Source of the DNA: Candidatus Bathyarchaeia archaeon
GTDB taxonomy: Archaea > Thermoproteota > Bathyarchaeia > Bathyarchaeales > Bathycorpusculaceae
NCBI GenBank assembly: GCA_050010755.1
Contig: JBEKKK010000005.1
Span: 2,276 to 66,275, forward strand
Length of the DNA stretch: 64,000 bases
Direction: 5' to 3'
The notes beneath the pieces were generated by a model. The model made no database searches and was not told where the DNA came from. It saw only the letters and a list, made by a program, of their open reading frames with translations. Position 1 is the stretch's first letter. Every line of letters begins with the position of its first letter. The position numbers were made by a program, and so were the translations under genes. Of the stretch, positions 1-64,000 are shown piece after piece.

Positions 1-700
1 TACCTCCCGACAAGGTTGAATTGAACAGTTGAGACTGACCAACATCCATGACCACAGAACCAGGCAAGATAGATACTGAAAGCTGAGCGTTCACTTGGAC
101 ATTGGCAGTGTTAGAGGTTGCAGACTGTGCTTTGCAATCTGTGACCTTCAAGTAGACTGAATAAGAGCCTGTTGAAGTGGGAGTGAAAGTCCACGAACCA
201 CTCGTCGCATTAGACACCATAGTACCGTTAAGGTACCACTGATACGAGTACGACGAAGTACCTCCAGACACCGAAGACTTGAATAATTGAGACTGACCAA
301 CATCCAAAACAACAGAACTTGGCGAGATAGACACCGAAAGCTGAGCGTTCACTTTAACGTTCGCGGTGTTAGACGCTGCTAGGAGTCCTTTGCTGTCAGT
401 GATTTTCAGGGAAACCGTGTAGGAGCCTGAAGATGTCGGTGCAAAGGTCCACGTTGAGCCAGTAGCACCCGAAACATTCGCATAGTTAAGGTACCACTGA
501 TACGAGTACGGCGAAGTACCTCCTGACACGGTTGAATTGAACAGTTGAGACTGACCAACATCCAAAACAACAGAACAGGGCAAAATAGACACGGAAAACT
601 CGACGCTGCAGGCTTTGACCGTTGGCACAAGATTGCCCAAGAAACCGAACATGCCAATCAGCAAAATACCTACCATTATCAGAGATAGCTGCTTCTTCAT
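1..700 (-). CDS. Secreted surface protein with tandem ~86-aa Ig-like/PKD-like repeats. The 5' end is in the window and the 3' end runs off the left edge.
   Basis: Hand translation of the minus strand from ATG (complement of 698-700) gives MKKQLSLIMVGILLIGMFGFLGNLVPTVKACSVEF..., followed by repeats such as SVVLDVGQSQLFNSTVSGGTSPYSYQWYLN...SGSYTVSLKITDS. The frame stays open to position 1. It is absent from the ORF track because the window edge truncates it. The DNA repeat period is 258 bp (ttgagactgacc at 29, 287, 545). Confidence 0.8.
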   Translation of the reverse strand, partial: MKKQLSLIMVGILLIGMFGFLGNLVPTVKACSVEFSVSILPCSVVLDVGQSQLFNSTVSGGTSPYSYQWYLNYANVSGATGSTWTFAPTSSGSYTVSLKITDSKGLLAASNTANVKVNAQLSVSISPSSVVLDVGQSQLFKSSVSGGTSSYSYQWYLNGTMVSNATSGSWTFTPTSTGSYSVYLKVTDCKAQSATSNTANVQVNAQLSVSILPGSVVMDVGQSQLFNSTLSGG

Positions 701-969
701 TCTCCCTTCTCCTTCAGCATACGCTAAGCTGCTGGTATATACAAGGAAGTTGTTGGTTATATATCTTGTGAAACTCAGTTCTATGGTTTTCGCGTTACGA
801 CGCAGCCCCTAAGACATATCAAATGATAAATCATACAAACAAACCCAAGCAAAAGCGCTCACAGACACGTACCAGGCTGTGCTTCAACTGTCGGTTTGCG
901 GTCATCCCTTCAGCACGGGAAGACAACCGAAACAGAAACGAAGGCTTCTACACTATGTCATGAATTGTG

Positions 970-2022
970 TTAGGTGTGTTGGCCGAAGCGTCTGGCCACA
1001 AGGGCGATATCTTTCATGCTTACTATGCCGTCGTTGTTCAGGTCCGCGTTGGGGTTCCAGTTACTTGAGCCTGAGGTGGAGCCGAAGCACCTGGCAATCA
1101 GAGCTATGTCTCGCATGTTAACCTGTCCATCAGGCCAACCGTTCGGACCCGTGACATCGCCGATTATCGATACCATTACCCAGCCACCGGTGCAGTTGTT
1201 GTTCGCGATGTTTGTTTCGCCTGGAACAGGCCAAGCGTAGGCGCTTATCGTGTAGTTGCCGTATGCAAAGCCCGTGGTGTTCCACGTGAACGTGAGGTTC
1301 GCATAGTTTCCACTTGAGAGGGTGACGTTCTGGGACGCGGTATAAATCATATTGGCGTAAGCTGAGACGTTGAAAGTTTCTGCAGCGGTGCCTAGGTTTT
1401 CGGCTGTCACGGTTATGTTACCGGTGTTTCCTTGGCCTATGACTGTCTTGTAAGACGTGACGTTTGTGACGGCTACGTCTTGGGTTGCGTTCACGTTGAC
1501 TGTCCCGTCAATGGCTGTGAAGGGGATTGATTGTCCTGGCGGTGGGAAACTTGCGTCATCGAGGTAGCTGATGTTGGGATCGCTTGAAAAGTGTAATGTG
1601 GTGTTGCCGGCAGTTTCTGCTTGAAACGTGATTGTCGCCAGCGTTCCGCTGCCATTTACTCCAGGCGCAGATCCATATAGAGCTGACCCGGCTACTACTA
1701 GGCCATGAGTGGCGTTGAATGCGTTGTTTATTGTGGAGTCGAAGATTGTGCTGTTGAACTGTTTTAAAAATGGGCCTTCCACGACACTTGTGCAGGTTAG
1801 TATCGTGTTGAGATAGTATAGTCCAAATTGCCATGTGGCAAGGTTTGTGACGTTTGCAATGGTCACGTTAATGCTGAAAGTTGTTCCCTGTCCTACTGTG
1901 AGGGTTGACGGAGCGAGCTGGATTATTGTCGTAATCATCGGTTGGGTTGCGGCGACAGGAATTAACAATGACAAAACCATGAACGAGATTATTGCTGGGG
2001 CCAGCGCTATTTTTCTCACCAT
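970..2022 (-). CDS. Secreted protein: cohesin-like domain + CARDB-like domain + C-terminal dockerin
   Basis: 350-aa ORF with an N-terminal hydrophobic signal (MVRKIALAPAIISFMVLSLLIPVAA). Cohesin-like beta-sandwich pattern: FSINVTIANVTNLATWQFGLYY...GTLATITFQAE...IDGTVNV. CARDB-like pattern: DVAVTNVTSYKTVIGQG...NYTISAYAWPVPGETNIANNN. Two dockerin Ca-loop repeats: [17 protein letters not shown] and NADLNNDGIVSMKDIALVARRFG. Confidence 0.85.
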   Translation of the reverse strand: MVRKIALAPAIISFMVLSLLIPVAATQPMITTIIQLAPSTLTVGQGTTFSINVTIANVTNLATWQFGLYYLNTILTCTSVVEGPFLKQFNSTIFDSTINNAFNATHGLVVAGSALYGSAPGVNGSGTLATITFQAETAGNTTLHFSSDPNISYLDDASFPPPGQSIPFTAIDGTVNVNATQDVAVTNVTSYKTVIGQGNTGNITVTAENLGTAAETFNVSAYANMIYTASQNVTLSSGNYANLTFTWNTTGFAYGNYTISAYAWPVPGETNIANNNCTGGWVMVSIIGDVTGPNGWPDGQVNMRDIALIARCFGSTSGSSNWNPNADLNNDGIVSMKDIALVARRFGQHT

Positions 2023-2111
2023 ATTCTATTTCCCTTCTCTCCCTTGGCGTCTAATTATACTTGGTCAAACTGAAATAAAGGGGGATGTTTGGTTTTTTGA
2101 GGAAGATAATG

Positions 2112-4502
2112 CTATGGATCGAGGCCGTATCCGTAGTTGTTGGCAACCTGTACTACGTCATAGATGTCGATGTGGCCATGGTTAAGCAGGTCGTATTGTG
2201 GAGGAACTGGGCCCGTCGGTTGCACTGCTTGGCCGTAGTAGTATGCAAGGACACGTATGTCATTTATGCCCACCACGCCGGTGCAGAGCACGTCGCCTCT
2301 TATGAAGTCAATCTCGATGGTTAATGGCGCCGGAGTGCTGATTCCGCCTATTGGTATGGTGCCTCCGGTGAAGCTGAGCGTGGCGGCTGCGATATAAGTT
2401 GGGAACGTCTCGTAGTTGGGCTTCGCGCTGTTCCAGATGTGATCCGCTGTGGCATTGAACTGGACGTTGAACGGAAGTTTAAATAGCAGTCCTTCAGAAC
2501 CAGACCAAGCTGAGCCAAGACCCGAGATTTGAACACTTGATGCTCCAGCTGTGTAGATTACAGTGCCTGCACCAAATATGCCCCAAGTTTGGACGGTTTG
2601 TAGCGCAACGAGTGTTGAGTTGAAATCGATTGTCAGGTTGTAAGCTGTAAATGACGTAACGTCGGTTACATAGACGTCAACTGTGAAATTATTGCCGCAT
2701 TCAAAGTGGTATGGGGATGTGACGGCATCCCATGCGCTCGTCTTTTTGTTATACTTTTCAACTTTGAATTCAAGGCCTGGCACCATAGCGCTCATAGTGT
2801 ACGTTCCGTCGGTGGCTGTCGTTGGAATTGGGTTTGACATTGTGTCGCTCAGCTTAACCACAGCAAAGTGAATCGGCGTCGAGAGTGGGAAGTTACTGCT
2901 CTGAGCAACCGTGAAGGTTAGCGTGAACAGGGCGGAGGCTTCTGCGTTGCTTGCGGATGTTGCCAGTGCTACGGCCGCAAGTTCGTAATAGCCCGCACCC
3001 GACTGTTCAAAAACAGTAGTCCAATTGCCTGTTCCCCAGAGAGCGTTCAGGGTAGTGGTGTAATCGACGGTTGTGAGAGTTATCAGACTGTTATCCCAGG
3101 TCAAGTTGATATCGAAACCCGCGAAATAGCTGAACTGTGAAAGCGTTACCGTCTGTGTGAAAGCCGTGCCCACATCGGTAGGTGCTTTGTTAACCGGGGT
3201 TGGGGTGATGGAGAGCGTTGCGGGTACTGGCGCGGTCAAGTACGGCTGATAATTCGCATTGCCATCGACTGGGTTTCCCAAGCCCGTGGGGTTGGAAGTT
3301 GCGTTGTACGGTCCTGTCGGGTCGCCCCAATAGTTGAACAGTGCACGCACTGGTGAAGAGTCAACTGTATCGTTTAAGCCGACGGTGTTGTTTTGTATCA
3401 CGTTGTAGGTTATCTGTGCGCCCGGAGCGCAGCCATCTGATCTCAGCCAGACTCCGTAATTGCAGTTGTAAATCCAGTTGCTAAATATGGTAGCGTTGGC
3501 AGCAGCGATGGGGGATGAACCGGTAGCGATGAAATCTATTCCATCAGAATCTGTTGAACCGGCAATGCCCGTTATCGTATTGCTCTCGACAAGCGGGGCA
3601 ATTATGCCGCCTCCGCTTCCTCCACCGTTCCAGAAGCCTATGCCCCTTCTATAGCTTTTCAAGTTGTTAATCGTGTTTCCTTGAATTACCACGTTGGTAA
3701 ACTGGGCATCGCTTACGCCATATGCAGCGCCTGGAGTGTTGAAGCTGACTGCTGTTGCCCTGGTGTCGTAGTCGAAAGTTGTTCCGGTGCCCATGTTGAA
3801 GGTGTTGTAACTCACGTTCTGAAGAGTTGTCACGGTGTTTGCATTGTACGTCATAAAGAATGTTGAGTCACCGCCTCCTAGGCCGGCCTCGAGATTGTTG
3901 TGGCTTATCTCAGTTGAACCTGTGTGCACTTCGAATACAATATTGTCTCCGCCGATGTTCGTGATGTTGTTGTATTTGAAAACTGCGTTCGCTTGGTCAT
4001 TCTGCGAATAGAAGCCTACCTCCATATCGTTTGGGTTTGTGTCTCCTGTTCCTACAATGTTGTTATTTGATATGTGATAAGTTGCGCCGGAAGTGCTGGA
4101 TGATGAAAAAATCTCGAATTCATTATAACTAGGATCCAGCGGTGCATTTTCCACTGTAAAGCCACTGAACGTCACGTCTCCTGGCGCGGTTATCTTCACC
4201 AGTCCCGCCGAAGCTAGCACCAAACCAGTACCGTTAATGAATGTTGAGGCAGCGCCAGAGCCAAGAACTTGTACAGCTTTGTTGATATCAACTTCTTCAT
4301 TGTAAGTTCCTGGACTAACCATGATAGTGTCGCCTGGGCTTGCAGCAGCGATGGCCTGGGTGATTGTCGGATACTCGCCAGGAACGGTAAGTGTGCCTGG
4401 GTCTGCTTTCGCTGTTGTTGGCAAATGTATCATTGGCATGCTTAGAAACAAAGTAAGAATCATTAGCATTGCTACTATTCCGTATCTAATCTTCATCTTC
4501 AT
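2112..4502 (-). CDS. Secreted right-handed parallel beta-helix protein with two cohesin-like domains and a divergent dockerin-like C-terminus
   Basis: 796-aa ORF with signal peptide MKMKIRYGIVAMLMILTLFLSMPMIHLPTTAKA. The N-terminus is typical of parallel beta-helix (pectate-lyase/NosD-like) proteins (PGEYPTITQAIAAASPGDTIMVSPGTYNEEVDINKAVQVLGSG) and is followed by many Gly/Asn-rich turns. Two cohesin-like modules are present (FAGFDINLTWDNSLITL...YYELAAVALATSASNAEASALFTLTF...DGTYTMSA, and a second one ending LTIEIDF). The C-terminal two-repeat segment is GDVLCTGVVGINDIRVLAYYYG...DLLNHGHIDIYDVVQVANNYG. Confidence 0.8.
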   Translation of the reverse strand: MKMKIRYGIVAMLMILTLFLSMPMIHLPTTAKADPGTLTVPGEYPTITQAIAAASPGDTIMVSPGTYNEEVDINKAVQVLGSGAASTFINGTGLVLASAGLVKITAPGDVTFSGFTVENAPLDPSYNEFEIFSSSSTSGATYHISNNNIVGTGDTNPNDMEVGFYSQNDQANAVFKYNNITNIGGDNIVFEVHTGSTEISHNNLEAGLGGGDSTFFMTYNANTVTTLQNVSYNTFNMGTGTTFDYDTRATAVSFNTPGAAYGVSDAQFTNVVIQGNTINNLKSYRRGIGFWNGGGSGGGIIAPLVESNTITGIAGSTDSDGIDFIATGSSPIAAANATIFSNWIYNCNYGVWLRSDGCAPGAQITYNVIQNNTVGLNDTVDSSPVRALFNYWGDPTGPYNATSNPTGLGNPVDGNANYQPYLTAPVPATLSITPTPVNKAPTDVGTAFTQTVTLSQFSYFAGFDINLTWDNSLITLTTVDYTTTLNALWGTGNWTTVFEQSGAGYYELAAVALATSASNAEASALFTLTFTVAQSSNFPLSTPIHFAVVKLSDTMSNPIPTTATDGTYTMSAMVPGLEFKVEKYNKKTSAWDAVTSPYHFECGNNFTVDVYVTDVTSFTAYNLTIDFNSTLVALQTVQTWGIFGAGTVIYTAGASSVQISGLGSAWSGSEGLLFKLPFNVQFNATADHIWNSAKPNYETFPTYIAAATLSFTGGTIPIGGISTPAPLTIEIDFIRGDVLCTGVVGINDIRVLAYYYGQAVQPTGPVPPQYDLLNHGHIDIYDVVQVANNYGYGLDP
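2787..3023. repeat. Inverted copy of cohesin-coding DNA shared with 5148-5384. It contains two perfectly identical tracts (2924-3023 and 2787-2849).
   Basis: The reverse complement of 2924-3023 equals 5148-5247 (100 bp). The reverse complement of 2787-2849 equals 5322-5384 (63 bp). Sequence between and around the tracts is diverged. Confidence 0.85.
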
Positions 4503-4614
4503 CCTTTCTCCTTTCTACCTTTATAGAGACTAAGTAAATCAGTGCGCACATCCGTATATAAATCTATGCGAAACTTTGTTCCATAATAGCATTTTAAGAA
4601 ACTTGAAATGGTGT

Positions 4615-4719
4615 ATTGTATCAAACAATTCATTGCTAAAAGAGTACTAAGTGTGATATCACGAATGATGGTTTCGAACAGTTCCAGAATATAATTCATT
4701 TTGAATTGTTTGATACAAT
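4615..4719. repeat. 18-bp perfect inverted repeat (4615-4632 / 4702-4719) with a 69-bp spacer, in the divergent intergenic region
   Basis: attgtatcaaacaattca at 4615-4632 is the exact reverse complement of tgaattgtttgatacaat at 4702-4719. It lies between the divergently transcribed genes 2112-4502 (-) and 4887-7175 (+). Confidence 0.8.
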
Positions 4720-4886
4720 TGTACATGTAAGCCACTTATATTCATTGCACAAAACGAGAGCTGGGGCTACATTTATAAACTCGATTAGACAAACTTATTA
4801 TTGCGAACACTCGCGAAAGAGTGAGCAAAGCAGGTTCAATGTAAAGGAGAGAGGAGAAAACGAGAATAGGGATAGCGATAGCAATT

Positions 4887-7175
4887 GTGTTATCGATAAT
4901 ATTCATTTCTTCAATTGTTGTTACACCAATCTGGCCCGTCAGAGCGGATGGTGGAGCTCAGCTTTACATAAGTCCATCCCTTGTAAATGAGGCTCCTGAG
5001 GATGTGGGGACAACTTTCAGCGTGAGCGTCACGTTTTCAAACTTCAGCAACTTCGCGGGTTTCGACATCAACTTGACATGGGATGGCAGCATAATAAGCT
5101 TCGTGAGCGCCGACAAGACTCCGCTGAACACGCTTTGGCCGGGTGGATGGACTACTGTTTTTGAACAGTCGGGTGCGGGCTATTACGAACTTGCGGCCGT
5201 AGCACTGGCAACATCCGCAAGCAACGCAGAAGCCTCCGCCCTGTTCAACGTTACTTTTCAGGCAGACAGAAGCGGTAGTTCCCCGTTGCAAACACCGATT
5301 CATTTTGCCTTAGCTCAGTTAAGCGACACAATGTCAAACCCAATTCCAACGACAGCCACCGACGGAACGTACACTATGAGCGCTGCGGAGACTGTCGTGT
5401 TTGGTGAGCTTGGTGTGGGATCTGATTTCAACGGAACGGTTCTTGCTGTTGACGGCAATAATTTCACTCTCAGCGCCCTTCCAGCAACGTTCACCTGGGA
5501 CGTTGGCTCAAACCACACTTTCGCTTTTCGTTCACGCTGTTTGGGCAGTGCAGGAACAACCAGATACGTGTGGATGTCCACTTCTGGACTTTCCACGGCT
5601 CAGAATGGGACATTCATTGTTCCCAGTGCAGGTGGATCAATCACAGGTAACTACAAAACGCAGTATAGTCTGACCGTGGTTTCGCCTTATGGTTCACCTG
5701 GTGGGGCAGACTGGTATGACAGCGGCTCAACCGCATACGCAACGTTGGCCAACGGAACAGTAATTATTACGCCTGGCTCGGTGCAGGCTGTTTTCACTGG
5801 ATGGAGCGGCGGCGCAACTGGAACAGGTCTCACGAGTAACCCGATAATCATGAGCGGCCCTATGACCGCCGTCGCTAACTGGATTATTCAATACAACCTG
5901 ACTGTGGTCACAAACCCGTCAAGCCTTCCGCCGATACCGGGCACAAACTGGTATGACAACTGGACATGGGTCAACCTGACGGCCCCACAATTCGTTCCAA
6001 ATGCTACAGGCGTTGGTGGCGTTCGCTACAACTTCACCTACTGGGACCTTGACGGAGCCTCACAAGGCCTAGGGGTCAACCCGATTAGCATACAAATGAA
6101 CGAAGCCCACGTGGCGACCGCACACTTCAAGGTTCAGTGCCTCGTCACTTTCGGTCAAACTGGTCTTGACGGAACGGCGACGAGCACAGTTGCAACGGTA
6201 AACGGCTCAGCATACACTTATGGAACCCTGCCCCTCAGCGAGTGGATCGATAATGGCACAGCTATAAGTTACTTGTACTCCAGCGTAGTTTCAAGCAGTT
6301 CTTCAGGCCAGCAGTTCGGACTGAGCAACGTCACGGGCCAAGCCTCACCAGCGACTGTGACAGGGCCAATAATTATAACGGGAAACTATGTTGCTCAGTA
6401 CAACATTACGTTCTCTTTAACAGGCGTGGGCAATGACTTCACAGGAAACTCAGCCACCATAGACAACTCTAGCTATATCCTGGTCCTGCCAACTTCATTT
6501 TGGTGGAACAACGGCTCAACCCACAGTTTCGCGTTCAGGTCGCCACTGGTTGGCCTGATGAAACCGTACTTTTGGAATTCCACAACAGGCTTGTCCAACT
6601 TACAAAATGATTCAATTGTAATTACAGGTCCAGGCAACGTAATTGGCAACTACGTCAGCAACGTCCACAGCGTTATCGTTGCAAGCGTAACCTTCTTCCC
6701 TTACAACATCCCAATGGTCTACCAAGGATGCTACAACCTGACCATCCTCGTCACGATAAGGAACACTGGAGACTACCCTGAAAGTACATGGGGCGGGTTG
6801 TGGCACAACTACACAGCCGGAGAAAGCATAGGCACCTTTCCTGCGGGAGAACTCTCCGTGGGACAGTCCGCCACCTACTCATTCGCATGGGACACCACAT
6901 ATGTGCCAATCAACTATAGCTACACTCTGACCGCAATTGTATCATATACAGAGGGCCGGAACGTGATGAACGTGCCAAACTTCCAAGTCAGAATCCCAGG
7001 CGACGTGAACGGGGACGGGAGAGTCGACATGAGAGACATAGCATTGGTGGCACGAGCGTTCGGAAGCAACAAAACATCTTCAAATTGGAACCTATACGCA
7101 GATATAAACGGGGACGGCGTCGTCAACATGAGAGACGTCGCACTCGCAGCCAGACACTTCGGCCAACAGGTCTAA
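4887..7175 (+). CDS. Secreted protein: N-terminal cohesin-like domain, InlB-B-repeat-like beta domains, CARDB-like domain, C-terminal dockerin
   Basis: 762-aa ORF with a GTG start; no ATG lies upstream after the stop at 4842. The cohesin-like segment is nearly identical to that of 2112-4502 (FAGFDINLTWDGSIISF...YYELAAVALATSASNAEASALFNVTF...DGTYTMSA). Repeats of the type GNYKTQYSLTVVSPYGSPGGADWYD...FTGWSGGATGTG...ANW are present. The dockerin is GDVNGDGRVDMRDIALVARAFG...NLYADINGDGVVNMRDVALAARHFG. Confidence 0.85.
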   Translation: MLSIIFISSIVVTPIWPVRADGGAQLYISPSLVNEAPEDVGTTFSVSVTFSNFSNFAGFDINLTWDGSIISFVSADKTPLNTLWPGGWTTVFEQSGAGYYELAAVALATSASNAEASALFNVTFQADRSGSSPLQTPIHFALAQLSDTMSNPIPTTATDGTYTMSAAETVVFGELGVGSDFNGTVLAVDGNNFTLSALPATFTWDVGSNHTFAFRSRCLGSAGTTRYVWMSTSGLSTAQNGTFIVPSAGGSITGNYKTQYSLTVVSPYGSPGGADWYDSGSTAYATLANGTVIITPGSVQAVFTGWSGGATGTGLTSNPIIMSGPMTAVANWIIQYNLTVVTNPSSLPPIPGTNWYDNWTWVNLTAPQFVPNATGVGGVRYNFTYWDLDGASQGLGVNPISIQMNEAHVATAHFKVQCLVTFGQTGLDGTATSTVATVNGSAYTYGTLPLSEWIDNGTAISYLYSSVVSSSSSGQQFGLSNVTGQASPATVTGPIIITGNYVAQYNITFSLTGVGNDFTGNSATIDNSSYILVLPTSFWWNNGSTHSFAFRSPLVGLMKPYFWNSTTGLSNLQNDSIVITGPGNVIGNYVSNVHSVIVASVTFFPYNIPMVYQGCYNLTILVTIRNTGDYPESTWGGLWHNYTAGESIGTFPAGELSVGQSATYSFAWDTTYVPINYSYTLTAIVSYTEGRNVMNVPNFQVRIPGDVNGDGRVDMRDIALVARAFGSNKTSSNWNLYADINGDGVVNMRDVALAARHFGQQV
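5148..5384. repeat. Partner of the inverted cohesin-coding repeat at 2787-3023
   Basis: 5148-5247 and 5322-5384 are exact reverse complements of 2924-3023 and 2787-2849. Confidence 0.85.
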
Positions 7176-7188
7176 GATAGCACTCTAA

Positions 7189-7208
7189 TTTTTTTGATAC
7201 CAAAAAAA
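7189..7208 (+). terminator. T7 run / A7 run palindrome immediately downstream of gene 4887-7175
   Basis: tttttttgataccaaaaaaa lies 14 nt after the TAA stop. Archaeal termination commonly uses oligo-T tracts, and this sequence can also fold as a hairpin. Confidence 0.4.
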
Positions 7209-7455
7209 GGCAAGATGATAAGATTCCCTCCTCAGATTTACCTTAACATCGCGTACATCCAGTTCTAAACACAGTATATATTCACCAATCGATTCTTCGC
7301 CCGTTAACGAACGAGCAGGTTTATTATAAGAGCTCTTTGCTGTACCTGAAGACCTTCCTCTCGAATCTTTGAACTGGCGTTAGAGAAAAAGCTTCATCGT
7401 GTTTTGATATTAAGCACGAAAATATCACATATTAGCTTTCGCTTATCTTATTCAA

Positions 7456-7570
7456 CTATTTTCGATACATTTCCACGATTTCTTCAGTAGTGTTTGCGTC
7501 TTCTGCAGATTTGTCAGGTCGGTAGTTCCATGTAAAACGTGGAAAGCGAATGGCTAATCCGCTTCCCTTT
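7456..7570 (-). pseudogene. Fragment duplicating the 3' end of the DNA ligase gene
   Basis: The minus-strand translation is [36 protein letters not shown]-stop. The intact ligase C-terminus (9483-...) reads [44 protein letters not shown]. The fragment is preceded by an in-frame stop, so it is a truncated relic. Confidence 0.85.
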
Positions 7571-7582
7571 CTAGCGCGCGCA

Positions 7583-7639
7583 GTCAACATGAGAGATATA
7601 GCGTTGCTAGCCCGACATTTCGGGCAACACTACCCATAA
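7583..7639 (+). pseudogene. Orphan dockerin C-terminal fragment
   Basis: The plus-strand translation [18 protein letters not shown]-stop matches the last dockerin helix and terminus of the intact paralogs (for example VSMKDIALVARRFGQHT and VNMSDIAILARHYGQHE). No upstream ORF is attached. Confidence 0.75.
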
Positions 7640-7784
7640 CCACATTCGCGAAAAGCGAAGATTGCCATTTTGTCAATTCAAAAGAAAGAAGAGGGTTTTG
7701 GCATCTCTGTTCTATTTGGATGCGAATATGGCCATGATAACGGTGCTGCGCGCGACCTATCTATGAGGGCCCAACAGCTATCTC

Positions 7785-9317
7785 TTACGGGTCGGTGTTT
7801 CCAAAGTGTCTGGCAATCAAGGCGATATCTCTCATGTCGATTTTTCCGTCGTTGTTAAAATCTGCGTTCGCGTTCCAGTTGCCAGAACCGGGGGCAGACC
7901 CGAAACATCTGGCAGTGACAGCAATGTCCTTCATGTCAACCCGCCCGTCAGGCCAGCCGGTTTTGCTTGTGATGTCGCAGGCAATCGCGACTATGATCGA
8001 ATGGTCTGTGAAGTTGTTGTTCGACGTGTTCGTTTCGTCTGGAACAGGCCAAGCGTAGGCGTTGATTGTGTAGTTTCCCTTGGCAAAACCAGTGGCATTC
8101 CAGACAAGAGTCATGTTAGTTGAGGTTCCGCTTGCCAGGGTTACGTTTTGCGAGGTGACAAAGGTTGCGTTGGCGTACGCGGTGACATTGAAGGTTTCAG
8201 TATAGTTACCCGAGTTTTGAACGGTCGCCGTGAGGTTACCCAGATAACCTTGCCCCAAAATGGTCTTGGCCGATGTAAGGTTTGTGATCGCTACGTCGTC
8301 GATTCCCGTCGATGAAGTTGCAATCGCCCCTCTTATGAAAGCGTGCCAGTTCGGGTCTGGCGAGAAGCCGTTGATTTGCAAGTAGTTCTGCAACTCCAGC
8401 GCAGATGGCAGATAGCCTGGAGGCGGTGGCATCACCGGATAGGGTACTGCGGTGTAAGCGTCCTGCGATACCAGTGAGGCATTGTTGTGGTCGCTGGTCG
8501 AAAGATCAACGTGTGGAACCGGTGAGCGACCCGGAACCACCCCAGCTTCGAAAGCGTTGTAGTAAGGGTCACTCACAAGCACCTGGTTGGTCAGGTTATC
8601 GATACCAGCGCAAGTCACGCAGTGGCCCAGTTCGAAGATTGGGTTTGTAGCGGGTATCCAGTTTCCCGCGTTGAAGTACCAGAATTCGAGACAGAGTTCA
8701 ACATCCTGGCAAGCCTCGACCTGTTGGTCAATCCAGCTAAAGCCAGCCGGCCCAGCAGGGTAATCCATTCCGTGAACCTCGAACAATCCAGCTACGCCAT
8801 GGTTTGCTAAGTATGCGTTAATTCCGGGCTGAATGTCTGCGTACTTCGTTCCAACGTAGCCTCCACCCACTCCAAGGCCGTCCGTGTGCATATCCGTTGC
8901 CAGCTCGGGGACAATTCCGAAGACGTTTTGCGGGTCATGGTCGTCCCACGGGCCATAAGCGGTTACTAAGCTGAAGTGATCGCTTACTGTCGGAGGGGGC
9001 ACCGGAGTCGAGTAGTTCTTTGACTCGAATTTCGAGTCAAGCCACCAGAGCGAGTTTGCAACGGCAACCGGAACACACCAAGAGTATTGCACATGTCCTA
9101 CGTCAGTCGTAAATTGAGGTTGCTTCTCGTCAAAATCCGGCATACCGCTGGGAGCGTAGTCTGGGAATCCAGGCTTGACGTACCCCGGCCACGAGTCGAG
9201 CCGTGCTCCATAAGTGTGTAGGACCACTAGTGTGCTTGTCATCATCATAACAGTTAAAATCAAAGATGCATACTTCAATAGAATACTCATTGTTTTCCCT
9301 TTCTCCCTATATTTCAA
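7785..9317 (-). CDS. Secreted putative papain-fold (C39-like) cysteine peptidase + CARDB-like domain + dockerin
   Basis: 510-aa ORF with a signal/TM segment (ILLKYASLILTVMMMTSTLVVL). The candidate nucleophile context is YSWCVPVAVANSLWWLD and the later candidate His context is ELGHCVTCAGID...VSDPYY. The CARDB-like segment is DVAITNLTSAKTILGQG...NYTINAYAWPVPDETNTSNNN. The dockerin is DGRVDMKDIAVTARCFG...NADFNNDGKIDMRDIALIARHFG. The coding call is strong; the peptidase assignment is tentative. Confidence 0.8.
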   Translation of the reverse strand: MKYREKGKTMSILLKYASLILTVMMMTSTLVVLHTYGARLDSWPGYVKPGFPDYAPSGMPDFDEKQPQFTTDVGHVQYSWCVPVAVANSLWWLDSKFESKNYSTPVPPPTVSDHFSLVTAYGPWDDHDPQNVFGIVPELATDMHTDGLGVGGGYVGTKYADIQPGINAYLANHGVAGLFEVHGMDYPAGPAGFSWIDQQVEACQDVELCLEFWYFNAGNWIPATNPIFELGHCVTCAGIDNLTNQVLVSDPYYNAFEAGVVPGRSPVPHVDLSTSDHNNASLVSQDAYTAVPYPVMPPPPGYLPSALELQNYLQINGFSPDPNWHAFIRGAIATSSTGIDDVAITNLTSAKTILGQGYLGNLTATVQNSGNYTETFNVTAYANATFVTSQNVTLASGTSTNMTLVWNATGFAKGNYTINAYAWPVPDETNTSNNNFTDHSIIVAIACDITSKTGWPDGRVDMKDIAVTARCFGSAPGSGNWNANADFNNDGKIDMRDIALIARHFGNTDP

Positions 9318-9384
9318 TACAAAACTATAGAGTCATGTTTCAGGTTAAAAGATTTTCGGCAGAATGTTCTATATGTCTCAAACT

Positions 9385-9415
9385 TGACACATTAGTGTCA
9401 GGGAAGCTGCTTCCC
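9385..9415. promoter_or_regulatory. Two adjacent perfect palindromes (tgacac-atta-gtgtca; gggaagc-t-gcttccc)
   Basis: Read directly from the sequence. They lie 68-98 nt upstream of the start of gene 7785-9317 and about 70-100 nt downstream of the ligase stop. They could be operator sites or transcript-end hairpins. Confidence 0.25.
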
Positions 9416-9482
9416 ACTCCTTGCGCGCACTTAAGGCCAGGCTATTTTCAAGCTGATGAATCTGTTGAATGATTATCTGGAC

Positions 9483-11246
9483 CTAGCTTTCACCAATCTT
9501 CTTCAACTGTTTCCGGTACATTTCGACGATTTCTTCGGAAGTGGTCGCATCTTCCGCTGCTTTGTCCGTCCTATAGTTTCCAGTAAAACGGGGAAAACGA
9601 ATGGCCAGTCCGCTTCCTTTACGAACGGCATCTTTGGCACACGTGTGGATAGGGCTTAATGTGATCTCTGCGCCCAGGATTTCAAGCACTGTTATTGGCT
9701 CAAACCAGACGTCAGCTTCAAGCGTTGAATTGACTCTCGAATGTTTGTGTTGAATTACATATTTTTGCAGCATTTTCGGAAGCCTTGCCAGGTCTTCGTC
9801 AGTGAACCCTGTTCCACACTTCGTCACAGTTTCGAACGTGTCGTTCTGTGAATTGTAGGCTGCAAGCAACAGAGCACCGTAAGCGCCTGCCCGTTTTCCT
9901 CTACCGTGAAAAGCTCCCACCACAACCAGATCAACAGTGTCGGTCATCTCACTCTTGTAGTCCCGTTTGTACTTTATCCAAAGCCAGCCGCGGGCGCCAG
10001 CCTGATAAACCGAATCCTTTGCGATTGACTTGCACACCAGACCTTCACAACCATTCTCAATCGCATCTTGAAAGAACTTTTCAAGCTCCTCCGCGTTCTT
10101 TGCAACTGTGTAGTTGGCTGTCGTCGTATGTTCACTGCTTCCAACCACCTTCTCGAGCAGTTTCCTCCGTTCTGGATAAGGCTCGAACGTTAAATCCTTT
10201 CCATCAACATAGAGCAACTCAAAGAAGAAAAGAGAGACCGGATAATCTTCAATGGCTTTCTCAATCCCATATTTGCGCCTGCGATGCATAAGTTCTTGAA
10301 AAGGGCGCATCTCACCCGTGTCAGGATCTACAGCCACGCATTCACACTCAAGAATCGCTTCTCTTGCCTTGACATGCTTCTTGAAGAGTCCGACGGCATC
10401 GGGGTATTGACTTGAAATGTTCTCCAAACGTCTAGAATAGAGCGTAACCTTCTCTCCTTTCTTATGTGCCTGGAGTCGTTCCCCGTCATACTTGTACTCG
10501 GCAATGCATTTTCCACCCAGTTTTTCCAATATTTCCTCGGGAGAAGAGAGCCTTTCCGCCAGCATCGGTCGAATAGGCTCGTCAATCGACACGTGGAAAC
10601 TCTTGATCCCCTCTATTCCTTGGCGGACAATGGTTTCAGCCACTCGTCCAAGGTCTGAACAGATGTTGTAAGCCCGCTCTACAAGTTCCCGGCTATCCTT
10701 CCCTCCCCCATAAGCGATAGCCAAGGCGTCCAGAACAGTCATATCGGCTATGCCCAAACGGAGGTTGCCTGTCGCAGTTCTCATGATGTACTTTGCTTCC
10801 TTCGGACTGGCCGCGGCTAAAAGCCCAGCCAAGAGGGAAAGCTTCATATCCACAGCTCCGGAACCTGAAGACGCTGCCATTTTGTCAAGCGTTTCATAGA
10901 CCTTCTGAACTGTCAACGGCTCTTGAGAAAAGGTAACTTGCCTCTTGCTCGCAAGAAACTTCTGAGCCGTTTCTCCAACATCTCCTGTATGCTCAATGTC
11001 GTCTTCGATTTCGGTTTCTCTCCTCCCAGAAGCTCTCGCAAGGGCTTTTATCGCTGATTTTTCAGCCACGCCAATTTCTATTCCGGAGAAATCAGGGTGT
11101 ATTCGGCCTTGAGTCAAATAGGCGACTTTGCCTATGAGTTCTTTCGGCGTGTTCTTGAGCAGATCAACCAACAGGTCCGTCATTTCAAGTCTCTTACTCG
11201 TGGCCTCTATCTTTTCATAAGCATCCGCAATGACAATGTACTTCAA
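9483..11246 (-). CDS. lig: ATP-dependent DNA ligase
   Basis: 587-aa ORF with the adenylation motif I KYDGERLQAH. It also has the typical archaeal ligase N-terminal DNA-binding domain and a C-terminal OB domain (LWIKYKRDY, VVGAFHGRGKRAG, AIRFPRF). Confidence 0.95.
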   Translation of the reverse strand: MKYIVIADAYEKIEATSKRLEMTDLLVDLLKNTPKELIGKVAYLTQGRIHPDFSGIEIGVAEKSAIKALARASGRRETEIEDDIEHTGDVGETAQKFLASKRQVTFSQEPLTVQKVYETLDKMAASSGSGAVDMKLSLLAGLLAAASPKEAKYIMRTATGNLRLGIADMTVLDALAIAYGGGKDSRELVERAYNICSDLGRVAETIVRQGIEGIKSFHVSIDEPIRPMLAERLSSPEEILEKLGGKCIAEYKYDGERLQAHKKGEKVTLYSRRLENISSQYPDAVGLFKKHVKAREAILECECVAVDPDTGEMRPFQELMHRRRKYGIEKAIEDYPVSLFFFELLYVDGKDLTFEPYPERRKLLEKVVGSSEHTTTANYTVAKNAEELEKFFQDAIENGCEGLVCKSIAKDSVYQAGARGWLWIKYKRDYKSEMTDTVDLVVVGAFHGRGKRAGAYGALLLAAYNSQNDTFETVTKCGTGFTDEDLARLPKMLQKYVIQHKHSRVNSTLEADVWFEPITVLEILGAEITLSPIHTCAKDAVRKGSGLAIRFPRFTGNYRTDKAAEDATTSEEIVEMYRKQLKKIGES

Positions 11247-11349
11247 CTCGCCAACCTCTCAGAGGCTAGATAGATTCGACGGCCTATTAAATTGTCAGAC
11301 CGAAACCCTTGCAGGCCTCAGAGCTGATTTGCTTCAAGAAACTTGCGCT

Positions 11350-11895
11350 TCACTCTCTTTGAAACACTTCGTAGTGCACAACCTGGTGTGCAGTTCGTTT
11401 GCCTCGCGAAGAAGGAAACTTTGATGCGTGCCCCACTGGAATCAACGCCACGGGCCGTATTCCCTCAGCAAGGTTCAGGATTTCACTTACAGCTCCCTCC
11501 TTGAACGCGCCTACCCAGCACGTGCCTAAACCAGCCGAGTAGGCAGCCAAATGAATGTTCTGTATGGCTGCGGCAGTGTCCTGTATACAGTACATTGTTC
11601 TGCCTCTCTCACCATATCCCTCGAAAGAACGATTTTCATCGGCGCAAACGACGATCACGACTGGAGCATCCTCTAAAAACGATTGGCCAAAGGCGGCTTC
11701 TGCCAGTTTCTTCTTGAGTTCTGATCTTCTGACGATTATGAACTCCCACGGCTGGATGTTCCCAGCCGAAGGCGCCCACCGGGCAGCATCTATCAAACCT
11801 GCAACAGTTTCTTTCGACACATCCTTCCCGCTTTCAAAAGCCCTTACACTTCTCCTACCCTTGATCGCCTCAATCACGTCCATATTTTCCTTCAA
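11350..11895 (-). CDS. Nitroreductase family protein
   Basis: 181-aa ORF with the motifs RRSVRAF, APSAGNIQPWEFIIV and a conserved C-terminal GIRPVALIPVG. Confidence 0.8.
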   Translation of the reverse strand: MKENMDVIEAIKGRRSVRAFESGKDVSKETVAGLIDAARWAPSAGNIQPWEFIIVRRSELKKKLAEAAFGQSFLEDAPVVIVVCADENRSFEGYGERGRTMYCIQDTAAAIQNIHLAAYSAGLGTCWVGAFKEGAVSEILNLAEGIRPVALIPVGHASKFPSSRGKRTAHQVVHYEVFQRE

Positions 11896-12114
11896 CTCCG
11901 AGCTTTACAATTTACTGCACAAAAGCCTTAAGTTTTGTCGTATCCCCTAGTTCAGCCAGGATGATGAGAACGAGAGTCAACAGAGCAAAAGCGGTGATGT
12001 GACTCGACGGGCGAACTGACATAATCCAGTACAGAAAACTTATGAACAAAAAACCGAGTGGAGATAGGAAACTAGGATGCAAGAATGCAATTCGCAGTAT
12101 GGAAAAGGTGAAAG

Positions 12115-13782
12115 TTGTCGAAACAGAAAATCATCGAGGCCTTAGATGCAGCATCATCGAGAAGAAGCATTAAGTACGCAGTGTACCTGATTGCGATAAT
12201 CCTTTTCTTCGCCCTGATTCTTCTGCCTCCCATACTTGGAATAGTCATACATTTCACCTCAATCCAGGTCGTCCTCAACAACCCAGCGCTCGAAAACCGG
12301 GCCTTGACGGCGATTGCGAACAGTTTCACGATCGCGCTTTTTGTCGCAGCTATCGATCTCATTGCTGGAATTCCAATGGCATGGCTCATAGCTCGTAAGA
12401 GATCGCGATGGCTAAGCGCCCTTGACACGTTGTCTGACATTCCATTTATTGTGCCGACAGCCGTTCTCGGCTACTCACTTCTTCTCTTCTGGTACAAGCC
12501 TTCCGGAATATCGGCGGTCTTCGAAGGGCCGCTCATTTCACCGGGATGGCTTTTGGTGATACTGCTCCACTTCACTTTTTCCTTTCCAGTCGTCGTCAGA
12601 GTTGTGGTCGGAGCACTGCTGGATTACAAACGAGAGTTCGAAAACGCCTCAAGAACGCTGGGCGCCCCGCCTCTCACCGCGTCAAGAACTGTCACATTCC
12701 CAATAATAAAACCATCATTAATAGCAGCCTTCATCCTTGCCTTTTCGAGATCGGTCTCAGAAACAGGCGCAACCTTCATAGTCGCAGGAGCCTTTGAAAA
12801 CGGTTCAATTTTCCTGCAAAACATAAAGAAAACCTACGGGTCCACAAATCCCACATTTTACGGAGCCATCGTTTTCGCAAGCTTCATCCTTATCGCAGTC
12901 TCCGTTTCTATCTTCTTGATAGTTCGCACGTTGGGTCCCCGATTGAAGCTGCCTGTCAAACGCATTTGGCCGTCTTTCGAAAGGAAACTGAGCTATTCCA
13001 AAGCGGAATCCTCAAGAAACACAGCCACACTTGCAGTCTTTTTGGCAATCGTTCTGATACCATCATTATTCGTTGCACTCCCAGCGTTTCAGGCAATATT
13101 CACGAACACGTTCAGCGCGTCCCTGCAAGGCAAGGGCATCTGGGCGAGTTATTGGCAGGGGCTGGTCCTCTCGTACGGTCTTGCGGCGATAGTCACCGTG
13201 CTTAACATAATCATCGGATTGCCCATGGCCATCGCCATTGCGAGAAAAAAGCTCGGTCACGTATCATCAGGAATCTTGGACGTTCTCGTCAACATTCCTT
13301 TAGTCGTTCCCTCAATAGCGCTGGGGTTTTCTCTTGCAATTTTCTGGAACACCTTCACTTCCATACCACAGCTCCTGCTGCTGATTTTTGCCCACCTCAC
13401 AATCACGTATCCTTACTTCGTCAGGTCCATGTCGGCAGCTGTGGAAAGAATCAGCATGGATATGGAAGAAGCCTCGAGGACACTCGGAGCCAAACCACTG
13501 GGAGTTTTCAGGACCATCATTTTGCCCTTGACGAAGTACTCAGTATTTTCAGGCGCAGTGCTCGTTTTCACCAGGAGCGTGAGCGAAACCGGTGCGACGA
13601 TGGCGGTGGCTTCAACACTGAAAACTGTGCCATTGGTACTAGTGAACTGGATAAACCCTCCATCCGGCCAGCTGACTGCCTCACCTTTGCAAATAGGACT
13701 AGGAAGCGGTTACTTAATACTCCTCTCGTTCCTCATTCTCCTCGCATCAAGATTCATCGTGAAAGGCAAAGGAAGATACTGA
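12115..13782 (+). CDS. ABC importer permease, fused two-domain type (Fe(III)/thiamine FbpB/ThiP-like)
   Basis: 555-aa polytopic ORF with a TTG start. Two EAA-type loops are present: ASRTLGAPPLTASRTVTFPIIKP and ASRTLGAKPLGVFRTIILPLTKY. The substrate cannot be determined. Confidence 0.8.
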   Translation: MSKQKIIEALDAASSRRSIKYAVYLIAIILFFALILLPPILGIVIHFTSIQVVLNNPALENRALTAIANSFTIALFVAAIDLIAGIPMAWLIARKRSRWLSALDTLSDIPFIVPTAVLGYSLLLFWYKPSGISAVFEGPLISPGWLLVILLHFTFSFPVVVRVVVGALLDYKREFENASRTLGAPPLTASRTVTFPIIKPSLIAAFILAFSRSVSETGATFIVAGAFENGSIFLQNIKKTYGSTNPTFYGAIVFASFILIAVSVSIFLIVRTLGPRLKLPVKRIWPSFERKLSYSKAESSRNTATLAVFLAIVLIPSLFVALPAFQAIFTNTFSASLQGKGIWASYWQGLVLSYGLAAIVTVLNIIIGLPMAIAIARKKLGHVSSGILDVLVNIPLVVPSIALGFSLAIFWNTFTSIPQLLLLIFAHLTITYPYFVRSMSAAVERISMDMEEASRTLGAKPLGVFRTIILPLTKYSVFSGAVLVFTRSVSETGATMAVASTLKTVPLVLVNWINPPSGQLTASPLQIGLGSGYLILLSFLILLASRFIVKGKGRY

Positions 13783-13835
13783 CATGTTTAATAAACAAGC
13801 CCAGTCCATGACGTTGTTCGAGCAACCATGAATTC

Positions 13836-14960
13836 ATGTTGGAAGTGAGCTCTTCAATGCCGGACGTTCGAATCGAAAACGTAACCAAAAGGTTCGGGAA
13901 ACTAGTGGCAGTGGACGACGTGAGCCTTCACATTCATGAAAAGGAATACTTCGCTCTGTTGGGACCGAGTGGGTGTGGAAAAACAACCCTTCTGCGGCTC
14001 ATTGCGGGACTAATCAAGCCTGACAAGGGGAAAATATACATCGGGGACAGGCTCGTCAATGATGTCCCTCCAGAAGACCGGGATATTGGCTTCGTCTTTC
14101 AGACGTTCGCGCTGTTTCCGCACATGGATGCGTGGAACAACGTGACCTATGGCCCAAAAGTAAAGGGTTTCGACATGAAGAAAGCGGGGACGATTGGACA
14201 TGAAGTGCTTGAAATGGTCAGGCTGAACGAACGCTTGGACGCTTTTCCGAATGAACTTAGCGGTGGAATGATGCAGAGGATAGCCGTGGCGCGGGCTTTG
14301 GCTGCGGGGGCCAAACTGCTGCTTCTGGACGAGCCTCTGGGACAGCTGGACGCAAAAGTGCGGAATGACTTGAGGTACGAAATACGGAGGATGACGAAGG
14401 ATTTGGGACTTACCGCAATTCACGTGACTCATGATCAGGCTGAAGCAATGGCAATTTCTGATAGGATAGCAGTCATGAAGAAAGGAAGCATAAGACAAGT
14501 TGGCACACCAAGCGAGCTTTACATGTCTCCGGACAACGTTTTTGTGGCCAACTTTATCGGAGAATCAAACTTTCTGGAAGGGTATGTCGCAGAGGAAGAT
14601 GACAAGAAGATGACGATAGACCTTCGGGGCAAGGTTCAGATTGAAGTGACAAAGGACAAAGCACGAAAGGGTGAGAGAATAGTATTAGCCATTAGGCCGG
14701 AAACCTTCCTCGTCAAGAAGGGGATAGTGAAAGATGAAAACTCAATCGCTGGAACTGTTGAAAGGGTAACCTTTGAGGGAACAAACATACGTTACGAGAT
14801 CAGACTTAAAAACCAGGACCTGATCGTTATTGTTAAACCTTCAATGACGGGAGAATGGCTTCGTGTCGAGGATGAGGTAACGGTGAGCTTTTCTTCGGAG
14901 AAAGTTCACGTGTTCGAGTATCCCGCGACAGGTTTGAAGGAGGAAATCGCGGTTGAGTGA
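13836..14960 (+). CDS. ABC transporter ATP-binding protein with a C-terminal TOBE-like domain (PotA/FbpC/CysA-like)
   Basis: Walker A is GPSGCGKTT, the signature is LSGGMMQRIAVARAL and Walker B is LLLLDEP. A ~130-aa C-terminal extension follows. Confidence 0.9.
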   Translation: MLEVSSSMPDVRIENVTKRFGKLVAVDDVSLHIHEKEYFALLGPSGCGKTTLLRLIAGLIKPDKGKIYIGDRLVNDVPPEDRDIGFVFQTFALFPHMDAWNNVTYGPKVKGFDMKKAGTIGHEVLEMVRLNERLDAFPNELSGGMMQRIAVARALAAGAKLLLLDEPLGQLDAKVRNDLRYEIRRMTKDLGLTAIHVTHDQAEAMAISDRIAVMKKGSIRQVGTPSELYMSPDNVFVANFIGESNFLEGYVAEEDDKKMTIDLRGKVQIEVTKDKARKGERIVLAIRPETFLVKKGIVKDENSIAGTVERVTFEGTNIRYEIRLKNQDLIVIVKPSMTGEWLRVEDEVTVSFSSEKVHVFEYPATGLKEEIAVE

Positions 14961-15612
14961 ATTGATAAAATGGTTTGAGAAAAGGAAAGAGACAAAGGCT
15001 TTGGCGAACATTCAGCGGCATTTAGCATTGACGAGCGGAATAGTGGAGGACCTTGAAAAGGCGATAAGGGCGGCGGTGGAGCGAGATCTGGATGAAATGC
15101 GAGTCTGCATTGGAAGAGTGGCAAGCGGCGAGAGAGAAGCCGATTCGCTGCGGAGAAAGGTCATGGATGAAATTTCTACAGGAGAACTCTCACCAACGGA
15201 CAGAGAAGACTTGATGGACTTGGTGAAGAGAGTAGACATGGTCGCAGATTGGAGCAGAGAGTCCACCCGTGTGCTCGGCGCTATACCGATGGGGAATGTG
15301 CCGGACTCAATCAAGAACGCCTTCATAGAAATGGTTAAGAGCGTAAGAGAATGTACTGTTTCTCTTCGGAAATGCGTGAACAAGATGATGACAAAACCCG
15401 AAGAAGCGCTTCAAGCCGCAGACGATGTGGAACGGGAAGAGGAAAAGGTCGACGACATGCACGAAAAGGCCAGAGTGTTGCTCGGAACAGAAGACCTTCC
15501 GAGGGCTGGAGTTGCAATATTGGCGAGTCAACTCTTTGAAGCATTGGAAATGATTGCGGACTCGTGTGAGGACGCCTGCGATCAAGTGAGAGTCATAATG
15601 GTCAGAGAATAA
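14953..15612 (+). CDS. DUF47 / PhoU-like (TIGR00153-type) protein
   Basis: 219-aa all-helical ORF with a TTG start overlapping the ATPase stop by 8 nt. Two repeated E-x-x-D segments are typical of the PhoU_div fold (GEREADSLRRKV and EREEEKVDDMHEKA), ending with IADSCEDACDQV. Confidence 0.6.
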   Translation: MSELIKWFEKRKETKALANIQRHLALTSGIVEDLEKAIRAAVERDLDEMRVCIGRVASGEREADSLRRKVMDEISTGELSPTDREDLMDLVKRVDMVADWSRESTRVLGAIPMGNVPDSIKNAFIEMVKSVRECTVSLRKCVNKMMTKPEEALQAADDVEREEEKVDDMHEKARVLLGTEDLPRAGVAILASQLFEALEMIADSCEDACDQVRVIMVRE

Positions 15613-15623
15613 GGCGATGAAAC

Positions 15624-15908
15624 ATGGGTGAAACAAAAATCGATATTTCGGATCTGAAAAGAGAAGGAAGCGATGTCGTTAAGGAGCTGACAACGTTTCT
15701 AGAGGGAAAGACCAAAGCGAAGGCTGAGAGTGCAGTTGACGAAATCACTATCAAGGGCGAAGGAGAGCAAAGTGTCTCAAGGACCTATCTGCGAGTTCTG
15801 TTGCGAAAGTTTCTGCACAAGAACGAGTTGAAAGACTATTACAGAGTGATAAGCGGAAAAGACAACACGCTGGTTGTGAAAGAAAAGAAAACGGCTGAAG
15901 AAGAGTAG
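15624..15908 (+). CDS. rpl22e: Ribosomal protein eL22 (L22e)-like small protein
   Basis: In this 94-aa ORF, the C-terminal part SVSRTYLRVLLRKFLHKNELKDYYRVISGKDNTLVV + acidic tail aligns by eye with eukaryotic eL22 ([35 protein letters not shown] + acidic tail). Confidence 0.6.
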   Translation: MGETKIDISDLKREGSDVVKELTTFLEGKTKAKAESAVDEITIKGEGEQSVSRTYLRVLLRKFLHKNELKDYYRVISGKDNTLVVKEKKTAEEE

Positions 15909-16002
15909 CCTCAAGTTGCGACTCTGAAACACTGAAGGGTGAACCATTCCTTTCCTGAGAGCTATTCTCAATTCGACGAAACCGTATCAAACAGGAATGC
16001 AC

Positions 16003-16012
16003 TTTTTTTTTC
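16003..16012 (+). terminator. T10 tract downstream of the ABC-DUF47-eL22-like gene string
   Basis: cactttttttttttcacg contains ten consecutive T, about 95 nt after the TAG stop of 15624-15908. Confidence 0.4.
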
Positions 16013-16029
16013 ACGCTCAGGTAGAAAAT

Positions 16030-16929
16030 CTATTGATTCTTGTTCTTGCCGATGAAAAGAATGCCGATAGAAACTATGATTGCCCCCAAGAGGAATATCG
16101 GTGCAGGCACTTCACGGAACAGAAGAATGCCCAGCGTCGTCGCCCCCACAGGTTCGAGCAACGCTAGGGTCGCGGTTTCGAATGATTTCAGGTGTGACAG
16201 AGAAGAGAAATACAGAGTGTGCGCGACGGCAGTTGGAAGCAGCCCGAGTCCGAGCAGTGCAAGCACAGTTTCAGTCTGGCCAGATGCAGTCAGAACCGCG
16301 CTCCCTCCAAACAGACCTAGAACACTCACAACTGTGGCTGTTAGGGCGTATATCGGCACCATCAGCGAAAAAATATCCATTTTACTTCTCAATCCCTTCC
16401 CAAAGCTGAGGTAGATGGATAAAGCCACCGCGGCCATCAAGGCTTCCAAATCGCCTCTCAAGCTTAGAGAAAAGCCTCCTATGGGAGCACTTCCAGTCGC
16501 GGCAAGTGCAATCGTGCACACACCGACGAAGGAGAGCGATAAACCAACAAGTTGACCAGAAGAGGGTTTCATCTTGAAGAAGAAGCTCGAGATGAGAGCT
16601 GAGAAGAACGGAGTCGTGTTCACTAGGACCGTTGCGTCTAGAATCGTGGTGTCCTTCACGGCAAAGACAAAGAGGGTGAAGTGAACAGCGAGAAGGAAGC
16701 CCAGAACAAAAAGCTTCTTGAAATTTTGTTTCACGGCACTCAGGTCAACAGGTTTCCTGAGTGCAACCATTATTACCAGCAACGCGAGACATGCGATGAT
16801 TGCCCGCCAAAAGACTATCGAAAAACCGTTAAGATCTGGCAGAAACCTAACGAAGATGGACGCTGTCCCGAAGAGAATGCCTGCCGTTATGCCTTCCGCG
16901 AGGGAAGTGTGTCTCGTGCGGCTCCGCAT
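16030..16929 (-). CDS. EamA/DMT-family transporter
   Basis: About 10 predicted TM helices in two EamA-like halves. I prefer the internal start MRSRTRH at 16929. The track start at 16986 would overlap the rad50 3' end by 44 nt. Confidence 0.75.
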   Translation of the reverse strand: MRSRTRHTSLAEGITAGILFGTASIFVRFLPDLNGFSIVFWRAIIACLALLVIMVALRKPVDLSAVKQNFKKLFVLGFLLAVHFTLFVFAVKDTTILDATVLVNTTPFFSALISSFFFKMKPSSGQLVGLSLSFVGVCTIALAATGSAPIGGFSLSLRGDLEALMAAVALSIYLSFGKGLRSKMDIFSLMVPIYALTATVVSVLGLFGGSAVLTASGQTETVLALLGLGLLPTAVAHTLYFSSLSHLKSFETATLALLEPVGATTLGILLFREVPAPIFLLGAIIVSIGILFIGKNKNQ

Positions 16930-16942
16930 GCAAAAAGTCCCT

Positions 16943-19030
16943 TCATTTTTCAACGGAAATCTTGCTTTGACCCAACTCTTTTTCAAGTCTGACTACGTGT
17001 TCTGCCTTTTCTGCAAACGCATCACTGTGTGTGACTGCAATTGTTTGCTCAATGGCCTTGAACCTGAAAATTGATTCCGCCAAGCGGTACACCGAGCCAT
17101 CTTCCGTTCCGAGGCTTTCGGTAGGCTCGTCAAGCAGAAGCAGGGTCAAACCGTGTCCTGTCCGAGACTGCATGATCAACTGGCCTAGGCCGAGACGGTA
17201 AGCGAAGGCGAGAACCGTTCTTTCGCCACCAGAAAGATTCGAAACGTCTCGTTCAACGTTACCCTCGCTTATCACATACGGCGTGTACGTTTCATCAATC
17301 GACAGGTTCAAAGATGGGCCTTCTCCGCCGGCCAGGCTGTCAAGAACCTGCTGGACAAAGCTTCTCAAGACTTTCACAAATTCGCTTCGCAGCTTGGGCT
17401 GAATACTTCGGTAAGCATTGCGTATGTCTTCGATGATCTCTATGATTTTTTCTATCTTCTTCATGCGTTCCATTTTTTGCTGTCCAACGTCGATTCGCTC
17501 CTTTATTTCATCGACACGTTTAGTCAAGTCCCTCTTGTGGTTTTCCTTACCCCGCAGTTCAGATTCGAGGACATAGTATTGTCTAAACGCTAAGTCTCTC
17601 TGCGTCTTTGCAGCCTCCAACCTGGAAACGTCGAATCTTCTAAGCTCTTGAAGGACAGCGTCGACTTGGACACGCAGGTCGTTCTCCAATCTTCGTTTTT
17701 CTGCTAGCTCAGCGACAATTCCATCCAACACTTCGACCTCCTCTTTCAGTCGCAGTTTCACCTCTTCAATCCTAGGAGCAAGTGTTTGCATGGCCATAGA
17801 GGCGTTAGTTGCCTTGGTTCTCAGCTGCTGCAGCTCTTCTATCGAATTGCGAAGCTGGTTCACTGCCCTTTTTCGCCCTTCATTCTCCTCCGTAATTCGT
17901 TCCGTCAGACCCTTCTTGTAGTCTTCACCCAACGTTTGCATACAGAGCGGACATCGGTTCTCCGAAAAAAGCGAGGATAATCGTTTCTCGTCCACTTGCA
18001 TGTTTCTGAGAGTTGCCTCTTGCTCACCTTTCATGTTCGAAATCTGATCATCAAACGCTGCAACCTGCCTTGTCAGCACGTCAACCGAGCAATTATTTGA
18101 AATTCCAAGGTCCCTGATTTCAAAATTGACAGACTCCATCTGTTTTTCCATAGCGTTCAATCTCTGACGGAGAGCTTCAACGAAATTTCTTCTTCTTTCA
18201 ACGTCCTTGGCTAAAGAGGCTGTTGCTTCTTGCAGGTTCGTCAAGTCGGCATGCATTTTCGCTTCTTTCCTTCGGAGCTCTTCATTATGCGATCTAATTT
18301 GTTCCAGATTTCCAAGTCTGGAGTTTGCCTCTTCCAGAATCTTCTGGGCGGAGACGATCTTTTTCGAAATGTCCAACAGCTCGATCTCGGCGAGTGAAAA
18401 TTCGGCTGCCGTTCTATCGTATTCTTCGCCGAGTTTTCCCATGCCAACAACGTCCGGATCCCTTTCGTAAACCTTTCTTTCTCCATCATACTCGCGCACA
18501 TAACCAGCAAGATTGCTCCATGCCAGTTCATAATCTGACAGGCCGAAGAGCTCATCTAGTCGCCTTTGTCTCTCTCTCGGCTGCAAATTCAAGAATTCTT
18601 TCAAGTGTTCCTGCCGGACCCAAATTATTTCACGGAACAGATCTTTGTCCAAGCCCGTTACCGCTTTAAGTTGTTCAGCAACAGCATCATTCTTCGTGCT
18701 TGAAATCAGCTCTTCACCCATGAAGAGTTTCAACTCGTCAAAATCCTGACTTATGCCCTTTCCATGTCTTTTCAAGGCCCGGATGAGCCTGTAACTCTTT
18801 CCGTCCTGAAGGAATTGAATGGTTACTCTTCCGCTGGGAGCATCTTCTCGCAACAAGTAGTCGAAACCTCTACCAACAGGATCTCCGAACAATGCGAAAT
18901 CAATCGAGTAAAGGATACTGGATTTGCCACATCCCAAGCCGCCTACTAAGCAGTTGAAGCCTCTTGCAAAGGGGACCGTGGACTTCACGTGCGAACGGAT
19001 GTTTTCGAGTTGCACAATCTCAATTCTCAA
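16943..19030 (-). CDS. rad50: Rad50 ATPase (short coiled-coil form)
   Basis: Walker A is GGLGCGKSS, the central zinc hook is CPLC (ENRCPLCMQTL), the signature is LSGGERTVLAFAYRL and Walker B is LLLLDEPT. There is a 4-nt overlap with mre11. Confidence 0.9.
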   Translation of the reverse strand: MRIEIVQLENIRSHVKSTVPFARGFNCLVGGLGCGKSSILYSIDFALFGDPVGRGFDYLLREDAPSGRVTIQFLQDGKSYRLIRALKRHGKGISQDFDELKLFMGEELISSTKNDAVAEQLKAVTGLDKDLFREIIWVRQEHLKEFLNLQPRERQRRLDELFGLSDYELAWSNLAGYVREYDGERKVYERDPDVVGMGKLGEEYDRTAAEFSLAEIELLDISKKIVSAQKILEEANSRLGNLEQIRSHNEELRRKEAKMHADLTNLQEATASLAKDVERRRNFVEALRQRLNAMEKQMESVNFEIRDLGISNNCSVDVLTRQVAAFDDQISNMKGEQEATLRNMQVDEKRLSSLFSENRCPLCMQTLGEDYKKGLTERITEENEGRKRAVNQLRNSIEELQQLRTKATNASMAMQTLAPRIEEVKLRLKEEVEVLDGIVAELAEKRRLENDLRVQVDAVLQELRRFDVSRLEAAKTQRDLAFRQYYVLESELRGKENHKRDLTKRVDEIKERIDVGQQKMERMKKIEKIIEIIEDIRNAYRSIQPKLRSEFVKVLRSFVQQVLDSLAGGEGPSLNLSIDETYTPYVISEGNVERDVSNLSGGERTVLAFAYRLGLGQLIMQSRTGHGLTLLLLDEPTESLGTEDGSVYRLAESIFRFKAIEQTIAVTHSDAFAEKAEHVVRLEKELGQSKISVEK

Positions 19031-20247
19031 TGCAGAAGCTCCTCCATGGACTGTTTCACTTTTTCCTCCTGCTTCTTAGTGAGCGGTTCTATCAAACTGG
19101 ACGCGATGCGAGCTATCTTTTCAGCCTCTTCCTTGCTGTGACGTTCAGAAAAAATCTGAAAGAAATATTCGAAAGCCTTCGTTTTCAAATCCTTGATTTC
19201 ACTCTCGAAGATTGACCGAACAATTTCTTCTGAAACTTCACTTTCGCGCAACAAGATGACAGGATGCACCAAAAGAGCCTTCTCTCCTGCTGCTCTAATG
19301 CGTGCAACATCTACCTCTGTGCGAGTTGCTCCAGCTGGCAAGGTGCCATTCAGAACTAGAATGATGACAGCTCCCTCCTTGCCAGCTGACTTTATCATTT
19401 GAATAGACTGCTCGGTGATTTTTGAAGGAACAATCCCAGTGAAGTCTTGCTCCAAGAGTACAAACTCGCGCGAGGATTCAAACTCTATGAACTCGGGAGA
19501 AACTGCTCCTTTTTCGTCCACCTTAACGTGGTAGATGCCCTTCTTGTTTTTTGCCTCAACATAGTCCGTTGTCTCGGTGCATCCACTGTAAACCAAGAGA
19601 CCATCCTTGAATTTCTCCATGTGAGGCGTGTGCACGTGCCCCGCCGCATAGTAGTCGAAGCCTCCGGGTATGAGTTCAGGCTTGGCTTCAGCCTCGATGT
19701 AAGGAGGCTTGACGCCTGGGAGATCCAGGGCCATATGAAAAACGAAGATGTTAAACAATGACGGATCCGGGCTTGGCCTGTTCTCTTCCATGAAAACCGG
19801 CAAAGCCTCCTCAGTCCTGTGCCTATTCCTGAAGTTGGGGATCCCATAAACATAACAACAATCTGTCTTCCGCCAACATGCTCCCTCATGTCTGGGCAGA
19901 TGATAAATCAAGCCTGCGCTGTCCAAAGGGTTCATGATGGTCCCTGTTACAGAGTTAGGGGCCGAATCGTGTGAACCGTCGACGGCAAGAACCGGAATTC
20001 CAGCCTCTCGCAGACGAATGAAGTTTCTGATGCTGTTTTCCAAGGTGATGTTAGACGGTCTTGCCTGATGGAACAGGTCTCCCGCGATGATCATGAAGTC
20101 TGGCTTCAGCTCAAGGGTCTTATCGACAAGTTCTTCGAACGCCCTATCAAAATCCTCGCGGCGAACTTCCATGCCATACTGTGCATAGCCCAAGTGCAAA
20201 TCCGCAACGTGAACAAAGCTGAACGGTTTCAGACCCTCCCTCCTCAA
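19027..20247 (-). CDS. mre11: Mre11 nuclease
   Basis: Calcineurin-like phosphoesterase motifs are present: VHVADLHLG, AGDLFH, GSHD and AGHVH. The gene lies immediately upstream of rad50. Confidence 0.9.
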   Translation of the reverse strand: MRREGLKPFSFVHVADLHLGYAQYGMEVRREDFDRAFEELVDKTLELKPDFMIIAGDLFHQARPSNITLENSIRNFIRLREAGIPVLAVDGSHDSAPNSVTGTIMNPLDSAGLIYHLPRHEGACWRKTDCCYVYGIPNFRNRHRTEEALPVFMEENRPSPDPSLFNIFVFHMALDLPGVKPPYIEAEAKPELIPGGFDYYAAGHVHTPHMEKFKDGLLVYSGCTETTDYVEAKNKKGIYHVKVDEKGAVSPEFIEFESSREFVLLEQDFTGIVPSKITEQSIQMIKSAGKEGAVIILVLNGTLPAGATRTEVDVARIRAAGEKALLVHPVILLRESEVSEEIVRSIFESEIKDLKTKAFEYFFQIFSERHSKEEAEKIARIASSLIEPLTKKQEEKVKQSMEELLH

Positions 20248-20456
20248 AGCCTTCCAGTTGAACGTGCTAAATGAATTGCGAGTTTTTTACTCTTCGCTTT
20301 TGCCACCTGAGCCCGTCCATGCTCAAAGCTATTCTAGCTGGTAGTTTCAAGAGTGGGTTTTTAGTGCGAGAGAATGCGCAAGCTTGCAGTGGGAAAGGCA
20401 TATATTCTGTGCGGAGTGACAGCAATTAGAGACCGTCGATCATCAGTTGGTGTGAA

Positions 20457-20723
20457 ATGGTCAATAGAGATAGACACGAGATTGCATTGGAGATACTGAA
20501 CAGGGCCGCCTCCGGGAGGAGGAAGACCGAAATAATGAGAGAAGTTGGCCTGTCGTACCTGCAGGCTAAGCTGTATCTGGGTGAACTCGTAGATAGAGGA
20601 CTACTAGAAATCGACGAAAAACGCAATTTAAAAACAACGAAAAAGGGTCAGGAATTTATGAAAAAATGCGAAGCCTGTCCCCTCTTCAACTGGGACAAGG
20701 AAAAACTCAAAACTCTGATTTAA
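20457..20723 (+). CDS. Small winged-helix DNA-binding protein
   Basis: 88-aa ORF with a pattern typical of archaeal wHTH regulators: RKTEIMREVGLSYLQAKLYLGELVDRGLLEI...TTKKGQEFM. Confidence 0.6.
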   Translation: MVNRDRHEIALEILNRAASGRRKTEIMREVGLSYLQAKLYLGELVDRGLLEIDEKRNLKTTKKGQEFMKKCEACPLFNWDKEKLKTLI

Positions 20724-20869
20724 ACATCCAACCTGCGGAAATGTCCGCCTGCTTCTTCGGGGGTCACACACAAAAAATCTAATAAGCATGCCAAATAATG
20801 AGGGCTGAATCTGGAGCATTTTGCATGATGGCTCTCCATGAACGCAAGTTCGATTCTGGTCGATAGAAG

Positions 20870-21178
20870 CTACAGTAATTCTATTGTAACGTGCACTTCT
20901 TCGGGCACACGGATGCGCATGATGCGCCGCATAACACGTTCTTCAGCGTCGATGTCGATCAGACGTTTATGAATCCGCATCTCCCACCTGTCCCAAGTTG
21001 CGGTTCCTTCACCGCACGGTGACTTCAGCACGGGGACTTTCAATCTTTTTGTGGGTAGGGGAACCGGACCGTTTATCTTGACGCCTGTTTTCTGGGCGAT
21101 GCCTTTCAGTTCTTCACAGACTTCTTCGAGTCTTGTGTAATCCGTACTCGTCAAGCGTATTCGCGCTTTCCTAACCAT
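20870..21178 (-). CDS. rps10: 30S ribosomal protein S10 (uS10)
   Basis: [72 protein letters not shown] is a clear uS10 sequence. Confidence 0.95.
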
Positions 21179-21388
21179 CGCCCATCATTCCTGATGTTTC
21201 TGCTCCAGACAGATTTAATAGGTATCTACCTTAGACAACTGGCCGCAAATAAAAACCTATCGAAACGAACAACCGACGCGAACACGATGTTCTCCTCAAC
21301 CGCGGTTCCAAATGGTAACACACGCATGCTTCGTTGCGTTTATAAGAAACATGAACAGAATTAATCACATTGTCGAAGGACAAGAACA

Positions 21389-22702
21389 ATGCCGAGGGTT
21401 GTGAAAGTTTTTGTTTGCGGGCTAAATGGAGTTGGTTTGGCTCTGTTGGCTTTCTTTCTCATTAACCCTTTTTTGACAGTCACATTTGCCTGCAACTCTC
21501 CATTTTCGCGCCCAAACATCGGAATACGCGCAGGTACGAGTTCAAACTGGAGCGGGTATGCAGCAGTATCTAGCATATCCTCGCCGGCAGATGGTTTCGT
21601 GACCAGCGTCACGGGCAACTGGGTGATTCCAACTCTCACTCTTAATTCCTCCCAAACCGCGTATGTTGCAACGTGGGTGGGAATAGATGGCTTCTCAGAC
21701 GGGACCGTTGAACAGATAGGCACAGAACAAGACTGTGTGAACGGAATACAGGAAAACTACGCATGGATCGAGCTCTATCCAGGACCCTCTCGAATGACAG
21801 GGCTCACGGTCAACACCGGAGACTCATTCACAGCCTCGGTCGCTTACGAAGGGGGCAGCCAGTTCACCCTGTCGATAACCGATTTGACGACTGGACAATC
21901 ATACTCAAGGACTCGCAGCGCGAACGCGCAACGTCAATCCGCCGAGTGGGTGGTTGAAGCGCCGTCATCATCACAAGGAGTGTTGCCGTTGGCCAACTTT
22001 AGCACAGTCAACTTCACCCACGTCCAATTCACAGACAACAACGGCACAACATACGCCATAGACGGTCGAGGACCAGGAACATATGATGCGATTAGCCTGA
22101 ACGATCCCAACGGTGGAACTGCAAACCCTTCCAGCTTGCTTGATAATGCCTATCCGAACGGCCCTTCAAGCTTCAGCGTTGTCTACGGTGCTCCAGCCGG
22201 TATTCACGACGTAGGCATCACAAGTGTCACGCCTTCCAAAACCGTTGTTGGCCAAGGCTATCTACTGGACACCGTTGTCAAGGCAGCAGACCTTGGCGAC
22301 TACCCAGAAATGTTCAATGTCACTCTCTACGCAAACACAATTCCCTTCGCTTCGACAGACGTCACGCTTTCAAGTGGGAACTCCACGGACATCATCCTAT
22401 CCTGGAACACAACCAGTATCGCTTACGGCAACTACACCATAAGCGCCTACGCTTGGCCCGTTCCAGACGAAACGAACACCACGAACAACAACTGCACGGG
22501 CGGCTCGGTCATCGTGTCGATTCCGGGTGACCTCAACGGCGACTTCAAAGTGAACATTTCAGATCTGTCCATTATTGCGCGCGCCTTCGGATCCAGCCCT
22601 AACAGTGCCAACTGGAACCCCAACGCAGACATAGACGACAACGGCAAAGTAAACATGTCCGACATCGCCATACTAGCAAGACACTACGGCCAACATGAAT
22701 AA
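21389..22702 (+). CDS. Secreted peptidase G1 (eqolisin/scytalidoglutamic peptidase family) + CARDB-like domain + dockerin
   Basis: Family hallmarks are present: SSNWSGYAAV, VATWVGIDGFSDGTVEQIGTEQ, NYAWIELYP, SAEWVVEAPSS and LANFSTVNFT. The CARDB-like segment is DVGITSVTPSKTVVGQG...NYTISAYAWPVPDETNTTNNN. The dockerin is GDLNGDFKVNISDLSIIARAFG...NADIDDNGKVNMSDIAILARHYG. Confidence 0.85.
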   Translation: MPRVVKVFVCGLNGVGLALLAFFLINPFLTVTFACNSPFSRPNIGIRAGTSSNWSGYAAVSSISSPADGFVTSVTGNWVIPTLTLNSSQTAYVATWVGIDGFSDGTVEQIGTEQDCVNGIQENYAWIELYPGPSRMTGLTVNTGDSFTASVAYEGGSQFTLSITDLTTGQSYSRTRSANAQRQSAEWVVEAPSSSQGVLPLANFSTVNFTHVQFTDNNGTTYAIDGRGPGTYDAISLNDPNGGTANPSSLLDNAYPNGPSSFSVVYGAPAGIHDVGITSVTPSKTVVGQGYLLDTVVKAADLGDYPEMFNVTLYANTIPFASTDVTLSSGNSTDIILSWNTTSIAYGNYTISAYAWPVPDETNTTNNNCTGGSVIVSIPGDLNGDFKVNISDLSIIARAFGSSPNSANWNPNADIDDNGKVNMSDIAILARHYGQHE

Positions 22703-22892
22703 GTTCTCCAATCGCAAGTGCAAGAAAGTTCGACGCCAGTCTTGGCTTGCCCCGTTGCTGTAGTTGAGTGGAATCTGAACCTTCTAGGAAAACTGCGGCA
22801 AGTTTGCTGAAGCGTGCTTTCAGCCTAAAAGTTATTAGAAACGTACTGAGAAAAGCAGCACCGGTGAATCCAGTCTGGGTGAGGACGATGAG

Positions 22893-23564
22893 GTGTTGAA
22901 GCCGAAATTAAAGGTAAAGGCGATAATCTTTGATCTGGACGGCACGTTGGTTGACTCGAAAGGTGCATACCGTGAGGCAGCTGAGTTGGCCTTCGCTTCA
23001 TTGAAGTTGGGGAAGGTTAACGCGGGTGTCGTAACGGAGATTCCCAGGAGGCTTGAGCAGAACCTGTCAATAGAGGATTTAATCATGGGAGCGGACGTTG
23101 ACAGGTTTAAGGAAATCTACCTTCGTGCTTATTATCGAGCCACTGCTGAGAAGACCCGCCCATTCCCGAACGTTGCGACCACCCTCGAGAGGCTATCTTC
23201 TGGCGCATCGTTGGCCGTGACGACCCGCCGCAACGTTCCTGACGTCGAAGTGAAGAGGGAGTTGGAGAAGTTTGGCTTGGCAAAATACTTCAGGATAGTA
23301 ATAACGTCGCAGAACACTTTAAAGCCTAAGCCCTCTCCGGATGCCCTCATCAAATGTGCGGAGCATTTAGGTGTGAGGATGAGTGATTGCGCCGTTGTGG
23401 GCGACTCTATCATCGACGTCAGGGCGGGAAAGAGTGCCAGAGCCCACACTGTGGCGGTTCTGACGGGAGTCTTCACTCGCGAAGAGTTGGAGATGGAGCA
23501 GCCTGAACTGATACTTTCAGACGTTGGTGAGCTTCCAGAATTTCTGGAATTGAGCGCCAAGTGA
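22893..23564 (+). CDS. HAD-superfamily hydrolase (phosphoglycolate phosphatase-like)
   Basis: Motif I is IIFDLDGTLVDS, followed by TTRRN...K and VGDSIIDVRAG. The start codon is GTG. Confidence 0.8.
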   Translation: MLKPKLKVKAIIFDLDGTLVDSKGAYREAAELAFASLKLGKVNAGVVTEIPRRLEQNLSIEDLIMGADVDRFKEIYLRAYYRATAEKTRPFPNVATTLERLSSGASLAVTTRRNVPDVEVKRELEKFGLAKYFRIVITSQNTLKPKPSPDALIKCAEHLGVRMSDCAVVGDSIIDVRAGKSARAHTVAVLTGVFTREELEMEQPELILSDVGELPEFLELSAK

Positions 23565-23697
23565 TGTTAAGAATATTTCTAGAACCGTAATACTGCTAAA
23601 AACTACTGAGTAATGTTCTAGAAGCATCTACGAATAAAGCTTATTAAAAGCGCATTGTCTAGGGTTAGGTTGGAGAAGGCTCCGAGACGGGAGTACC

Positions 23698-24303
23698 ATG
23701 AACTTCGTTGAGATATTGCTGTCGAATAAGTTGAAGGACAAGAACCCTATGCTGGATATTCTGGGCTCTGACCGCAAGGTGCTCCAGATCGCGTGTCAGG
23801 ACTTGACGAATTATCTCAAGGTTCACTGGGATCTCGTAGGGAATGAAACAAGCGAGTGCGACGTGGTAGAACGGCTTGAGAGATTCTTCAACGAGGAGCC
23901 GAGCGAACTGGACGTGTTTTTGTCAATGTGGACGGGAATTTGGCTTAGCAAGTGGGAGGAACGAGTCAAACTTCTCATCGGCAATGAAAACTCGAAGAAA
24001 TGGAACCATGTGGCAAAGGTCCTCAGCAACGGCGAAGCGGCCTGGGGAAAGCTTTCAAACCGCCAAGAAGTCGAAGATATCATAATATCCACCCTCGTCA
24101 AGAACGCGGAGATATGCGGCACGTCGATCCTAGCGGAGAACCTCATCAAAATGGAACTGGGAGAAGAAAACAAAGACTACGAAAGCGATGAAGAATACAT
24201 ATTAAACGTCGTAAACGACACGCTGAGAAAGGCGCGGGAACTCACACAAAGTAAAGGCCCCCTAATCTTCGTCAAAGTCGACAAGGGCTACTATCAACCG
24301 TAA
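23698..24303 (+). CDS. Hypothetical protein
   Basis: 201-aa ORF with no antisense competitor of comparable quality. I recognise no motif. Confidence 0.55.
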   Translation: MNFVEILLSNKLKDKNPMLDILGSDRKVLQIACQDLTNYLKVHWDLVGNETSECDVVERLERFFNEEPSELDVFLSMWTGIWLSKWEERVKLLIGNENSKKWNHVAKVLSNGEAAWGKLSNRQEVEDIIISTLVKNAEICGTSILAENLIKMELGEENKDYESDEEYILNVVNDTLRKARELTQSKGPLIFVKVDKGYYQP

Positions 24304-24533
24304 AAGGCCAGACAGCGCATGACAAGAACCTCTTTCTGAAGATGTCCGCGCTATTAAGTTTGAACAATTTTCTGTTATAATGCGATTCGTGCTTTATTCA
24401 AAATCCCGTTTTGTAATCTGACTTGCACGCATGAAGAATCAATTTCCGTGTGCTTTTTGCACAGCGTCTACTCATTAGTTCTGTCATGCAATTCGGAGCC
24501 CAAAAAAAAGAGCGTAATCGGCTCACATCACAG

Positions 24534-24541
24534 TTATATAA
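24534..24541 (+). promoter_or_regulatory. TATA-box-like element (ttatataa)
   Basis: It lies about 40 nt upstream of ATG 24580. The spacing is compatible with an archaeal promoter and a short leader. Confidence 0.35.
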
Positions 24542-24579
24542 ATGGGCGTAAGATGCTTCAAGAAGGGGATTGTTGCGGG

Positions 24580-25111
24580 ATGAAGGACTTGGAAATCAGA
24601 CTGATTTCTGAGCTGATGAAGAATAGCAGGAGAAGCGATAGGCAGATTGCGAAGGAGCTGGGGGTTTCTCAACCCACCGTGAGCAGAACAATCGCGCGGT
24701 TAGAGAAAGAGGGTATTCTCAGAGTACACGGCGATACCTGACTTCCGTAGGCTTGGATACAATCTTGTGGCCATAACTTTTGGGAACGTAAGAGAAGAGT
24801 TGAAAAAACGAGACAAAATAGATGATGAACGAAGAAAATTCGTTAGAGATTTTGATGAGCAATCGCTTGAGATAGTCGTTGACGCGAGAGGACTTGGAAT
24901 GGGACACGACGGGACAATCGTTTCCTTTCACAGGAGCTATTCGGAATACAATGATTTTCGAAAACGTTTGCTGCAGATGCCCTTCGTTGATCCCACGACA
25001 TTTGAAACATTTTTGATAGATCTCAACGACGAAGCGCACCATCGCCTTCTCACTTTCTCTTACTTGGCCAAACACCTGCTGCAAGATCCAAAGAATAAGG
25101 ACAATCTTTAA
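24580..25111 (+). pseudogene. Lrp/AsnC-type transcription regulator interrupted by a frameshift
   Basis: Frame 1 reads MKDLEIRLISELMKNSRRSDRQIAKELGVSQPTVSRTIARLEKEGILR and then stops at 24739. The next frame, open from 24704, continues YTAIPDFRRLGYNLVAITFGNVREE... to 25111. The join (HTH, then xYTAIPD.. LGY) is the canonical Lrp/AsnC linker. A 1-nt indel between 24704 and 24726 would restore the frame. Confidence 0.75.
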
Positions 25112-25218
25112 CCGGTTTCGGAACAGACACGCACGTTCTTCTTAATGCCTCCCAAAACTTTTTAAGTGCTCTGATTAAAAAGTCAAACTGATTGAAGTTG
25201 GATTCTCAGACGATCACG

Positions 25219-26751
25219 ATGAGTACGCGAAGTTCCAACAGGTACCCTTTGAGTCTTGTTTTGAAGATCGCCGCGTTCCTCGTGGCCGTGGTTCTTGTTT
25301 TTCATCTAGACTTGGCGACGGTGGCAGTCAAAGCCGTGCAGAACGAGTCAGCTAGTTACGTGCTTGCGGTGCCAGTTCTCTTCGCCTACTTGCTGTACCG
25401 AAAGAGGAAAATGTTGAGAGCTGTGATGCCGCTTGAGAGTCAGGCTCACACGGGAGTCATGAAGTACCTAGCAACTATCGGCGGACTGCTTCTCACCTCA
25501 GCGGCCTTGGTGCTTTATTGGTACAGCTCAAGCATGGACTACCACGCGGCGTATCATATTTTGACCCTTCCAATCTTCGCGGCGGGTCTAACCCTTATTC
25601 TTTTCAACACGCAAACACTCAAGGAGTCTGCGTTCCCCATGGCTTTCCTCGTGCTCTTGACTCCTCCCTCCGGTATACTTACCGGGGTCGGCGAGGCTTT
25701 TTCGTCGGCGAGCTCTAAGGTCTCCTTCGCCTTGATAAGGGCCGTGGGCATACCTTCGACCCTAAGTGGCCAGCCACCTGTAATCCAAGTCGTGAGGTCG
25801 GGCGGCGAGGCCTTAGGCTTCACAATTGGCAATTCGAGCTCAGGCGTCTACAGCGTACTAGGGTTTCTTGTCTTTGCGATTTTCATCAGTTACACCATCC
25901 GAGACAGGCTGTGGAAAAAACTTTTGCTGTTTCCCATCGGATTTTTGATTATCTATGCGCTGAGTTTATCGAGGATAACGGCCGTTCTGCTGATTGGCTA
26001 CAATTTCGGCATAGCCACAGCGATGAACCTTTTTCTCCTGCTGGGGGGATGGGTCCTGATTTTCCTAGGAACCTTCCTCACACTTTTCTTCTCAGAAAAA
26101 GTCCTTCACACCCAGATATTCTCCAAACCGCCACAAAAGTGTCCAAAATGCAGCAGTGGACCTCAGGCTGACCAAGACATGTGTTTTTCATGCGGAAGGA
26201 TCCTCAGGCCCAGCCAAGCCAAATTTGGCAAGACCGACCTGGTGAAGATAGTGGCGACAATCGCCCTTCTAGCGTTGCTGACGGAAGCCGTGGCCTCATT
26301 TCAAGCAGTTAGCGAATTCATATCTCAGCGCGGTTTGTACCTCGCGGTCACGATTCTTGCCTTGTTTCCCGCTGTCATGGTTTTTTACGTTCTTGAAACG
26401 AGGGAACTGAGGAGAGAGGATGCAGAATTCTACCTGAAGCTGTCAACCGGGAATAAGCAAGTCATCGACACGGTTCGTGAAACAGAAATAGCGGCTAGGC
26501 CAACGCTGAATGCGATAACCGAGACGTACGAAAGCAAAACGGGCGAACCGATTGCGTACCAGGAAATGCTAAGAAAACTCTTCCTTGCGGAAAAAACGGG
26601 CATAATCGAGAGCCGAGTAGACAATGTCCAGGACGAGCCGCTTCAGGTATGGAGAAGCCATATCAAACCTCCTGAAGAAGAACTGGATAAGCCGGTCAAA
26701 GAACCGGAAACTCTAGTGAATCAAGCCGCGTCGAAGCTGCAGGTTCCATAG
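25219..26751 (+). CDS. Exosortase/archaeosortase-family membrane protein (non-canonical, Ser in place of the catalytic Cys) with a fused zinc ribbon and C-terminal extension
   Basis: Polytopic ORF with several family-like features: SYVLAVPVLFAYLLYRKRKML near the N-terminus, the central FTIGNSSSGVYSVLGFLVF (family consensus has CSG), and the conserved Arg context ALSLSRITAVLL. A CPKC...CFSC zinc ribbon follows, then one more TM and a ~130-aa charged tail. I prefer the ATG at 25219 over the TTG at 25192. Confidence 0.65.
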   Translation: MSTRSSNRYPLSLVLKIAAFLVAVVLVFHLDLATVAVKAVQNESASYVLAVPVLFAYLLYRKRKMLRAVMPLESQAHTGVMKYLATIGGLLLTSAALVLYWYSSSMDYHAAYHILTLPIFAAGLTLILFNTQTLKESAFPMAFLVLLTPPSGILTGVGEAFSSASSKVSFALIRAVGIPSTLSGQPPVIQVVRSGGEALGFTIGNSSSGVYSVLGFLVFAIFISYTIRDRLWKKLLLFPIGFLIIYALSLSRITAVLLIGYNFGIATAMNLFLLLGGWVLIFLGTFLTLFFSEKVLHTQIFSKPPQKCPKCSSGPQADQDMCFSCGRILRPSQAKFGKTDLVKIVATIALLALLTEAVASFQAVSEFISQRGLYLAVTILALFPAVMVFYVLETRELRREDAEFYLKLSTGNKQVIDTVRETEIAARPTLNAITETYESKTGEPIAYQEMLRKLFLAEKTGIIESRVDNVQDEPLQVWRSHIKPPEEELDKPVKEPETLVNQAASKLQVP

Positions 26752-26861
26752 CAATTTGCATTCGTAAAAACTCGATTAGGGAGCTTGCTCACAACCGTCA
26801 AAGTGGTTCAACCATAGTTCCTAATTGATACAAAGATTGCCTGTTACAAAACAGGGTTGCG

Positions 26862-29800
26862 TCATTGCTGTTTGCGTTTGTAGATTCGAAACACTCCCAA
26901 TGCGGCGAAGCAGCCAATCAGGCCTAGAATGGTTCCGAAGCGGGCGTATTCAGATGAGGATTGTGCCTGGGGCGATACTTGGACTCTATAGGAGAGAACA
27001 TCGGCTTTGGCATCGTATGTGCTTGTGCCGTTCACGTTGATCAAGATGTCGTAATATCCTTGCATCAGAGTCTCGTTACATACTAGTGTCAAGTGGATGA
27101 CTCCTGACGAGTCTGTGGACACGGAGGTTGCGGTGCCTTGAATTCTTTCTGGGATGGCCATGCCATTAACCCATGTCGTCGCATTAACGAAGTAAATGCT
27201 GTATGTCTGGTCTTCTGCATATCCAGTTCCGGTGATGTACACGGTTTCGCCGGGAGAAAAGACATCCTTCTTGTTGCTCATGTTGTCGCAACTTTGGATG
27301 GTTGATTGAATTTGCCAAGTCCAGTTTATTGTAGAATTCTCTGTTAAGGTGAAGCTTGTGGACGTACCGGAACCGCTGGACGGTACGGAGCCTGTGCCCG
27401 TCCAACCTGTACAAACATAGGATACGCCTTTTTCGACCACGGGGCTGGACACGTTGCAAGAAAGAGTGGTGCCATCACTGTACGAGTGATCGCCAACGCT
27501 GGGGCTGGGATTGCCATGAGCTGACACGACGGTCAACTTCCACTTAACCGGTGAAACTGTGACCCAGTTCCAGGTTATAGTCGAATTCTCAGTTATGGAA
27601 AACGTTACCGAAGTAGTCGTGCCCGTGGAAGGAACAGACCCAGAACCGGACCAACCCGTGCACGTCCAAACAGTGCCGCTCTCATTCACTGGACTCGTAA
27701 CGGTGCAGGTGACAGAATCTCCGTCGCTGACGAGATGGTCGCCAACAGACGGGCTCGGATTGCCATGAGCAGAAGAAACTGTTAAGTCCCTTTGAACAGA
27801 AGGAGTCACAACCCAGTTCCATGTTATGGTCGAGTTCAAGGTGATGATAAAAGCTGTGGAAGTGCCATTGCCACTGGCTTGGACGGAACCTGTGCCAGAC
27901 CAGCCTGTGCAAGTGTAGGAAATTCCAGCATCAATTACTGGACTGGATACGTTGCAGGTTACATAAGATCCGTCACTGATTATGTGATTACCAACACTGG
28001 GAGTTGGACTGCCATAAGCCGAGATTACGGTCAAAGTCCACAGTGCAACCTGCCAGTTCCAAGTGATGGTTGAATTCTGAGTTATGATGAAAGTTAGAGA
28101 AGTATCGGTGCCGCTTGAAGGAACGGAGCCAGTGCCAGACCAACCTGTACAAACGTATGTGGTCCCGTTTTCGTTTACGGGAGAGATGACGATGCAAGTG
28201 ACGTTGTCATTATCGTCATAGAGATGGTCGCCAGAGGCAGGGCTTGGATTGCCATGCTGTGAAGCAACAGTCAGGTCATACTGCTGAACGGTGCTATTGT
28301 GCCAATTCCATGTGATGGAGGAATTTCGATTTATCGTGAAAGTCACGGAATCACCGTTTCCACTGGATGGAACAGAGCCAGTACCCGTCCAACCGGTGCA
28401 TATCCAAACAGTAGTGCCCTCTGTCACAGAGTTGGTTACGTTGCAGATGACGTTGGAGCCGGCGTTGTAGACGTGCTGGCCGCCGTTTGGGATTGGGCTG
28501 TCGTGGAGCGAGTTAACAGTCAAGGTGTATTGCAATGGTGATCCTTGCCAGTTCCACGTTATGCTTGAGTCCTGAGTTATCGTGAACGTTGCCGAAGTGC
28601 CAGATCCGACCGCTGGGACAGAGCCGGTACCTGTCCAACCAGTACACGTCCAGAGAGTTCCATTCTCAACGACAGAACTGGACACGTTGCATGTGACGGA
28701 GGCTCCGTCGTTGTACGAGTGGACTCCGACGCTTGGGTTGGGGCTGTCGTGGGCCGAGGCAACTGTCAGGTTGTGCGTGATAGGCGCGCTAACCCAGTTC
28801 CAAGTAATAGTTGAGTCCTGAGTGATTGTGAAAGTCACAACGGTGTTAGAACCAGTGGTAGGAACAGAGCCCGTACCCGTCCAGCCAGTGCAGGTCCAGA
28901 CATTGTCCCCCTCAGTAACAGGGCTTACAACAATACAGGTAACCGAAGAACCATTAGTGTACAAGTGCTGACCCACAGTCGGGTTCGGACTATCATGAAG
29001 TGAAGAAATAGTCAACGTGAGCTGCCCTACAGACGACTGCCAAACCCAAGTTATGCTCGAAGGCGCCATTATCGTGAAGGTGACAGAGGTCGAAGTTCCC
29101 GAGGATGGAACGCTTCCCGTTCCAGTCCAGCCGGTGCAAACGTATTGGCCACCAGAGGCGGGAGAAGTGACAGATTCTGTGATGCCAGAACCAGAGTCAA
29201 AGAAACCGCTCTGAGGAAAAGGTGAATCGTATGGAGATGATACATTCAGATAATATTGGGTCTTGTAGTTGCCAATCACGCTTCCCCCGCTTGTGACTGT
29301 TAAGCTGCCGCTTTGGCCAATTGTCAGACCTCCCGATGTGCTTGTATAAACGTACTGCTTGGTGGTCGCACCAACGGCTAGGTAGGACGTGAAGGCGAAA
29401 GTGGGAGAGAAGCCGCTGTCGTACCAGAAACTAACAGGAAGATTGCTTACACCATAATCGATGCCCTCAACGGCCACCACCGTGCCCGAAAAGTCTGAGG
29501 CAACCCCCGATTGGCTGAACGTAACCTGATACTGAGTCTTCCAGTTCCAAGTTATAGAAGAACCCGCGCTGATTGTAAAGGTGACAGACGATACACTGCC
29601 AGAAGCGGGAACACTGCCGCTGCCTGTCCAGCCAGTACACAAGTACTGCGTGCCAGAGCCGCCTGAAAACGGAGAAGTAACAGACTCGGTAACGGAGCCA
29701 GGGTCAAACCAACCAGTACCAGGTGTAGCCGTATCGAACGTCGAAGACACAGTCAAATAATACTGCTTCTGGTAGGTGGCTGAGGAAGTTCCATAAGTCT

Positions 29801-30875
29801 GTATTGGCGAAGTGAGGCTGCCAGAACCGCCAGTCTTGAAGAACTGCTCGCCCGAACTGACAGACACGTTGATTGTCCACGCAAAGATCGATCCGCTGTT
29901 AACCCAGTAGTTACTAGGCAAATTACTCCAACCATAGGGCGTTCCCGCCAATGTGAGTACAATGTCGCTGTCAGCATCGCTGTCCAACCCTGTCTGAGTG
30001 AAAGTCACTTGGTACTGAGTCTGCCAGTTCGCTGTGGCAGTCATAGGACCGCTCATCGTTATGGGGTTGCTCTGAGCGTAATTTGTTCCAGAAGCGTCGG
30101 AACCCCAACTAGTAAATGCGTGCTGAGTACCGGTACCACCCGAAACATTGCCAGATGTAAGTCCCGCATAAGCCGTGGAACCAATATCATACCAACCTTG
30201 TCCAGTTGTTGTGCCATAGGCCGACGTGACCGTCAATTGGTACTGGGTCACATAGACGCCAGTTAACGTGGTAGCGCCAGAAACAGTAATTGGAGAAGCA
30301 GAACCAGAAACGCTCTCAAACCGATACTGCTTGCCAGTTATGCTACTCGTAACGTTAATGAAGTTATAGGTAACGGTCGCACCATTGTCAACCCAGATGA
30401 AACCGCCAGAGACGCCAATCGGACTAGTAGCACCAGAATATGAGCCGCCGGTAACGGTGAAGCTCACCAAGTTTCCAGTAGCATCAGCGTCAAGACCAGA
30501 ACTGGAGAATGTCACTAGATACTGAGTTGTGTAGTCGGCAACGTCCGTCCCTGAAGCCGTTATAGGCGAAGTAAGACCGCCGTTATCTCCAGTCTCGACG
30601 AACTGCTCGCCAGAAATGCCTGCGACGGTGTGTGCCCACGTGAAGGTAGTTACGTCATCGTCAACCTCAAAGGCATTTGGCAAATTGTTCCAAGCATAGT
30701 TTGTTTGATTAAACGTGAGAACCGTATTGCTTCCGGCATCGCCATCTAACCCATTTTGATTGAAAGTCACAATGTAGGGGGGCTGTGCGCGCGCTTCTCT
30801 CAGAGTCATTAACATCAACAGTGTGAAAAGAATTAATGAGACAGCAAGAAATGAATAGAACCTTTTGTGTTTCAT
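26862..30875 (-). CDS. Giant surface protein of tandem InlB-B-repeat-like beta domains with a C-terminal TM/basic anchor
   Basis: I prefer the start MKHKRFYSFLAVSLILFTLLMLMTLREARA at 30875, which gives a signal peptide; the track ORF extends to 31001. Many repeats contain CTGWTGTGSVPSSG...ITWNW. The C-terminus is SSSEYARFGTILGLIGCFAALGVFRIYKRKQQ. Confidence 0.9.
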   Translation of the reverse strand: MKHKRFYSFLAVSLILFTLLMLMTLREARAQPPYIVTFNQNGLDGDAGSNTVLTFNQTNYAWNNLPNAFEVDDDVTTFTWAHTVAGISGEQFVETGDNGGLTSPITASGTDVADYTTQYLVTFSSSGLDADATGNLVSFTVTGGSYSGATSPIGVSGGFIWVDNGATVTYNFINVTSSITGKQYRFESVSGSASPITVSGATTLTGVYVTQYQLTVTSAYGTTTGQGWYDIGSTAYAGLTSGNVSGGTGTQHAFTSWGSDASGTNYAQSNPITMSGPMTATANWQTQYQVTFTQTGLDSDADSDIVLTLAGTPYGWSNLPSNYWVNSGSIFAWTINVSVSSGEQFFKTGGSGSLTSPIQTYGTSSATYQKQYYLTVSSTFDTATPGTGWFDPGSVTESVTSPFSGGSGTQYLCTGWTGSGSVPASGSVSSVTFTISAGSSITWNWKTQYQVTFSQSGVASDFSGTVVAVEGIDYGVSNLPVSFWYDSGFSPTFAFTSYLAVGATTKQYVYTSTSGGLTIGQSGSLTVTSGGSVIGNYKTQYYLNVSSPYDSPFPQSGFFDSGSGITESVTSPASGGQYVCTGWTGTGSVPSSGTSTSVTFTIMAPSSITWVWQSSVGQLTLTISSLHDSPNPTVGQHLYTNGSSVTCIVVSPVTEGDNVWTCTGWTGTGSVPTTGSNTVVTFTITQDSTITWNWVSAPITHNLTVASAHDSPNPSVGVHSYNDGASVTCNVSSSVVENGTLWTCTGWTGTGSVPAVGSGTSATFTITQDSSITWNWQGSPLQYTLTVNSLHDSPIPNGGQHVYNAGSNVICNVTNSVTEGTTVWICTGWTGTGSVPSSGNGDSVTFTINRNSSITWNWHNSTVQQYDLTVASQHGNPSPASGDHLYDDNDNVTCIVISPVNENGTTYVCTGWSGTGSVPSSGTDTSLTFIITQNSTITWNWQVALWTLTVISAYGSPTPSVGNHIISDGSYVTCNVSSPVIDAGISYTCTGWSGTGSVQASGNGTSTAFIITLNSTITWNWVVTPSVQRDLTVSSAHGNPSPSVGDHLVSDGDSVTCTVTSPVNESGTVWTCTGWSGSGSVPSTGTTTSVTFSITENSTITWNWVTVSPVKWKLTVVSAHGNPSPSVGDHSYSDGTTLSCNVSSPVVEKGVSYVCTGWTGTGSVPSSGSGTSTSFTLTENSTINWTWQIQSTIQSCDNMSNKKDVFSPGETVYITGTGYAEDQTYSIYFVNATTWVNGMAIPERIQGTATSVSTDSSGVIHLTLVCNETLMQGYYDILINVNGTSTYDAKADVLSYRVQVSPQAQSSSEYARFGTILGLIGCFAALGVFRIYKRKQQ
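27329..29039 (-). repeat. Seven consecutive ~82-aa (~246-bp) coding repeats
   Basis: Each unit has the form LTVxSxHGNPSPSVGDHxYxDGxxVTCxVSSPVxExGxxxxCTGW(T/S)GTGSVPxxGxGTSxTFxITxNSTITWNW. I counted seven copies in the translation. More divergent, longer units continue upstream to about 30700. Confidence 0.85.
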
Positions 30876-31150
30876 TTTTCTTCTCAACTCCTCCTTGTAG
30901 GAAAATGCAGTGAAGTTGCAAAGTACATTAGTGCGGCGAAGATGAACATAGCCAGCATGTATGTAACGGCTATTCTTTTCTTCATTTTCTTTTCTTCTCA
31001 ATCCTCAGACACGTGAATTGTTATTGTATCATCGCTTCAGTTTTTTAACGTTTTCTTCTCAAGAAATTGGTTGAAGGGTTTTTGACGCGTCCCTAGGAAG
31101 CACTGTTTGAAAGTGCTACTGACAAATCATCTTATAGCCTTCGCAACTCA

Positions 31151-31348
31151 TTAGCGTGTTCTTTCTCTGTGGAGGGTTTTGGTTCGCCATGAGTAGGTTT
31201 TTAGGATGGGTGTTGCTCCGTATCCGCAGGCTGCGCATCGTTTCTTGCGAACGTGGTATGATCTTCTTCCGCATCGCCTGCATTTTATGTGGACGGTTTT
31301 GCCTTGGCGTTTGCCGAAGGAGGGTGTTCCCTTTCCCAACGGTGTCAC
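31151..31348 (-). CDS. rpl37e: 50S ribosomal protein L37e (eL37)
   Basis: GKGTPSFGKRQGKTVHIKCRRCGRRSYHVRKKRCAACGYG includes the C4 zinc ribbon. The GTG start overlaps the Sm gene stop (GTGA). Confidence 0.95.
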   Translation of the reverse strand: MTPLGKGTPSFGKRQGKTVHIKCRRCGRRSYHVRKKRCAACGYGATPILKTYSWRTKTLHRERTR

Positions 31349-31572
31349 CTTGGCGGCGGTGAAATTAGGACTACGTTGTCTCCTCGGACGATTATTTGTC
31401 CCAGTTTCCTAACGTTCTCAGAGGTTGTGGTGTCTTCTGTCTCTTCCAAAACTAGGTTCAGGTGTTGATCGAAACCTTTGAGTCTTCCGCGCAGGTTTTT
31501 TCCGCCCTTCAGTCTCACGAGTACGATTTTTCCCAAGTTCTGCTCAAGTATCTCAGTCGTCATTTCGCTCAT
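31345..31572 (-). CDS. Sm-like (LSm/SmAP) RNA-binding protein
   Basis: Sm1 is VLVRLKGGKNLRGRLKGFDQHLNLVLEE and Sm2 is IIVRGDNVVLISP. The Sm-L37e gene pair is conserved in archaea. Confidence 0.9.
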   Translation of the reverse strand: MSEMTTEILEQNLGKIVLVRLKGGKNLRGRLKGFDQHLNLVLEETEDTTTSENVRKLGQIIVRGDNVVLISPPPR

Positions 31573-31651
31573 TTTGAAGCCTCAAACCCATGATGTCAAC
31601 CCATTTATACCTAAAGCTATACATTTAAACCTTATCCAAGAGAGAACCGGA

Positions 31652-32161
31652 ATGTCTGAGAAACACAAACGATACTTCTTGAAAGCGAGGGAATCCAGGG
31701 AAATTCTGGACAAGGCTTCGAAGAGATTCGGAATCTACTTGGAACAACCGTTGAAAGACAGGGCCAACGTTGAAGTCGTCCGTGGAGAATCTATCGAAGT
31801 CTTTCTCATTGACGGAAAACCGGCGCTAGCACAAAGCGGAGAAAACATTTACCCAACACTGACCTTCAAAGAATTCCTCGACCGAGCGCCGAAAGCCACC
31901 GTGGATATGGGAGCCGTTCCCCATGTTTGCAAAGGAGCCGACGTAATGGCACCCGGAATCAGAAAGTTCAGCGGCGAATTCCAGAAAGGCGACTTCGTCC
32001 TCGTAACAGATGAGAAACACGGCAAACCAATCGCGCTCGGCGAAGCACTCTACGGCGCAGAAGAGGCAAGGAACACCAAACAAGGCGCAGTCATCAAAAA
32101 CGTGCACTACGTCGGAGACAAAGCCTGGAGCCTAATGAAACAAATCAACGCAGCGATCTGA
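31652..32161 (+). CDS. PUA-domain RNA-binding protein
   Basis: I use the internal ATG at 31652 (MSEKHKRYFLKARES...). The track start at 31478 overlaps the Sm gene on the opposite strand. The PUA pattern is VCKGADVMAPGI...GDFVLVTDEKHGKPIALGEALY...GAVIKNVHYVGDKAW. Confidence 0.8.
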   Translation: MSEKHKRYFLKARESREILDKASKRFGIYLEQPLKDRANVEVVRGESIEVFLIDGKPALAQSGENIYPTLTFKEFLDRAPKATVDMGAVPHVCKGADVMAPGIRKFSGEFQKGDFVLVTDEKHGKPIALGEALYGAEEARNTKQGAVIKNVHYVGDKAWSLMKQINAAI

Positions 32162-32731
32162 CACAGCCAAAAGCCCTCACAAGATCCTAAACCTCACTTG
32201 ACAAGACATTCGCAAATGATACAAATACCGGAGATTTCATGCACATCCGAGAATGGAAAAAGTCTTGTATAGTTGATTTTACGCTTAACCTATGGGGGAA
32301 AGGAAACTGGGGGTCTAACATGCCATCAATTATTTCTCTCCCTTCTCTCCTTTCCCACCCCATCAACGATGTGAGGCCTGCGCGCTCCGAGTGCAGCTGA
32401 TCGGCTCCGTGGCCAACGATTTCGTCTCAAGTCAAGACGTGCATTCACCTTGTATCTGAGTCCGATCCTTGAACGATAATGCGTCGAGTACCCAAACACA
32501 AGGGCTCAGATTCTAGTAAGGCTCTGAACTTTGTCAATTTAAGAAAAGCGGAAGCTTGCTTATTGCACATCATTTTCTTTCTTTTTTCTTCATTGTGGAC
32601 TCGCAAGGTTTGCCTGTGTAAACATGGGTTTCTAGAACACTTTAATAGTCAATTCGCATAACATTCCATATGTATGTCTTGGGAAATGCTTAAACTCTTG
32701 AACCCTGAATAAAGTCAAAGAGAGGAAAAGT

Positions 32732-33091
32732 TTGCCAGGATTGGGTGGATTGCTCCGGAAGCCCAAAAAGGACGAGAAGGAAGCTGACGCTAAGAACGGT
32801 TCTGGCAAAGCCTACTTGAAAGCCATGCCTCTCCGTGAACTGTCGGACATCGAATCCGTAAAGTCCGAGATAAAGTCGGGAAACATTCTCATTCTGAGGA
32901 TAACCCCCCTCGCGAACAAGAGCATCGATGACGTGAAACGCGCCGTGTCTGAGTTGACCGAGTTCACGGAATCCGTGGGAGGGGACATCGCTAGGCTGGG
33001 CGAAGAGCGCGTTGTAGTTTGTCCTCCAAACGTGAAGATTTGGCGAGAAAAAACATCTGTTTCCAACGAGCCTATTCCTACAGCAGCCTGA
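32732..33091 (+). CDS. sepF: SepF-like (DUF552) cell-division protein
   Basis: 119-aa ORF with a TTG start after agagaggaaaag. The pattern is LRELSDIESVKSEIKSGNILILRITPLANKSIDDVKRAVSELTEFTESVGGDIARLGEERVVVCPPNVKI. Confidence 0.7.
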   Translation: MPGLGGLLRKPKKDEKEADAKNGSGKAYLKAMPLRELSDIESVKSEIKSGNILILRITPLANKSIDDVKRAVSELTEFTESVGGDIARLGEERVVVCPPNVKIWREKTSVSNEPIPTAA

Positions 33092-34994
33092 AGGTCTCCA
33101 TAACCGCTGGAGCAATCGTCCGAACTTCGCATCGTCTTTCTATGAAATTAGCCATGTTGAAACACTTGGCCCGCTCACCGTGACAAACGACCACTCTTTC
33201 CGGCTTCGGCTGCAGGTGTGTTATGTAATTGAATATTTGCCTTCTGTCGCTGTGCCCCGAGAAGCCTTCAATCGTCTCCGTGTGCAGTCTGACCTTGGCA
33301 ACGTCCATTTTGCCCTCCGGCGTCATCAGGGCCACTTCGCTTAAGCCCTTCTGGACTCTTCTTCCCATCGTGCCCTCAATCTGGTAGCTCACAAAAACTA
33401 TCGAGTTGTTCGCGTTGTCTGCCAGGCTCTTGAAGTATTCTATTACGGGTCCGCCCTCGAGCATTCCTGATGTTGCCATTATTATGCACGGTTCGCCCTC
33501 GATTATCTCTTGCCTCACGCTCGGATGCTCCACGATTGTGAAGTAGTCTGATTGGAAAGGGTTAACACCGTCGTGAAGTATGCTGTTGCGAACGTCTCTG
33601 CCCAAGTATTCAGGGTAGGCCGTGTGAATCGCCGTTGCTTCGGAAATCATCCCCTCGATAAAAACTGGAGCCTCCTTCATGATGCCGCGCTTCATGTACC
33701 CGTCGAGGACCAGCATAATCTCCTGCGCCCTGCCAACTGCCGGCACCGGAATCAAAACCTTGCCCCTGCGCTCCAATGTCTGGTTCACAATAGCGGCCAA
33801 CCTTTCCTCGGCTTCAATCCGAGAAGGCATGATGTCATCCGGACCACCGTACGTGCTCTCTGTAATCACGGTTTCAACCCTCGGAAACTCGGTGGTTGCG
33901 CCCTCCAGAAGCATCGTCCTCGAAAACTTGTAATCACCCGTGTAAACGACGTTGTGCAAGCCCTCGCCCACGTGAAGGTGAACCATGGCAGAACCCAAGA
34001 TGTGACCGGCGTTGTGCAGAGTCAACCTGACGTCTGGAGCGATGTCAGTGACGACGCCGAAACGCAGTGGCATCGTGTGCAGCACAGTTTCACGCACGTC
34101 CTTCTGATCATAGTAAGGTGTCACACCCTGCTTGCCCGCCACGTCCAAGTAGTCCAGCTGAAGAAGCGTCATCAGGTTTGAAGTAGGCGCCGAACAGTAA
34201 ATCGGGCCGTCATAGCCATACTTGTACAGGAACGGTATGAGTCCACAGTGGTCCAAATGAGCGTGGCTCACAACGACCGCGTCCAAGGACTCCATCGCGA
34301 ACGCTGGGTTGTCAAGTCTCGGAAAAGCATCGAAAGGTCTTGTTGAACCCGGGTTTATTCCGCAGTCCAGCAGCACGCTGCTTTCGCGTGTCTGGAGAAG
34401 CATTGCGGATCTTCCAACCTCTTGAAAACCGCCGAGCGCCGTGATCCTGATGTCTCCAACCTCAAAAGCCTTAGGCCTGAAAATTCTTTCCCCGACGGTT
34501 CGCAGAATTCGCTCTCTCTCTTTGCTCTCAGAATGCAGATAATGGCGCATGTGAGTAATGATCTTGGACTTCAACGGTGGGCTTCTCAGCACGTGCGGCC
34601 GCCACTTGGTCCGCTTGATTATCTCTTGCAGAACCGTCCCGTTTTTGCCTATCACCAGCCCAGGCTTCTTGGCGTCTATTATTATCTCGCCCAAGCTGGG
34701 GTCAAAGTTTATGTCCGTTACTTCTGCCTCAGGCGAGATTATGTCCTTCGCGATTTTTTCAGCCTCGACCTCCTGAAGCCTCACAGAAGGATCAGAGCGA
34801 ATGACTATTCGTTTCCTAATCACGTTAACAATGTTGGCGACGACACTGCTCTGCTCAACCAGCACTTCAGGCTTCTTGGTGTAAACAGCAAGCGTTGAAC
34901 CTTCATACTCTATCCTCGTCACCTCAGCCTCTTTCGGCACATGCCCCAGAATGTACTGAGTGATTTCTATCTTTTCCCTGCTCGAGTCGTGCAC
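33078..34994 (-). CDS. aCPSF1-type beta-CASP ribonuclease (two N-terminal KH domains + metallo-beta-lactamase + beta-CASP)
   Basis: 638-aa ORF with KH-like N-terminal modules, the MBL motif VVSHAHLDHCG, and the later motifs TESTYG and VCHGE. Confidence 0.9.
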   Translation of the reverse strand: MHDSSREKIEITQYILGHVPKEAEVTRIEYEGSTLAVYTKKPEVLVEQSSVVANIVNVIRKRIVIRSDPSVRLQEVEAEKIAKDIISPEAEVTDINFDPSLGEIIIDAKKPGLVIGKNGTVLQEIIKRTKWRPHVLRSPPLKSKIITHMRHYLHSESKERERILRTVGERIFRPKAFEVGDIRITALGGFQEVGRSAMLLQTRESSVLLDCGINPGSTRPFDAFPRLDNPAFAMESLDAVVVSHAHLDHCGLIPFLYKYGYDGPIYCSAPTSNLMTLLQLDYLDVAGKQGVTPYYDQKDVRETVLHTMPLRFGVVTDIAPDVRLTLHNAGHILGSAMVHLHVGEGLHNVVYTGDYKFSRTMLLEGATTEFPRVETVITESTYGGPDDIMPSRIEAEERLAAIVNQTLERRGKVLIPVPAVGRAQEIMLVLDGYMKRGIMKEAPVFIEGMISEATAIHTAYPEYLGRDVRNSILHDGVNPFQSDYFTIVEHPSVRQEIIEGEPCIIMATSGMLEGGPVIEYFKSLADNANNSIVFVSYQIEGTMGRRVQKGLSEVALMTPEGKMDVAKVRLHTETIEGFSGHSDRRQIFNYITHLQPKPERVVVCHGERAKCFNMANFIERRCEVRTIAPAVMETFRLL

Positions 34995-35007
34995 CCTTTT
35001 AACTTCC

Positions 35008-35649
35008 TCAATCGACTAGAAGCTGTTTCTTCTCTTTGTCCGTCAACTCTCGGTAGCCTTTCTCATCTATCACGACGACATTGAAGCTGTCTCCGCTTGC
35101 CGCATCTCGCTTCATTGAAGCCTCAACGGCCTTCGCGACCACGGGCAACATTTCCTTAATGGTCGAACCTTCGCGGAACTTGTCCTCCAGTATACCATAA
35201 GCCACTGGGGATCCTGAACCCGTGGAAACATACTTTTCCTCCGTCATACTGCCAAAGGGGTCTATCGAGAACACGTGCGGTCCGGTGTCATCCACACCGC
35301 CCACGAGAACCTGAGCCAAGAGGGGCACGTATCTGGCTGAAAACAGCAGGTTAGACAAGAACCTCCCAGCAGAGTTCACGGGCATACGTCTCCCCAAGTT
35401 AACGCGGTAAAGGTGAGCGTTAGCAGTTAGTATATCAACTGCCTTTTGAGCGTCGGCTACGCTTCCAGCAATCGTCATGCCCAAATGATCGTCAATCTGA
35501 TACACTTTTTTTCCGCGTTTGTGAGCCACGTAGAAACCCATGGTTACGCGCGTGTCAGAGGCCAAGATTACGCCGTCTTTGCAGACGACGCCCAATGTTG
35601 TCGTCCCTTTCAACGCTAGCTTGTTCATCACATCACTGTTGCTTGCCAT
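35008..35649 (-). CDS. psmB: Proteasome subunit beta
   Basis: MASNSDVMNKLALKGTTTLGVVCKDGVILASDTR shows a propeptide followed by the catalytic Thr. I prefer the internal ATG at 35649 over the track start at 35697. Confidence 0.9.
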   Translation of the reverse strand: MASNSDVMNKLALKGTTTLGVVCKDGVILASDTRVTMGFYVAHKRGKKVYQIDDHLGMTIAGSVADAQKAVDILTANAHLYRVNLGRRMPVNSAGRFLSNLLFSARYVPLLAQVLVGGVDDTGPHVFSIDPFGSMTEEKYVSTGSGSPVAYGILEDKFREGSTIKEMLPVVAKAVEASMKRDAASGDSFNVVVIDEKGYRELTDKEKKQLLVD

Positions 35650-35722
35650 TTTAAATTCTGTCTCCCAAAATCTGAATGCAGACAAATTACTTCCCAAGGA
35701 AGTAGCATCCTCTAATCATGAT

Positions 35723-35971
35723 CTAGGTATTAATTAACATTGCGCTCGCAGGTTCTGTAAAGTCTTTGAAGGATTTCTTATGCTGTAAAAATTCGTCGGA
35801 TGGCTTTGGATAGAGTGCCTTAAATTCGCTTGTGCCATCAGGATGTACTATTTGTGTGCCAACGTATTCTATTGTATCTTCTTCGGTTATGCTCGTACAA
35901 TCGTCATTTATGTGTTGCTCGAAATCCTCAACTGTTTTGAAGGTTTTACTGCACAAATGACACGTTATCAT
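35723..35971 (-). CDS. Small C2H2-like zinc-finger protein
   Basis: 82-aa ORF whose N-terminus is ITCHLCSKTFKTVEDFEQHINDDC. There is a 4-nt overlap with the upstream ORF. Confidence 0.5.
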   Translation of the reverse strand: MITCHLCSKTFKTVEDFEQHINDDCTSITEEDTIEYVGTQIVHPDGTSEFKALYPKPSDEFLQHKKSFKDFTEPASAMLINT

Positions 35972-36342
35972 GTTTTCTTCTCTTCATTTGGTTTCGGATC
36001 CTGCTGTACTGCAACTGGACCGAAAAAGACACCTTTCAAATATGGTTTGCCTTGCATTTCTTTGACCATGCTGGCAATGTACATTGCTACAGAAAATGCT
36101 GTCCTGAATGGCATCTTCACTTCCATAACCATTTCTTCTTCAATGCTATTCATGACTATTCCTCTTTCATCGATTTTTCCTATGAAATGTGTTTGAAAGA
36201 ATGTGAAGGTGCAAAGTTGTGTATCCATATTAAGCGAGACTATAGCATGGTCAGATGCTAATGTTCCGAAGCTATTGCTTCTGGATATGATTTTAGTGGG
36301 AGTCACCTGATATGTCTTGTTTATCATTGAATCTTCAGGCAT
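35968..36342 (-). CDS. Hypothetical protein (124 aa), middle gene of the RHH operon
   Basis: I use the internal ATG at 36342 (MPEDSMINKTYQ...), which lies 2 nt after the stop of the RHH ORF. I recognise no motif. Confidence 0.5.
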   Translation of the reverse strand: MPEDSMINKTYQVTPTKIISRSNSFGTLASDHAIVSLNMDTQLCTFTFFQTHFIGKIDERGIVMNSIEEEMVMEVKMPFRTAFSVAMYIASMVKEMQGKPYLKGVFFGPVAVQQDPKPNEEKKT

Positions 36343-36344
36343 TT

Positions 36345-36512
36345 TTAACACTCTCCTTTTTCTAGTTTCAATTCTTTTTTCAGGGATCTGTCTACAAGTT
36401 CTGCCAAGGTTATGCCCTGCTTTATGGCTTCGATTTTTGCCAGTTTCCACAGTTCAGGGTTAACTCTCAGCGAGGTCACGATTTCTTTTTGTCCGATTTT
36501 CTTCGGTTGCAT
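36345..36512 (-). CDS. Ribbon-helix-helix (CopG/Arc/MetJ-like) small DNA-binding protein
   Basis: This 55-aa ORF is below the track cutoff. Codon-by-codon hand translation gives MQPKKIGQKEIVTSLRVNPELWKLAKIEAIKQGITLAELVDRSLKKELKLEKGEC. This fits a beta-strand (IVTSLRV) followed by two helices. Confidence 0.6.
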   Translation of the reverse strand: MQPKKIGQKEIVTSLRVNPELWKLAKIEAIKQGITLAELVDRSLKKELKLEKGEC

Positions 36513-36546
36513 CTTTAATCATCTAATAGTAACTGTAATTCTGTAG

Positions 36547-37796
36547 TATTTAAATTTTTACCACAAGGCTTTAATAGTTAGTAATACTATACTACATAGT
36601 AGTGGTGTAGTATATGGCGATGGATGAACGTGAACAACGAGGCATGAAAATAGCACACCAAAGAAATCAAGTCAAGAGAATAGATGCCGAAACCTACACT
36701 GTCAAATCACAATCGAACGATCATGAATACAAAGTGTTCAAGGTTTCAGACGAATGGTTCTGCCAATGCCCAGATCACGTTTATCGCCATGTGAAATGTA
36801 AGCACATTTTCGCCGTAGAGTTTTCAGCTTCACTAAGAGAGACAATAAGACGAATCGAGCCCGTAGAAAATTTGACAGAATGCATCTTTTGCGGTTCGTC
36901 CAACATCGTCAAGGACGGTGTGAGAAAAAACAAGCGCGGAGAGATTCAGATTTTCTACTGCAAGGATTGCAAGCATAATTTCACGTTTAACATAGGCTTT
37001 GAAAAAATGAAGCATAATCCTCAAGCTGTAACTTCTGCCATGCAGTTGTATTTTAGCGGAGAATCGTTGAGAAACACGATGAAATCTCTTAGACTTTTAG
37101 GCGTTGATGTTTCGCACCAGACAGTCTATAACTGGATCACCAAATACATCGCATTGATGAAAAGTTACGTTGAAAAGATGATTCCGAACGTGAGTGACAC
37201 ATGGAGAGCAGACGAATTATATATGAAAATTAAAGGAGACATAAAATACGTTTTCGCCTTGATGGATGATGAAACACGCTTCTGGATAGCTCAAGAGGTT
37301 GCAGAAACAAAGCAGAAGCATGACGCTAAGCAACTGTTTCAGATGGGTGAGCGGTTGATGGGAAAGAAACCCATGACACTCATAACTGATGGTCTCATGA
37401 CGTATCACGATGCTTATTTGAGTCAATGGCGAACGAACGCGAAACCACGAACCGAACACATCAGACACATCACTATCAAAGGAGACAAGAACAACAACAA
37501 AATGGAACGTCTTAATGGAGAAATTCGAGACCGAGAGAAAACAATGCGAGGGCTCAAAACCAAAGAAACACCAATACTAACAGGCTATCAGCTTTTTCAT
37601 AACTACATTAGGCCACATGAAGGGCTTGATGGGAAAACTCCTAGTGAAGCTTGCGGAATAGAGGTAGAAGGAAAGAATAAATGGATGACTTTGATACAAA
37701 ATGCCAGTAAGAGAGAATGCCAGAGGGTCATAAGGCCATGAACATGAAGCCAGTATCTGTATTGGTGTACGAACATTGTTCCATAAATCTTAAATA
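36547..37796 (+). mobile_element. Insertion-sequence-like element carrying the transposase; boundaries uncertain
   Basis: The only candidate termini are imperfect and AT-rich: tatttaaatttt at 36547-36558 against aaatcttaaata at 37785-37796, a 10/12 match as an inverted repeat. That could be chance. I recognised no target-site duplication. Confidence 0.3.
36614..37741 (+). CDS. DDE transposase with an N-terminal SWIM-type zinc finger (IS6-like or related archaeal IS family)
   Basis: The SWIM motif is CQCPDHVYRHVKCKHIF and a second zinc ribbon is CIFCGS...CKDCKH. The DDE core contexts are WRADELYMKIKG, MTLITDGLMTYHDA and NNKMERLNGEIRDREKTMRGLK...FHNYIRPHEGLDGKTP. Confidence 0.8.
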   Translation: MAMDEREQRGMKIAHQRNQVKRIDAETYTVKSQSNDHEYKVFKVSDEWFCQCPDHVYRHVKCKHIFAVEFSASLRETIRRIEPVENLTECIFCGSSNIVKDGVRKNKRGEIQIFYCKDCKHNFTFNIGFEKMKHNPQAVTSAMQLYFSGESLRNTMKSLRLLGVDVSHQTVYNWITKYIALMKSYVEKMIPNVSDTWRADELYMKIKGDIKYVFALMDDETRFWIAQEVAETKQKHDAKQLFQMGERLMGKKPMTLITDGLMTYHDAYLSQWRTNAKPRTEHIRHITIKGDKNNNKMERLNGEIRDREKTMRGLKTKETPILTGYQLFHNYIRPHEGLDGKTPSEACGIEVEGKNKWMTLIQNASKRECQRVIRP

Positions 37797-37883
37797 TGCA
37801 ACTGCTATTGTCTATAGGTTGTATTTATCCGCTGGCGTTCACTTGGAACGTCAGATCAAAAGTCTTTTTCTGAATCTTCTGAC

Positions 37884-38471
37884 ATGGATGTGATGTTAAT
37901 GGCTCAATTAGGACGAGGAGTTGTGTTATTAGATAACGGCTATCTGTCAGCTATTCTGAGAGATGAATTTTCCGAGGTCAGATTAGATTATCTCAAGTTT
38001 TCTGAAACGATCTGTGCAGGTTACCATCGACTTCGAACGTATGTGTATGATTGCCTTCCTTATCAGGCAAGTCCACCAACAGACGAACAGAAGATACTTT
38101 ATTCTGGAAAGCAAAAATTCTTTCAAGCTCTGCAAAAACTACCTGCTTTTGAACCTAGATTTGGAAAACAACGACCACGTGGTGCTGGTTATATTCAAAA
38201 GGGTGTGGACGTGCTTTTAGCAGTTGATTTAGTTCGACTAAGCTCCAAGGGGCAAATTCAGAAAGCCTTTCTCGTTGCTGGCGATGGTGATTATGTGCCT
38301 GCCGTTAAGGCAGCTAAGGATGAGGGTGTTTCAGTGACTATGTATCATTCAGGGGCTTTTCAACCAGATGAAAACGGACGGCTACACCCAAAATATAGCA
38401 ATGAGCTTTGGGAAGCGTGTGATGATCGCAGAGTGATTGACGAAAAACTGATAAAACTCTGCAAGCTCTGA
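37884..38471 (+). CDS. NYN-domain (LabA-like, PIN-fold) putative ribonuclease
   Basis: Three matching segments: VVLLDNGYLSAIL, GVDVLLAVDLVRLSSKGQIQKAFLVAGDGDYVPAVKAAKDEGVSV. Confidence 0.7.
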   Translation: MDVMLMAQLGRGVVLLDNGYLSAILRDEFSEVRLDYLKFSETICAGYHRLRTYVYDCLPYQASPPTDEQKILYSGKQKFFQALQKLPAFEPRFGKQRPRGAGYIQKGVDVLLAVDLVRLSSKGQIQKAFLVAGDGDYVPAVKAAKDEGVSVTMYHSGAFQPDENGRLHPKYSNELWEACDDRRVIDEKLIKLCKL

Positions 38472-38484
38472 GGCGAGAATGATT

Positions 38485-38682
38485 TTAGGAGTACCAGCGT
38501 TTTCTGTTCCATCCCTCTTTCCTCACAACGAACTTTATGTTTGTTCCCTTGAAATTCTTGTTCATGCTGTTGGCTTCTTTTTGTGCTACTCTTTTCAAGC
38601 GATGGTGTGTTCCAGCAACGACTTTAACAGGATGATTACCTTGCTTTCTCACAACGACATATTTGCTGGTTCGATGACCCAA
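38485..38682 (-). CDS. Small basic hypothetical protein (65 aa)
   Basis: ORF with a TTG start. A truncated paralog lies at 40000-40101, and both share a conserved upstream leader. Confidence 0.4.
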   Translation of the reverse strand: MGHRTSKYVVVRKQGNHPVKVVAGTHHRLKRVAQKEANSMNKNFKGTNIKFVVRKEGWNRKRWYS

Positions 38683-38924
38683 GAAAGCTCACAAGAGAAA
38701 AAATGAGTTACCAAACGAAAGTTTAACAAGGAGACAAACCAAACGGAGAGTTTACAGACCGAATCAAAGCACATAATAGGTAACGTAACATGCTACAAGA
38801 CCACTTCGAACGGTTGATAGGGTGAATGATGGTGTTTTTCAGCAACTCGAAATTTCACCAAGCCATAATCATGTTATAAATGCTTATGTCACAGGAACTC
38901 TTCTACTGCTTGCGGTGAGGAAAG

Positions 38925-39068
38925 ATGCGACCAGAGCCAGTGCCAACTTTAAAAGGAAAAAGTGCAAAGGAATTTGTGAAATTACTAGACAAACCACTTA
39001 GTGCTAAGACTATCGCAATTTTTAAGGAAGCTGAACGAGTTTTCAATGAAGTAAGGAGAATCGAATAA
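38925..39068 (+). CDS. Small ORF (47 aa) immediately upstream of the GNAT gene; candidate partner/antitoxin
   Basis: This ORF is below the track cutoff. The ATG is preceded by ggtgaggaaag. The translation is MRPEPVPTLKGKSAKEFVKLLDKPLSAKTIAIFKEAERVFNEVRRIE. The stop lies 23 nt before the GNAT ATG. Confidence 0.4.
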   Translation: MRPEPVPTLKGKSAKEFVKLLDKPLSAKTIAIFKEAERVFNEVRRIE

Positions 39069-39091
39069 AAACTCCTAGCGACTTGTTTTCG

Positions 39092-39610
39092 ATGCCACTA
39101 ACAAATGACATTAGATCTGATGAGTTAGTGGTAAAAATTCTTGAAGAAACGGATGATCTAACTTCCTTTGATTGCAGCACTAACGACACTATGGAACTGA
39201 ACTTATTCATACATTCAGAAGCAATACCGTACCAAAAAGAGAAGCTAGGCATTACATATTTGTTTTTGTACAATGATCTGATTGTTGGGTTTGTCACTCT
39301 TGCCATGAGTAAGATAGAGGCAAAATGGATGCCGTCTGTTTTTCGTGCCAAAACTGAAATCAAAGACTACCCTGCTCTACTAGTTGGACAACTCGCAACT
39401 CGTAATGATTATCGAAAACGCAAGATTGGCAAAACAATGTGCCTTTGGTGTCTTGAAAATGCAAAACAATTATCTGAAAAAATAGGGTGCAGACTTGTGA
39501 TTGTCTTTACAAAAGGTAAGCTAAACGAATTTTACGAGAAATGTGGTTTCCAAATCATTCCAAAATATCAAACCAAAGAAAAAAAATGGATGTTCATACA
39601 AGTTCCATGA
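39092..39610 (+). CDS. GNAT acetyltransferase with TacT/AtaT-like toxin architecture
   Basis: The layout parallels GNAT toxins: LTSFDCS...LNLFIHSEA...IVGFVTLAMSKI...YPALLVGQLATRNDYRKRKIGKTM...FYEKCGFQ. I prefer the ATG at 39092 over the TTG at 39083. Confidence 0.65.
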   Translation: MPLTNDIRSDELVVKILEETDDLTSFDCSTNDTMELNLFIHSEAIPYQKEKLGITYLFLYNDLIVGFVTLAMSKIEAKWMPSVFRAKTEIKDYPALLVGQLATRNDYRKRKIGKTMCLWCLENAKQLSEKIGCRLVIVFTKGKLNEFYEKCGFQIIPKYQTKEKKWMFIQVP

Positions 39611-39999
39611 AGAGAAGTTGCAATGTTTATCCGACGATTTTTTACACGAAGAAATATCCGACGGAGACTTGACAGAACCCGCTCGCAGGTTCTGGTAACT
39701 TAGCGTCTGATAGTTTTTTCTGTTAACCGTCGTCAGATCGCATTTCCTTCTAATGCCTTAGTCAAGTCTGATTTTTTGGGATTCCACAGACGGCAAGAAG
39801 CAAAGTCGTTTTTGATACCAAACTAAGCATTTCGTTTCCATAAAGATTAAATCGTTTCGCATCATAAGATAAGATTAAGGATGCGTCATGCCCAATTTTG
39901 TCCTTTCCCCAATAATTTGCACTCGCTATTCCTTGCGAGTTTTTGGGCATGACGCACTCCTCTCTCCACAAAACCACGATTTTTCTTCTGTGAGTCTAT

Positions 40000-40101
40000 T
40001 TGAGTTATCGTAAGCGTGGCAGTTCATCCAACTATGTTGTTGTCAGAAAGCAAGGCAACCATCCGCGGCAGAAATTGCATAGCTTAGGTCTTTTTCTGTG
40101 A
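40000..40101 (+). pseudogene. Truncated paralog of the 65-aa small basic protein
   Basis: The translation (TTG)SYRKRGSSSNYVVVRKQGNHPRQKLHSLGLFL-stop shares YVVVRKQGNHP, and the coding DNA for it, with 38485-38682. Confidence 0.4.
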
Positions 40102-40174
40102 TATTGTAGGTTTCGGAATACCGCTTAAGCGGCATGACTGATTTAGATATTCAGATAAACTGGGAGGCAACAAG

Positions 40175-40291
40175 ATGAAAACAATATGTCACGAGCCATT
40201 TGGAATAATCGGTGTCAGTGCGGCATTTATGTATGTCATGTATTGGTTTGTAACTTACGCGATACCGACGATAATCAAGATTCAAGGTTAA
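40175..40291 (+). CDS. Possible 38-aa single-TM peptide
   Basis: The ATG is preceded by tgggaggcaacaag. The translation is MKTICHEPFGIIGVSAAFMYVMYWFVTYAIPTIIKIQG. Confidence 0.3.
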   Translation: MKTICHEPFGIIGVSAAFMYVMYWFVTYAIPTIIKIQG

Positions 40292-40523
40292 ACGACGATT
40301 TTTCTTCTTTGAGTTCTTCCGAGTCATGACAGGCGAACTTCTAATCTTTGACCTGTCGTAAGAAGGAAAGGAAACGTCCTACAAGGGCTGTTTCTAAGGG
40401 ATAATGTAAAGGTGCTATACTGTCTTCTGTGAGAAGGCTTTTTAAGGTTTGAATGCAAATCGCTATGAAAACAGTTGTTATGTCGATTTAGCCGTGATTG
40501 TTGTGCCCCTTAAACATCATCGA

Positions 40524-41561
40524 ATGCAGTTTCCGAGAGAGATCATTGTTGGACATGGAGCGATAGAGGGCATAGGCGAAATTTCGCGGCGTCTGGGTTT
40601 TGCGGAATCAGCGCTTATCATTGCGGGTTCGAAAACTTTCAAAGTGGCGGGCAAGAGGGTGAAGGAGCTTCTCGAGAAGAAAGAAGGAATGACCGTTGAC
40701 ACTTTCCTCGTTGAATGTGCAAGTTCTAAAGACGTAAAGGCTGTTGAACAGAGAATCAAGGCTTTCAAGCCGCAGATCGTGTTTGCGGTGGGTGGTGGGA
40801 CCAAGATTGACGTTGCCAAGTGCAGCTCTGCCAACCAAGGCGTACCTTTCATCAGCGTCCCAACGACGGCGTCTCATGACGGAATCGCGAGTCCGCTGTC
40901 TTCTATCAAGGGTTTCGAGAAACCCTATTCGGTTCTGGCTCAGGCACCATTAGCCATCGTGGCAGACACAAAAATAATAATGCAGTCTCCCTGGCGTTTC
41001 TCCGTGAGCGGTTGTGAAGACGTCATCGCAAAGTTCACGGCGGTGAAAGACTGGAAGCTGGCGCATGAGGACAAAAGCGAGTATTTCGGGGGATATGCAG
41101 CAAGCTTGGCTTTGATGAGTGCGAAGCACGTCATGAATAACGTGAGTCTGATGAAGAGTGGAAACGAGCAGGGCTTGCGGATCCTGTTGGAAGCGTTGAT
41201 AAGCTGTGGAGTATCGATGAGCATAGCTGGAAGCAGCCGTCCTTGCAGCGGTTCGGAACACTTGTTCAGCCATGCACTCGACGTGATTAGGCCTAACCAC
41301 GGGATGCACGGTGAAAGATGCGGTGTAGGAACAATAATGATGACTTACCTTCACGGCGGAAATTGGAAGCATTTACGAGACGCTTTGAAGAAGCTAGGCG
41401 CTCCCACCAACGCCCGACAGCTCGGCGTGGAAAAGGAAGACATCATCAAAGCCTTGAAAATGGCTACATCCATAAGACCAGAGAGATACACGATTCTGAA
41501 CAAGCTGAACCTGCAGCGCGAGTCCTACGAACACCTGGCTGAAGCAACCGAGGTTATTTAA
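40524..41561 (+). CDS. egsA: Glycerol-1-phosphate dehydrogenase [NAD(P)+]
   Basis: I use the internal ATG at 40524 (MQFPREIIVGHGAIEGIG...). The motifs are FAVGGGTKIDVAKC, PFISVPTTASHDGIASP and GSEHLFSHALD. Confidence 0.85.
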   Translation: MQFPREIIVGHGAIEGIGEISRRLGFAESALIIAGSKTFKVAGKRVKELLEKKEGMTVDTFLVECASSKDVKAVEQRIKAFKPQIVFAVGGGTKIDVAKCSSANQGVPFISVPTTASHDGIASPLSSIKGFEKPYSVLAQAPLAIVADTKIIMQSPWRFSVSGCEDVIAKFTAVKDWKLAHEDKSEYFGGYAASLALMSAKHVMNNVSLMKSGNEQGLRILLEALISCGVSMSIAGSSRPCSGSEHLFSHALDVIRPNHGMHGERCGVGTIMMTYLHGGNWKHLRDALKKLGAPTNARQLGVEKEDIIKALKMATSIRPERYTILNKLNLQRESYEHLAEATEVI

Positions 41562-41602
41562 CAAAAAATTGTGGCGTTACTTTCTCGAGCGCATACGATT
41601 CT

Positions 41603-42433
41603 TTAGGTCTTAACTTCGGTTTCGGCAGTCTGCCCCTTAGTTTCCTCCGGAGCCTCTTTGGCGGTTTCTTTTTCAGCCTCTTCTTCAGGCTTAGCCTCTG
41701 TTTTCTTCGCCTCAGCCTCTGTTTCAGGCTTCGTCTCGGTTTTTTTGGGTTCTGCCTTGAAGGTTTCAGCGAATTTGACCGTGGTTATTCCTTCGAGGAA
41801 TCTTTGGATGTCCGCGGCTATGCCTCTTTTTGCAATTTGTATACCTTCTAGGTAGAAGGCTTCTTCTGGCATCTCGATGCTCACTATTTTTGGCTTCAAG
41901 ATGAACTGGAACTTGCCTTGCTCGACGGCGGATATTCGACGGTGAACTAACGCGGCTATTTTCTCATTCTTTGTTTCGAGTTTCTTCTTGACGGTCGTGT
42001 CGTAGACGAGTGTTTTCCCAGCGAGCGCAGGGTTGAAGTCGAGGAGAACCCTTCCAGCGCCTACGGCTCGGACCGTTGCTGTTTTGCCGCCGAATTCGAC
42101 ACGCTTTCCCAATGTTGGCGTGATGTCCTTGGCCAGCAGCTGTCTAAGCGGGACCCGTTTGACCTTCTCCGGGTCTCGGGGACCGAAGGCCTTGTCGGGC
42201 GGAATTTCCACCACTGCAGCCTTGTCTACCTCCATCGTTGTGAGACTTTCATCCAGAGCCTTGATGACCCATCCTTCTCCGATGACCACCAGCTTGGGCT
42301 CGTAGATGTCACCTTCCTTGAACAAGTGTTCCTTCTTGGCTGTTTCTTCAAACGTCGTGTCGAAGACTTCACCAGTCTCCTTGACCTTCGCGACGTAGTC
42401 CACAAGTATAAAACTGCCCTTCTCCAAACTCAT
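41603..42433 (-). CDS. Long-type FKBP peptidyl-prolyl cis-trans isomerase with a K/E/T/A-rich tail
   Basis: The FKBP pattern with an insert-in-flap region is GSFILVDYVAKVKETGEVFDTT...LVVIGEGWVIKALDESL...AFGPRDPEKV. Confidence 0.85.
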   Translation of the reverse strand: MSLEKGSFILVDYVAKVKETGEVFDTTFEETAKKEHLFKEGDIYEPKLVVIGEGWVIKALDESLTTMEVDKAAVVEIPPDKAFGPRDPEKVKRVPLRQLLAKDITPTLGKRVEFGGKTATVRAVGAGRVLLDFNPALAGKTLVYDTTVKKKLETKNEKIAALVHRRISAVEQGKFQFILKPKIVSIEMPEEAFYLEGIQIAKRGIAADIQRFLEGITTVKFAETFKAEPKKTETKPETEAEAKKTEAKPEEEAEKETAKEAPEETKGQTAETEVKT

Positions 42434-42775
42434 GAAACATCATCTTCAAAAGCATTTGACAAAACGGGTTGCACTAGCCCATTAAAGCTAGCACGAGTAT
42501 TGAATTTGATATGCGACATCGTGACCTGTTCCTTTTCTTCTTTCCTTAATTCGGTGGAAGAGGTTATGTTGTAAGTAGACAATCAATAAAAGCTTTATCA
42601 TGAATACTTGGAATCCGTGGGGCATGCCCGTTTAGTGTCTCGCTGAAGCGGAAAAGAATAGTCGGGATCCGTTTCGTCTTCGGGGCAGCCTTTCTGGAAA
42701 CAGTGATGAAGAATTAGGGGCAACCATTCCGTCGTTCTTCGACGTGGTCAACGTTCTTCCTGAGCTGGCGGGTTG

Positions 42776-43402
42776 TTACCTGTAAGCTTTGGCAACTACT
42801 GTGTCGCTTCTCAGCTTTATTGTCTCGCCACAGTATGGGCATAGTTTGAATTCCAGTGACACCGGTTTTCCACAAGTTGCGCACAGTAGCGGGAGTTTTC
42901 CTTTTTCGTCGATTCTTCTTACTTCTTTCTTCAGTTTGAGCATCTCGGCCTCAATGTTTGCAACGGTCATCGATAGGGGGTGAATGCCTTTCACTTCTGT
43001 CCTCACGTTGTGAACCACGTCCACAACTTGTGTCAGAGTCTTTTGGCTAGCTTCCAATGTTTCGTACATCGCGTCAAGTATCTCACTCTTCTCTGCCACG
43101 GTCTGCGCTTCAGCCACAGACTGACTTTTCGCGTCCGATAACACTCTCTTCAGGAACAGTTCAAGTGGATTGTCGAAGGCTGCTGTGCAGGTTAGCCCCC
43201 AGAACACAAGGGTCGCAACTGCGCTAGCCAAAAGGTATATTGTTGGAGGCGCCGACTGGAGTTGTTGTCCAACGTATGGGTACAGCTTTAGTAAGTGCGA
43301 TTGGCTATTGAAGAATACTGTGGAAACTGCATCCGTCAGGTGGAGTAACGAAATAAACGTCATCGAACTGAAAACCCATACGCACAACCCTTTCTTGGAC
43401 AT
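42776..43402 (-). CDS. Membrane protein with a coiled-coil and C-terminal zinc ribbon
   Basis: 208-aa ORF with two or three N-terminal TM segments. The C-terminal zinc ribbon is CATCGKPVSLEFKLCPYCGETI. Confidence 0.6.
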   Translation of the reverse strand: MSKKGLCVWVFSSMTFISLLHLTDAVSTVFFNSQSHLLKLYPYVGQQLQSAPPTIYLLASAVATLVFWGLTCTAAFDNPLELFLKRVLSDAKSQSVAEAQTVAEKSEILDAMYETLEASQKTLTQVVDVVHNVRTEVKGIHPLSMTVANIEAEMLKLKKEVRRIDEKGKLPLLCATCGKPVSLEFKLCPYCGETIKLRSDTVVAKAYR

Positions 43403-43558
43403 ACAGATTCCCCGTCAGGCAAGCGGCGTTAGAAGTATTATATGATATCGTGACATTTAATACGCTATTCCGATTTTCGATATATGTCATAAACGAGAAT
43501 CAGCGCTTGTGCTGAGGCTCGATTGGCTGTTTTCCCGTGTTTGGTTGTCAATGGTTAT

Positions 43559-44209
43559 ATGCCTGTTCGTTTAGGGAATTTGGCCAAGGTGAGTTGGGTG
43601 TTCGAATTTGGAAGAGTGAGGTTTAGGACTTTCGAACGGGAGGATCTGAAGTTGTTGCACGCGTGGGAGAACGATTCTGAACTGATTATGTTTTCACGGA
43701 GCAGGCCTCTGAATTTTCTCAGTTTGACTCAGCTGGAGAAACAATATGAGGATTGGATGAAAGAGGAGAAAGAACTGCACTTCATCGTCGAGCTCATCGA
43801 CTCAAACGAGGCAATTGGCATTGCACGCCTGAATAGACAAGACGGAGGCAACGTCAAGACAGCTGACATCGGAACCTACATTGGAAAGAAGGATCTCTGG
43901 GGAAAAGGCCTAGGACGAGAAATAACATTAGGGCTGCTCGAGATGGCGTTTAACCAATTCAACGCTGAAAGATGCCAAGCTTGGAGCGTTGAGTACAACC
44001 ACCGCGCGCACAGCACTTTAGAAGCCTGCGGCTTCAAGAAGGTCGGGGCGACAAGACAAACAGTTTTCGTGAACGGCCGCAAATGGGACGGCTATTTCTT
44101 TGACATTCTGAGAGAGGAATACTTGAACACTAGACTGGATCTTCTCAAACGAACACTAGGAGACAAAGCCAAAGATTACATCGAAAAGAATGACAAGATC
44201 CAAGGCTGA
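43559..44209 (+). CDS. GNAT N-acetyltransferase (RimJ/RimL-like)
   Basis: VRFRTFEREDLKLLHAWENDSE...IGTYIGKKDLWGKGLGREITLGLLEMAF...HRAHSTLEACGFKKVG. The start is uncertain (TTG 43523 or ATG 43559). Confidence 0.8.
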   Translation: MPVRLGNLAKVSWVFEFGRVRFRTFEREDLKLLHAWENDSELIMFSRSRPLNFLSLTQLEKQYEDWMKEEKELHFIVELIDSNEAIGIARLNRQDGGNVKTADIGTYIGKKDLWGKGLGREITLGLLEMAFNQFNAERCQAWSVEYNHRAHSTLEACGFKKVGATRQTVFVNGRKWDGYFFDILREEYLNTRLDLLKRTLGDKAKDYIEKNDKIQG

Positions 44210-44291
44210 CTTGAAAGACTTTAAGCCCATTTGGGCACGTTTCAATCACCATTGAAAGCATATTCCAAAAAGGCCCTACGCCGACCACTCC

Positions 44292-44801
44292 ATGTCCAGA
44301 AAACGTAATAAGACAGGGAAGAGCCCATTGAGTGGGGTGTTCTCTCAAATGAGTAATGAAGCTGTTTGTCTGGAAAGAAAACTTGTCATCCCAGGCGCCA
44401 CAGTCGAGGATGTCGCTTTGGCCTGCCAAAAGGCCTTCAAGGAAATGGGGTTAAGGGTGACGAAAACTGAAAGAACCAAAGAGGGAAGCACAACAGAACT
44501 CGCCGTAGAAGGCGCGCTCGTGCCCCTGACGTTGAGAACACTGCTCTTCCCGTTCAGCATACAACAGTACGTCAAAGCTGCACAACGATCAGGCGTACAT
44601 GTCGTGATTTCGCCGTCGGAAGAAGGTACCATTGTTTACTCCTGCGGCCTCGCACTGGACGAAATAACAGGAAAACCCGCCAAAAGCTTCCCAGAAGAGG
44701 ACATGGATGAAATAACTAACATGATGGAAGCCATCGACTTTGAAAACAAATTCGTAAAAAAAATAAAGGAGCAGTTCCCCAAAACCAGAGAAACAGAATA
44801 A
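44292..44801 (+). CDS. Hypothetical protein
   Basis: 169-aa ORF. I recognise no motif. Confidence 0.5.
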   Translation: MSRKRNKTGKSPLSGVFSQMSNEAVCLERKLVIPGATVEDVALACQKAFKEMGLRVTKTERTKEGSTTELAVEGALVPLTLRTLLFPFSIQQYVKAAQRSGVHVVISPSEEGTIVYSCGLALDEITGKPAKSFPEEDMDEITNMMEAIDFENKFVKKIKEQFPKTRETE

Positions 44802-44946
44802 CAACAATCGAAGTTGCGGACATGCCGTTTTCGAAGGCTTGGGAGAGACTGGATTTTCCTCACAGCGCGCGTTGGATTTTGTCGGTGCAAGGCGCGTTGC
44901 CGATATAAAATCAGTTCAAAGCTAGTATTTGGAGTTCTGTTTCGGA

Positions 44947-45633
44947 ATGACAGGAGCGAAGAGATTCTTTGATGAGTTTGCCGCGGAGTACGAGGCTCAG
45001 AGCAGGTATAGATACCTCTTCTACAGATGGATTATTCAAACAATAATGAGGTAGATAGACGATGGTAAGTGCGAGATTCTCGACTTGGGCGCCGGCACCG
45101 GCGAGTTGTCGCTGAAGCTAGCCCACAAGTTCCCTCAATCCCACATTAAGGGTCTCGATATCTCTGTGTCAATGATAGAAAAAGCAAGAAGGGCAGCTGC
45201 GAAAATGAGGGTAAGTAACGTAGCCTTCATTGTTTCTTCTATGGAAAAGGCGGAAATAGGGAGAATTGATTTTGCAGTCTCTTGCTTAGCTTTTCATCAT
45301 GTAGCTAACAAAGAATTGGTCATATCAAATATCTATCAGGCTCTTGCAGAAGATGGCAAGCTCGTAATAGGCGACTGGTTCAAGCCATGCAAGAATTACA
45401 GGAAAAACGTGCAGGATCTAAGGAGGAGGAATCCTCAAAGGACAAAGGAATTTGACAGAAGCTGGAGACAAGCCTTGGAAGCAATGAGCAAGGAGTACGG
45501 AGAAAAACATCCAGAAGAATACCCCATATGCCCTCACAGATTAGAAGAGATGATGAGAGACGCTGGGTTCAAGAAGCAGTGCATATTAGAAACACCTCCT
45601 GCAAGTTTCGCTGTTGTTATCGGAAAGAAATAG
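44947..45633 (+). pseudogene. Class I SAM-dependent methyltransferase interrupted by an in-frame TAG (45052-45054)
   Basis: ATG 44947 opens MTGAKRFFDEFAAEYEAQSRYRYLFYRWIIQTIMR. TAG follows, and the same frame continues IDDGKCEILDLGAGTGELSLKLA..., which is motif I. The frame was checked codon by codon. The track ORF (45085) begins inside motif I, so the upstream part belongs to the gene. Confidence 0.75.
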
Positions 45634-45790
45634 GCCCAATGCAGGCAATTCATATAGTACGAGCATCGCGTGCTTAGTTTCGGTCCAAAATCAATGATGT
45701 CAAAGCAAGAAATGTTTACAATTGTTTCTGAAGATGGCAACAGTTATTTATAGCTAATGTATAGGAACAACGTTAGACAAAGGTTTCTGA

Positions 45791-46918
45791 GTGGTAAAAT
45801 GTCTGAAGATAATCAGCAAACGGCTGCGACGAGGCGAGAAAGACTTGTTCTGTCCTAAATGTGGGGCTCAGCTTCCGGATGATGCAGTCTTCTGTATAAA
45901 GTGTGGGACCAGCCTCACTGGTGCCCAGTCAAAGCAGGCTCCTGCCTCGACTGCGCCCGTTGTGGCTCCTATGGAGGCAAAGTCGCTGAAGTGTCCCCAG
46001 TGTGGCGCGCCGATCACGCCCAAGTTTGGGGAGATGGTGATAACCTGCGAGTATTGTGGGAGCGCGGTTACTCTGGGAAACCAGGGTTGGACTAACATAC
46101 AGAAGCAGACGATGCTTCTTTTGAAGGTCGCCAGCGTTGATGAAGTGAACAAGATAATTACGCCGCTGATGGATAGGGGTCTTCTGCACAGACATCTTCA
46201 CGAAGACTCCAAGCAGGAGGAAATGAGCCTCACGTTCGTGCCTTACTGGATTGTGAGCGTCTCGGCCCGCACGAGCATCACCGCCACTGATGAAACCCAG
46301 CAAATTGCCCAAACTGCTACAACGGCCGCGTTGATGGGCGTGATATTCGGCGGGTTGGGTGGCGGTTTCGGCGGAGGAGGAGGGGGAGGTGGGCGAGGAA
46401 GAGGAGGCAGGCGCGCTTTCGAGGGTGGATTTGGAACAGGCGGCCTGTTGACCGGTGTTCTTGGTCTGAAGGGGGTACGGATAATGGCGTTTGGAATGGG
46501 GATGGGGATGGGCAGAGGCGGAATGAGAAAGACCCAGCAGATGGACGCGAACTACAACTTCCCCGTAATTGCGCTAAAGGCTCTCACGGACTATCAGCCG
46601 CGGGACTACCAATTCGATCTCGAAGGCAGAACGCTGTTTGACATTTCCAAGCTGCCCAAGGACGTTAAAATCCTCAACGGGGACGTCAGCGAAGAGGTTG
46701 CCAAATCCCAGGCAAAGACCCTGGTGGATCAGCTACAGTCACAAAAGGCGCACGCAAAATATCACATGATCCAGTCGATAAACACCGAGTCGGACGTTGG
46801 AGACGTAGAGCTGCTGCATGTTCCGGTATGGTTCGCAAAGTACGACCACAAGGGGAACAAAATCGTGTTGGTAATTGACGCCAACTCTGGCAGAGTGATC
46901 AATAGCCTCGGCCTCTAA
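45791..46918 (+). CDS. Double zinc-ribbon protein with an internal Gly/Arg-rich low-complexity segment
   Basis: The zinc ribbons are FCPKCGAQLPDDAVFCIKCG and LKCPQCGAPI...CEYCGS. The low-complexity segment is GGLGGGFGGGGGGGGRGRGGRR...GMGMGMGRGGMRK. The function is unknown and the start (GTG) is uncertain. Confidence 0.65.
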   Translation: MVKCLKIISKRLRRGEKDLFCPKCGAQLPDDAVFCIKCGTSLTGAQSKQAPASTAPVVAPMEAKSLKCPQCGAPITPKFGEMVITCEYCGSAVTLGNQGWTNIQKQTMLLLKVASVDEVNKIITPLMDRGLLHRHLHEDSKQEEMSLTFVPYWIVSVSARTSITATDETQQIAQTATTAALMGVIFGGLGGGFGGGGGGGGRGRGGRRAFEGGFGTGGLLTGVLGLKGVRIMAFGMGMGMGRGGMRKTQQMDANYNFPVIALKALTDYQPRDYQFDLEGRTLFDISKLPKDVKILNGDVSEEVAKSQAKTLVDQLQSQKAHAKYHMIQSINTESDVGDVELLHVPVWFAKYDHKGNKIVLVIDANSGRVINSLGL

Positions 46919-46960
46919 GAGCGGCAATGCCCTTTCAAGCTTGCGCGCGCGCTTGGATAA

Positions 46961-48211
46961 CTATTTCTGCACAATTTTCCCGTTTATTCTCTTCTTTCTT
47001 GTTGCAATTACTGCAACGGCACATGCCACAGCGGCAAGTAATGAAAAACCGAGCGATTGGTTGGGAAACTCTGGAATCGGTTGAGAAATCGCGCCAAAGG
47101 CGTATACGTTGTAGTCCTCTGAGCCGACGTAGACCACGCCGTTGGCAACAGCAGGAGAAGAATCTACGAGACTGCCGGTCCCGTAAGTCCATATTGTGCT
47201 GCTTGTCGTAGCGTTCAAAGCGTACACGTTGCTGTCGTCTGAGCCGACGTAGACCACACCGTCAGCAACGGCAGGAGAAGACTCCACCTCATCACCAGTG
47301 GCGTAACTCCATATTTTGCTGCCGCTTGTGGCGTTCAAAGCGTACACGTTATCGTCCTCTGAGCCAACATAAACCACACCGTTTGCAACCGCGGGAGACG
47401 AAACCACAGAATAACCCGTGCCGAAGCTCCATACTCTGTTGCCAGTTCCGGCGTCCAAAGCGTACACGTAGTGGTCCTCTGAGCCAATGTAAACCACGCC
47501 GTTGACGACCGCAGGGGAAGAATCCACTTGATCGAGGGTTCCATAACTCCATATTTCGCTGCCAGTTGCAGCGTTCAAAGTGTACACGTAGTCGTCCTCT
47601 GAGCCAACGTAGACCACGCCGTTTACAACCGCGGGAGACGAAACTACGGCGTTTCCTGTGCCGTGGCTCCATATTTTGGTGCCAGTTGCTGCGTTCAAAG
47701 CGTATACTTTGTTGTCGTCTGAGCCGATGTAGACCACACCGTTGGCAACAGCAGGAGAAGACTCCACCTCATCACCAGTGGTATAACTCCATATTTTGGT
47801 ACCGTTGGTAGCGTCCAAAGCGTAGACCTTGTGATCCTCTGACCCGATGTAGACTATGCCGTTGGCTACCGCAGGGGAAGAATCCACTTCACCACCCGTC
47901 TTGTAGCTCCAGATGTACGCGCCGGTTGCGGCGTTCAAAGCGTAAACGTAGTGGTCATATGAGCCAACATAAACCACACCGTCCACAACAGCGGGAGAAG
48001 AATAAGCAACATTCCCGAGGGTCTCGTAACTCCACAGGAGCGTGTTTGTTAGTGGCGCCGCTGAAGTGGAGTCGCCTGTGTGATTTAGGTCATGAAGGAA
48101 TGTGGGCCACCAGTCCACGGATGACTGCTGCGCCTTCACTCTTGGTGCGAAAGCTGAAAACAGCGATAAGCACAAAAGCGTTAGAACGATCAGGCTAGAC
48201 GTTCTCTTCAT
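46961..48211 (-). CDS. Secreted eight-bladed PQQ-like beta-propeller protein with a PEF-CTERM-type anchor
   Basis: The signal peptide is MKRTSSLIVLTLLCLSLFSAFAPRVKA, using the internal ATG at 48211. There are eight ~40-aa repeats of the form VYALNAATGxKIWSYxTGxxVxSSPAVANGVVY(I/V)GSxD. The C-terminus is IPEFPNQSLGFSLLAAVACAVAVIATRKKR. Confidence 0.9.
   Translation of the reverse strand: MKRTSSLIVLTLLCLSLFSAFAPRVKAQQSSVDWWPTFLHDLNHTGDSTSAAPLTNTLLWSYETLGNVAYSSPAVVDGVVYVGSYDHYVYALNAATGAYIWSYKTGGEVDSSPAVANGIVYIGSEDHKVYALDATNGTKIWSYTTGDEVESSPAVANGVVYIGSDDNKVYALNAATGTKIWSHGTGNAVVSSPAVVNGVVYVGSEDDYVYTLNAATGSEIWSYGTLDQVDSSPAVVNGVVYIGSEDHYVYALDAGTGNRVWSFGTGYSVVSSPAVANGVVYVGSEDDNVYALNATSGSKIWSYATGDEVESSPAVADGVVYVGSDDSNVYALNATTSSTIWTYGTGSLVDSSPAVANGVVYVGSEDYNVYAFGAISQPIPEFPNQSLGFSLLAAVACAVAVIATRKKRINGKIVQK
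47096..48045 (-). repeat. About eight tandem 120-bp coding repeats (propeller blades)
   Basis: Units of the type gcgtacacgt..gtc.tctgagcc.acgtagaccac.ccgt...aac.gc.gg.ga.ga... recur every 120 bp. Confidence 0.85.
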
Positions 48212-48502
48212 TTTCGTCCATCTCCAAGAAATTAGCACTCGACTTACATCAAGATAAGCTTTTAAAATTTTCCATTCAGAAAAGCGCGGGTGCTGTGAAA
48301 GAGAAGCGACACTGGGAAACGAAGGCTAGCGAGCGGAGTCAACAAGGTGTAAAGATGGAGCACGTATAAGTGTTAGGGGGAGAGCTGAGCTCATGAAAAA
48401 ACAGATTTCACCTTTATGGTTCTTGAACCATTTTTGAGCCTATTTTGCTTGTTTATCATGTTTAAATAGCAATTCTCTTATGAATAAAAACTTGGGAGGA
48501 AC

Positions 48503-49057
48503 ATGGCAGGGCTGGCGGATGAAATAAGGGGTTTCTTGGCGAATGTCAGGTATGCCTGGCGGGAGAGGAAGACCCCTTACGTGGATAACGTGGCGCTTAA
48601 GAAGCGGTACTTGGAGAGCAGGGAGCTCTATCATCAAAAGGTGAACAGTGCGCTCGTGCACAGTTCAGGGAATTTGGTTGAAGCTTTTGACGAACTGGCC
48701 AGTGCTGTTGATTATAGTGACACTTCGAACCTGTGGCAGAGAAAAGCCAGTTTGGCCAAGAGTGTGAACGATAACAGGGACGATCTTAGGGGAGCCCTCT
48801 TAGGGATGATTAGCGGGTATTCTACGTCTGTTGGGGGATTAATTCCCCTTGTCGCTGAAGCATACGCAGACGGTTTGGATTCGTTTTACAATTTCTTTTT
48901 CTGGGCTTTCCTCGCCATCTTCGCGTTTGGAATATACACTGGAACTTTCAACCAGAACAGATTAAGAAGGCTTGTCAAGGAACACAGGGACTATACAGGA
49001 GAATTCGAAGAAATCACAGATTTGCTCAACAAGAAAAAAGACATGGGAACTCGCTGA
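48503..49057 (+). CDS. Hypothetical membrane protein
   Basis: 184-aa ORF with two hydrophobic segments near the C-terminus (GGLIPLVAEAYA and FFFWAFLAIFAFGIYTG). Confidence 0.5.
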   Translation: MAGLADEIRGFLANVRYAWRERKTPYVDNVALKKRYLESRELYHQKVNSALVHSSGNLVEAFDELASAVDYSDTSNLWQRKASLAKSVNDNRDDLRGALLGMISGYSTSVGGLIPLVAEAYADGLDSFYNFFFWAFLAIFAFGIYTGTFNQNRLRRLVKEHRDYTGEFEEITDLLNKKKDMGTR

Positions 49058-49250
49058 TTGCCGGCGCGTGTAAGATATACACTTCGCGAGGCGCATCACG
49101 AAAAAGGCCCTTTCTCTCACAAGCGTCCCGATCTTGAAGAGATCCTGACTTGAGGCATCCAGATGAAGTACGGCCGGGGGAGTATCATGACCGGGGAACA
49201 GATGTCCACCCCCAAAAGACAAATAAGCGAAGATGATGCGGCGTTAAGTC

Positions 49251-49946
49251 ATGCCGAAGCGAAGATTTCAATCAAATAGCACCGAGTTCACGGAGCGAGA
49301 GGTGCTGGAACTGGCGAAACGAGCGTATGAGAAGAACCCCGTTTTTGATATCAAACCGGAGAAATGCGCTTTGCTGGTTATTGACATGCAGGATGAATTC
49401 GTGAAGCCTCATTGGACGCCTTTCTGGGTTCCTGAGGCAACTCGTCAAGTGCCACGCATAAAGCGTCTGTTGGAGTTCTGCAGGAAACAGGGGATTTCAG
49501 TTATTTTCACTGTTTTTGCGAGGACCCACAATTATTTTGATCGTCCATTGGCTGGGAAGTTTATGTCTAACCGCTATGGAGAGTTAGGGTCCAAGGATGC
49601 GTCCTGGTTTAGGGACGGGAACGTATGGCATGAAGTCGTCCCTTTGGAAGGGGAGATTGTGATTCAAAAGCCATCGTACGGTGCCTTCTATGACACTCCG
49701 TTGGAGACAATCCTTAGGACCCTGGAGAAGGACACGGTCATCATTTGCGGCACACTGACGAATTTCTGTTGTGGCACAACCGCCAGACAAGCTTACGAGA
49801 GAGGATTCAAAGTTGTAATCGGGAGCGACGTTACTTCCACCGACGATCCAGCTCTTCACGAAGCAGAGCTGAAGACTCTGAGAAAAGGATTCGCAATGGT
49901 CTTATCCGCAGATGAGATTACAAAGAGAATAAGCGCGGTGACATAA
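49251..49946 (+). CDS. Isochorismatase-family cysteine hydrolase
   Basis: The motifs are CALLVIDMQDEFV and VIICGTLTNFCCGTTARQAYERGFKVVIGSD, matching the Asp/Lys/Cys triad contexts. Confidence 0.8.
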   Translation: MPKRRFQSNSTEFTEREVLELAKRAYEKNPVFDIKPEKCALLVIDMQDEFVKPHWTPFWVPEATRQVPRIKRLLEFCRKQGISVIFTVFARTHNYFDRPLAGKFMSNRYGELGSKDASWFRDGNVWHEVVPLEGEIVIQKPSYGAFYDTPLETILRTLEKDTVIICGTLTNFCCGTTARQAYERGFKVVIGSDVTSTDDPALHEAELKTLRKGFAMVLSADEITKRISAVT

Positions 49947-50134
49947 TCAACCAAAATCTTTGCTGATGTAGCGTTCATTAATTCTCCAGGCAATCATCAA
50001 TTCGAGAGTTTGCGCGGGCTAACCCAAAAAGGTGATTCACAACCGTCATCGAAAGAACGCAAAATCCTTAAGAGGCCTTGATTGGGTAACTATTTCTCTG
50101 TTTCGGTTATTGATGATCCGAAGGTTGGTCTCAG

Positions 50135-50761
50135 GTGAAGGACAAACGTGGGTTTGACTTTCTCAGAACTTTGGCTTTGAGTCTGGGGGCTTCAGAGGCA
50201 AGGGTGATTTCTGCAGAGGAAATAGTTGTTGAAAACAGGGTTGTTCTAAAATGCAGGGTTGGATGCGACGATTACGGAAAGAAGCTGACCTGTCCGCCGT
50301 ACACTCCGAAGGTTGACGAGTTTCGAAAAATGCTGAGAGACTATAAATATGCTTTGATTGTCAAGTTCAAGTCTCCGGCCGAGGCTGACAGGGACGTTTC
50401 AAGAAGCCTTCTGAGAAGCCAATATGACCCCACCCTGAGTAAGAACTTGCGAGAAAAATCATCAAAATTCTGGCTTGACTGGAAGAACGATAAGAAGAGA
50501 ATCCTTCTGGCCGTTCTTGAACTTGAGAAAGCTGCTTTCAACAAAGGTTACACGTTTGCAGTTGGATTTACTTCAGGTTCGTGCGGTTTATGCGAGAAAT
50601 GCAACGTGGAAGCTGGAATCTGTCTTCATCCGACGATGGCCCGCTGTCCAGAACACGCAGTTGGAGTGAACATGAAGAAGACAGCTGAAAAAGCCGGTAT
50701 GCCAATAACCTTTCCAATCAAGGGAAAACCCGAACCCACAGCACTGCTATTGATAGACTAA
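50135..50761 (+). CDS. DUF2284-like predicted metal-binding protein
   Basis: Cys clusters are present: LKCRVGCDDYGKKLTCPPYTP and SGSCGLCEKCNVEAGICLHP. The start codon is GTG. Confidence 0.6.
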   Translation: MKDKRGFDFLRTLALSLGASEARVISAEEIVVENRVVLKCRVGCDDYGKKLTCPPYTPKVDEFRKMLRDYKYALIVKFKSPAEADRDVSRSLLRSQYDPTLSKNLREKSSKFWLDWKNDKKRILLAVLELEKAAFNKGYTFAVGFTSGSCGLCEKCNVEAGICLHPTMARCPEHAVGVNMKKTAEKAGMPITFPIKGKPEPTALLLID

Positions 50762-50831
50762 GCGTTCATTTCGCGCGCGTTGAACCGTTAAATACTTTCT
50801 AGCTCGTATATGGTGAAAGCAGGTGCGATAA

Positions 50832-51053
50832 GTGAAAACAAGAATGACAGTTTTGGCAATAGGCGCAGTATTGATCATCATCTCTCTGATACTCGGGGGA
50901 GTACAGGATATGCATATCGCAAGTGTCTACGGAAGCGTTGAAAACAAGTGGTATTTTTACGGCGCGATCGGAGCGCTATTGCTAATAGGTATCATACTTG
51001 TGGCATGGGGCTTGTTCAAGAAAGAGGCACCGAAAAAGAGCAATCCACCATAG
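50832..51053 (+). CDS. Small two-TM membrane protein
   Basis: 73-aa ORF with two hydrophobic helices. Confidence 0.45.
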   Translation: MKTRMTVLAIGAVLIIISLILGGVQDMHIASVYGSVENKWYFYGAIGALLLIGIILVAWGLFKKEAPKKSNPP

Positions 51054-51194
51054 GCGCGCGGCGGGTCCACAAACGATGGTTAGGTTTAGAAAGGAGAATT
51101 CTCAATAGCATGATCTGAGGGTGGCAAGCTGCTAACAGTTACTCTGCTGAAGGAACACGAAACAGGTAGATGGCAATCAGAAAATTTAGAGACT

Positions 51195-52133
51195 TTGCCT
51201 GAAGAAATTAACAAGAATGAAGTTCTGTGGGTGGACGCACAAGACCCAACCGACTCCGAAGTGAAAGAGCTTGAGAATTATTTTGACATAGACGAACACA
51301 ACCTTCAAGAACTTACCCAAGAAGGCGTGCGCTCAAGAATTGATGAACATGAAGATCGCATGTTCTGCCTTCTTAATTTCCCAAATCAGAAAAGTTTTGT
51401 CTCTGACGGGAAAATGGAACGCCTGACGATGCTCGTTTGTTCAAGATGGATAATAACGCTGCATAAGGGCTACTCAGAACTGACCTGCGCTGTCTACAAC
51501 AAAATAAGCACTCACGGCTATTTCTCGCTTTCACTCGTACCCTCTACGGACATTATGTTGTACATTTTCTTGGATTTGGTCACCAGCGAATATTACCCGG
51601 TTTCAGACTTGGTTTTCGAAAGGATTGAAGCCATGAGTCAAAAAGCTTTGGGGCTTTTCAGAGAAAGACCAAAGCTGGCGACAAGCGATTTTAGAATGCA
51701 AATCTTTGAGATAAGAGAGAGACTGGTGAGCCTTAGGCAGAGTTTGAGCCCGCTTCGCGAGATTATGGGAAGAATAACGAGGGGAGAATTTGCACTGGTG
51801 CACGGAACGAACCTTTCCCGTTTCGGAGACCTCTACGACAGAACAATTCAACTGGTGGAGGTTGTCGACACTCACCGAGAAGACATGAGCAACATCCGAG
51901 ACATATTGGTAAACGTTCAAACTATAAACACTAACAATATAATCAGGGTTCTCACGATAATTTCTGCGATTTTTCTTCCGCTGACTTTGATCGCTGGAAT
52001 CTACGGAACGAACTTCAAAACAGGATTCATCCCGGAAGCAAGCAGTCCTTACGGCTTCTACATTATGATTGCAATTATGGTTGCGGTAGCTGCGACCCTT
52101 GCGATAATCTTCAAACGCAGAGGATGGATATGA
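51195..52133 (+). CDS. corA: CorA-family divalent cation transporter (GTN variant of the GMN motif)
   Basis: The C-terminal helices are LTIISAIFLPLTLIAGIYGTNF and YGFYIMIAIMVAVAATLAIIF. The start is uncertain: the frame is open from 51114 (SEGGKLLTVTLLKEHETGRWQSENLETL...) without an ATG, GTG or TTG before the TTG at 51195. Confidence 0.8.
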   Translation: MPEEINKNEVLWVDAQDPTDSEVKELENYFDIDEHNLQELTQEGVRSRIDEHEDRMFCLLNFPNQKSFVSDGKMERLTMLVCSRWIITLHKGYSELTCAVYNKISTHGYFSLSLVPSTDIMLYIFLDLVTSEYYPVSDLVFERIEAMSQKALGLFRERPKLATSDFRMQIFEIRERLVSLRQSLSPLREIMGRITRGEFALVHGTNLSRFGDLYDRTIQLVEVVDTHREDMSNIRDILVNVQTINTNNIIRVLTIISAIFLPLTLIAGIYGTNFKTGFIPEASSPYGFYIMIAIMVAVAATLAIIFKRRGWI

Positions 52134-52280
52134 AAAACTGCGAGACTCGTTAACCATGACTCTTCTAAAATCGGTTAGAATATTTGGCGCGAGCTGTTTG
52201 TGGCCTCAGGGCAACCCAGAACTTTTTTCTAGAGCAAAACTTCACAAAGGATAATTGCACGGCTGCATGAGACGAACTTC

Positions 52281-53324
52281 ATGAGAAAATCCAAAGTTGC
52301 CGCTGCAGCCTTTTTTGTGGCACTTCTGGTCAACATGTTTTCGTTTCCGGTGACTGTTCACGCGTCGACATATTCAGTGAACGCCGTTTGGATACAGGAC
52401 GCGAGTTGGGTTGAGATGAACCCGAATATTCTGAGCGCGAATCTTACAAAAGTTGTGGATGATTTGAGCCAGGCAAGTATGAAATTTGCTTTCGTCTTTG
52501 GTGGATACTGGAACGCTGATACCAGCAGTATCGTGTACAATGAGAACGATTCTGTTTTTACGACGGTGATCAATGCTCTGCACGCTGTCAACATAAAAGT
52601 TTTGGCCTGGGTGGAAAGTGATGGGGCGATGAACCTCTCAGTTGCCAACAGACAGAATCTTTTTGATCAAATAACTACATGCATGAACAAAGGATTTGAC
52701 GGATACAACGACGATATCGAAGATTGGAACGGAACCATGCAAAATTACATTGACTACGAGAATAACTGCACGACAGTTTTGCATGGATTGGGCAAACTGA
52801 TGACGGCGGACGTGGCTTTGGATTGGCAGCAGGACACTAATCAGTATCTTCACATGGATTACATAGTCTCAATGTTTTATTCTGACGTTTCAACCCTGGA
52901 AAGTTCGCAGGCGGCAGTTTCTTGGCAGGAGGATTTTGGCGAGTATCAAGGGCATAATACTCCACCGGCTTCGCCCATGATTATGGGAATAATGAACTAT
53001 TACGGTAACCAATACCCCTTAGCATGGCAACTGGAGCAAGTAGACAGGTATCTTACGGACTATGAACATCCACAATTGGTAGGCTTTTGTCTTTGGCTGT
53101 ACGAATACATGGGAACAAATACAGACGATTGGAACCAATGGAACAACTGGATAGTAGTAACCGAAACTCCAGAATTTCAACCATTCATGTTCATTCCACT
53201 ACTCATGGCCGCAACCCTTCTAGCAGTCATAGTCCGCAAAAAGACGCGCCTTGATCTGCAGAAAAGAAAGATAGAATTTACGCTAACCCAAACCTTTACT
53301 GCGCGCGCTTTGGAAAGTGCATGA
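52281..53324 (+). CDS. Secreted TIM-barrel glycosidase-like protein with a PEF-CTERM-type anchor
   Basis: The signal peptide is MRKSKVAAAAFFVALLVNMFSFPVTVHA. GFDGYNDDIEDW is reminiscent of, but not identical to, the GH18 DxxDxDxE motif. The C-terminal region is TPEFQPFMFIPLLMAATLLAVIVRKKTR plus a 26-aa tail. The coding call is strong; the enzymatic assignment is weak. Confidence 0.75.
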   Translation: MRKSKVAAAAFFVALLVNMFSFPVTVHASTYSVNAVWIQDASWVEMNPNILSANLTKVVDDLSQASMKFAFVFGGYWNADTSSIVYNENDSVFTTVINALHAVNIKVLAWVESDGAMNLSVANRQNLFDQITTCMNKGFDGYNDDIEDWNGTMQNYIDYENNCTTVLHGLGKLMTADVALDWQQDTNQYLHMDYIVSMFYSDVSTLESSQAAVSWQEDFGEYQGHNTPPASPMIMGIMNYYGNQYPLAWQLEQVDRYLTDYEHPQLVGFCLWLYEYMGTNTDDWNQWNNWIVVTETPEFQPFMFIPLLMAATLLAVIVRKKTRLDLQKRKIEFTLTQTFTARALESA

Positions 53325-53421
53325 ACGAGCTTCGATTTATGCAATAGGCAAAAAAAGAAACGACAAATATATCATGCGAAATCCTTTCATACGCCCTGTC
53401 GATAACTAGAGTTGATAAGAG

Positions 53422-56400
53422 ATGAGTTCACGCGCCAACACAATTGCGCAACTTGAGAAAGCAAAAGAACACGAGAGAACGTACGAATGGTTTGAAGCAG
53501 CCAGATGCTACGAGCAATTATTGCTTTCCAGCCCTGAGAACACCTCATTCATCGGCGACACATGGGAGAAAATCGGCTTCTGCTATACCTGCGCGTCGAG
53601 ACAAGCTGAGAACACAGATGAATTTGTGAAACTGCGACAATCAGCAGTGGAAGCCTACAAGCATTCAGCTAAGGCTCTGGAAAACACGGAGACACCTGAA
53701 GATCAAGGAAAGAAAGCTCAACGCGAAGCTGTTGCCGACTTTGTCGGTTCGTGGCTGGCATCTACCCCTGCGGAAAAGAAAGCAACGCTCGATGAATGTC
53801 TGAAGCTTGGAAAAGAAAGCTTGGAAAATTACAAAATGGCCGCAGATGAAGCGAGCTATGGAAAAATGTGCAATGACCTGTTGCTTTGTTTTTTCGAGAG
53901 ACTGTACATTGCATCTGATTGGAGAGAATTGAAAAACCTAACTCAAGAGGCGGTCAATAGCGGTCTCGACGCGATAAGTGCTTTGTCGAAGCTTGCGGAT
54001 AAGGGAGAGTTGCTCTGCGCCTATTCCACGACTAGTCTTTTGAACTGGTATGCGGCGAATTTCACCGAACAAGAAGAGAGAGCCCGCAAAGAACTTGTGC
54101 AGAGAAGTCTTGATTATTCAGAGAAAGCGCTTGAACTGTCGAAGCAAGTAGACAATCCTTGCCTCGTGGCGATGGCAAATTGGGCAGCAACCTACTCCAC
54201 TCTTGTCTTCACAGAAAAGGTTGAAGACTCGCTTAGATATGCCGAGGAGATGTTGAAGCAGGGAACCTCGATAAGAGACAATTATTTGAAAGGAGTAGCA
54301 TACTATCTCCTTGAATTTGTGACTGATTGGAAGACGGTGAGGGAAGGGGACCCTGACAAGAAAAAGGAAGGACACAGAAAGATCATCGAATTTTCGGAAC
54401 ATGGAATCCGCTGTCTTCAATTGGTTTCCCAAGATTTTTACCTTGCACAAACCTACTTGTTCTATGCTGAAAGCTATTCAGCTTCAGGATCAGACGTTGA
54501 CCTCAGCTCAGAAGAGAGAAGACAAATTCTTAGAAAAGCAATAGAAGCTGGTCGCAAAGGATTAGAACACGCGAAAAACTCAGGTTCTCCTGATGCTCTG
54601 GGCTCCGCGCTTCACGGTTTGAGCAAAGCTCTAAACTTCTACTCTAATCTTGAAGTCGACAAAGATGAAAAGAAAAAGTTGCTCGAGGAAGCTCTGGTTT
54701 ACAGGTACGACATCGATAAGCTCGTGGAAAAAGCATATCCATCGAACGATTGGCTCACTGGAGTCAACAAGAATTACGAGGGGCTCATAAAGCGGGATAT
54801 GATCAAAGTAGAAACCGATAACGAGAAGAGGGAAGTTTTGCTCAAAAGCGCTGCATTAGACCTAGAGGACAGTGTAGCTCATTGCAAGAGATGGATATTT
54901 TCTCGTCCAGTGCCAACAAACATAGCCACCGTGGCAGCCTACGAAGATTCCCTTGGAGAAATCCTAAATGAGCTTTTCATATTGACTAAAGACGGAAAAT
55001 TCCTGCAAAAAGCAATTGAGGCATACGATGGCGCCGCTAAGCTATACAAAAAGGTTACTCTGCCAAGCCGCGCCGCGGAATCTTACTGGAAAATGGCGAT
55101 TAATCAAGACAGTCTAGGTCAACAGATCAAAGCGGCAGAACACTTTGCGCAAGCGTTTGCCGAGTATAAAGAGGCATCTCAAAGTATTCCACACTTCGCA
55201 GACTTCTGCTTGGACTACGCCGCCTATATGAATGCTTGGAGCGAGATTGAAAGAGCCAAATCTGATCACGATCATGAGAACTATGCTGATGCCTCAAGGC
55301 GCTACGAAAAAGTGGCAACTGTTTTGGAGCCCTCCAAGCGATGGGGTTATCTTTCATCAAACTTCCAAGCTTGGTCATTGCTTGAAAAGGCCGAGGACTT
55401 GAGCAGAAAAGAGCATTACAAGGAATCGATAGAAGCCTTCAATAAGTCAGCAGAACTCTTCAAAGAAACCAGAGAAACTTTTGAACAAAAAATCAACAAG
55501 ATCGAGAATCCCGACGAAGAAGAAAAAGCAATAGAGCTATGCAAGGCATCTCTTCAAAGAAAAGACTATTGCATTGCAAGAACAAGTGTAGAGGAAGCAA
55601 GGATAGCTGACAGAAACGGAGATCATGCTGAAAGCGCCACGAAGTACGGGTCAGCTGCGACCGTGTTTGAAGGCATACTGGAGAAAGCACCTGATGAGAA
55701 AGAGATAAAGCAAATTGCTTTCATGTGCCGCGCTTGGCAAAAAATGAAGATGGCCGACAGCAGAATCTCGCCAGAACTCTACTGCGAAGCTTCCGAGCTT
55801 TTTCTAAAGGCGAAAGAGCAAAGCATGAAAGACAAGACTGCGCTTCTGGCCGCTGGCAACGGCGCTTTCTGCAAAGCATTGGAACATGGAACCATGTTCG
55901 AAGCAACGAGGGAAAGAAACGATCTCTCAAGAGCAAAACAGTACCTTGAAAACGCAGCAAACTGCTATTTGAAGGCTGGTCTTGACACTGCCTCCTCGTG
56001 GACGAGCGCGACGGAAATGCTGTTTGACGCCACTAACTATATGACCGAAGCGGAAACAGAGGCCAATCCGAACGAGAAATTGAAAGCATATTCGCTGGCA
56101 GAAAAGTGTTTAGAAAGGTCAGCTAATCTGTTCGAAAAAGCGGGTTATATGGGCAGAAGAGACGAAGTTCGGGGAAGTTTATCGCAGTTGAGGGAAAAAC
56201 GCGAATTTGCGCTAACGCTAGGAGAGTTGTTAACTGTTCCTATGGAGGCGTCCAGTACTCGTATGATGTCGTCTCCCGGCATGACAGTGGAAGAACCGAT
56301 CGGTATTGTTAAGTTTGAGCGGGCATATGTCCAAGCAAACCTCGTAGCTCACCAAAAAGAACTCATGATTGGAGAGGCCCTTGATTTGGAAATCCAGTTA

Positions 56401-56715
56401 GCCAACCTGGGCAAAGAAATAGCCTTCTTGATGGGCATTGACCAACTGATTCCTGAAGGGTTCGATTTGATTGCGAAGCCTGAAAAATGCATAATCAACG
56501 ATTCAGGACTCAACCTGCAAGGAAGAAAACTGGCGCCTCTCGAAACGGCGGAAATGAAACTGACACTGAAGCCCAAGAGAAAAGGAAAATTCACATTTGC
56601 CCCAAAAATCAAATATATGGATGAGACAGGCGAACACAAATCCTGCGAACTGCAACAAACACCTGTAACTGTGAAAGAGCTCGGAATTCGCGGCTGGCTG
56701 AAAGGTCAAACGTAG
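53422..56715 (+). CDS. Large (1097 aa) cytoplasmic alpha-helical repeat (TPR-like) protein with a C-terminal beta-sandwich-like domain
   Basis: Long uninterrupted ORF with no signal peptide. The helical repeats are rich in A/E/K/L/Y. The last ~130 aa switch to a beta-rich pattern (LDLEIQLANLGKEIAFL...AEMKLTLKPKRKGKFTFAPKIKYMDETGE). Confidence 0.8.
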   Translation: MSSRANTIAQLEKAKEHERTYEWFEAARCYEQLLLSSPENTSFIGDTWEKIGFCYTCASRQAENTDEFVKLRQSAVEAYKHSAKALENTETPEDQGKKAQREAVADFVGSWLASTPAEKKATLDECLKLGKESLENYKMAADEASYGKMCNDLLLCFFERLYIASDWRELKNLTQEAVNSGLDAISALSKLADKGELLCAYSTTSLLNWYAANFTEQEERARKELVQRSLDYSEKALELSKQVDNPCLVAMANWAATYSTLVFTEKVEDSLRYAEEMLKQGTSIRDNYLKGVAYYLLEFVTDWKTVREGDPDKKKEGHRKIIEFSEHGIRCLQLVSQDFYLAQTYLFYAESYSASGSDVDLSSEERRQILRKAIEAGRKGLEHAKNSGSPDALGSALHGLSKALNFYSNLEVDKDEKKKLLEEALVYRYDIDKLVEKAYPSNDWLTGVNKNYEGLIKRDMIKVETDNEKREVLLKSAALDLEDSVAHCKRWIFSRPVPTNIATVAAYEDSLGEILNELFILTKDGKFLQKAIEAYDGAAKLYKKVTLPSRAAESYWKMAINQDSLGQQIKAAEHFAQAFAEYKEASQSIPHFADFCLDYAAYMNAWSEIERAKSDHDHENYADASRRYEKVATVLEPSKRWGYLSSNFQAWSLLEKAEDLSRKEHYKESIEAFNKSAELFKETRETFEQKINKIENPDEEEKAIELCKASLQRKDYCIARTSVEEARIADRNGDHAESATKYGSAATVFEGILEKAPDEKEIKQIAFMCRAWQKMKMADSRISPELYCEASELFLKAKEQSMKDKTALLAAGNGAFCKALEHGTMFEATRERNDLSRAKQYLENAANCYLKAGLDTASSWTSATEMLFDATNYMTEAETEANPNEKLKAYSLAEKCLERSANLFEKAGYMGRRDEVRGSLSQLREKREFALTLGELLTVPMEASSTRMMSSPGMTVEEPIGIVKFERAYVQANLVAHQKELMIGEALDLEIQLANLGKEIAFLMGIDQLIPEGFDLIAKPEKCIINDSGLNLQGRKLAPLETAEMKLTLKPKRKGKFTFAPKIKYMDETGEHKSCELQQTPVTVKELGIRGWLKGQT

Positions 56716-57029
56716 TTTAGACATGTTCATATTTGGAGTGGTAATATCTTTCTGTCGTTAGCGCCCGCTATTGGAAAATTCTGTAGAAGTTGTGAGTGAA
56801 GGTTGGGTTGAGAGATTCTTTCAGAAACATTGCAACCCACGGGTGTGAAAGACCAAAGCCTGTTCAGCCCCACGACTCCTCATATCTATGAGAGTTGGCC
56901 CTTTTTCTCCAAAGTTTACTGCTTTTCTAATCGTGTCGTTTGAATGGAACGCGCTCGAAGTTTTCGAAGGTAATACGGGAAGATTAGTTTCTGAAATCAT
57001 CAGCCACCAGCATGAAGTCATATCGGCGG

Positions 57030-57377
57030 CTATGAAACAGCGAAAAACAGCAGCGTGGCCAGTATGGCGCAGAAAAGTCCTATCAGGAATGCTGTGGCAG
57101 CAATCGTCCAGAATCTTTTCCGTGCGGGATAGATTGTGTAAAAGAATAGAAAGAAAGCTGACAAGAGAAACGTTAAGGCACCCGTCAAGAGAACATCTCT
57201 CGTATACCACGGGATATTAGTAGTAATCTGAAGCACTGCTAAGGCCAAACCCGCCAAAGTTCCCGGGTAAGAAGCATTTATGATTGGTTTGATGAACTTC
57301 TCCTCAAAATTGTCGGCCATGTTCATCTCACCTTTGACAAGCTTAGATAATCGGTTCAACACTAAATAAAGGTTCAA
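57030..57377 (-). CDS. Small three-TM membrane protein
   Basis: 115-aa ORF with three hydrophobic helices. Confidence 0.5.
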   Translation of the reverse strand: MNLYLVLNRLSKLVKGEMNMADNFEEKFIKPIINASYPGTLAGLALAVLQITTNIPWYTRDVLLTGALTFLLSAFFLFFYTIYPARKRFWTIAATAFLIGLFCAILATLLFFAVS

Positions 57378-57566
57378 TCAGCAACTCTTTAGCTTAGTTT
57401 GTTATCTAATGCAAAACGTGCTCGTTTTGATCTATCCTAGCGTGGTTAATTCTTGTAGAAAGAAGCAGAAGAACGTTATGAATACTGGTGTGAAACAATG
57501 TTGCCTACTGGAATCCGCTTGATTTATCGTTACGGTTTTTTCAGCGGCATGCTGCGCGTGCGCGCT

Positions 57567-58040
57567 CTATCTTTGCCGCTCGGATTCATCAACCATGAAT
57601 CTGGATTCAGCTCTTCTCTCTTCTGATTCCCTTTCAGCACTAGAAGAAGCCAAGATCTTTTCTGCTTCCTTCGCTTTCTCTATGGGAATCAGCTCATTCA
57701 GCTTGTCTGCCAGCTTCGTGGATTCATCTTTCTCAAGCGGGATGGTTATGTCTCTTCGGTGGGGAATGACAATTTTTACGTGCCCATCCTCATTCAACCA
57801 TACCGACTCGATGTTTTTGAGCTGAACATCGAGAGGAATCACGTTCTGGAAGAGGAGGCCCAGGCTTTCTCTCAGATGCGGGTTGCTTTCTAGAAAGTCT
57901 TCCATCTTTTTCCTCACACCTTCTTTAAGGTCGACCTCTAACAAGGTCTGGTGGAGTTTAACGATGAAGTGGGGCTTATCGAAAACCATGATCACGTCTT
58001 CGTTGTCCATTTCAGATTCGCCACACTGGTTTTTATGCAA
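57567..58040 (-). CDS. Hypothetical protein with an acidic/charged C-terminus
   Basis: 157-aa ORF. An alternative start at MDNEDVIMVF (58010) is plausible. Confidence 0.5.
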   Translation of the reverse strand: MHKNQCGESEMDNEDVIMVFDKPHFIVKLHQTLLEVDLKEGVRKKMEDFLESNPHLRESLGLLFQNVIPLDVQLKNIESVWLNEDGHVKIVIPHRRDITIPLEKDESTKLADKLNELIPIEKAKEAEKILASSSAERESEERRAESRFMVDESERQR

Positions 58041-58337
58041 AATTGGGAATTAAGGCTTGCGGTCTAATCATTTTTCATGATAATCGGTTTATATTTCATT
58101 CCTGTGCTGGATAGTTTGGACATTAAAGACTTTTTGAATGGTGCGGACCCAGTATTTCTGCCACCCGGAAATCGGCCCAAATCCTTGACCCCAGTACCGC
58201 GCGTTAAGAGATGAAGAGGTGATAATCACAACCATTATTCCTGCAACTCTCTAGAGCCGAGTGAGAATCTCAAAATGGAAAAAGCTAAATGCAAGCAACG
58301 GGTCAACACGTATTGACCTCTCACAGGGGAAAGGAAG

Positions 58338-59720
58338 ATGAAGAGAACGTTAGCAGTGATAATAGTGGGAATTTTGTGTTTATCGATTTTCTCCACACTG
58401 AATTTCGTCTCTGGCGACATTTCATCCATTACTTCTGCGGCAAGCTCTCTCACAACAACCTTGCCAAAGATGAGAGCGAACTTCTACGCCTCAGACCCGA
58501 CCTTTCCGTGGGTAGGCGTCGGTGTTAACCTTTTCACCAATGGTTCGGTCCAGTATGTTAGTTGCTCCGACTACGTATATGTTAGCCACGGATGGGAGGC
58601 CGAAAATTGGAGCAGTTATCCCTTGCCAGCCCAAAACGCGTTCCTGGACCCCGCACAAAACAACTTCACTCTGGAGACAAACGCCTCAGGTTTTGCAAAC
58701 CCGCCTCTGACTCAGTTCACGTACTATAACAGCACAGGAGACACGATGTCCAGCTTTTTCTGGTTGCAGTTCTACCCTGGCGACCTTGCTCCTGGAGCCT
58801 ACTCGTTCACTGGCACGTGGCAAGAGGACGCCGCTGCTGACTTCCCGAATTATACGGCGATTTACATTCAAAACACCATTACGCTTGTTGTAAGTTCTTC
58901 AAATTCTACAACCTCGATTTCTCTCTCACCCAACCTTGTCTCAGTTGATCAGACTGCGAACTGCAGTGTTACAGTTTCTGGGTTGAACGCAACTGGCACA
59001 ATCAATTGGACGGCGAGCAGCAGCACGGGCTACTTCAGCCAGCCAGTTTGCACATTATCTTCTGGAAGGTGCTCCACCGCCTACACAGACAACAACACGG
59101 GCTACGTGACCATCATAGCAAGCTACAGCGGAGACTCATACAACCTTCCCAGCAGCGGAAACACAACTTTAACAGTCTACGTTAACGTCACGACAGGAAC
59201 GAACGTTACTGTCACTCCTACAGACAGTCTGGAACTGACCTTCGCCAACATCACAGTCGCTGGCACCGTAGTTGCAAACGCAACTCCAACGGTTCAAGCA
59301 CCCAACCTGGTTACCGTCGGAGCATACTACAACATCAATGTGACAATCAGCTTTTCCGGCAACGTCACAGTGAGCCTAGCGTTTGACGGTTCAAATATGA
59401 CCGATGAGCAGAAGAGCAGCCTGACGATGATGCAGTACACTCCTATAGTGGGCGACGTCCAACCTCAGTTTGGCGTTGTGAATATGAAAGACGTGGCGTA
59501 CATTGCAAGACACTTCGGGACAAACCGCACGAGTCCCATTTGGGATCCCGTCTGCGACCTCAACGGCGACGGAAAAGTCGACATGAAAGACATCGCCTTG
59601 GTAGCCAGGCACTTCGGGTTCACCGCCAACTGGGTAAACATCACAACGTACGTTGACACCACAAACAACCTCATATACGGAACAACCAGCCACTTCTCGT
59701 TCATATCAATACACGGATAG
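58338..59720 (+). CDS. Secreted Ig-like-domain protein with a dockerin near the C-terminus
   Basis: The signal peptide is MKRTLAVIIVGILCLSIFSTLNFVSG. The middle region is Ig-like. The dockerin is GDVQPQFGVVNMKDVAYIARHFG...VCDLNGDGKVDMKDIALVARHFG, followed by a 30-aa tail. Confidence 0.8.
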   Translation: MKRTLAVIIVGILCLSIFSTLNFVSGDISSITSAASSLTTTLPKMRANFYASDPTFPWVGVGVNLFTNGSVQYVSCSDYVYVSHGWEAENWSSYPLPAQNAFLDPAQNNFTLETNASGFANPPLTQFTYYNSTGDTMSSFFWLQFYPGDLAPGAYSFTGTWQEDAAADFPNYTAIYIQNTITLVVSSSNSTTSISLSPNLVSVDQTANCSVTVSGLNATGTINWTASSSTGYFSQPVCTLSSGRCSTAYTDNNTGYVTIIASYSGDSYNLPSSGNTTLTVYVNVTTGTNVTVTPTDSLELTFANITVAGTVVANATPTVQAPNLVTVGAYYNINVTISFSGNVTVSLAFDGSNMTDEQKSSLTMMQYTPIVGDVQPQFGVVNMKDVAYIARHFGTNRTSPIWDPVCDLNGDGKVDMKDIALVARHFGFTANWVNITTYVDTTNNLIYGTTSHFSFISIHG

Positions 59721-59772
59721 GAATACACTAGAAAATTTGCGAGAAAACCACTACATCACGCCACGCTCACGC

Positions 59773-59850
59773 AACTTGAACCACGACGCAGACATCAAGG
59801 GCGAGGGCACAGTCAACATACGCGAGCCGCAAATTCCACGTAGTAACTTG
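59773..59850 (+). pseudogene. Decayed dockerin repeat remnant
   Basis: The translation NLNHDADIKGEGTVNIREPQIP parallels [22 protein letters not shown] of the intact dockerins. It is not attached to a credible gene. Confidence 0.45.
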
Positions 59851-60271
59851 GTTTTGCCGATGCTGGCGCTCTAGTTGTCTTGGCGACGTGTTGAATTCAT
59901 AACGCTGAAAGCACTGAAGCAGAAGCTCAGACAAGAACTTACAGAACAACTTGTCCCAACGCCTAAAACGGCATATTTACAACATGGAATGGTAGCCCGG
60001 GATAGCTTCAAACTCTCGGTTCAAACTTTTTCTGCATACTATCAGTTTGCGAGCAAAAACCAGTCTAATTGCGATTGAAACGACTATGTTTTACTCGCAT
60101 TTTCGGTATGTGGGCGAGAGTTCAAGAATTTTAACCGGCATGTTATGTCCCAAATATGTATCCAAGGGAATTTGACGTCAATACTGGGAAGAGGCTAATT
60201 CTAGGCGACCAATGATCTTGGCTTTATGAATAGGAGAAGAAAGAGAGAGTTGTTTTGGTTTGATGCGCGTT

Positions 60272-63200
60272 CTATGTTATGGTGTAGTAGTAGCCGTCCG
60301 TGAATAAGATGAAGCTTCTTGCAGTGCCTTGCGCCTGATTGGGTAGGATGAACCAGATAGTTATGGTTTGGCCGTTGACTAGTTGCACGCATTGTTCGTC
60401 GTCGTATAATAGTTTCTGAGTCACGTCTCCCAACGCCGAGTGGATGGCGAGCGCCGGCGGTGCTGAAGTGACTTGCGGTGGAGTCTGAGCTGACGTGTCT
60501 AGTCCAACGAAGTCCAGGTTGTGCGTTTGCGTCCAATAGAGCCTCACGATGAAGTCGCCTGTTTGGGGTAGATAGGCGGTCATGTTGACGGCTTCGATGC
60601 TCCAGTAGTCTCGCGGGTTCAGCACGGTTACGTTTTGCCATCCGCCGCTCCCGTCTGGAACCTGAACGTATATGCACTCAGCGCACTTCCTGTCGTCCCT
60701 AAGAACGAGGTTGGCCGTTGGGCCAGTGATGCTGCCGAAGTCCAGTACCAGCCAATCTCCTTTGTTGCCCACGTAGTATGTGGATGGGTCGGAGAGGTTT
60801 CCGTTCGTGGTGCTTATCTGGCTGAGTTCACTGTTGCCGTTGTTGTCCGCGGCGGATATAGGCGTGAGCAAGTTCTGGTATGCGAAGATTTCGCCGGTTT
60901 GCGTCACGGCTATGCTCGTGCCTTGGGAGTAGTCTAAGGCCATTAGCTTCACTTGATCGATGTAGTCGATGTTGCTTTCATACTCTCCGATCTGCAAAGA
61001 GTAGACAGTGTTTTTCTTTGTGCTGAACACTGGAACGAGGGGTTGCTGAAGCAGGTAGTAGTCCTTGGTGTCGGTGCCATTGCCATTTTGGGACGCAGGC
61101 AGAATGTTGTTATCCTTCACATAGGCCGAGCCGTTCCAGTCGTAAACGTATGGACATCCACCTCCTCCGCCGCCGCCCGAAGAGTTGGTCATAATAACGT
61201 TAACGCTTTGGCTGCTCCAAGCACCGTACGGGTCATACACGTAAGCCGTGACATTGTACGTTCCAGCGTTTGTCCAAGTGTGGTAGCCAGTTTCAGCCGC
61301 GCCCGAGTAATTCCAGTCTAATGTCGTGTTTTGAGAGCCGTCACCCCATTTGAGCACGTATTGAACGTTGTCTTGGTCAGGATCCGTGGCCTCAACGATA
61401 AAACTATACTGTGTACCGTTGTTTCCATCACCTGGATATGTTAAGGAAGGCGCGTACGGAGAATGGTTGGTGCTCACGATGTTGACGGGTCCTGTCCACG
61501 GTATTGAGGAGTTTGTGTTGCCGGCCGTGAGGGTTATACTCAGGGTACCGGTTCCAGAATACACCAAGAGCTGGCTTTTCAGGTCAATGTTGTTTTCTGT
61601 GTGGGAACTGTTTTTACTAAGGGAACTGTATCGGATGGTATCATTTTTCCAGGCCACTGACCCACTAGGATTGAGCACTTCAACGGTCAGATTAACATTG
61701 GATGTCTGAGTGCCGTACCATGTAAAGTTCACGTTCGCAAAGTAATCATTCGGCGCATACTCATCCAGGGTTGTCAAGTTCTGTGTTGCATTACTATAGT
61801 AAAGGCTGCATCCTGTTATAGTTGCGTTAAGTACGTTTACGGTTAATGGTGGAGACCAACAGCTGGTATTCTGGCTGTCCTGTCCTTGCACAGTGATACT
61901 GTACGTCCCCGGCGACCATGCATGGCTACTCGTAACATTCGTTCCTGAGGCGTAAGATCCTGTGGTGCTGTTTGTGCCGTCTCCCCAGTTGAACGTGTAT
62001 GAAACGTTCTGGCCCTGAGGATCGACTGTGCCTGAAGTGTAGGAGTAAGTCGTGTTCGGGCTATTAGTCTGACTACCAACCGGAGTGAAGGGGGTCGAGG
62101 GCGGATGGTAAGCGTTAAACCAGTTTATGACAGCCACTGAAGCGTTGTCGGTGCAGGGGGAATCTCGAGCCGTGTTATTGGGCTCGAAGAAGGACCCATG
62201 TCCGCCTGTCCAGTTAACCCAATTCTTGTCGACAATTTCGTTATCATTATATTCCTGCATCTGTACGTAAAATGGAGGATTCTCATCCAGTCTATCATTA
62301 ACGTCCTCTGGGAAAAACGTGGCCACCTTAGCTTGGGACGCTGTGTATGCTGAATGCCACATCTGACCTGAAAAGTAGGTCCAATTGACTGGCCCGCAAT
62401 TCATCACTGCGGCAGATAGTCTGGAGGCATAGTCTTTTTGAATCTCGTTTCCTACCACAACTGCTCCTCCCGAAAAACCGAAGAGATAAACTTGAGCGTA
62501 GGTTTGATTGCTTTTAAGATACATCGTGAGATCTTGAACCCATGTTGAGTCATTCTCATAATAAGAAAAATAAGAATCGTCTGAGGAATTCGATGGTGTA
62601 TACACAGAAAAACCGTTTTCGATTAAAGCCTTAAGCAACATAACCTTACCAAAGTCTTTCTCTCCAAGCATTTCGATCGAATTGATGTAAAGATCATAGT
62701 CACCAGCATACCACGCGCCAAAAAGAACAATTGCTGCTTTCGAGGTGCTTGCACTGCGATAGTACCACGTCTCTCCGTTAATAGTCAAGGTGTCAACGCA
62801 GTAACTTACTTCGAGTTCAGGCCCGCAGGTTGAGTTGTCACCGTAAAATGAGACGACCTCGTCTCCTAGGGGCTGAATTCCTTCTCTGCTTGAGTTCAAC
62901 TCAAACTCTGTGATCGCGTGCATAGTGTTGCTTACGTTCACATAGTTTGAATTGGTGATTTGATTAGAAGGAATCGAAAGATTTACGTAGGCACCGCTCT
63001 GGTAGTTCGCAGTGTTCCAGGAGGCTACTTGAACCATTCCGGAGCCCCAACTATCACTCGTCAGATTGTTATTGTAAATGGGCTGAGTCCCGTCCATTAT
63101 CGTTTGGTTGCCGTCGTATATTGGCTGATTGCCACCCCAGACTTGCACCGTGAAGTTAACCGGTGAACTCATGTAGTACGGATCCAGCAGCAGATTTGCG

Positions 63201-64000
63201 GTGACGTTGTACGCCAGTGCCGGAACCGTTGATGTGTCAAAACTCAGATAAGTCCTATACATTGCGTACCAATAGGGAGGTATTTGCGTTTGATAGGATT
63301 GACCAACCAAGGTGTTGAAGGCATTTGTATAGACAGCTGGGTAACCATTCGGTGGATACTTAGAGCCCAGTTGTTCAATCCACCCGTCCGAGGCTCCGGT
63401 TGAGTTAAATGTGGCAATGGTAGGATCAATCAACAACGGTTGTTCGCCTGTCAGCGAGAAATCCCCAAATTGTATGGTTGCTTGGCATTGGCCATCATAA
63501 ACACTCTTTTTCAGTTCAAACTGTTGAAAACATGTTGCAGATTCTCCAGTTGTCGAATTAAGAATGCGGGCGTCAGACCAGTCTACAAAGGATTTGGACT
63601 CATTACCGTTTGCGAACGATATGCTCGAACAAGATGGATCATTTACAAGCTGCTCAGTTATGTTCTCAGTTGTCGTTAGCCATTGACCCTTTGTGCCGTT
63701 TATGCCGTTGAGTAACCATTGCAGCCTATACTCGGCGGCTTGTACGGGATGAAATATGATTGAAATTTTGAGCTCTGAACTTATTTTGAGGAAATACCAT
63801 TCGTCAAGAGTTGCGCCTGAACTTAGGGTTGTTGTTCTGTCGAAGTATATGCCTGATGAATTAACTAAATAGTGGACCTTGTTGCTTGTTGGACTGTTGA
63901 TTTCCCAATCTGATGTTGAACTGTTTAGCCATTCGACATTCCAGCTTTCACTCTGTATTGTCTCTTGTGTTTGGTAGGGATCGTAGAAAATTGTGTGGTC
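60272..64000 (-). CDS. Very large secreted multidomain protein: alpha/beta-hydrolase-like module, two PKD domains, Gly linker, C-terminal beta domain. The 5' end lies beyond the right window edge.
   Basis: The track ORF starts at TTG 63436. I checked the frame codon by codon and it has no stop up to position 64000, so the gene continues out of the window. The nucleophile-elbow-like segment is VYLFGFSGGAVVVG. The PKD patterns are YTFNWGDGTNSTT...HAWSPGTYSITV and YVLKWGDGSQNTT...HTWTNAGTYNVTA. The linker SSGGGGGGCPYVYDWNGSAYV precedes the final domain. Confidence 0.85.
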   Translation of the reverse strand, partial: DHTIFYDPYQTQETIQSESWNVEWLNSSTSDWEINSPTSNKVHYLVNSSGIYFDRTTTLSSGATLDEWYFLKISSELKISIIFHPVQAAEYRLQWLLNGINGTKGQWLTTTENITEQLVNDPSCSSISFANGNESKSFVDWSDARILNSTTGESATCFQQFELKKSVYDGQCQATIQFGDFSLTGEQPLLIDPTIATFNSTGASDGWIEQLGSKYPPNGYPAVYTNAFNTLVGQSYQTQIPPYWYAMYRTYLSFDTSTVPALAYNVTANLLLDPYYMSSPVNFTVQVWGGNQPIYDGNQTIMDGTQPIYNNNLTSDSWGSGMVQVASWNTANYQSGAYVNLSIPSNQITNSNYVNVSNTMHAITEFELNSSREGIQPLGDEVVSFYGDNSTCGPELEVSYCVDTLTINGETWYYRSASTSKAAIVLFGAWYAGDYDLYINSIEMLGEKDFGKVMLLKALIENGFSVYTPSNSSDDSYFSYYENDSTWVQDLTMYLKSNQTYAQVYLFGFSGGAVVVGNEIQKDYASRLSAAVMNCGPVNWTYFSGQMWHSAYTASQAKVATFFPEDVNDRLDENPPFYVQMQEYNDNEIVDKNWVNWTGGHGSFFEPNNTARDSPCTDNASVAVINWFNAYHPPSTPFTPVGSQTNSPNTTYSYTSGTVDPQGQNVSYTFNWGDGTNSTTGSYASGTNVTSSHAWSPGTYSITVQGQDSQNTSCWSPPLTVNVLNATITGCSLYYSNATQNLTTLDEYAPNDYFANVNFTWYGTQTSNVNLTVEVLNPSGSVAWKNDTIRYSSLSKNSSHTENNIDLKSQLLVYSGTGTLSITLTAGNTNSSIPWTGPVNIVSTNHSPYAPSLTYPGDGNNGTQYSFIVEATDPDQDNVQYVLKWGDGSQNTTLDWNYSGAAETGYHTWTNAGTYNVTAYVYDPYGAWSSQSVNVIMTNSSGGGGGGGCPYVYDWNGSAYVKDNNILPASQNGNGTDTKDYYLLQQPLVPVFSTKKNTVYSLQIGEYESNIDYIDQVKLMALDYSQGTSIAVTQTGEIFAYQNLLTPISAADNNGNSELSQISTTNGNLSDPSTYYVGNKGDWLVLDFGSITGPTANLVLRDDRKCAECIYVQVPDGSGGWQNVTVLNPRDYWSIEAVNMTAYLPQTGDFIVRLYWTQTHNLDFVGLDTSAQTPPQVTSAPPALAIHSALGDVTQKLLYDDEQCVQLVNGQTITIWFILPNQAQGTARSFILFTDGYYYTIT

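Follow-up and report, generated by a model that had tools for sequence, protein, structure and literature searches.

Secreted archaeal proteins that carry cohesins and dockerins without glycoside hydrolases, i.e. the AF2375-type proteins of Archaeoglobus fulgidus and the dockerin and multi-cohesin proteins of ANME-1 and ANME-2, are the closest described relatives of the system presented here. Binding between an A. fulgidus cohesin and a dockerin is cited in PMC9012536 as experimentally demonstrated. Cohesin and dockerin on a single polypeptide have already been described in ANME archaea (PMC9012536), and this combination is therefore not new. Dockerins are also known there on heads that are not cellulolytic, OppA-type binding proteins among them (PMC9012536), and the function of non-cellulosomal cohesin and dockerin modules is called unknown (PMC5244752, PMC9012536).

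The window analysed here, i.e. the whole stretch of 64,000 nucleotides, comes from a Candidatus Bathyarchaeia MAG. It shares with these archaeal systems the placement of both modules on one polypeptide and, in a relative (L025), a dockerin on an OppA-type protein. Structure comparison places the A. fulgidus cohesin 2xdh among the top matches (TM 0.68). The proteins described here differ from those of A. fulgidus and ANME in lineage (Bathyarchaeia), in forming a multi-gene cluster that is conserved and has three classes of cohesin, and in their cargo, which includes a 2141-aa adhesin besides C39-like and G1 peptidases. They are also accompanied by dockerin-less cohesins whose anchor is either a PE[FY]-TM-basic tail or a transmembrane helix. 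No description of cohesins anchored in this way was found in the literature searched. The proposed tiers of anchor, adaptor and cargo recall Acetivibrio cellulolyticus ScaA/ScaB/ScaC and Clostridium thermocellum CipA with SdbA/OlpB. The likeness extends to the best dockerin sequence matches, which are type II X-dockerin dyads (2b59_B, 4u3s_B, 5k39_B), to the best matches of the anchored cohesin, which are type II cohesins (3l8q_A, 3fnk_A), and to an Ig-like module immediately before the dockerin. Unlike bacterial cellulosomes, the system has an archaeal host and lacks cellulases, CBMs, a large multi-cohesin scaffoldin (two cohesins at most), SLH repeats and an LPXTG sortase signal, and almost all of its cohesin proteins also bear a dockerin. 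It probably represents a known type of complex, self-assembling at the cell surface, in a setting new for it; it is built like a cellulosome without cellulases and is not one: the "plug and socket" modules of bacterial cellulosomes sit here on archaeal peptidases and adhesin-like proteins.

Cohesin and dockerin modules of the window

The initial annotation had placed six dockerin ORFs in the window, four clustered and two distant, and the coordinates are exact for all six. Each starts with a hydrophobic stretch that, judged by eye, resembles a signal peptide, and NCBI annotates most of the proteins as "dockerin type I domain-containing protein".

970-2022, − strand: pA, 350 aa
~1483-1941, − strand: pA cohesin, A-type (also found with our own HMMs)
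~1198-1455, − strand: pA CARDB-like Ig module, between cohesin and dockerin
~979-1170, − strand: pA dockerin (also found with our own HMMs)
2112-4502, − strand: pB, 796 aa
~3228-4397, − strand: pB right-handed β-helix head
~2775-3209, − strand: pB cohesin, B1-type
~2295-2771, − strand: pB cohesin, B2-type, joined without linker to the dockerin
~2115-2294, − strand: pB degenerate dockerin
4887-7175, + strand: pC, 762 aa, transcribed divergently from pB
~4956-5384, + strand: pC cohesin, B1-type, preceded by a short signal peptide
~5394-6686, + strand: pC InlB-B-like repeat region
~6735-6941, + strand: pC CARDB, 18.9 bits
~6996-7166, + strand: pC dockerin
7785-9317, − strand: pD, 510 aa
~8313-9194, − strand: pD C39-like (papain-fold) putative cysteine peptidase head
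~7998-8285, − strand: pD CARDB, 27.9 bits
~7794-7982, − strand: pD dockerin
21389-22702, + strand: pE, 437 aa, 12 kb from the cluster
58338-59720, + strand: pF, 460 aa

HMMs built from these modules recovered exactly six dockerins and four cohesins from the six-frame translation of the window. Against curated models, E-values range from 1e-7 to 1e-14; the pattern is therefore not due to chance, and the cohesin/dockerin cluster as a whole was confirmed by the profile-HMM searches.

Five of the six dockerins exceed the Pfam Dockerin_1 gathering score of 22.9 bits (pA 37.0, pC 52.5, pD 32.9, pE 41.9 and pF 29.9 bits). The pB C-terminus has no Pfam match when searched alone. It aligns column for column with the other five, PF00404 is present in pB orthologues, and its family profile matches solved dockerins (2y3n_B, E 1e-10). 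We read it as a degenerate dockerin recognised only via its family profile, with Ca-ligand positions 3 and 5 missing from both loops. First loops are atypical in three others: loop 1 carries a 5-aa insertion in pA and an insertion also in pD, and acidic ligands are absent from the first loop in pF (F-type, residues ~372-425). Some of these four may have lost classical binding. A tail of ~35 aa follows the pF dockerin, so that the claim of six C-terminal dockerins stands for the modules, five by Pfam and one by profile, and fails for the strictly terminal position of pF. The pC dockerin is canonical and internally symmetric, its two repeats sharing 15 of 21 residues; symmetric repeats in type I dockerins permit dual binding modes. 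About four dockerin classes are conserved across genomes. A CARDB+dockerin cassette, 52-62% identical, recurs on three unrelated heads (that of pA shares 62% identity with pD's and 58% with pE's), and profile matches to type II X-module+dockerin dyads reach upstream of the dockerin.

Three cohesins pass the Pfam Cohesin gathering score of 24.1 bits (pA 34.5, pB module 1 29.3 and pC 29.5 bits). The second pB module lies slightly under it (22.9 bits, E 1e-4), and its family profile matches solved cohesins (3l8q_A, E 1.7e-7). An AlphaFold model of pB residues 572-796 (pLDDT 90.7, pTM 0.85) retrieved almost exclusively cohesins among its top 50 PDB matches, including 2vo8 (TM 0.74) besides the A. 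fulgidus cohesin mentioned above. Thus, the four cohesin-like modules proposed for three proteins are all accounted for, three by Pfam and the fourth by profile and model, and each of pA, pB and pC does combine cohesin and dockerin. By their sequences, the cohesins fall into three classes conserved across genomes, A, B1 and B2. The B1 modules of pB and pC, 71% identical overall in the cohesin identity matrix, are joined by a repeat:

2924-3023, no strand: inverted-repeat arm inside cohesin B1 of pB, 100 nt perfect, partner 5148-5247

The partner arm lies inside the pC cohesin, and a repeat search gave 100% complementarity between the arms. This is a gene-conversion tract keeping parts of both cohesins identical, and we count it as support for a shared ligand of the two, itself inferred.

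The heads are diverse. That of pB is a parallel β-helix, as suggested before: the NosD match (32.5 bits) is weak evidence within the window protein, and orthologues carry Pfam Beta_helix. Its N-cap matches the GH120 xylosidase 3vst (E 9e-6) and the pectinesterase 1xg2 (E 5e-4), these matches spanning only the N-terminal 40-60 residues. The InlB-B assignment of the pC repeats is supported via relatives, which are called InlB B-repeat; the repeats also have a homologue within the window, a surface protein of 1379 aa (E 2e-33). For pD, the papain-like reading is partly upheld: Peptidase_C39_2 is recognised in 6 of the family's 28 members (best E 5e-6) and Gln66, Cys81, His232 and Asp250 are invariant, but a structure search with the predicted head returned zero structural matches. 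The fold of its CARDB module matches 3idu (TM 0.76). The G1 glutamic peptidase proposed for pE was confirmed by Peptidase_A4 (123.4 bits; CARDB 20.4 bits) and by alignment to aspergillopepsin II (1y43_B, E 9e-13), in which Gln109 and Glu190 lie opposite the catalytic Gln and Glu. The β-rich head of pF has no family assignment. Glycoside hydrolase, polysaccharide lyase, carbohydrate esterase and CBM families all stayed below threshold in the seven dockerin proteins, i.e. these six and the adhesin described below, in agreement with the view that the heads are not cellulases. The label "proteolytic complex" is upheld in part: pD and pE have peptidase heads, but within the cluster of four genes pD alone encodes such a head, and pE lies 12 kb off.

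In each of the five relatives examined, genes of the pB type lie clustered with further cohesin/dockerin genes, in differing neighbourhoods, and pC-like and pA-like partners were found down to 47% identity. The pB/pC/pA trio is conserved across distant Bathyarchaeia. Nearly all cohesin proteins in these clusters also bear a dockerin; one, in L010, combines cohesin, a multicopper-oxidase domain and dockerin. The spacer between pC and pD holds two relics:

7456-7590, − strand: copy of a DNA ligase 3′ end
7550-7639, + strand: half-dockerin remnant, beside the ligase relic

These relics mark the rearrangement that placed pD here; in a 68%-identical relative the ligase directly adjoins pC and pD is absent.

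Anchored cohesins beyond the window edge

At its first position the window cuts through a further gene:

1-700, − strand: 5′ part of a giant repeat adhesin gene, start codon ~700, extending beyond the window

Tandem repeats of 258 nt occupy window positions 1-600. A relative whose DNA is 95.7% identical over window positions 1-12000 arranges its genes as ligase, pD, pC, pB, pA, a 2141-aa adhesin with a dockerin, a 331-aa protein and an M28 peptidase. In this relative the adhesin begins with a signal peptide, carries 6 PKD/Ig and ~15 DUF11/CARDB/DUF7507 repeats, and terminates in a dockerin whose two repeats are identical at 16 of 21 positions; Pfam matches to the full-length protein are DUF7507 (1e-101), DUF11, CARDB, PKD and Dockerin_1 (46.2 bits). 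With it, the system has seven dockerin proteins. The 3′ end of the giant gene, dockerin included, lies on a contig from the samples that also gave the window. This second contig, present in the same three samples, begins with that 3′ end and encodes ABSB89_09325, which is 99% identical to the 331-aa protein and has the MAG prefix of the window's ABSB89_10220.

In the ~330-aa protein a divergent cohesin is followed by an Ig-like domain and a tail of the form PE[FY]-TM-RKK. The N-domain family aligns with our own cohesin alignment (hhalign 96.6% probability, E 5e-10, 137 columns) and with solved type II cohesins (3l8q_A, E 1e-6); its tail has invariant P and E, then F or Y, a transmembrane helix and RKK. 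It is a membrane-anchored cohesin protein, encoded in the genome of the window two genes past the window's first position. When 1.84 billion representatives were scanned, a cohesin of this type was present in 85 of the best 150 matches; at least 33 of the 85 end in PE[FY]-TM-basic and 26 in a dockerin. A second anchored protein of 934 aa (cohesin, β-helix, C-terminal transmembrane helix) is encoded 2.5 kb further. Thus, the statement that no membrane-anchored scaffoldin is visible holds within the window and not for the genome, whose search yielded both proteins. Among relatives, L011 has within its cluster a confirmed cohesin (53.5 bits) that a C-terminal transmembrane segment anchors, and in L025 an OppA-like binding protein carries a dockerin (E 1e-15) next to a PEF-tailed cohesin and an Opp transporter. 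A paralogue of the ~330-aa anchor is surrounded by housekeeping genes and has no dockerin gene in its vicinity, which counts against the assembly proposed below.

A proposed tiered surface assembly and its alternatives

We propose, as a reading that stands somewhat better than even, a cell-surface system in which anchored cohesins tether cohesin+dockerin adaptors that recruit dockerin-bearing peptidases and adhesins. The single-cohesin ~330-aa and 934-aa proteins would be fixed to the cell envelope, the former, with its divergent, type-II-like cohesin, by a tail that may be archaeosortase-processed. The candidate adaptors pA, pB (a two-socket adaptor, or mini-scaffoldin) and pC would insert their dockerins into other cohesins and offer their own one or two cohesins as further sockets. 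Dockerin-only proteins, i.e. the candidate cargo pD and pE together with pF and the 2141-aa adhesin, would occupy these sockets, concentrating degradative and adhesive proteins at the cell surface. The identities of the modules, their clustering across genomes and the anchor tail are observed, and from them we infer the binding partners, their Ca dependence, the sortase processing and the substrate; about 3-4 cohesin classes and 4 dockerin classes give the possible pairings, none assignable. The purpose is most plausibly detritus attachment and protein scavenging. The two peptidase heads, with active-site residues conserved in pE, count for peptide scavenging, as do the M28 peptidase and the oligopeptide-binding-protein gene near the anchor and the dockerin-bearing OppA-like protein of L025, and the β-helix, InlB-like and PKD/DUF11 heads would indicate adhesion or glycan binding as much as proteolysis.

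The same modules could instead chain freely head to tail, each protein binding its own copies or its neighbours' dockerins in open polymers or a sheath-like matrix without anchor or hierarchy. The dockerin on nearly every cohesin protein of the clusters and the highly symmetric repeats of the pC and giant-adhesin dockerins favour such chaining, and the cohesin of an A. fulgidus protein is reported to bind that same protein's dockerin. However, dockerin-less membrane-anchored cohesins beside the cluster and in relatives indicate a surface-tethered hierarchy, and the cohesin and dockerin classes kept across genomes suggest specific wiring rather than promiscuous self-association. Because a membrane anchor exists, tiered attachment is at least as likely as free chaining, which we hold to be unlikely. 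Equally doubtful is a glycan- or plant-polymer-directed complex, i.e. a functional analogue of the cellulosome whose β-helix, InlB-like, PKD and CARDB heads would act on polysaccharide or lignocellulose in peat, with the peptidases incidental. The pectin-lyase-like fold of the pB head with its N-cap matches, the multicopper-oxidase protein of L010, and JGI sample identifiers that presumably denote peat or soil metagenomes would fit such a role; against it stand the lack of carbohydrate-active or CBM families above threshold in the seven dockerin proteins, the shortness of the β-helix matches and the two recognisable peptidase heads.

A still less probable reading is that the modules are real homologues that do not pair, the dockerins serving as Ca-binding stabilising or envelope-binding tails and the cohesins as Ig-like spacers, brought together only by tandem duplication and module shuffling. 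Traces of recent duplication, conversion and rearrangement are clear, several Ca loops are degenerate, and the literature still calls the function of such modules unknown. Yet the three-gene set persists down to 47% identity in differing genomic contexts, one cohesin type occurs with either a membrane tail or a dockerin, and a dockerin has been inserted in an OppA-like protein beside an anchored cohesin, all of which is hard to explain without a pairing function. To our knowledge, all cohesin–dockerin pairs tested so far, in bacteria and A. fulgidus, bind.

Sorting signals and neighbouring genes

Processing of the anchors in the tiered assembly could involve a gene of the window, which also encodes two proteins with TM-containing C-terminal tails:

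25192-26751, + strand: exosortase/archaeosortase-family membrane protein, Pfam Exosortase_EpsH 78.9 bits
26862-31001, − strand: 1379-aa surface protein of the pC-head repeat type, with a 'SEYA'-TM-KRK C-terminal tail
46961-48238, − strand: PQQ-like β-propeller protein ending 'PIPEF...TM...RKKR' (motif scan, Pfam)

The tripartite tail of the ~330-aa family (PE[FY], hydrophobic helix, basic cluster) and the presence of an exosortase/archaeosortase-family gene resemble PEF-CTERM/archaeosortase C sorting (TIGR03024 / TIGR03762). Unlike in that system, the curated models stay below their cut-offs, and this genome's copy reads PEY, not PEF. The PEF-CTERM model scores 17.8 and 14.5 bits on the ~330-aa family (cut-off 23), and matches neither this genome's PEY variant nor the β-propeller protein. 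The membrane protein passes NCBIfam TIGR04178 (34.8 bits, cut-off 23) and reaches 26 bits against the ArtC model (cut-off 100), so that it is not recognised as ArtC. We regard it as a candidate processor of PE[FY]-type signals, its link to the cluster being conjectural. The tail of the β-propeller protein shows that PEF-type tails are in use in this genome. The 1379-aa protein, which adjoins the sortase-family gene, has neither cohesin nor dockerin. A membrane-anchored M28 peptidase adjoins the anchor region, and an oligopeptide-binding-protein gene lies 8 kb on.

Cohesin and dockerin modules in the window

The window contains six ORFs encoding dockerin proteins (pA to pF). Four are clustered at 970-9317 and two, pE and pF, lie apart:

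970-2022, minus strand: pA, cohesin + dockerin ORF
2112-4502, minus strand: pB, cohesin + dockerin ORF
4887-7175, plus strand: pC, cohesin + dockerin ORF
7785-9317, minus strand: pD, dockerin ORF
21389-22702, plus strand: pE, dockerin ORF
58338-59720, plus strand: pF, dockerin ORF

All six were found exactly where the initial annotation had placed them and, by eye, each begins with an N-terminal hydrophobic segment resembling a signal peptide. pA, pC and pF are named 'dockerin type I domain-containing protein' by NCBI, and pB is 100% identical to a Candidatus Bathyarchaeia MAG protein, ABSB89_10220. Ahead of its GTG start (4887), the pC frame stays open for a further 14 codons (4845-4886), which would provide a better signal-peptide n-region ('...EEKTRIGIAIAIV'). 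As this stretch contains no ATG, GTG or TTG, either the pC start is non-canonical or its signal peptide is one without a charged n-region.

In a Pfam search, Dockerin_1 (PF00404, gathering score 22.9 bits) was matched by five of the six proteins: pA (37.0 bits), pC (52.5), pD (32.9), pE (41.9) and pF (29.9). The pB C-terminus alone gave no Pfam dockerin match; it can be aligned with the other five dockerins, a Pfam dockerin domain is present in its orthologues, and its dockerin family profile matches solved dockerins (E 1e-10). The six two-repeat dockerins proposed earlier are thus upheld, that of pB being a degenerate one. A duplicated segment of ~22 residues, an EF-hand-like Ca loop followed by a helix, occurs in all seven dockerins, including that of the giant adhesin, a repeat protein whose gene runs off the window start. 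Tested against the Ca-loop pattern D-x-[DN]-x-[DN]-G ... D12, the loops of pC, pE and the giant protein are canonical; in pA and pD, loop 1 is lengthened by a 5-aa insertion; in pF, it is without acidic ligands; and both pB loops are degenerate (L at position 3; T or H at position 5), having lost Ca ligands. About four dockerin classes can be distinguished: A/D with the 5-aa loop insertion, canonical C/E, F and B.

Four cohesin-like modules had been proposed, three of which exceed the Pfam Cohesin gathering score (PF00963, 24.1 bits): those of pA (34.5 bits) and pC (29.5) and pB module 1 (29.3). The weakest, pB module 2, which is fused to the pB dockerin, scores 22.9 bits, slightly under the cut-off. 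A family profile built for it from a 21-sequence alignment matches solved cohesins (3l8q_A, E 1.7e-7). An AlphaFold model of this module with the adjoining dockerin has a pLDDT of 90.7 and a pTM of 0.85, the latter referring to a single chain and saying nothing about binding. When the module was used in a fold search, nearly all of the top 50 PDB matches were cohesins (TM (target) 0.54-0.74), the A. fulgidus non-cellulosomal cohesin 2xdh being among the top matches, and the predicted fold of this module, the one modelled, is the nine-stranded β-sandwich (jelly-roll) of cohesins. The cohesin segments do, then, match cohesin profile HMMs and, where modelled, are predicted to adopt the cohesin fold rather than that of an unrelated β-sandwich. 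HMMs derived from these modules retrieved the same six dockerins and four cohesins, and nothing further, from a six-frame translation of the window.

The cohesins form three classes, A, B1 and B2, with 40-80% identity across genomes within a class and ~15-30% between classes. A 100-nt perfect inverted repeat (2924-3023 / 5148-5247) lies inside the B1 cohesins of pB (module 1) and pC, two modules with an overall protein identity of 71%. This repeat is a recent gene-conversion tract between the divergently transcribed pB and pC genes, suggesting that their B1 cohesins share a ligand. For both partners the best PDB sequence matches are of type II, X-dockerins on one side and type II cohesins on the other, which would fit an anchoring-type interaction while not in itself proving specificity.

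Heads of the dockerin proteins

The head of pE, i.e. the N-terminal part outside the cohesin and dockerin modules, had been proposed to be a G1 glutamic peptidase. It matches Peptidase_A4 at 123.4 bits (Pfam cut-off 22.3), and Gln109/Glu190 align with Q24/E110 of the aspergillopepsin II heavy chain, which we take to be the catalytic Gln/Glu dyad of G1 peptidases. Match and aligned dyad both support the assignment, and NCBI likewise names pE 'G1 family glutamic endopeptidase'. The parallel β-helix proposed for the pB head is a right-handed one: matches to DUF1565 and the NosD family are weak in the window protein itself, Pfam Beta_helix is found in its orthologues, and the N-cap matches 3vst and 1xg2. 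The repeat region of pC is homologous to a 1379-aa surface protein encoded at 26862-31001 (E 2e-33), and the annotation of pC relatives as InlB B-repeat backs the type of repeat suggested for it.

For the pD head, described previously as a papain-like peptidase, the outcome is mixed. The head belongs to a large family (at least 599 matches), and the evidence for the label consists of weak Pfam matches together with invariant residues: pD itself matches Peptidase_C39_2 at E 0.03 and 6 of 28 family members match it, the best at E 5e-6, while Gln66, Cys81, His232 and Asp250 are invariant in the family. On the other side, a head model of moderate quality (about 50-80 pLDDT) returned no peptidase among its structural matches, a fold search with full-length pD was dominated by CARDB and dockerin matches with nothing for the head, and the family profile found no match for the head among PDB sequences. 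A papain-like head (C39-like, clan CA) is plausible but not established. In several members of the pD family, a complete dockerin is inserted within the peptidase head ('...GVNPIGDVNGDGVVNATDLNIV...'), an unusual site for a dockerin, either besides or replacing the C-terminal one.

A CARDB+dockerin cassette (52-62% identity) recurs in pA, pD and pE behind unrelated heads. Profile matches to bacterial type II X-module+dockerin dyads reach upstream of the dockerin, suggesting that CARDB may take the role of the X-module. GH, PL, CE and CBM families were absent from the seven dockerin proteins and from the cohesin proteins.

Giant adhesin, anchored cohesins and relatives

The window opens inside a minus-strand gene (start ~700) built of 258-nt repeats, and every contig from the samples behind the window is interrupted within it. 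The gene is intact on a 1.33-Mb contig of a relative (95.7% DNA identity), where it encodes a 2141-aa protein consisting of 6 PKD/Ig repeats, ~15 DUF11/CARDB/DUF7507 repeats and a C-terminal dockerin (Dockerin_1, 46.2 bits in the relative's copy). It is followed by the gene of a 331-aa protein, in which a signal peptide precedes a β-domain, an Ig-like domain and the tail '...VIPEYAVLSLLFIMIAMLAVAITIARKKHGK'. Neither Pfam nor NCBIfam detects a cohesin in this protein, and the single sequence reaches an hhalign probability of only 25% against the cohesin alignment. The homology is visible with the family alignment only, which gives 96.6% probability (E 5e-10, 137 columns) against the cohesins of the cluster and a profile matching the type II cohesins 3l8q_A (E 1e-6) and 3fnk_A (E 7e-5) in the PDB. 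On these profile comparisons, the β-domain of this 330/331-aa family is assigned as a cohesin homologue of a divergent, 'anchored' type.

A 99%-identical copy of the 331-aa protein, ABSB89_09325, carries the same MAG prefix as the genes of the window. It is located in the same three samples on another contig, which opens with the 3' end of the giant gene, dockerin included. The shared prefix and the gene end indicate that the two contigs are adjacent and that the anchor is part of this genome. Thus, the initial annotation was correct that no membrane-anchored scaffoldin is visible in the window, but it missed the anchor located just beyond the window start. Farther along are the genes of:

an M28 peptidase anchored in the membrane
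a 934-aa protein whose N-terminal cohesin (E 8.5e-14) is combined with InlB-like repeats, a NosD β-helix and, at the C-terminus, a transmembrane helix
an OppA-like binding protein

An anchored-cohesin profile was searched against 1.84 billion cluster representatives, yielding 4324 matches at E <= 1e-3. Among the best 150 of these 4324, 85 have the cohesin N-domain, a subset that includes at least 33 ending in PE[FY]-transmembrane helix-basic cluster and 26 ending in a dockerin. The same cohesin type is therefore found with either a membrane tail or a dockerin, that is, the same socket exists in anchored and adaptor forms. A scan of a genome collection with patterns from the Ig-like domain of the anchor family returned six Bathyarchaeota loci, in which cohesins and dockerins were scarce.

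The tail of the anchor family, with its invariant P and E, looks like a PEF-CTERM sorting signal, the curated model TIGR03024 remaining below its cut-off of 23 (17.8 and 14.5 bits on two family members, and no match to the PEY copy of this genome). The ORF at 25192-26751 carries the exosortase/archaeosortase signature TIGR04178 (34.8 bits, cut-off 23) and scores 26 against a cut-off of 100 on the ArtC model in a search within the window; a PQQ-propeller protein of the window ends in a PIPEF tail. From the PEF-like tail, the archaeosortase-family gene and the PIPEF protein, processing by a sortase can reasonably be inferred. The 519-aa product of this ORF has a ~200-aa cytoplasmic C-terminal extension with a Cys-rich zinc-ribbon-like motif. 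Its gene adjoins that of the 1379-aa repeat surface protein, which ends 'SEYA'-transmembrane helix-KRK (25192-31001 for both), and together they could represent a sortase and its substrate, belonging to a subtype not yet described.

In every relative examined, pB-type genes sit with other cohesin/dockerin genes, and nearly all cohesin proteins of these clusters also carry a dockerin:

L006, pB orthologue 68% identical: ligase, pC-like, two pB-like, pA-like and giant genes; pD absent
L008, pB orthologue 47% identical, in a different neighbourhood: PKD-dockerin protein, pB, pC-like, pA-like
L010, more distant: eight consecutive cohesin/dockerin genes, one with a multicopper-oxidase domain
L011, more distant: ~eight cohesin/dockerin genes, including that of a 379-aa protein with a Pfam cohesin (53.5 bits) and a C-terminal transmembrane anchor
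L012, more distant: pB orthologue between two cohesin+dockerin proteins, one of 2463 aa

The multicopper-oxidase protein (L010, 4225-5622) combines a cohesin, a laccase-like domain and a dockerin in a single chain, with a possible bearing on lignin/phenolic turnover in Bathyarchaeia. At a further locus, L025, a PEF-tailed cohesin lies beside a protein with the same cohesin type and a dockerin. There, a 973-aa OppA-like protein (13513-16434) with an internal dockerin (residues 712-772, E 1e-15) adjoins the PEF-tailed cohesin and an Opp ABC transporter.

Proposed assembly and genomic setting

The predicted module identities, secretion signals and membrane tails, read from sequences and structure models, together with clustering and conservation, lead us to lean slightly towards a tiered, surface-anchored cohesin–dockerin network. 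In this network, anchored cohesins would tether the adaptors pA, pB and pC (proteins with both cohesin and dockerin) through the adaptor dockerins, and the adaptors would in turn recruit the dockerin-only cargo, pD, pE, pF and the giant adhesin. Binding between the modules would be Ca-dependent, and the assembly may serve adhesion and protein/peptide scavenging. Several features speak against so simple a picture: both pB loops have lost Ca ligands, the first loops of pA, pD and pF are atypical, a paralogue of the anchor is located among unrelated genes, and only one of the four clustered genes has a peptidase head. That proteolysis is the main purpose of the network is possible but rather doubtful. 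Still more speculative, and in our view unlikely, is an archaeal 'peptidosome', a cellulosome-like machine on the cell surface in which archaeosortase-processed PE[FY]-CTERM cohesins would hold tiers of cohesin+dockerin adaptors displaying peptidases, adhesins and even an Opp oligopeptide-binding protein, thereby coupling attachment to detritus, proteolysis and peptide uptake. If true, it would provide a mechanism for the long-proposed degradation of detrital protein by the abundant Bathyarchaeia of sediment and peat, and a first functional assignment of archaeal cohesin–dockerin systems.

In its manner of working, the proposed network would resemble a cellulosome that has adaptor and anchoring scaffoldins. 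Identity with a cellulosome is ruled out by the absence of CAZyme and CBM domains. The two also differ in architecture: cellulosomes have a multi-cohesin primary scaffoldin, whereas here one chain carries at most two cohesins in the window (pB) and up to three in relatives, and cellulosome anchors are SLH repeats or an LPXTG sortase signal, neither of which occurs in the anchored cohesins, which end in PE[FY]-TM-RKK or a plain transmembrane helix. The system belongs instead with the archaeal non-cellulosomal cohesin–dockerin proteins of A. fulgidus and ANME: its proteins are archaeal, are free of cellulolytic domains and contain a cohesin and/or a dockerin, often on one polypeptide. Such archaeal modules have been known since 1999, and ANME encode proteins with a dockerin and up to five cohesins as well as dockerin-bearing OppA/NikA proteins, the same theme as the OppA-like protein of L025; their function is still called unknown (PMC5244752, PMC9012536). 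The literature searched describes no such system in Bathyarchaeia and no cohesins with PEF-type tails, its coverage being incomplete and the absence thus unproven.

The features are real and in their basic form already annotated in NCBI. The initial interpretation was largely right, but, besides missing the anchor, it overstated the novelty of cohesin and dockerin on one chain. What is new is a complete conserved parts list, a PE[FY]-tailed family of anchored cohesins, and peptidase and adhesin cargo. The locus is a compact, apparently complete set comprising a dedicated cohesin with a membrane anchor, three adaptors that between them have three cohesin classes, and at least four dockerin-only cargo proteins, two of them (pE and, putatively, pD) peptidases. 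With this set kept throughout a lineage that is abundant but uncultured, a vague annotation becomes a testable wiring diagram of ~6 cohesins x 7 dockerins. If the pairs bind, they would reveal how Bathyarchaeia arrange extracellular degradation, establish the PEF-type tail as a new anchoring mode in cohesin–dockerin biology and give protein-assembly engineering new orthogonal pairs to work with; should no binding occur, the common 'cellulosome-like' annotation of archaeal modules needs rethinking.

The cluster is chromosomal. An origin from a mobile element or virus is excluded by the even GC content across the cluster, by the archaeal housekeeping genes that flank it in the window (ATP-dependent DNA ligase, Rad50/Mre11, FttA, proteasome subunit) and by the ligase synteny kept in relatives; the sole insertion element lies away from the cluster, at 36.6-37.7 kb. 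Within the cluster, the final ~40 codons of the DNA ligase gene are present as a second copy in the pC-pD spacer (7176-7784), at 7456-7590 on the minus strand. This copy stands back to back with the remnant of half a dockerin, which is closed by a stop codon (7550-7639, plus strand). In the 68%-identical relative, the ligase gene directly adjoins pC and pD is absent. From the two remnants and the pD-less relative, pD seems to have come by duplicative rearrangement.

Elsewhere in the window, a 1054-aa surface-type protein (60272-63436) has PKD domains and a poly-Gly linker; its listed ORF shows no start-proximal signal peptide and no cohesin or dockerin. A 1097-aa protein (53422-56715), with neither a signal peptide nor a Pfam match, is rich in helical, TPR-like sequence. 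A low-GC patch at 36000-40000 (0.40 vs ~0.48) encodes an IS240/IS6-type DDE transposase (36614-37741), a NYN-domain protein (37884-38471) and a GNAT acetyltransferase (39083-39610); it probably represents an insertion element that carries passenger genes.
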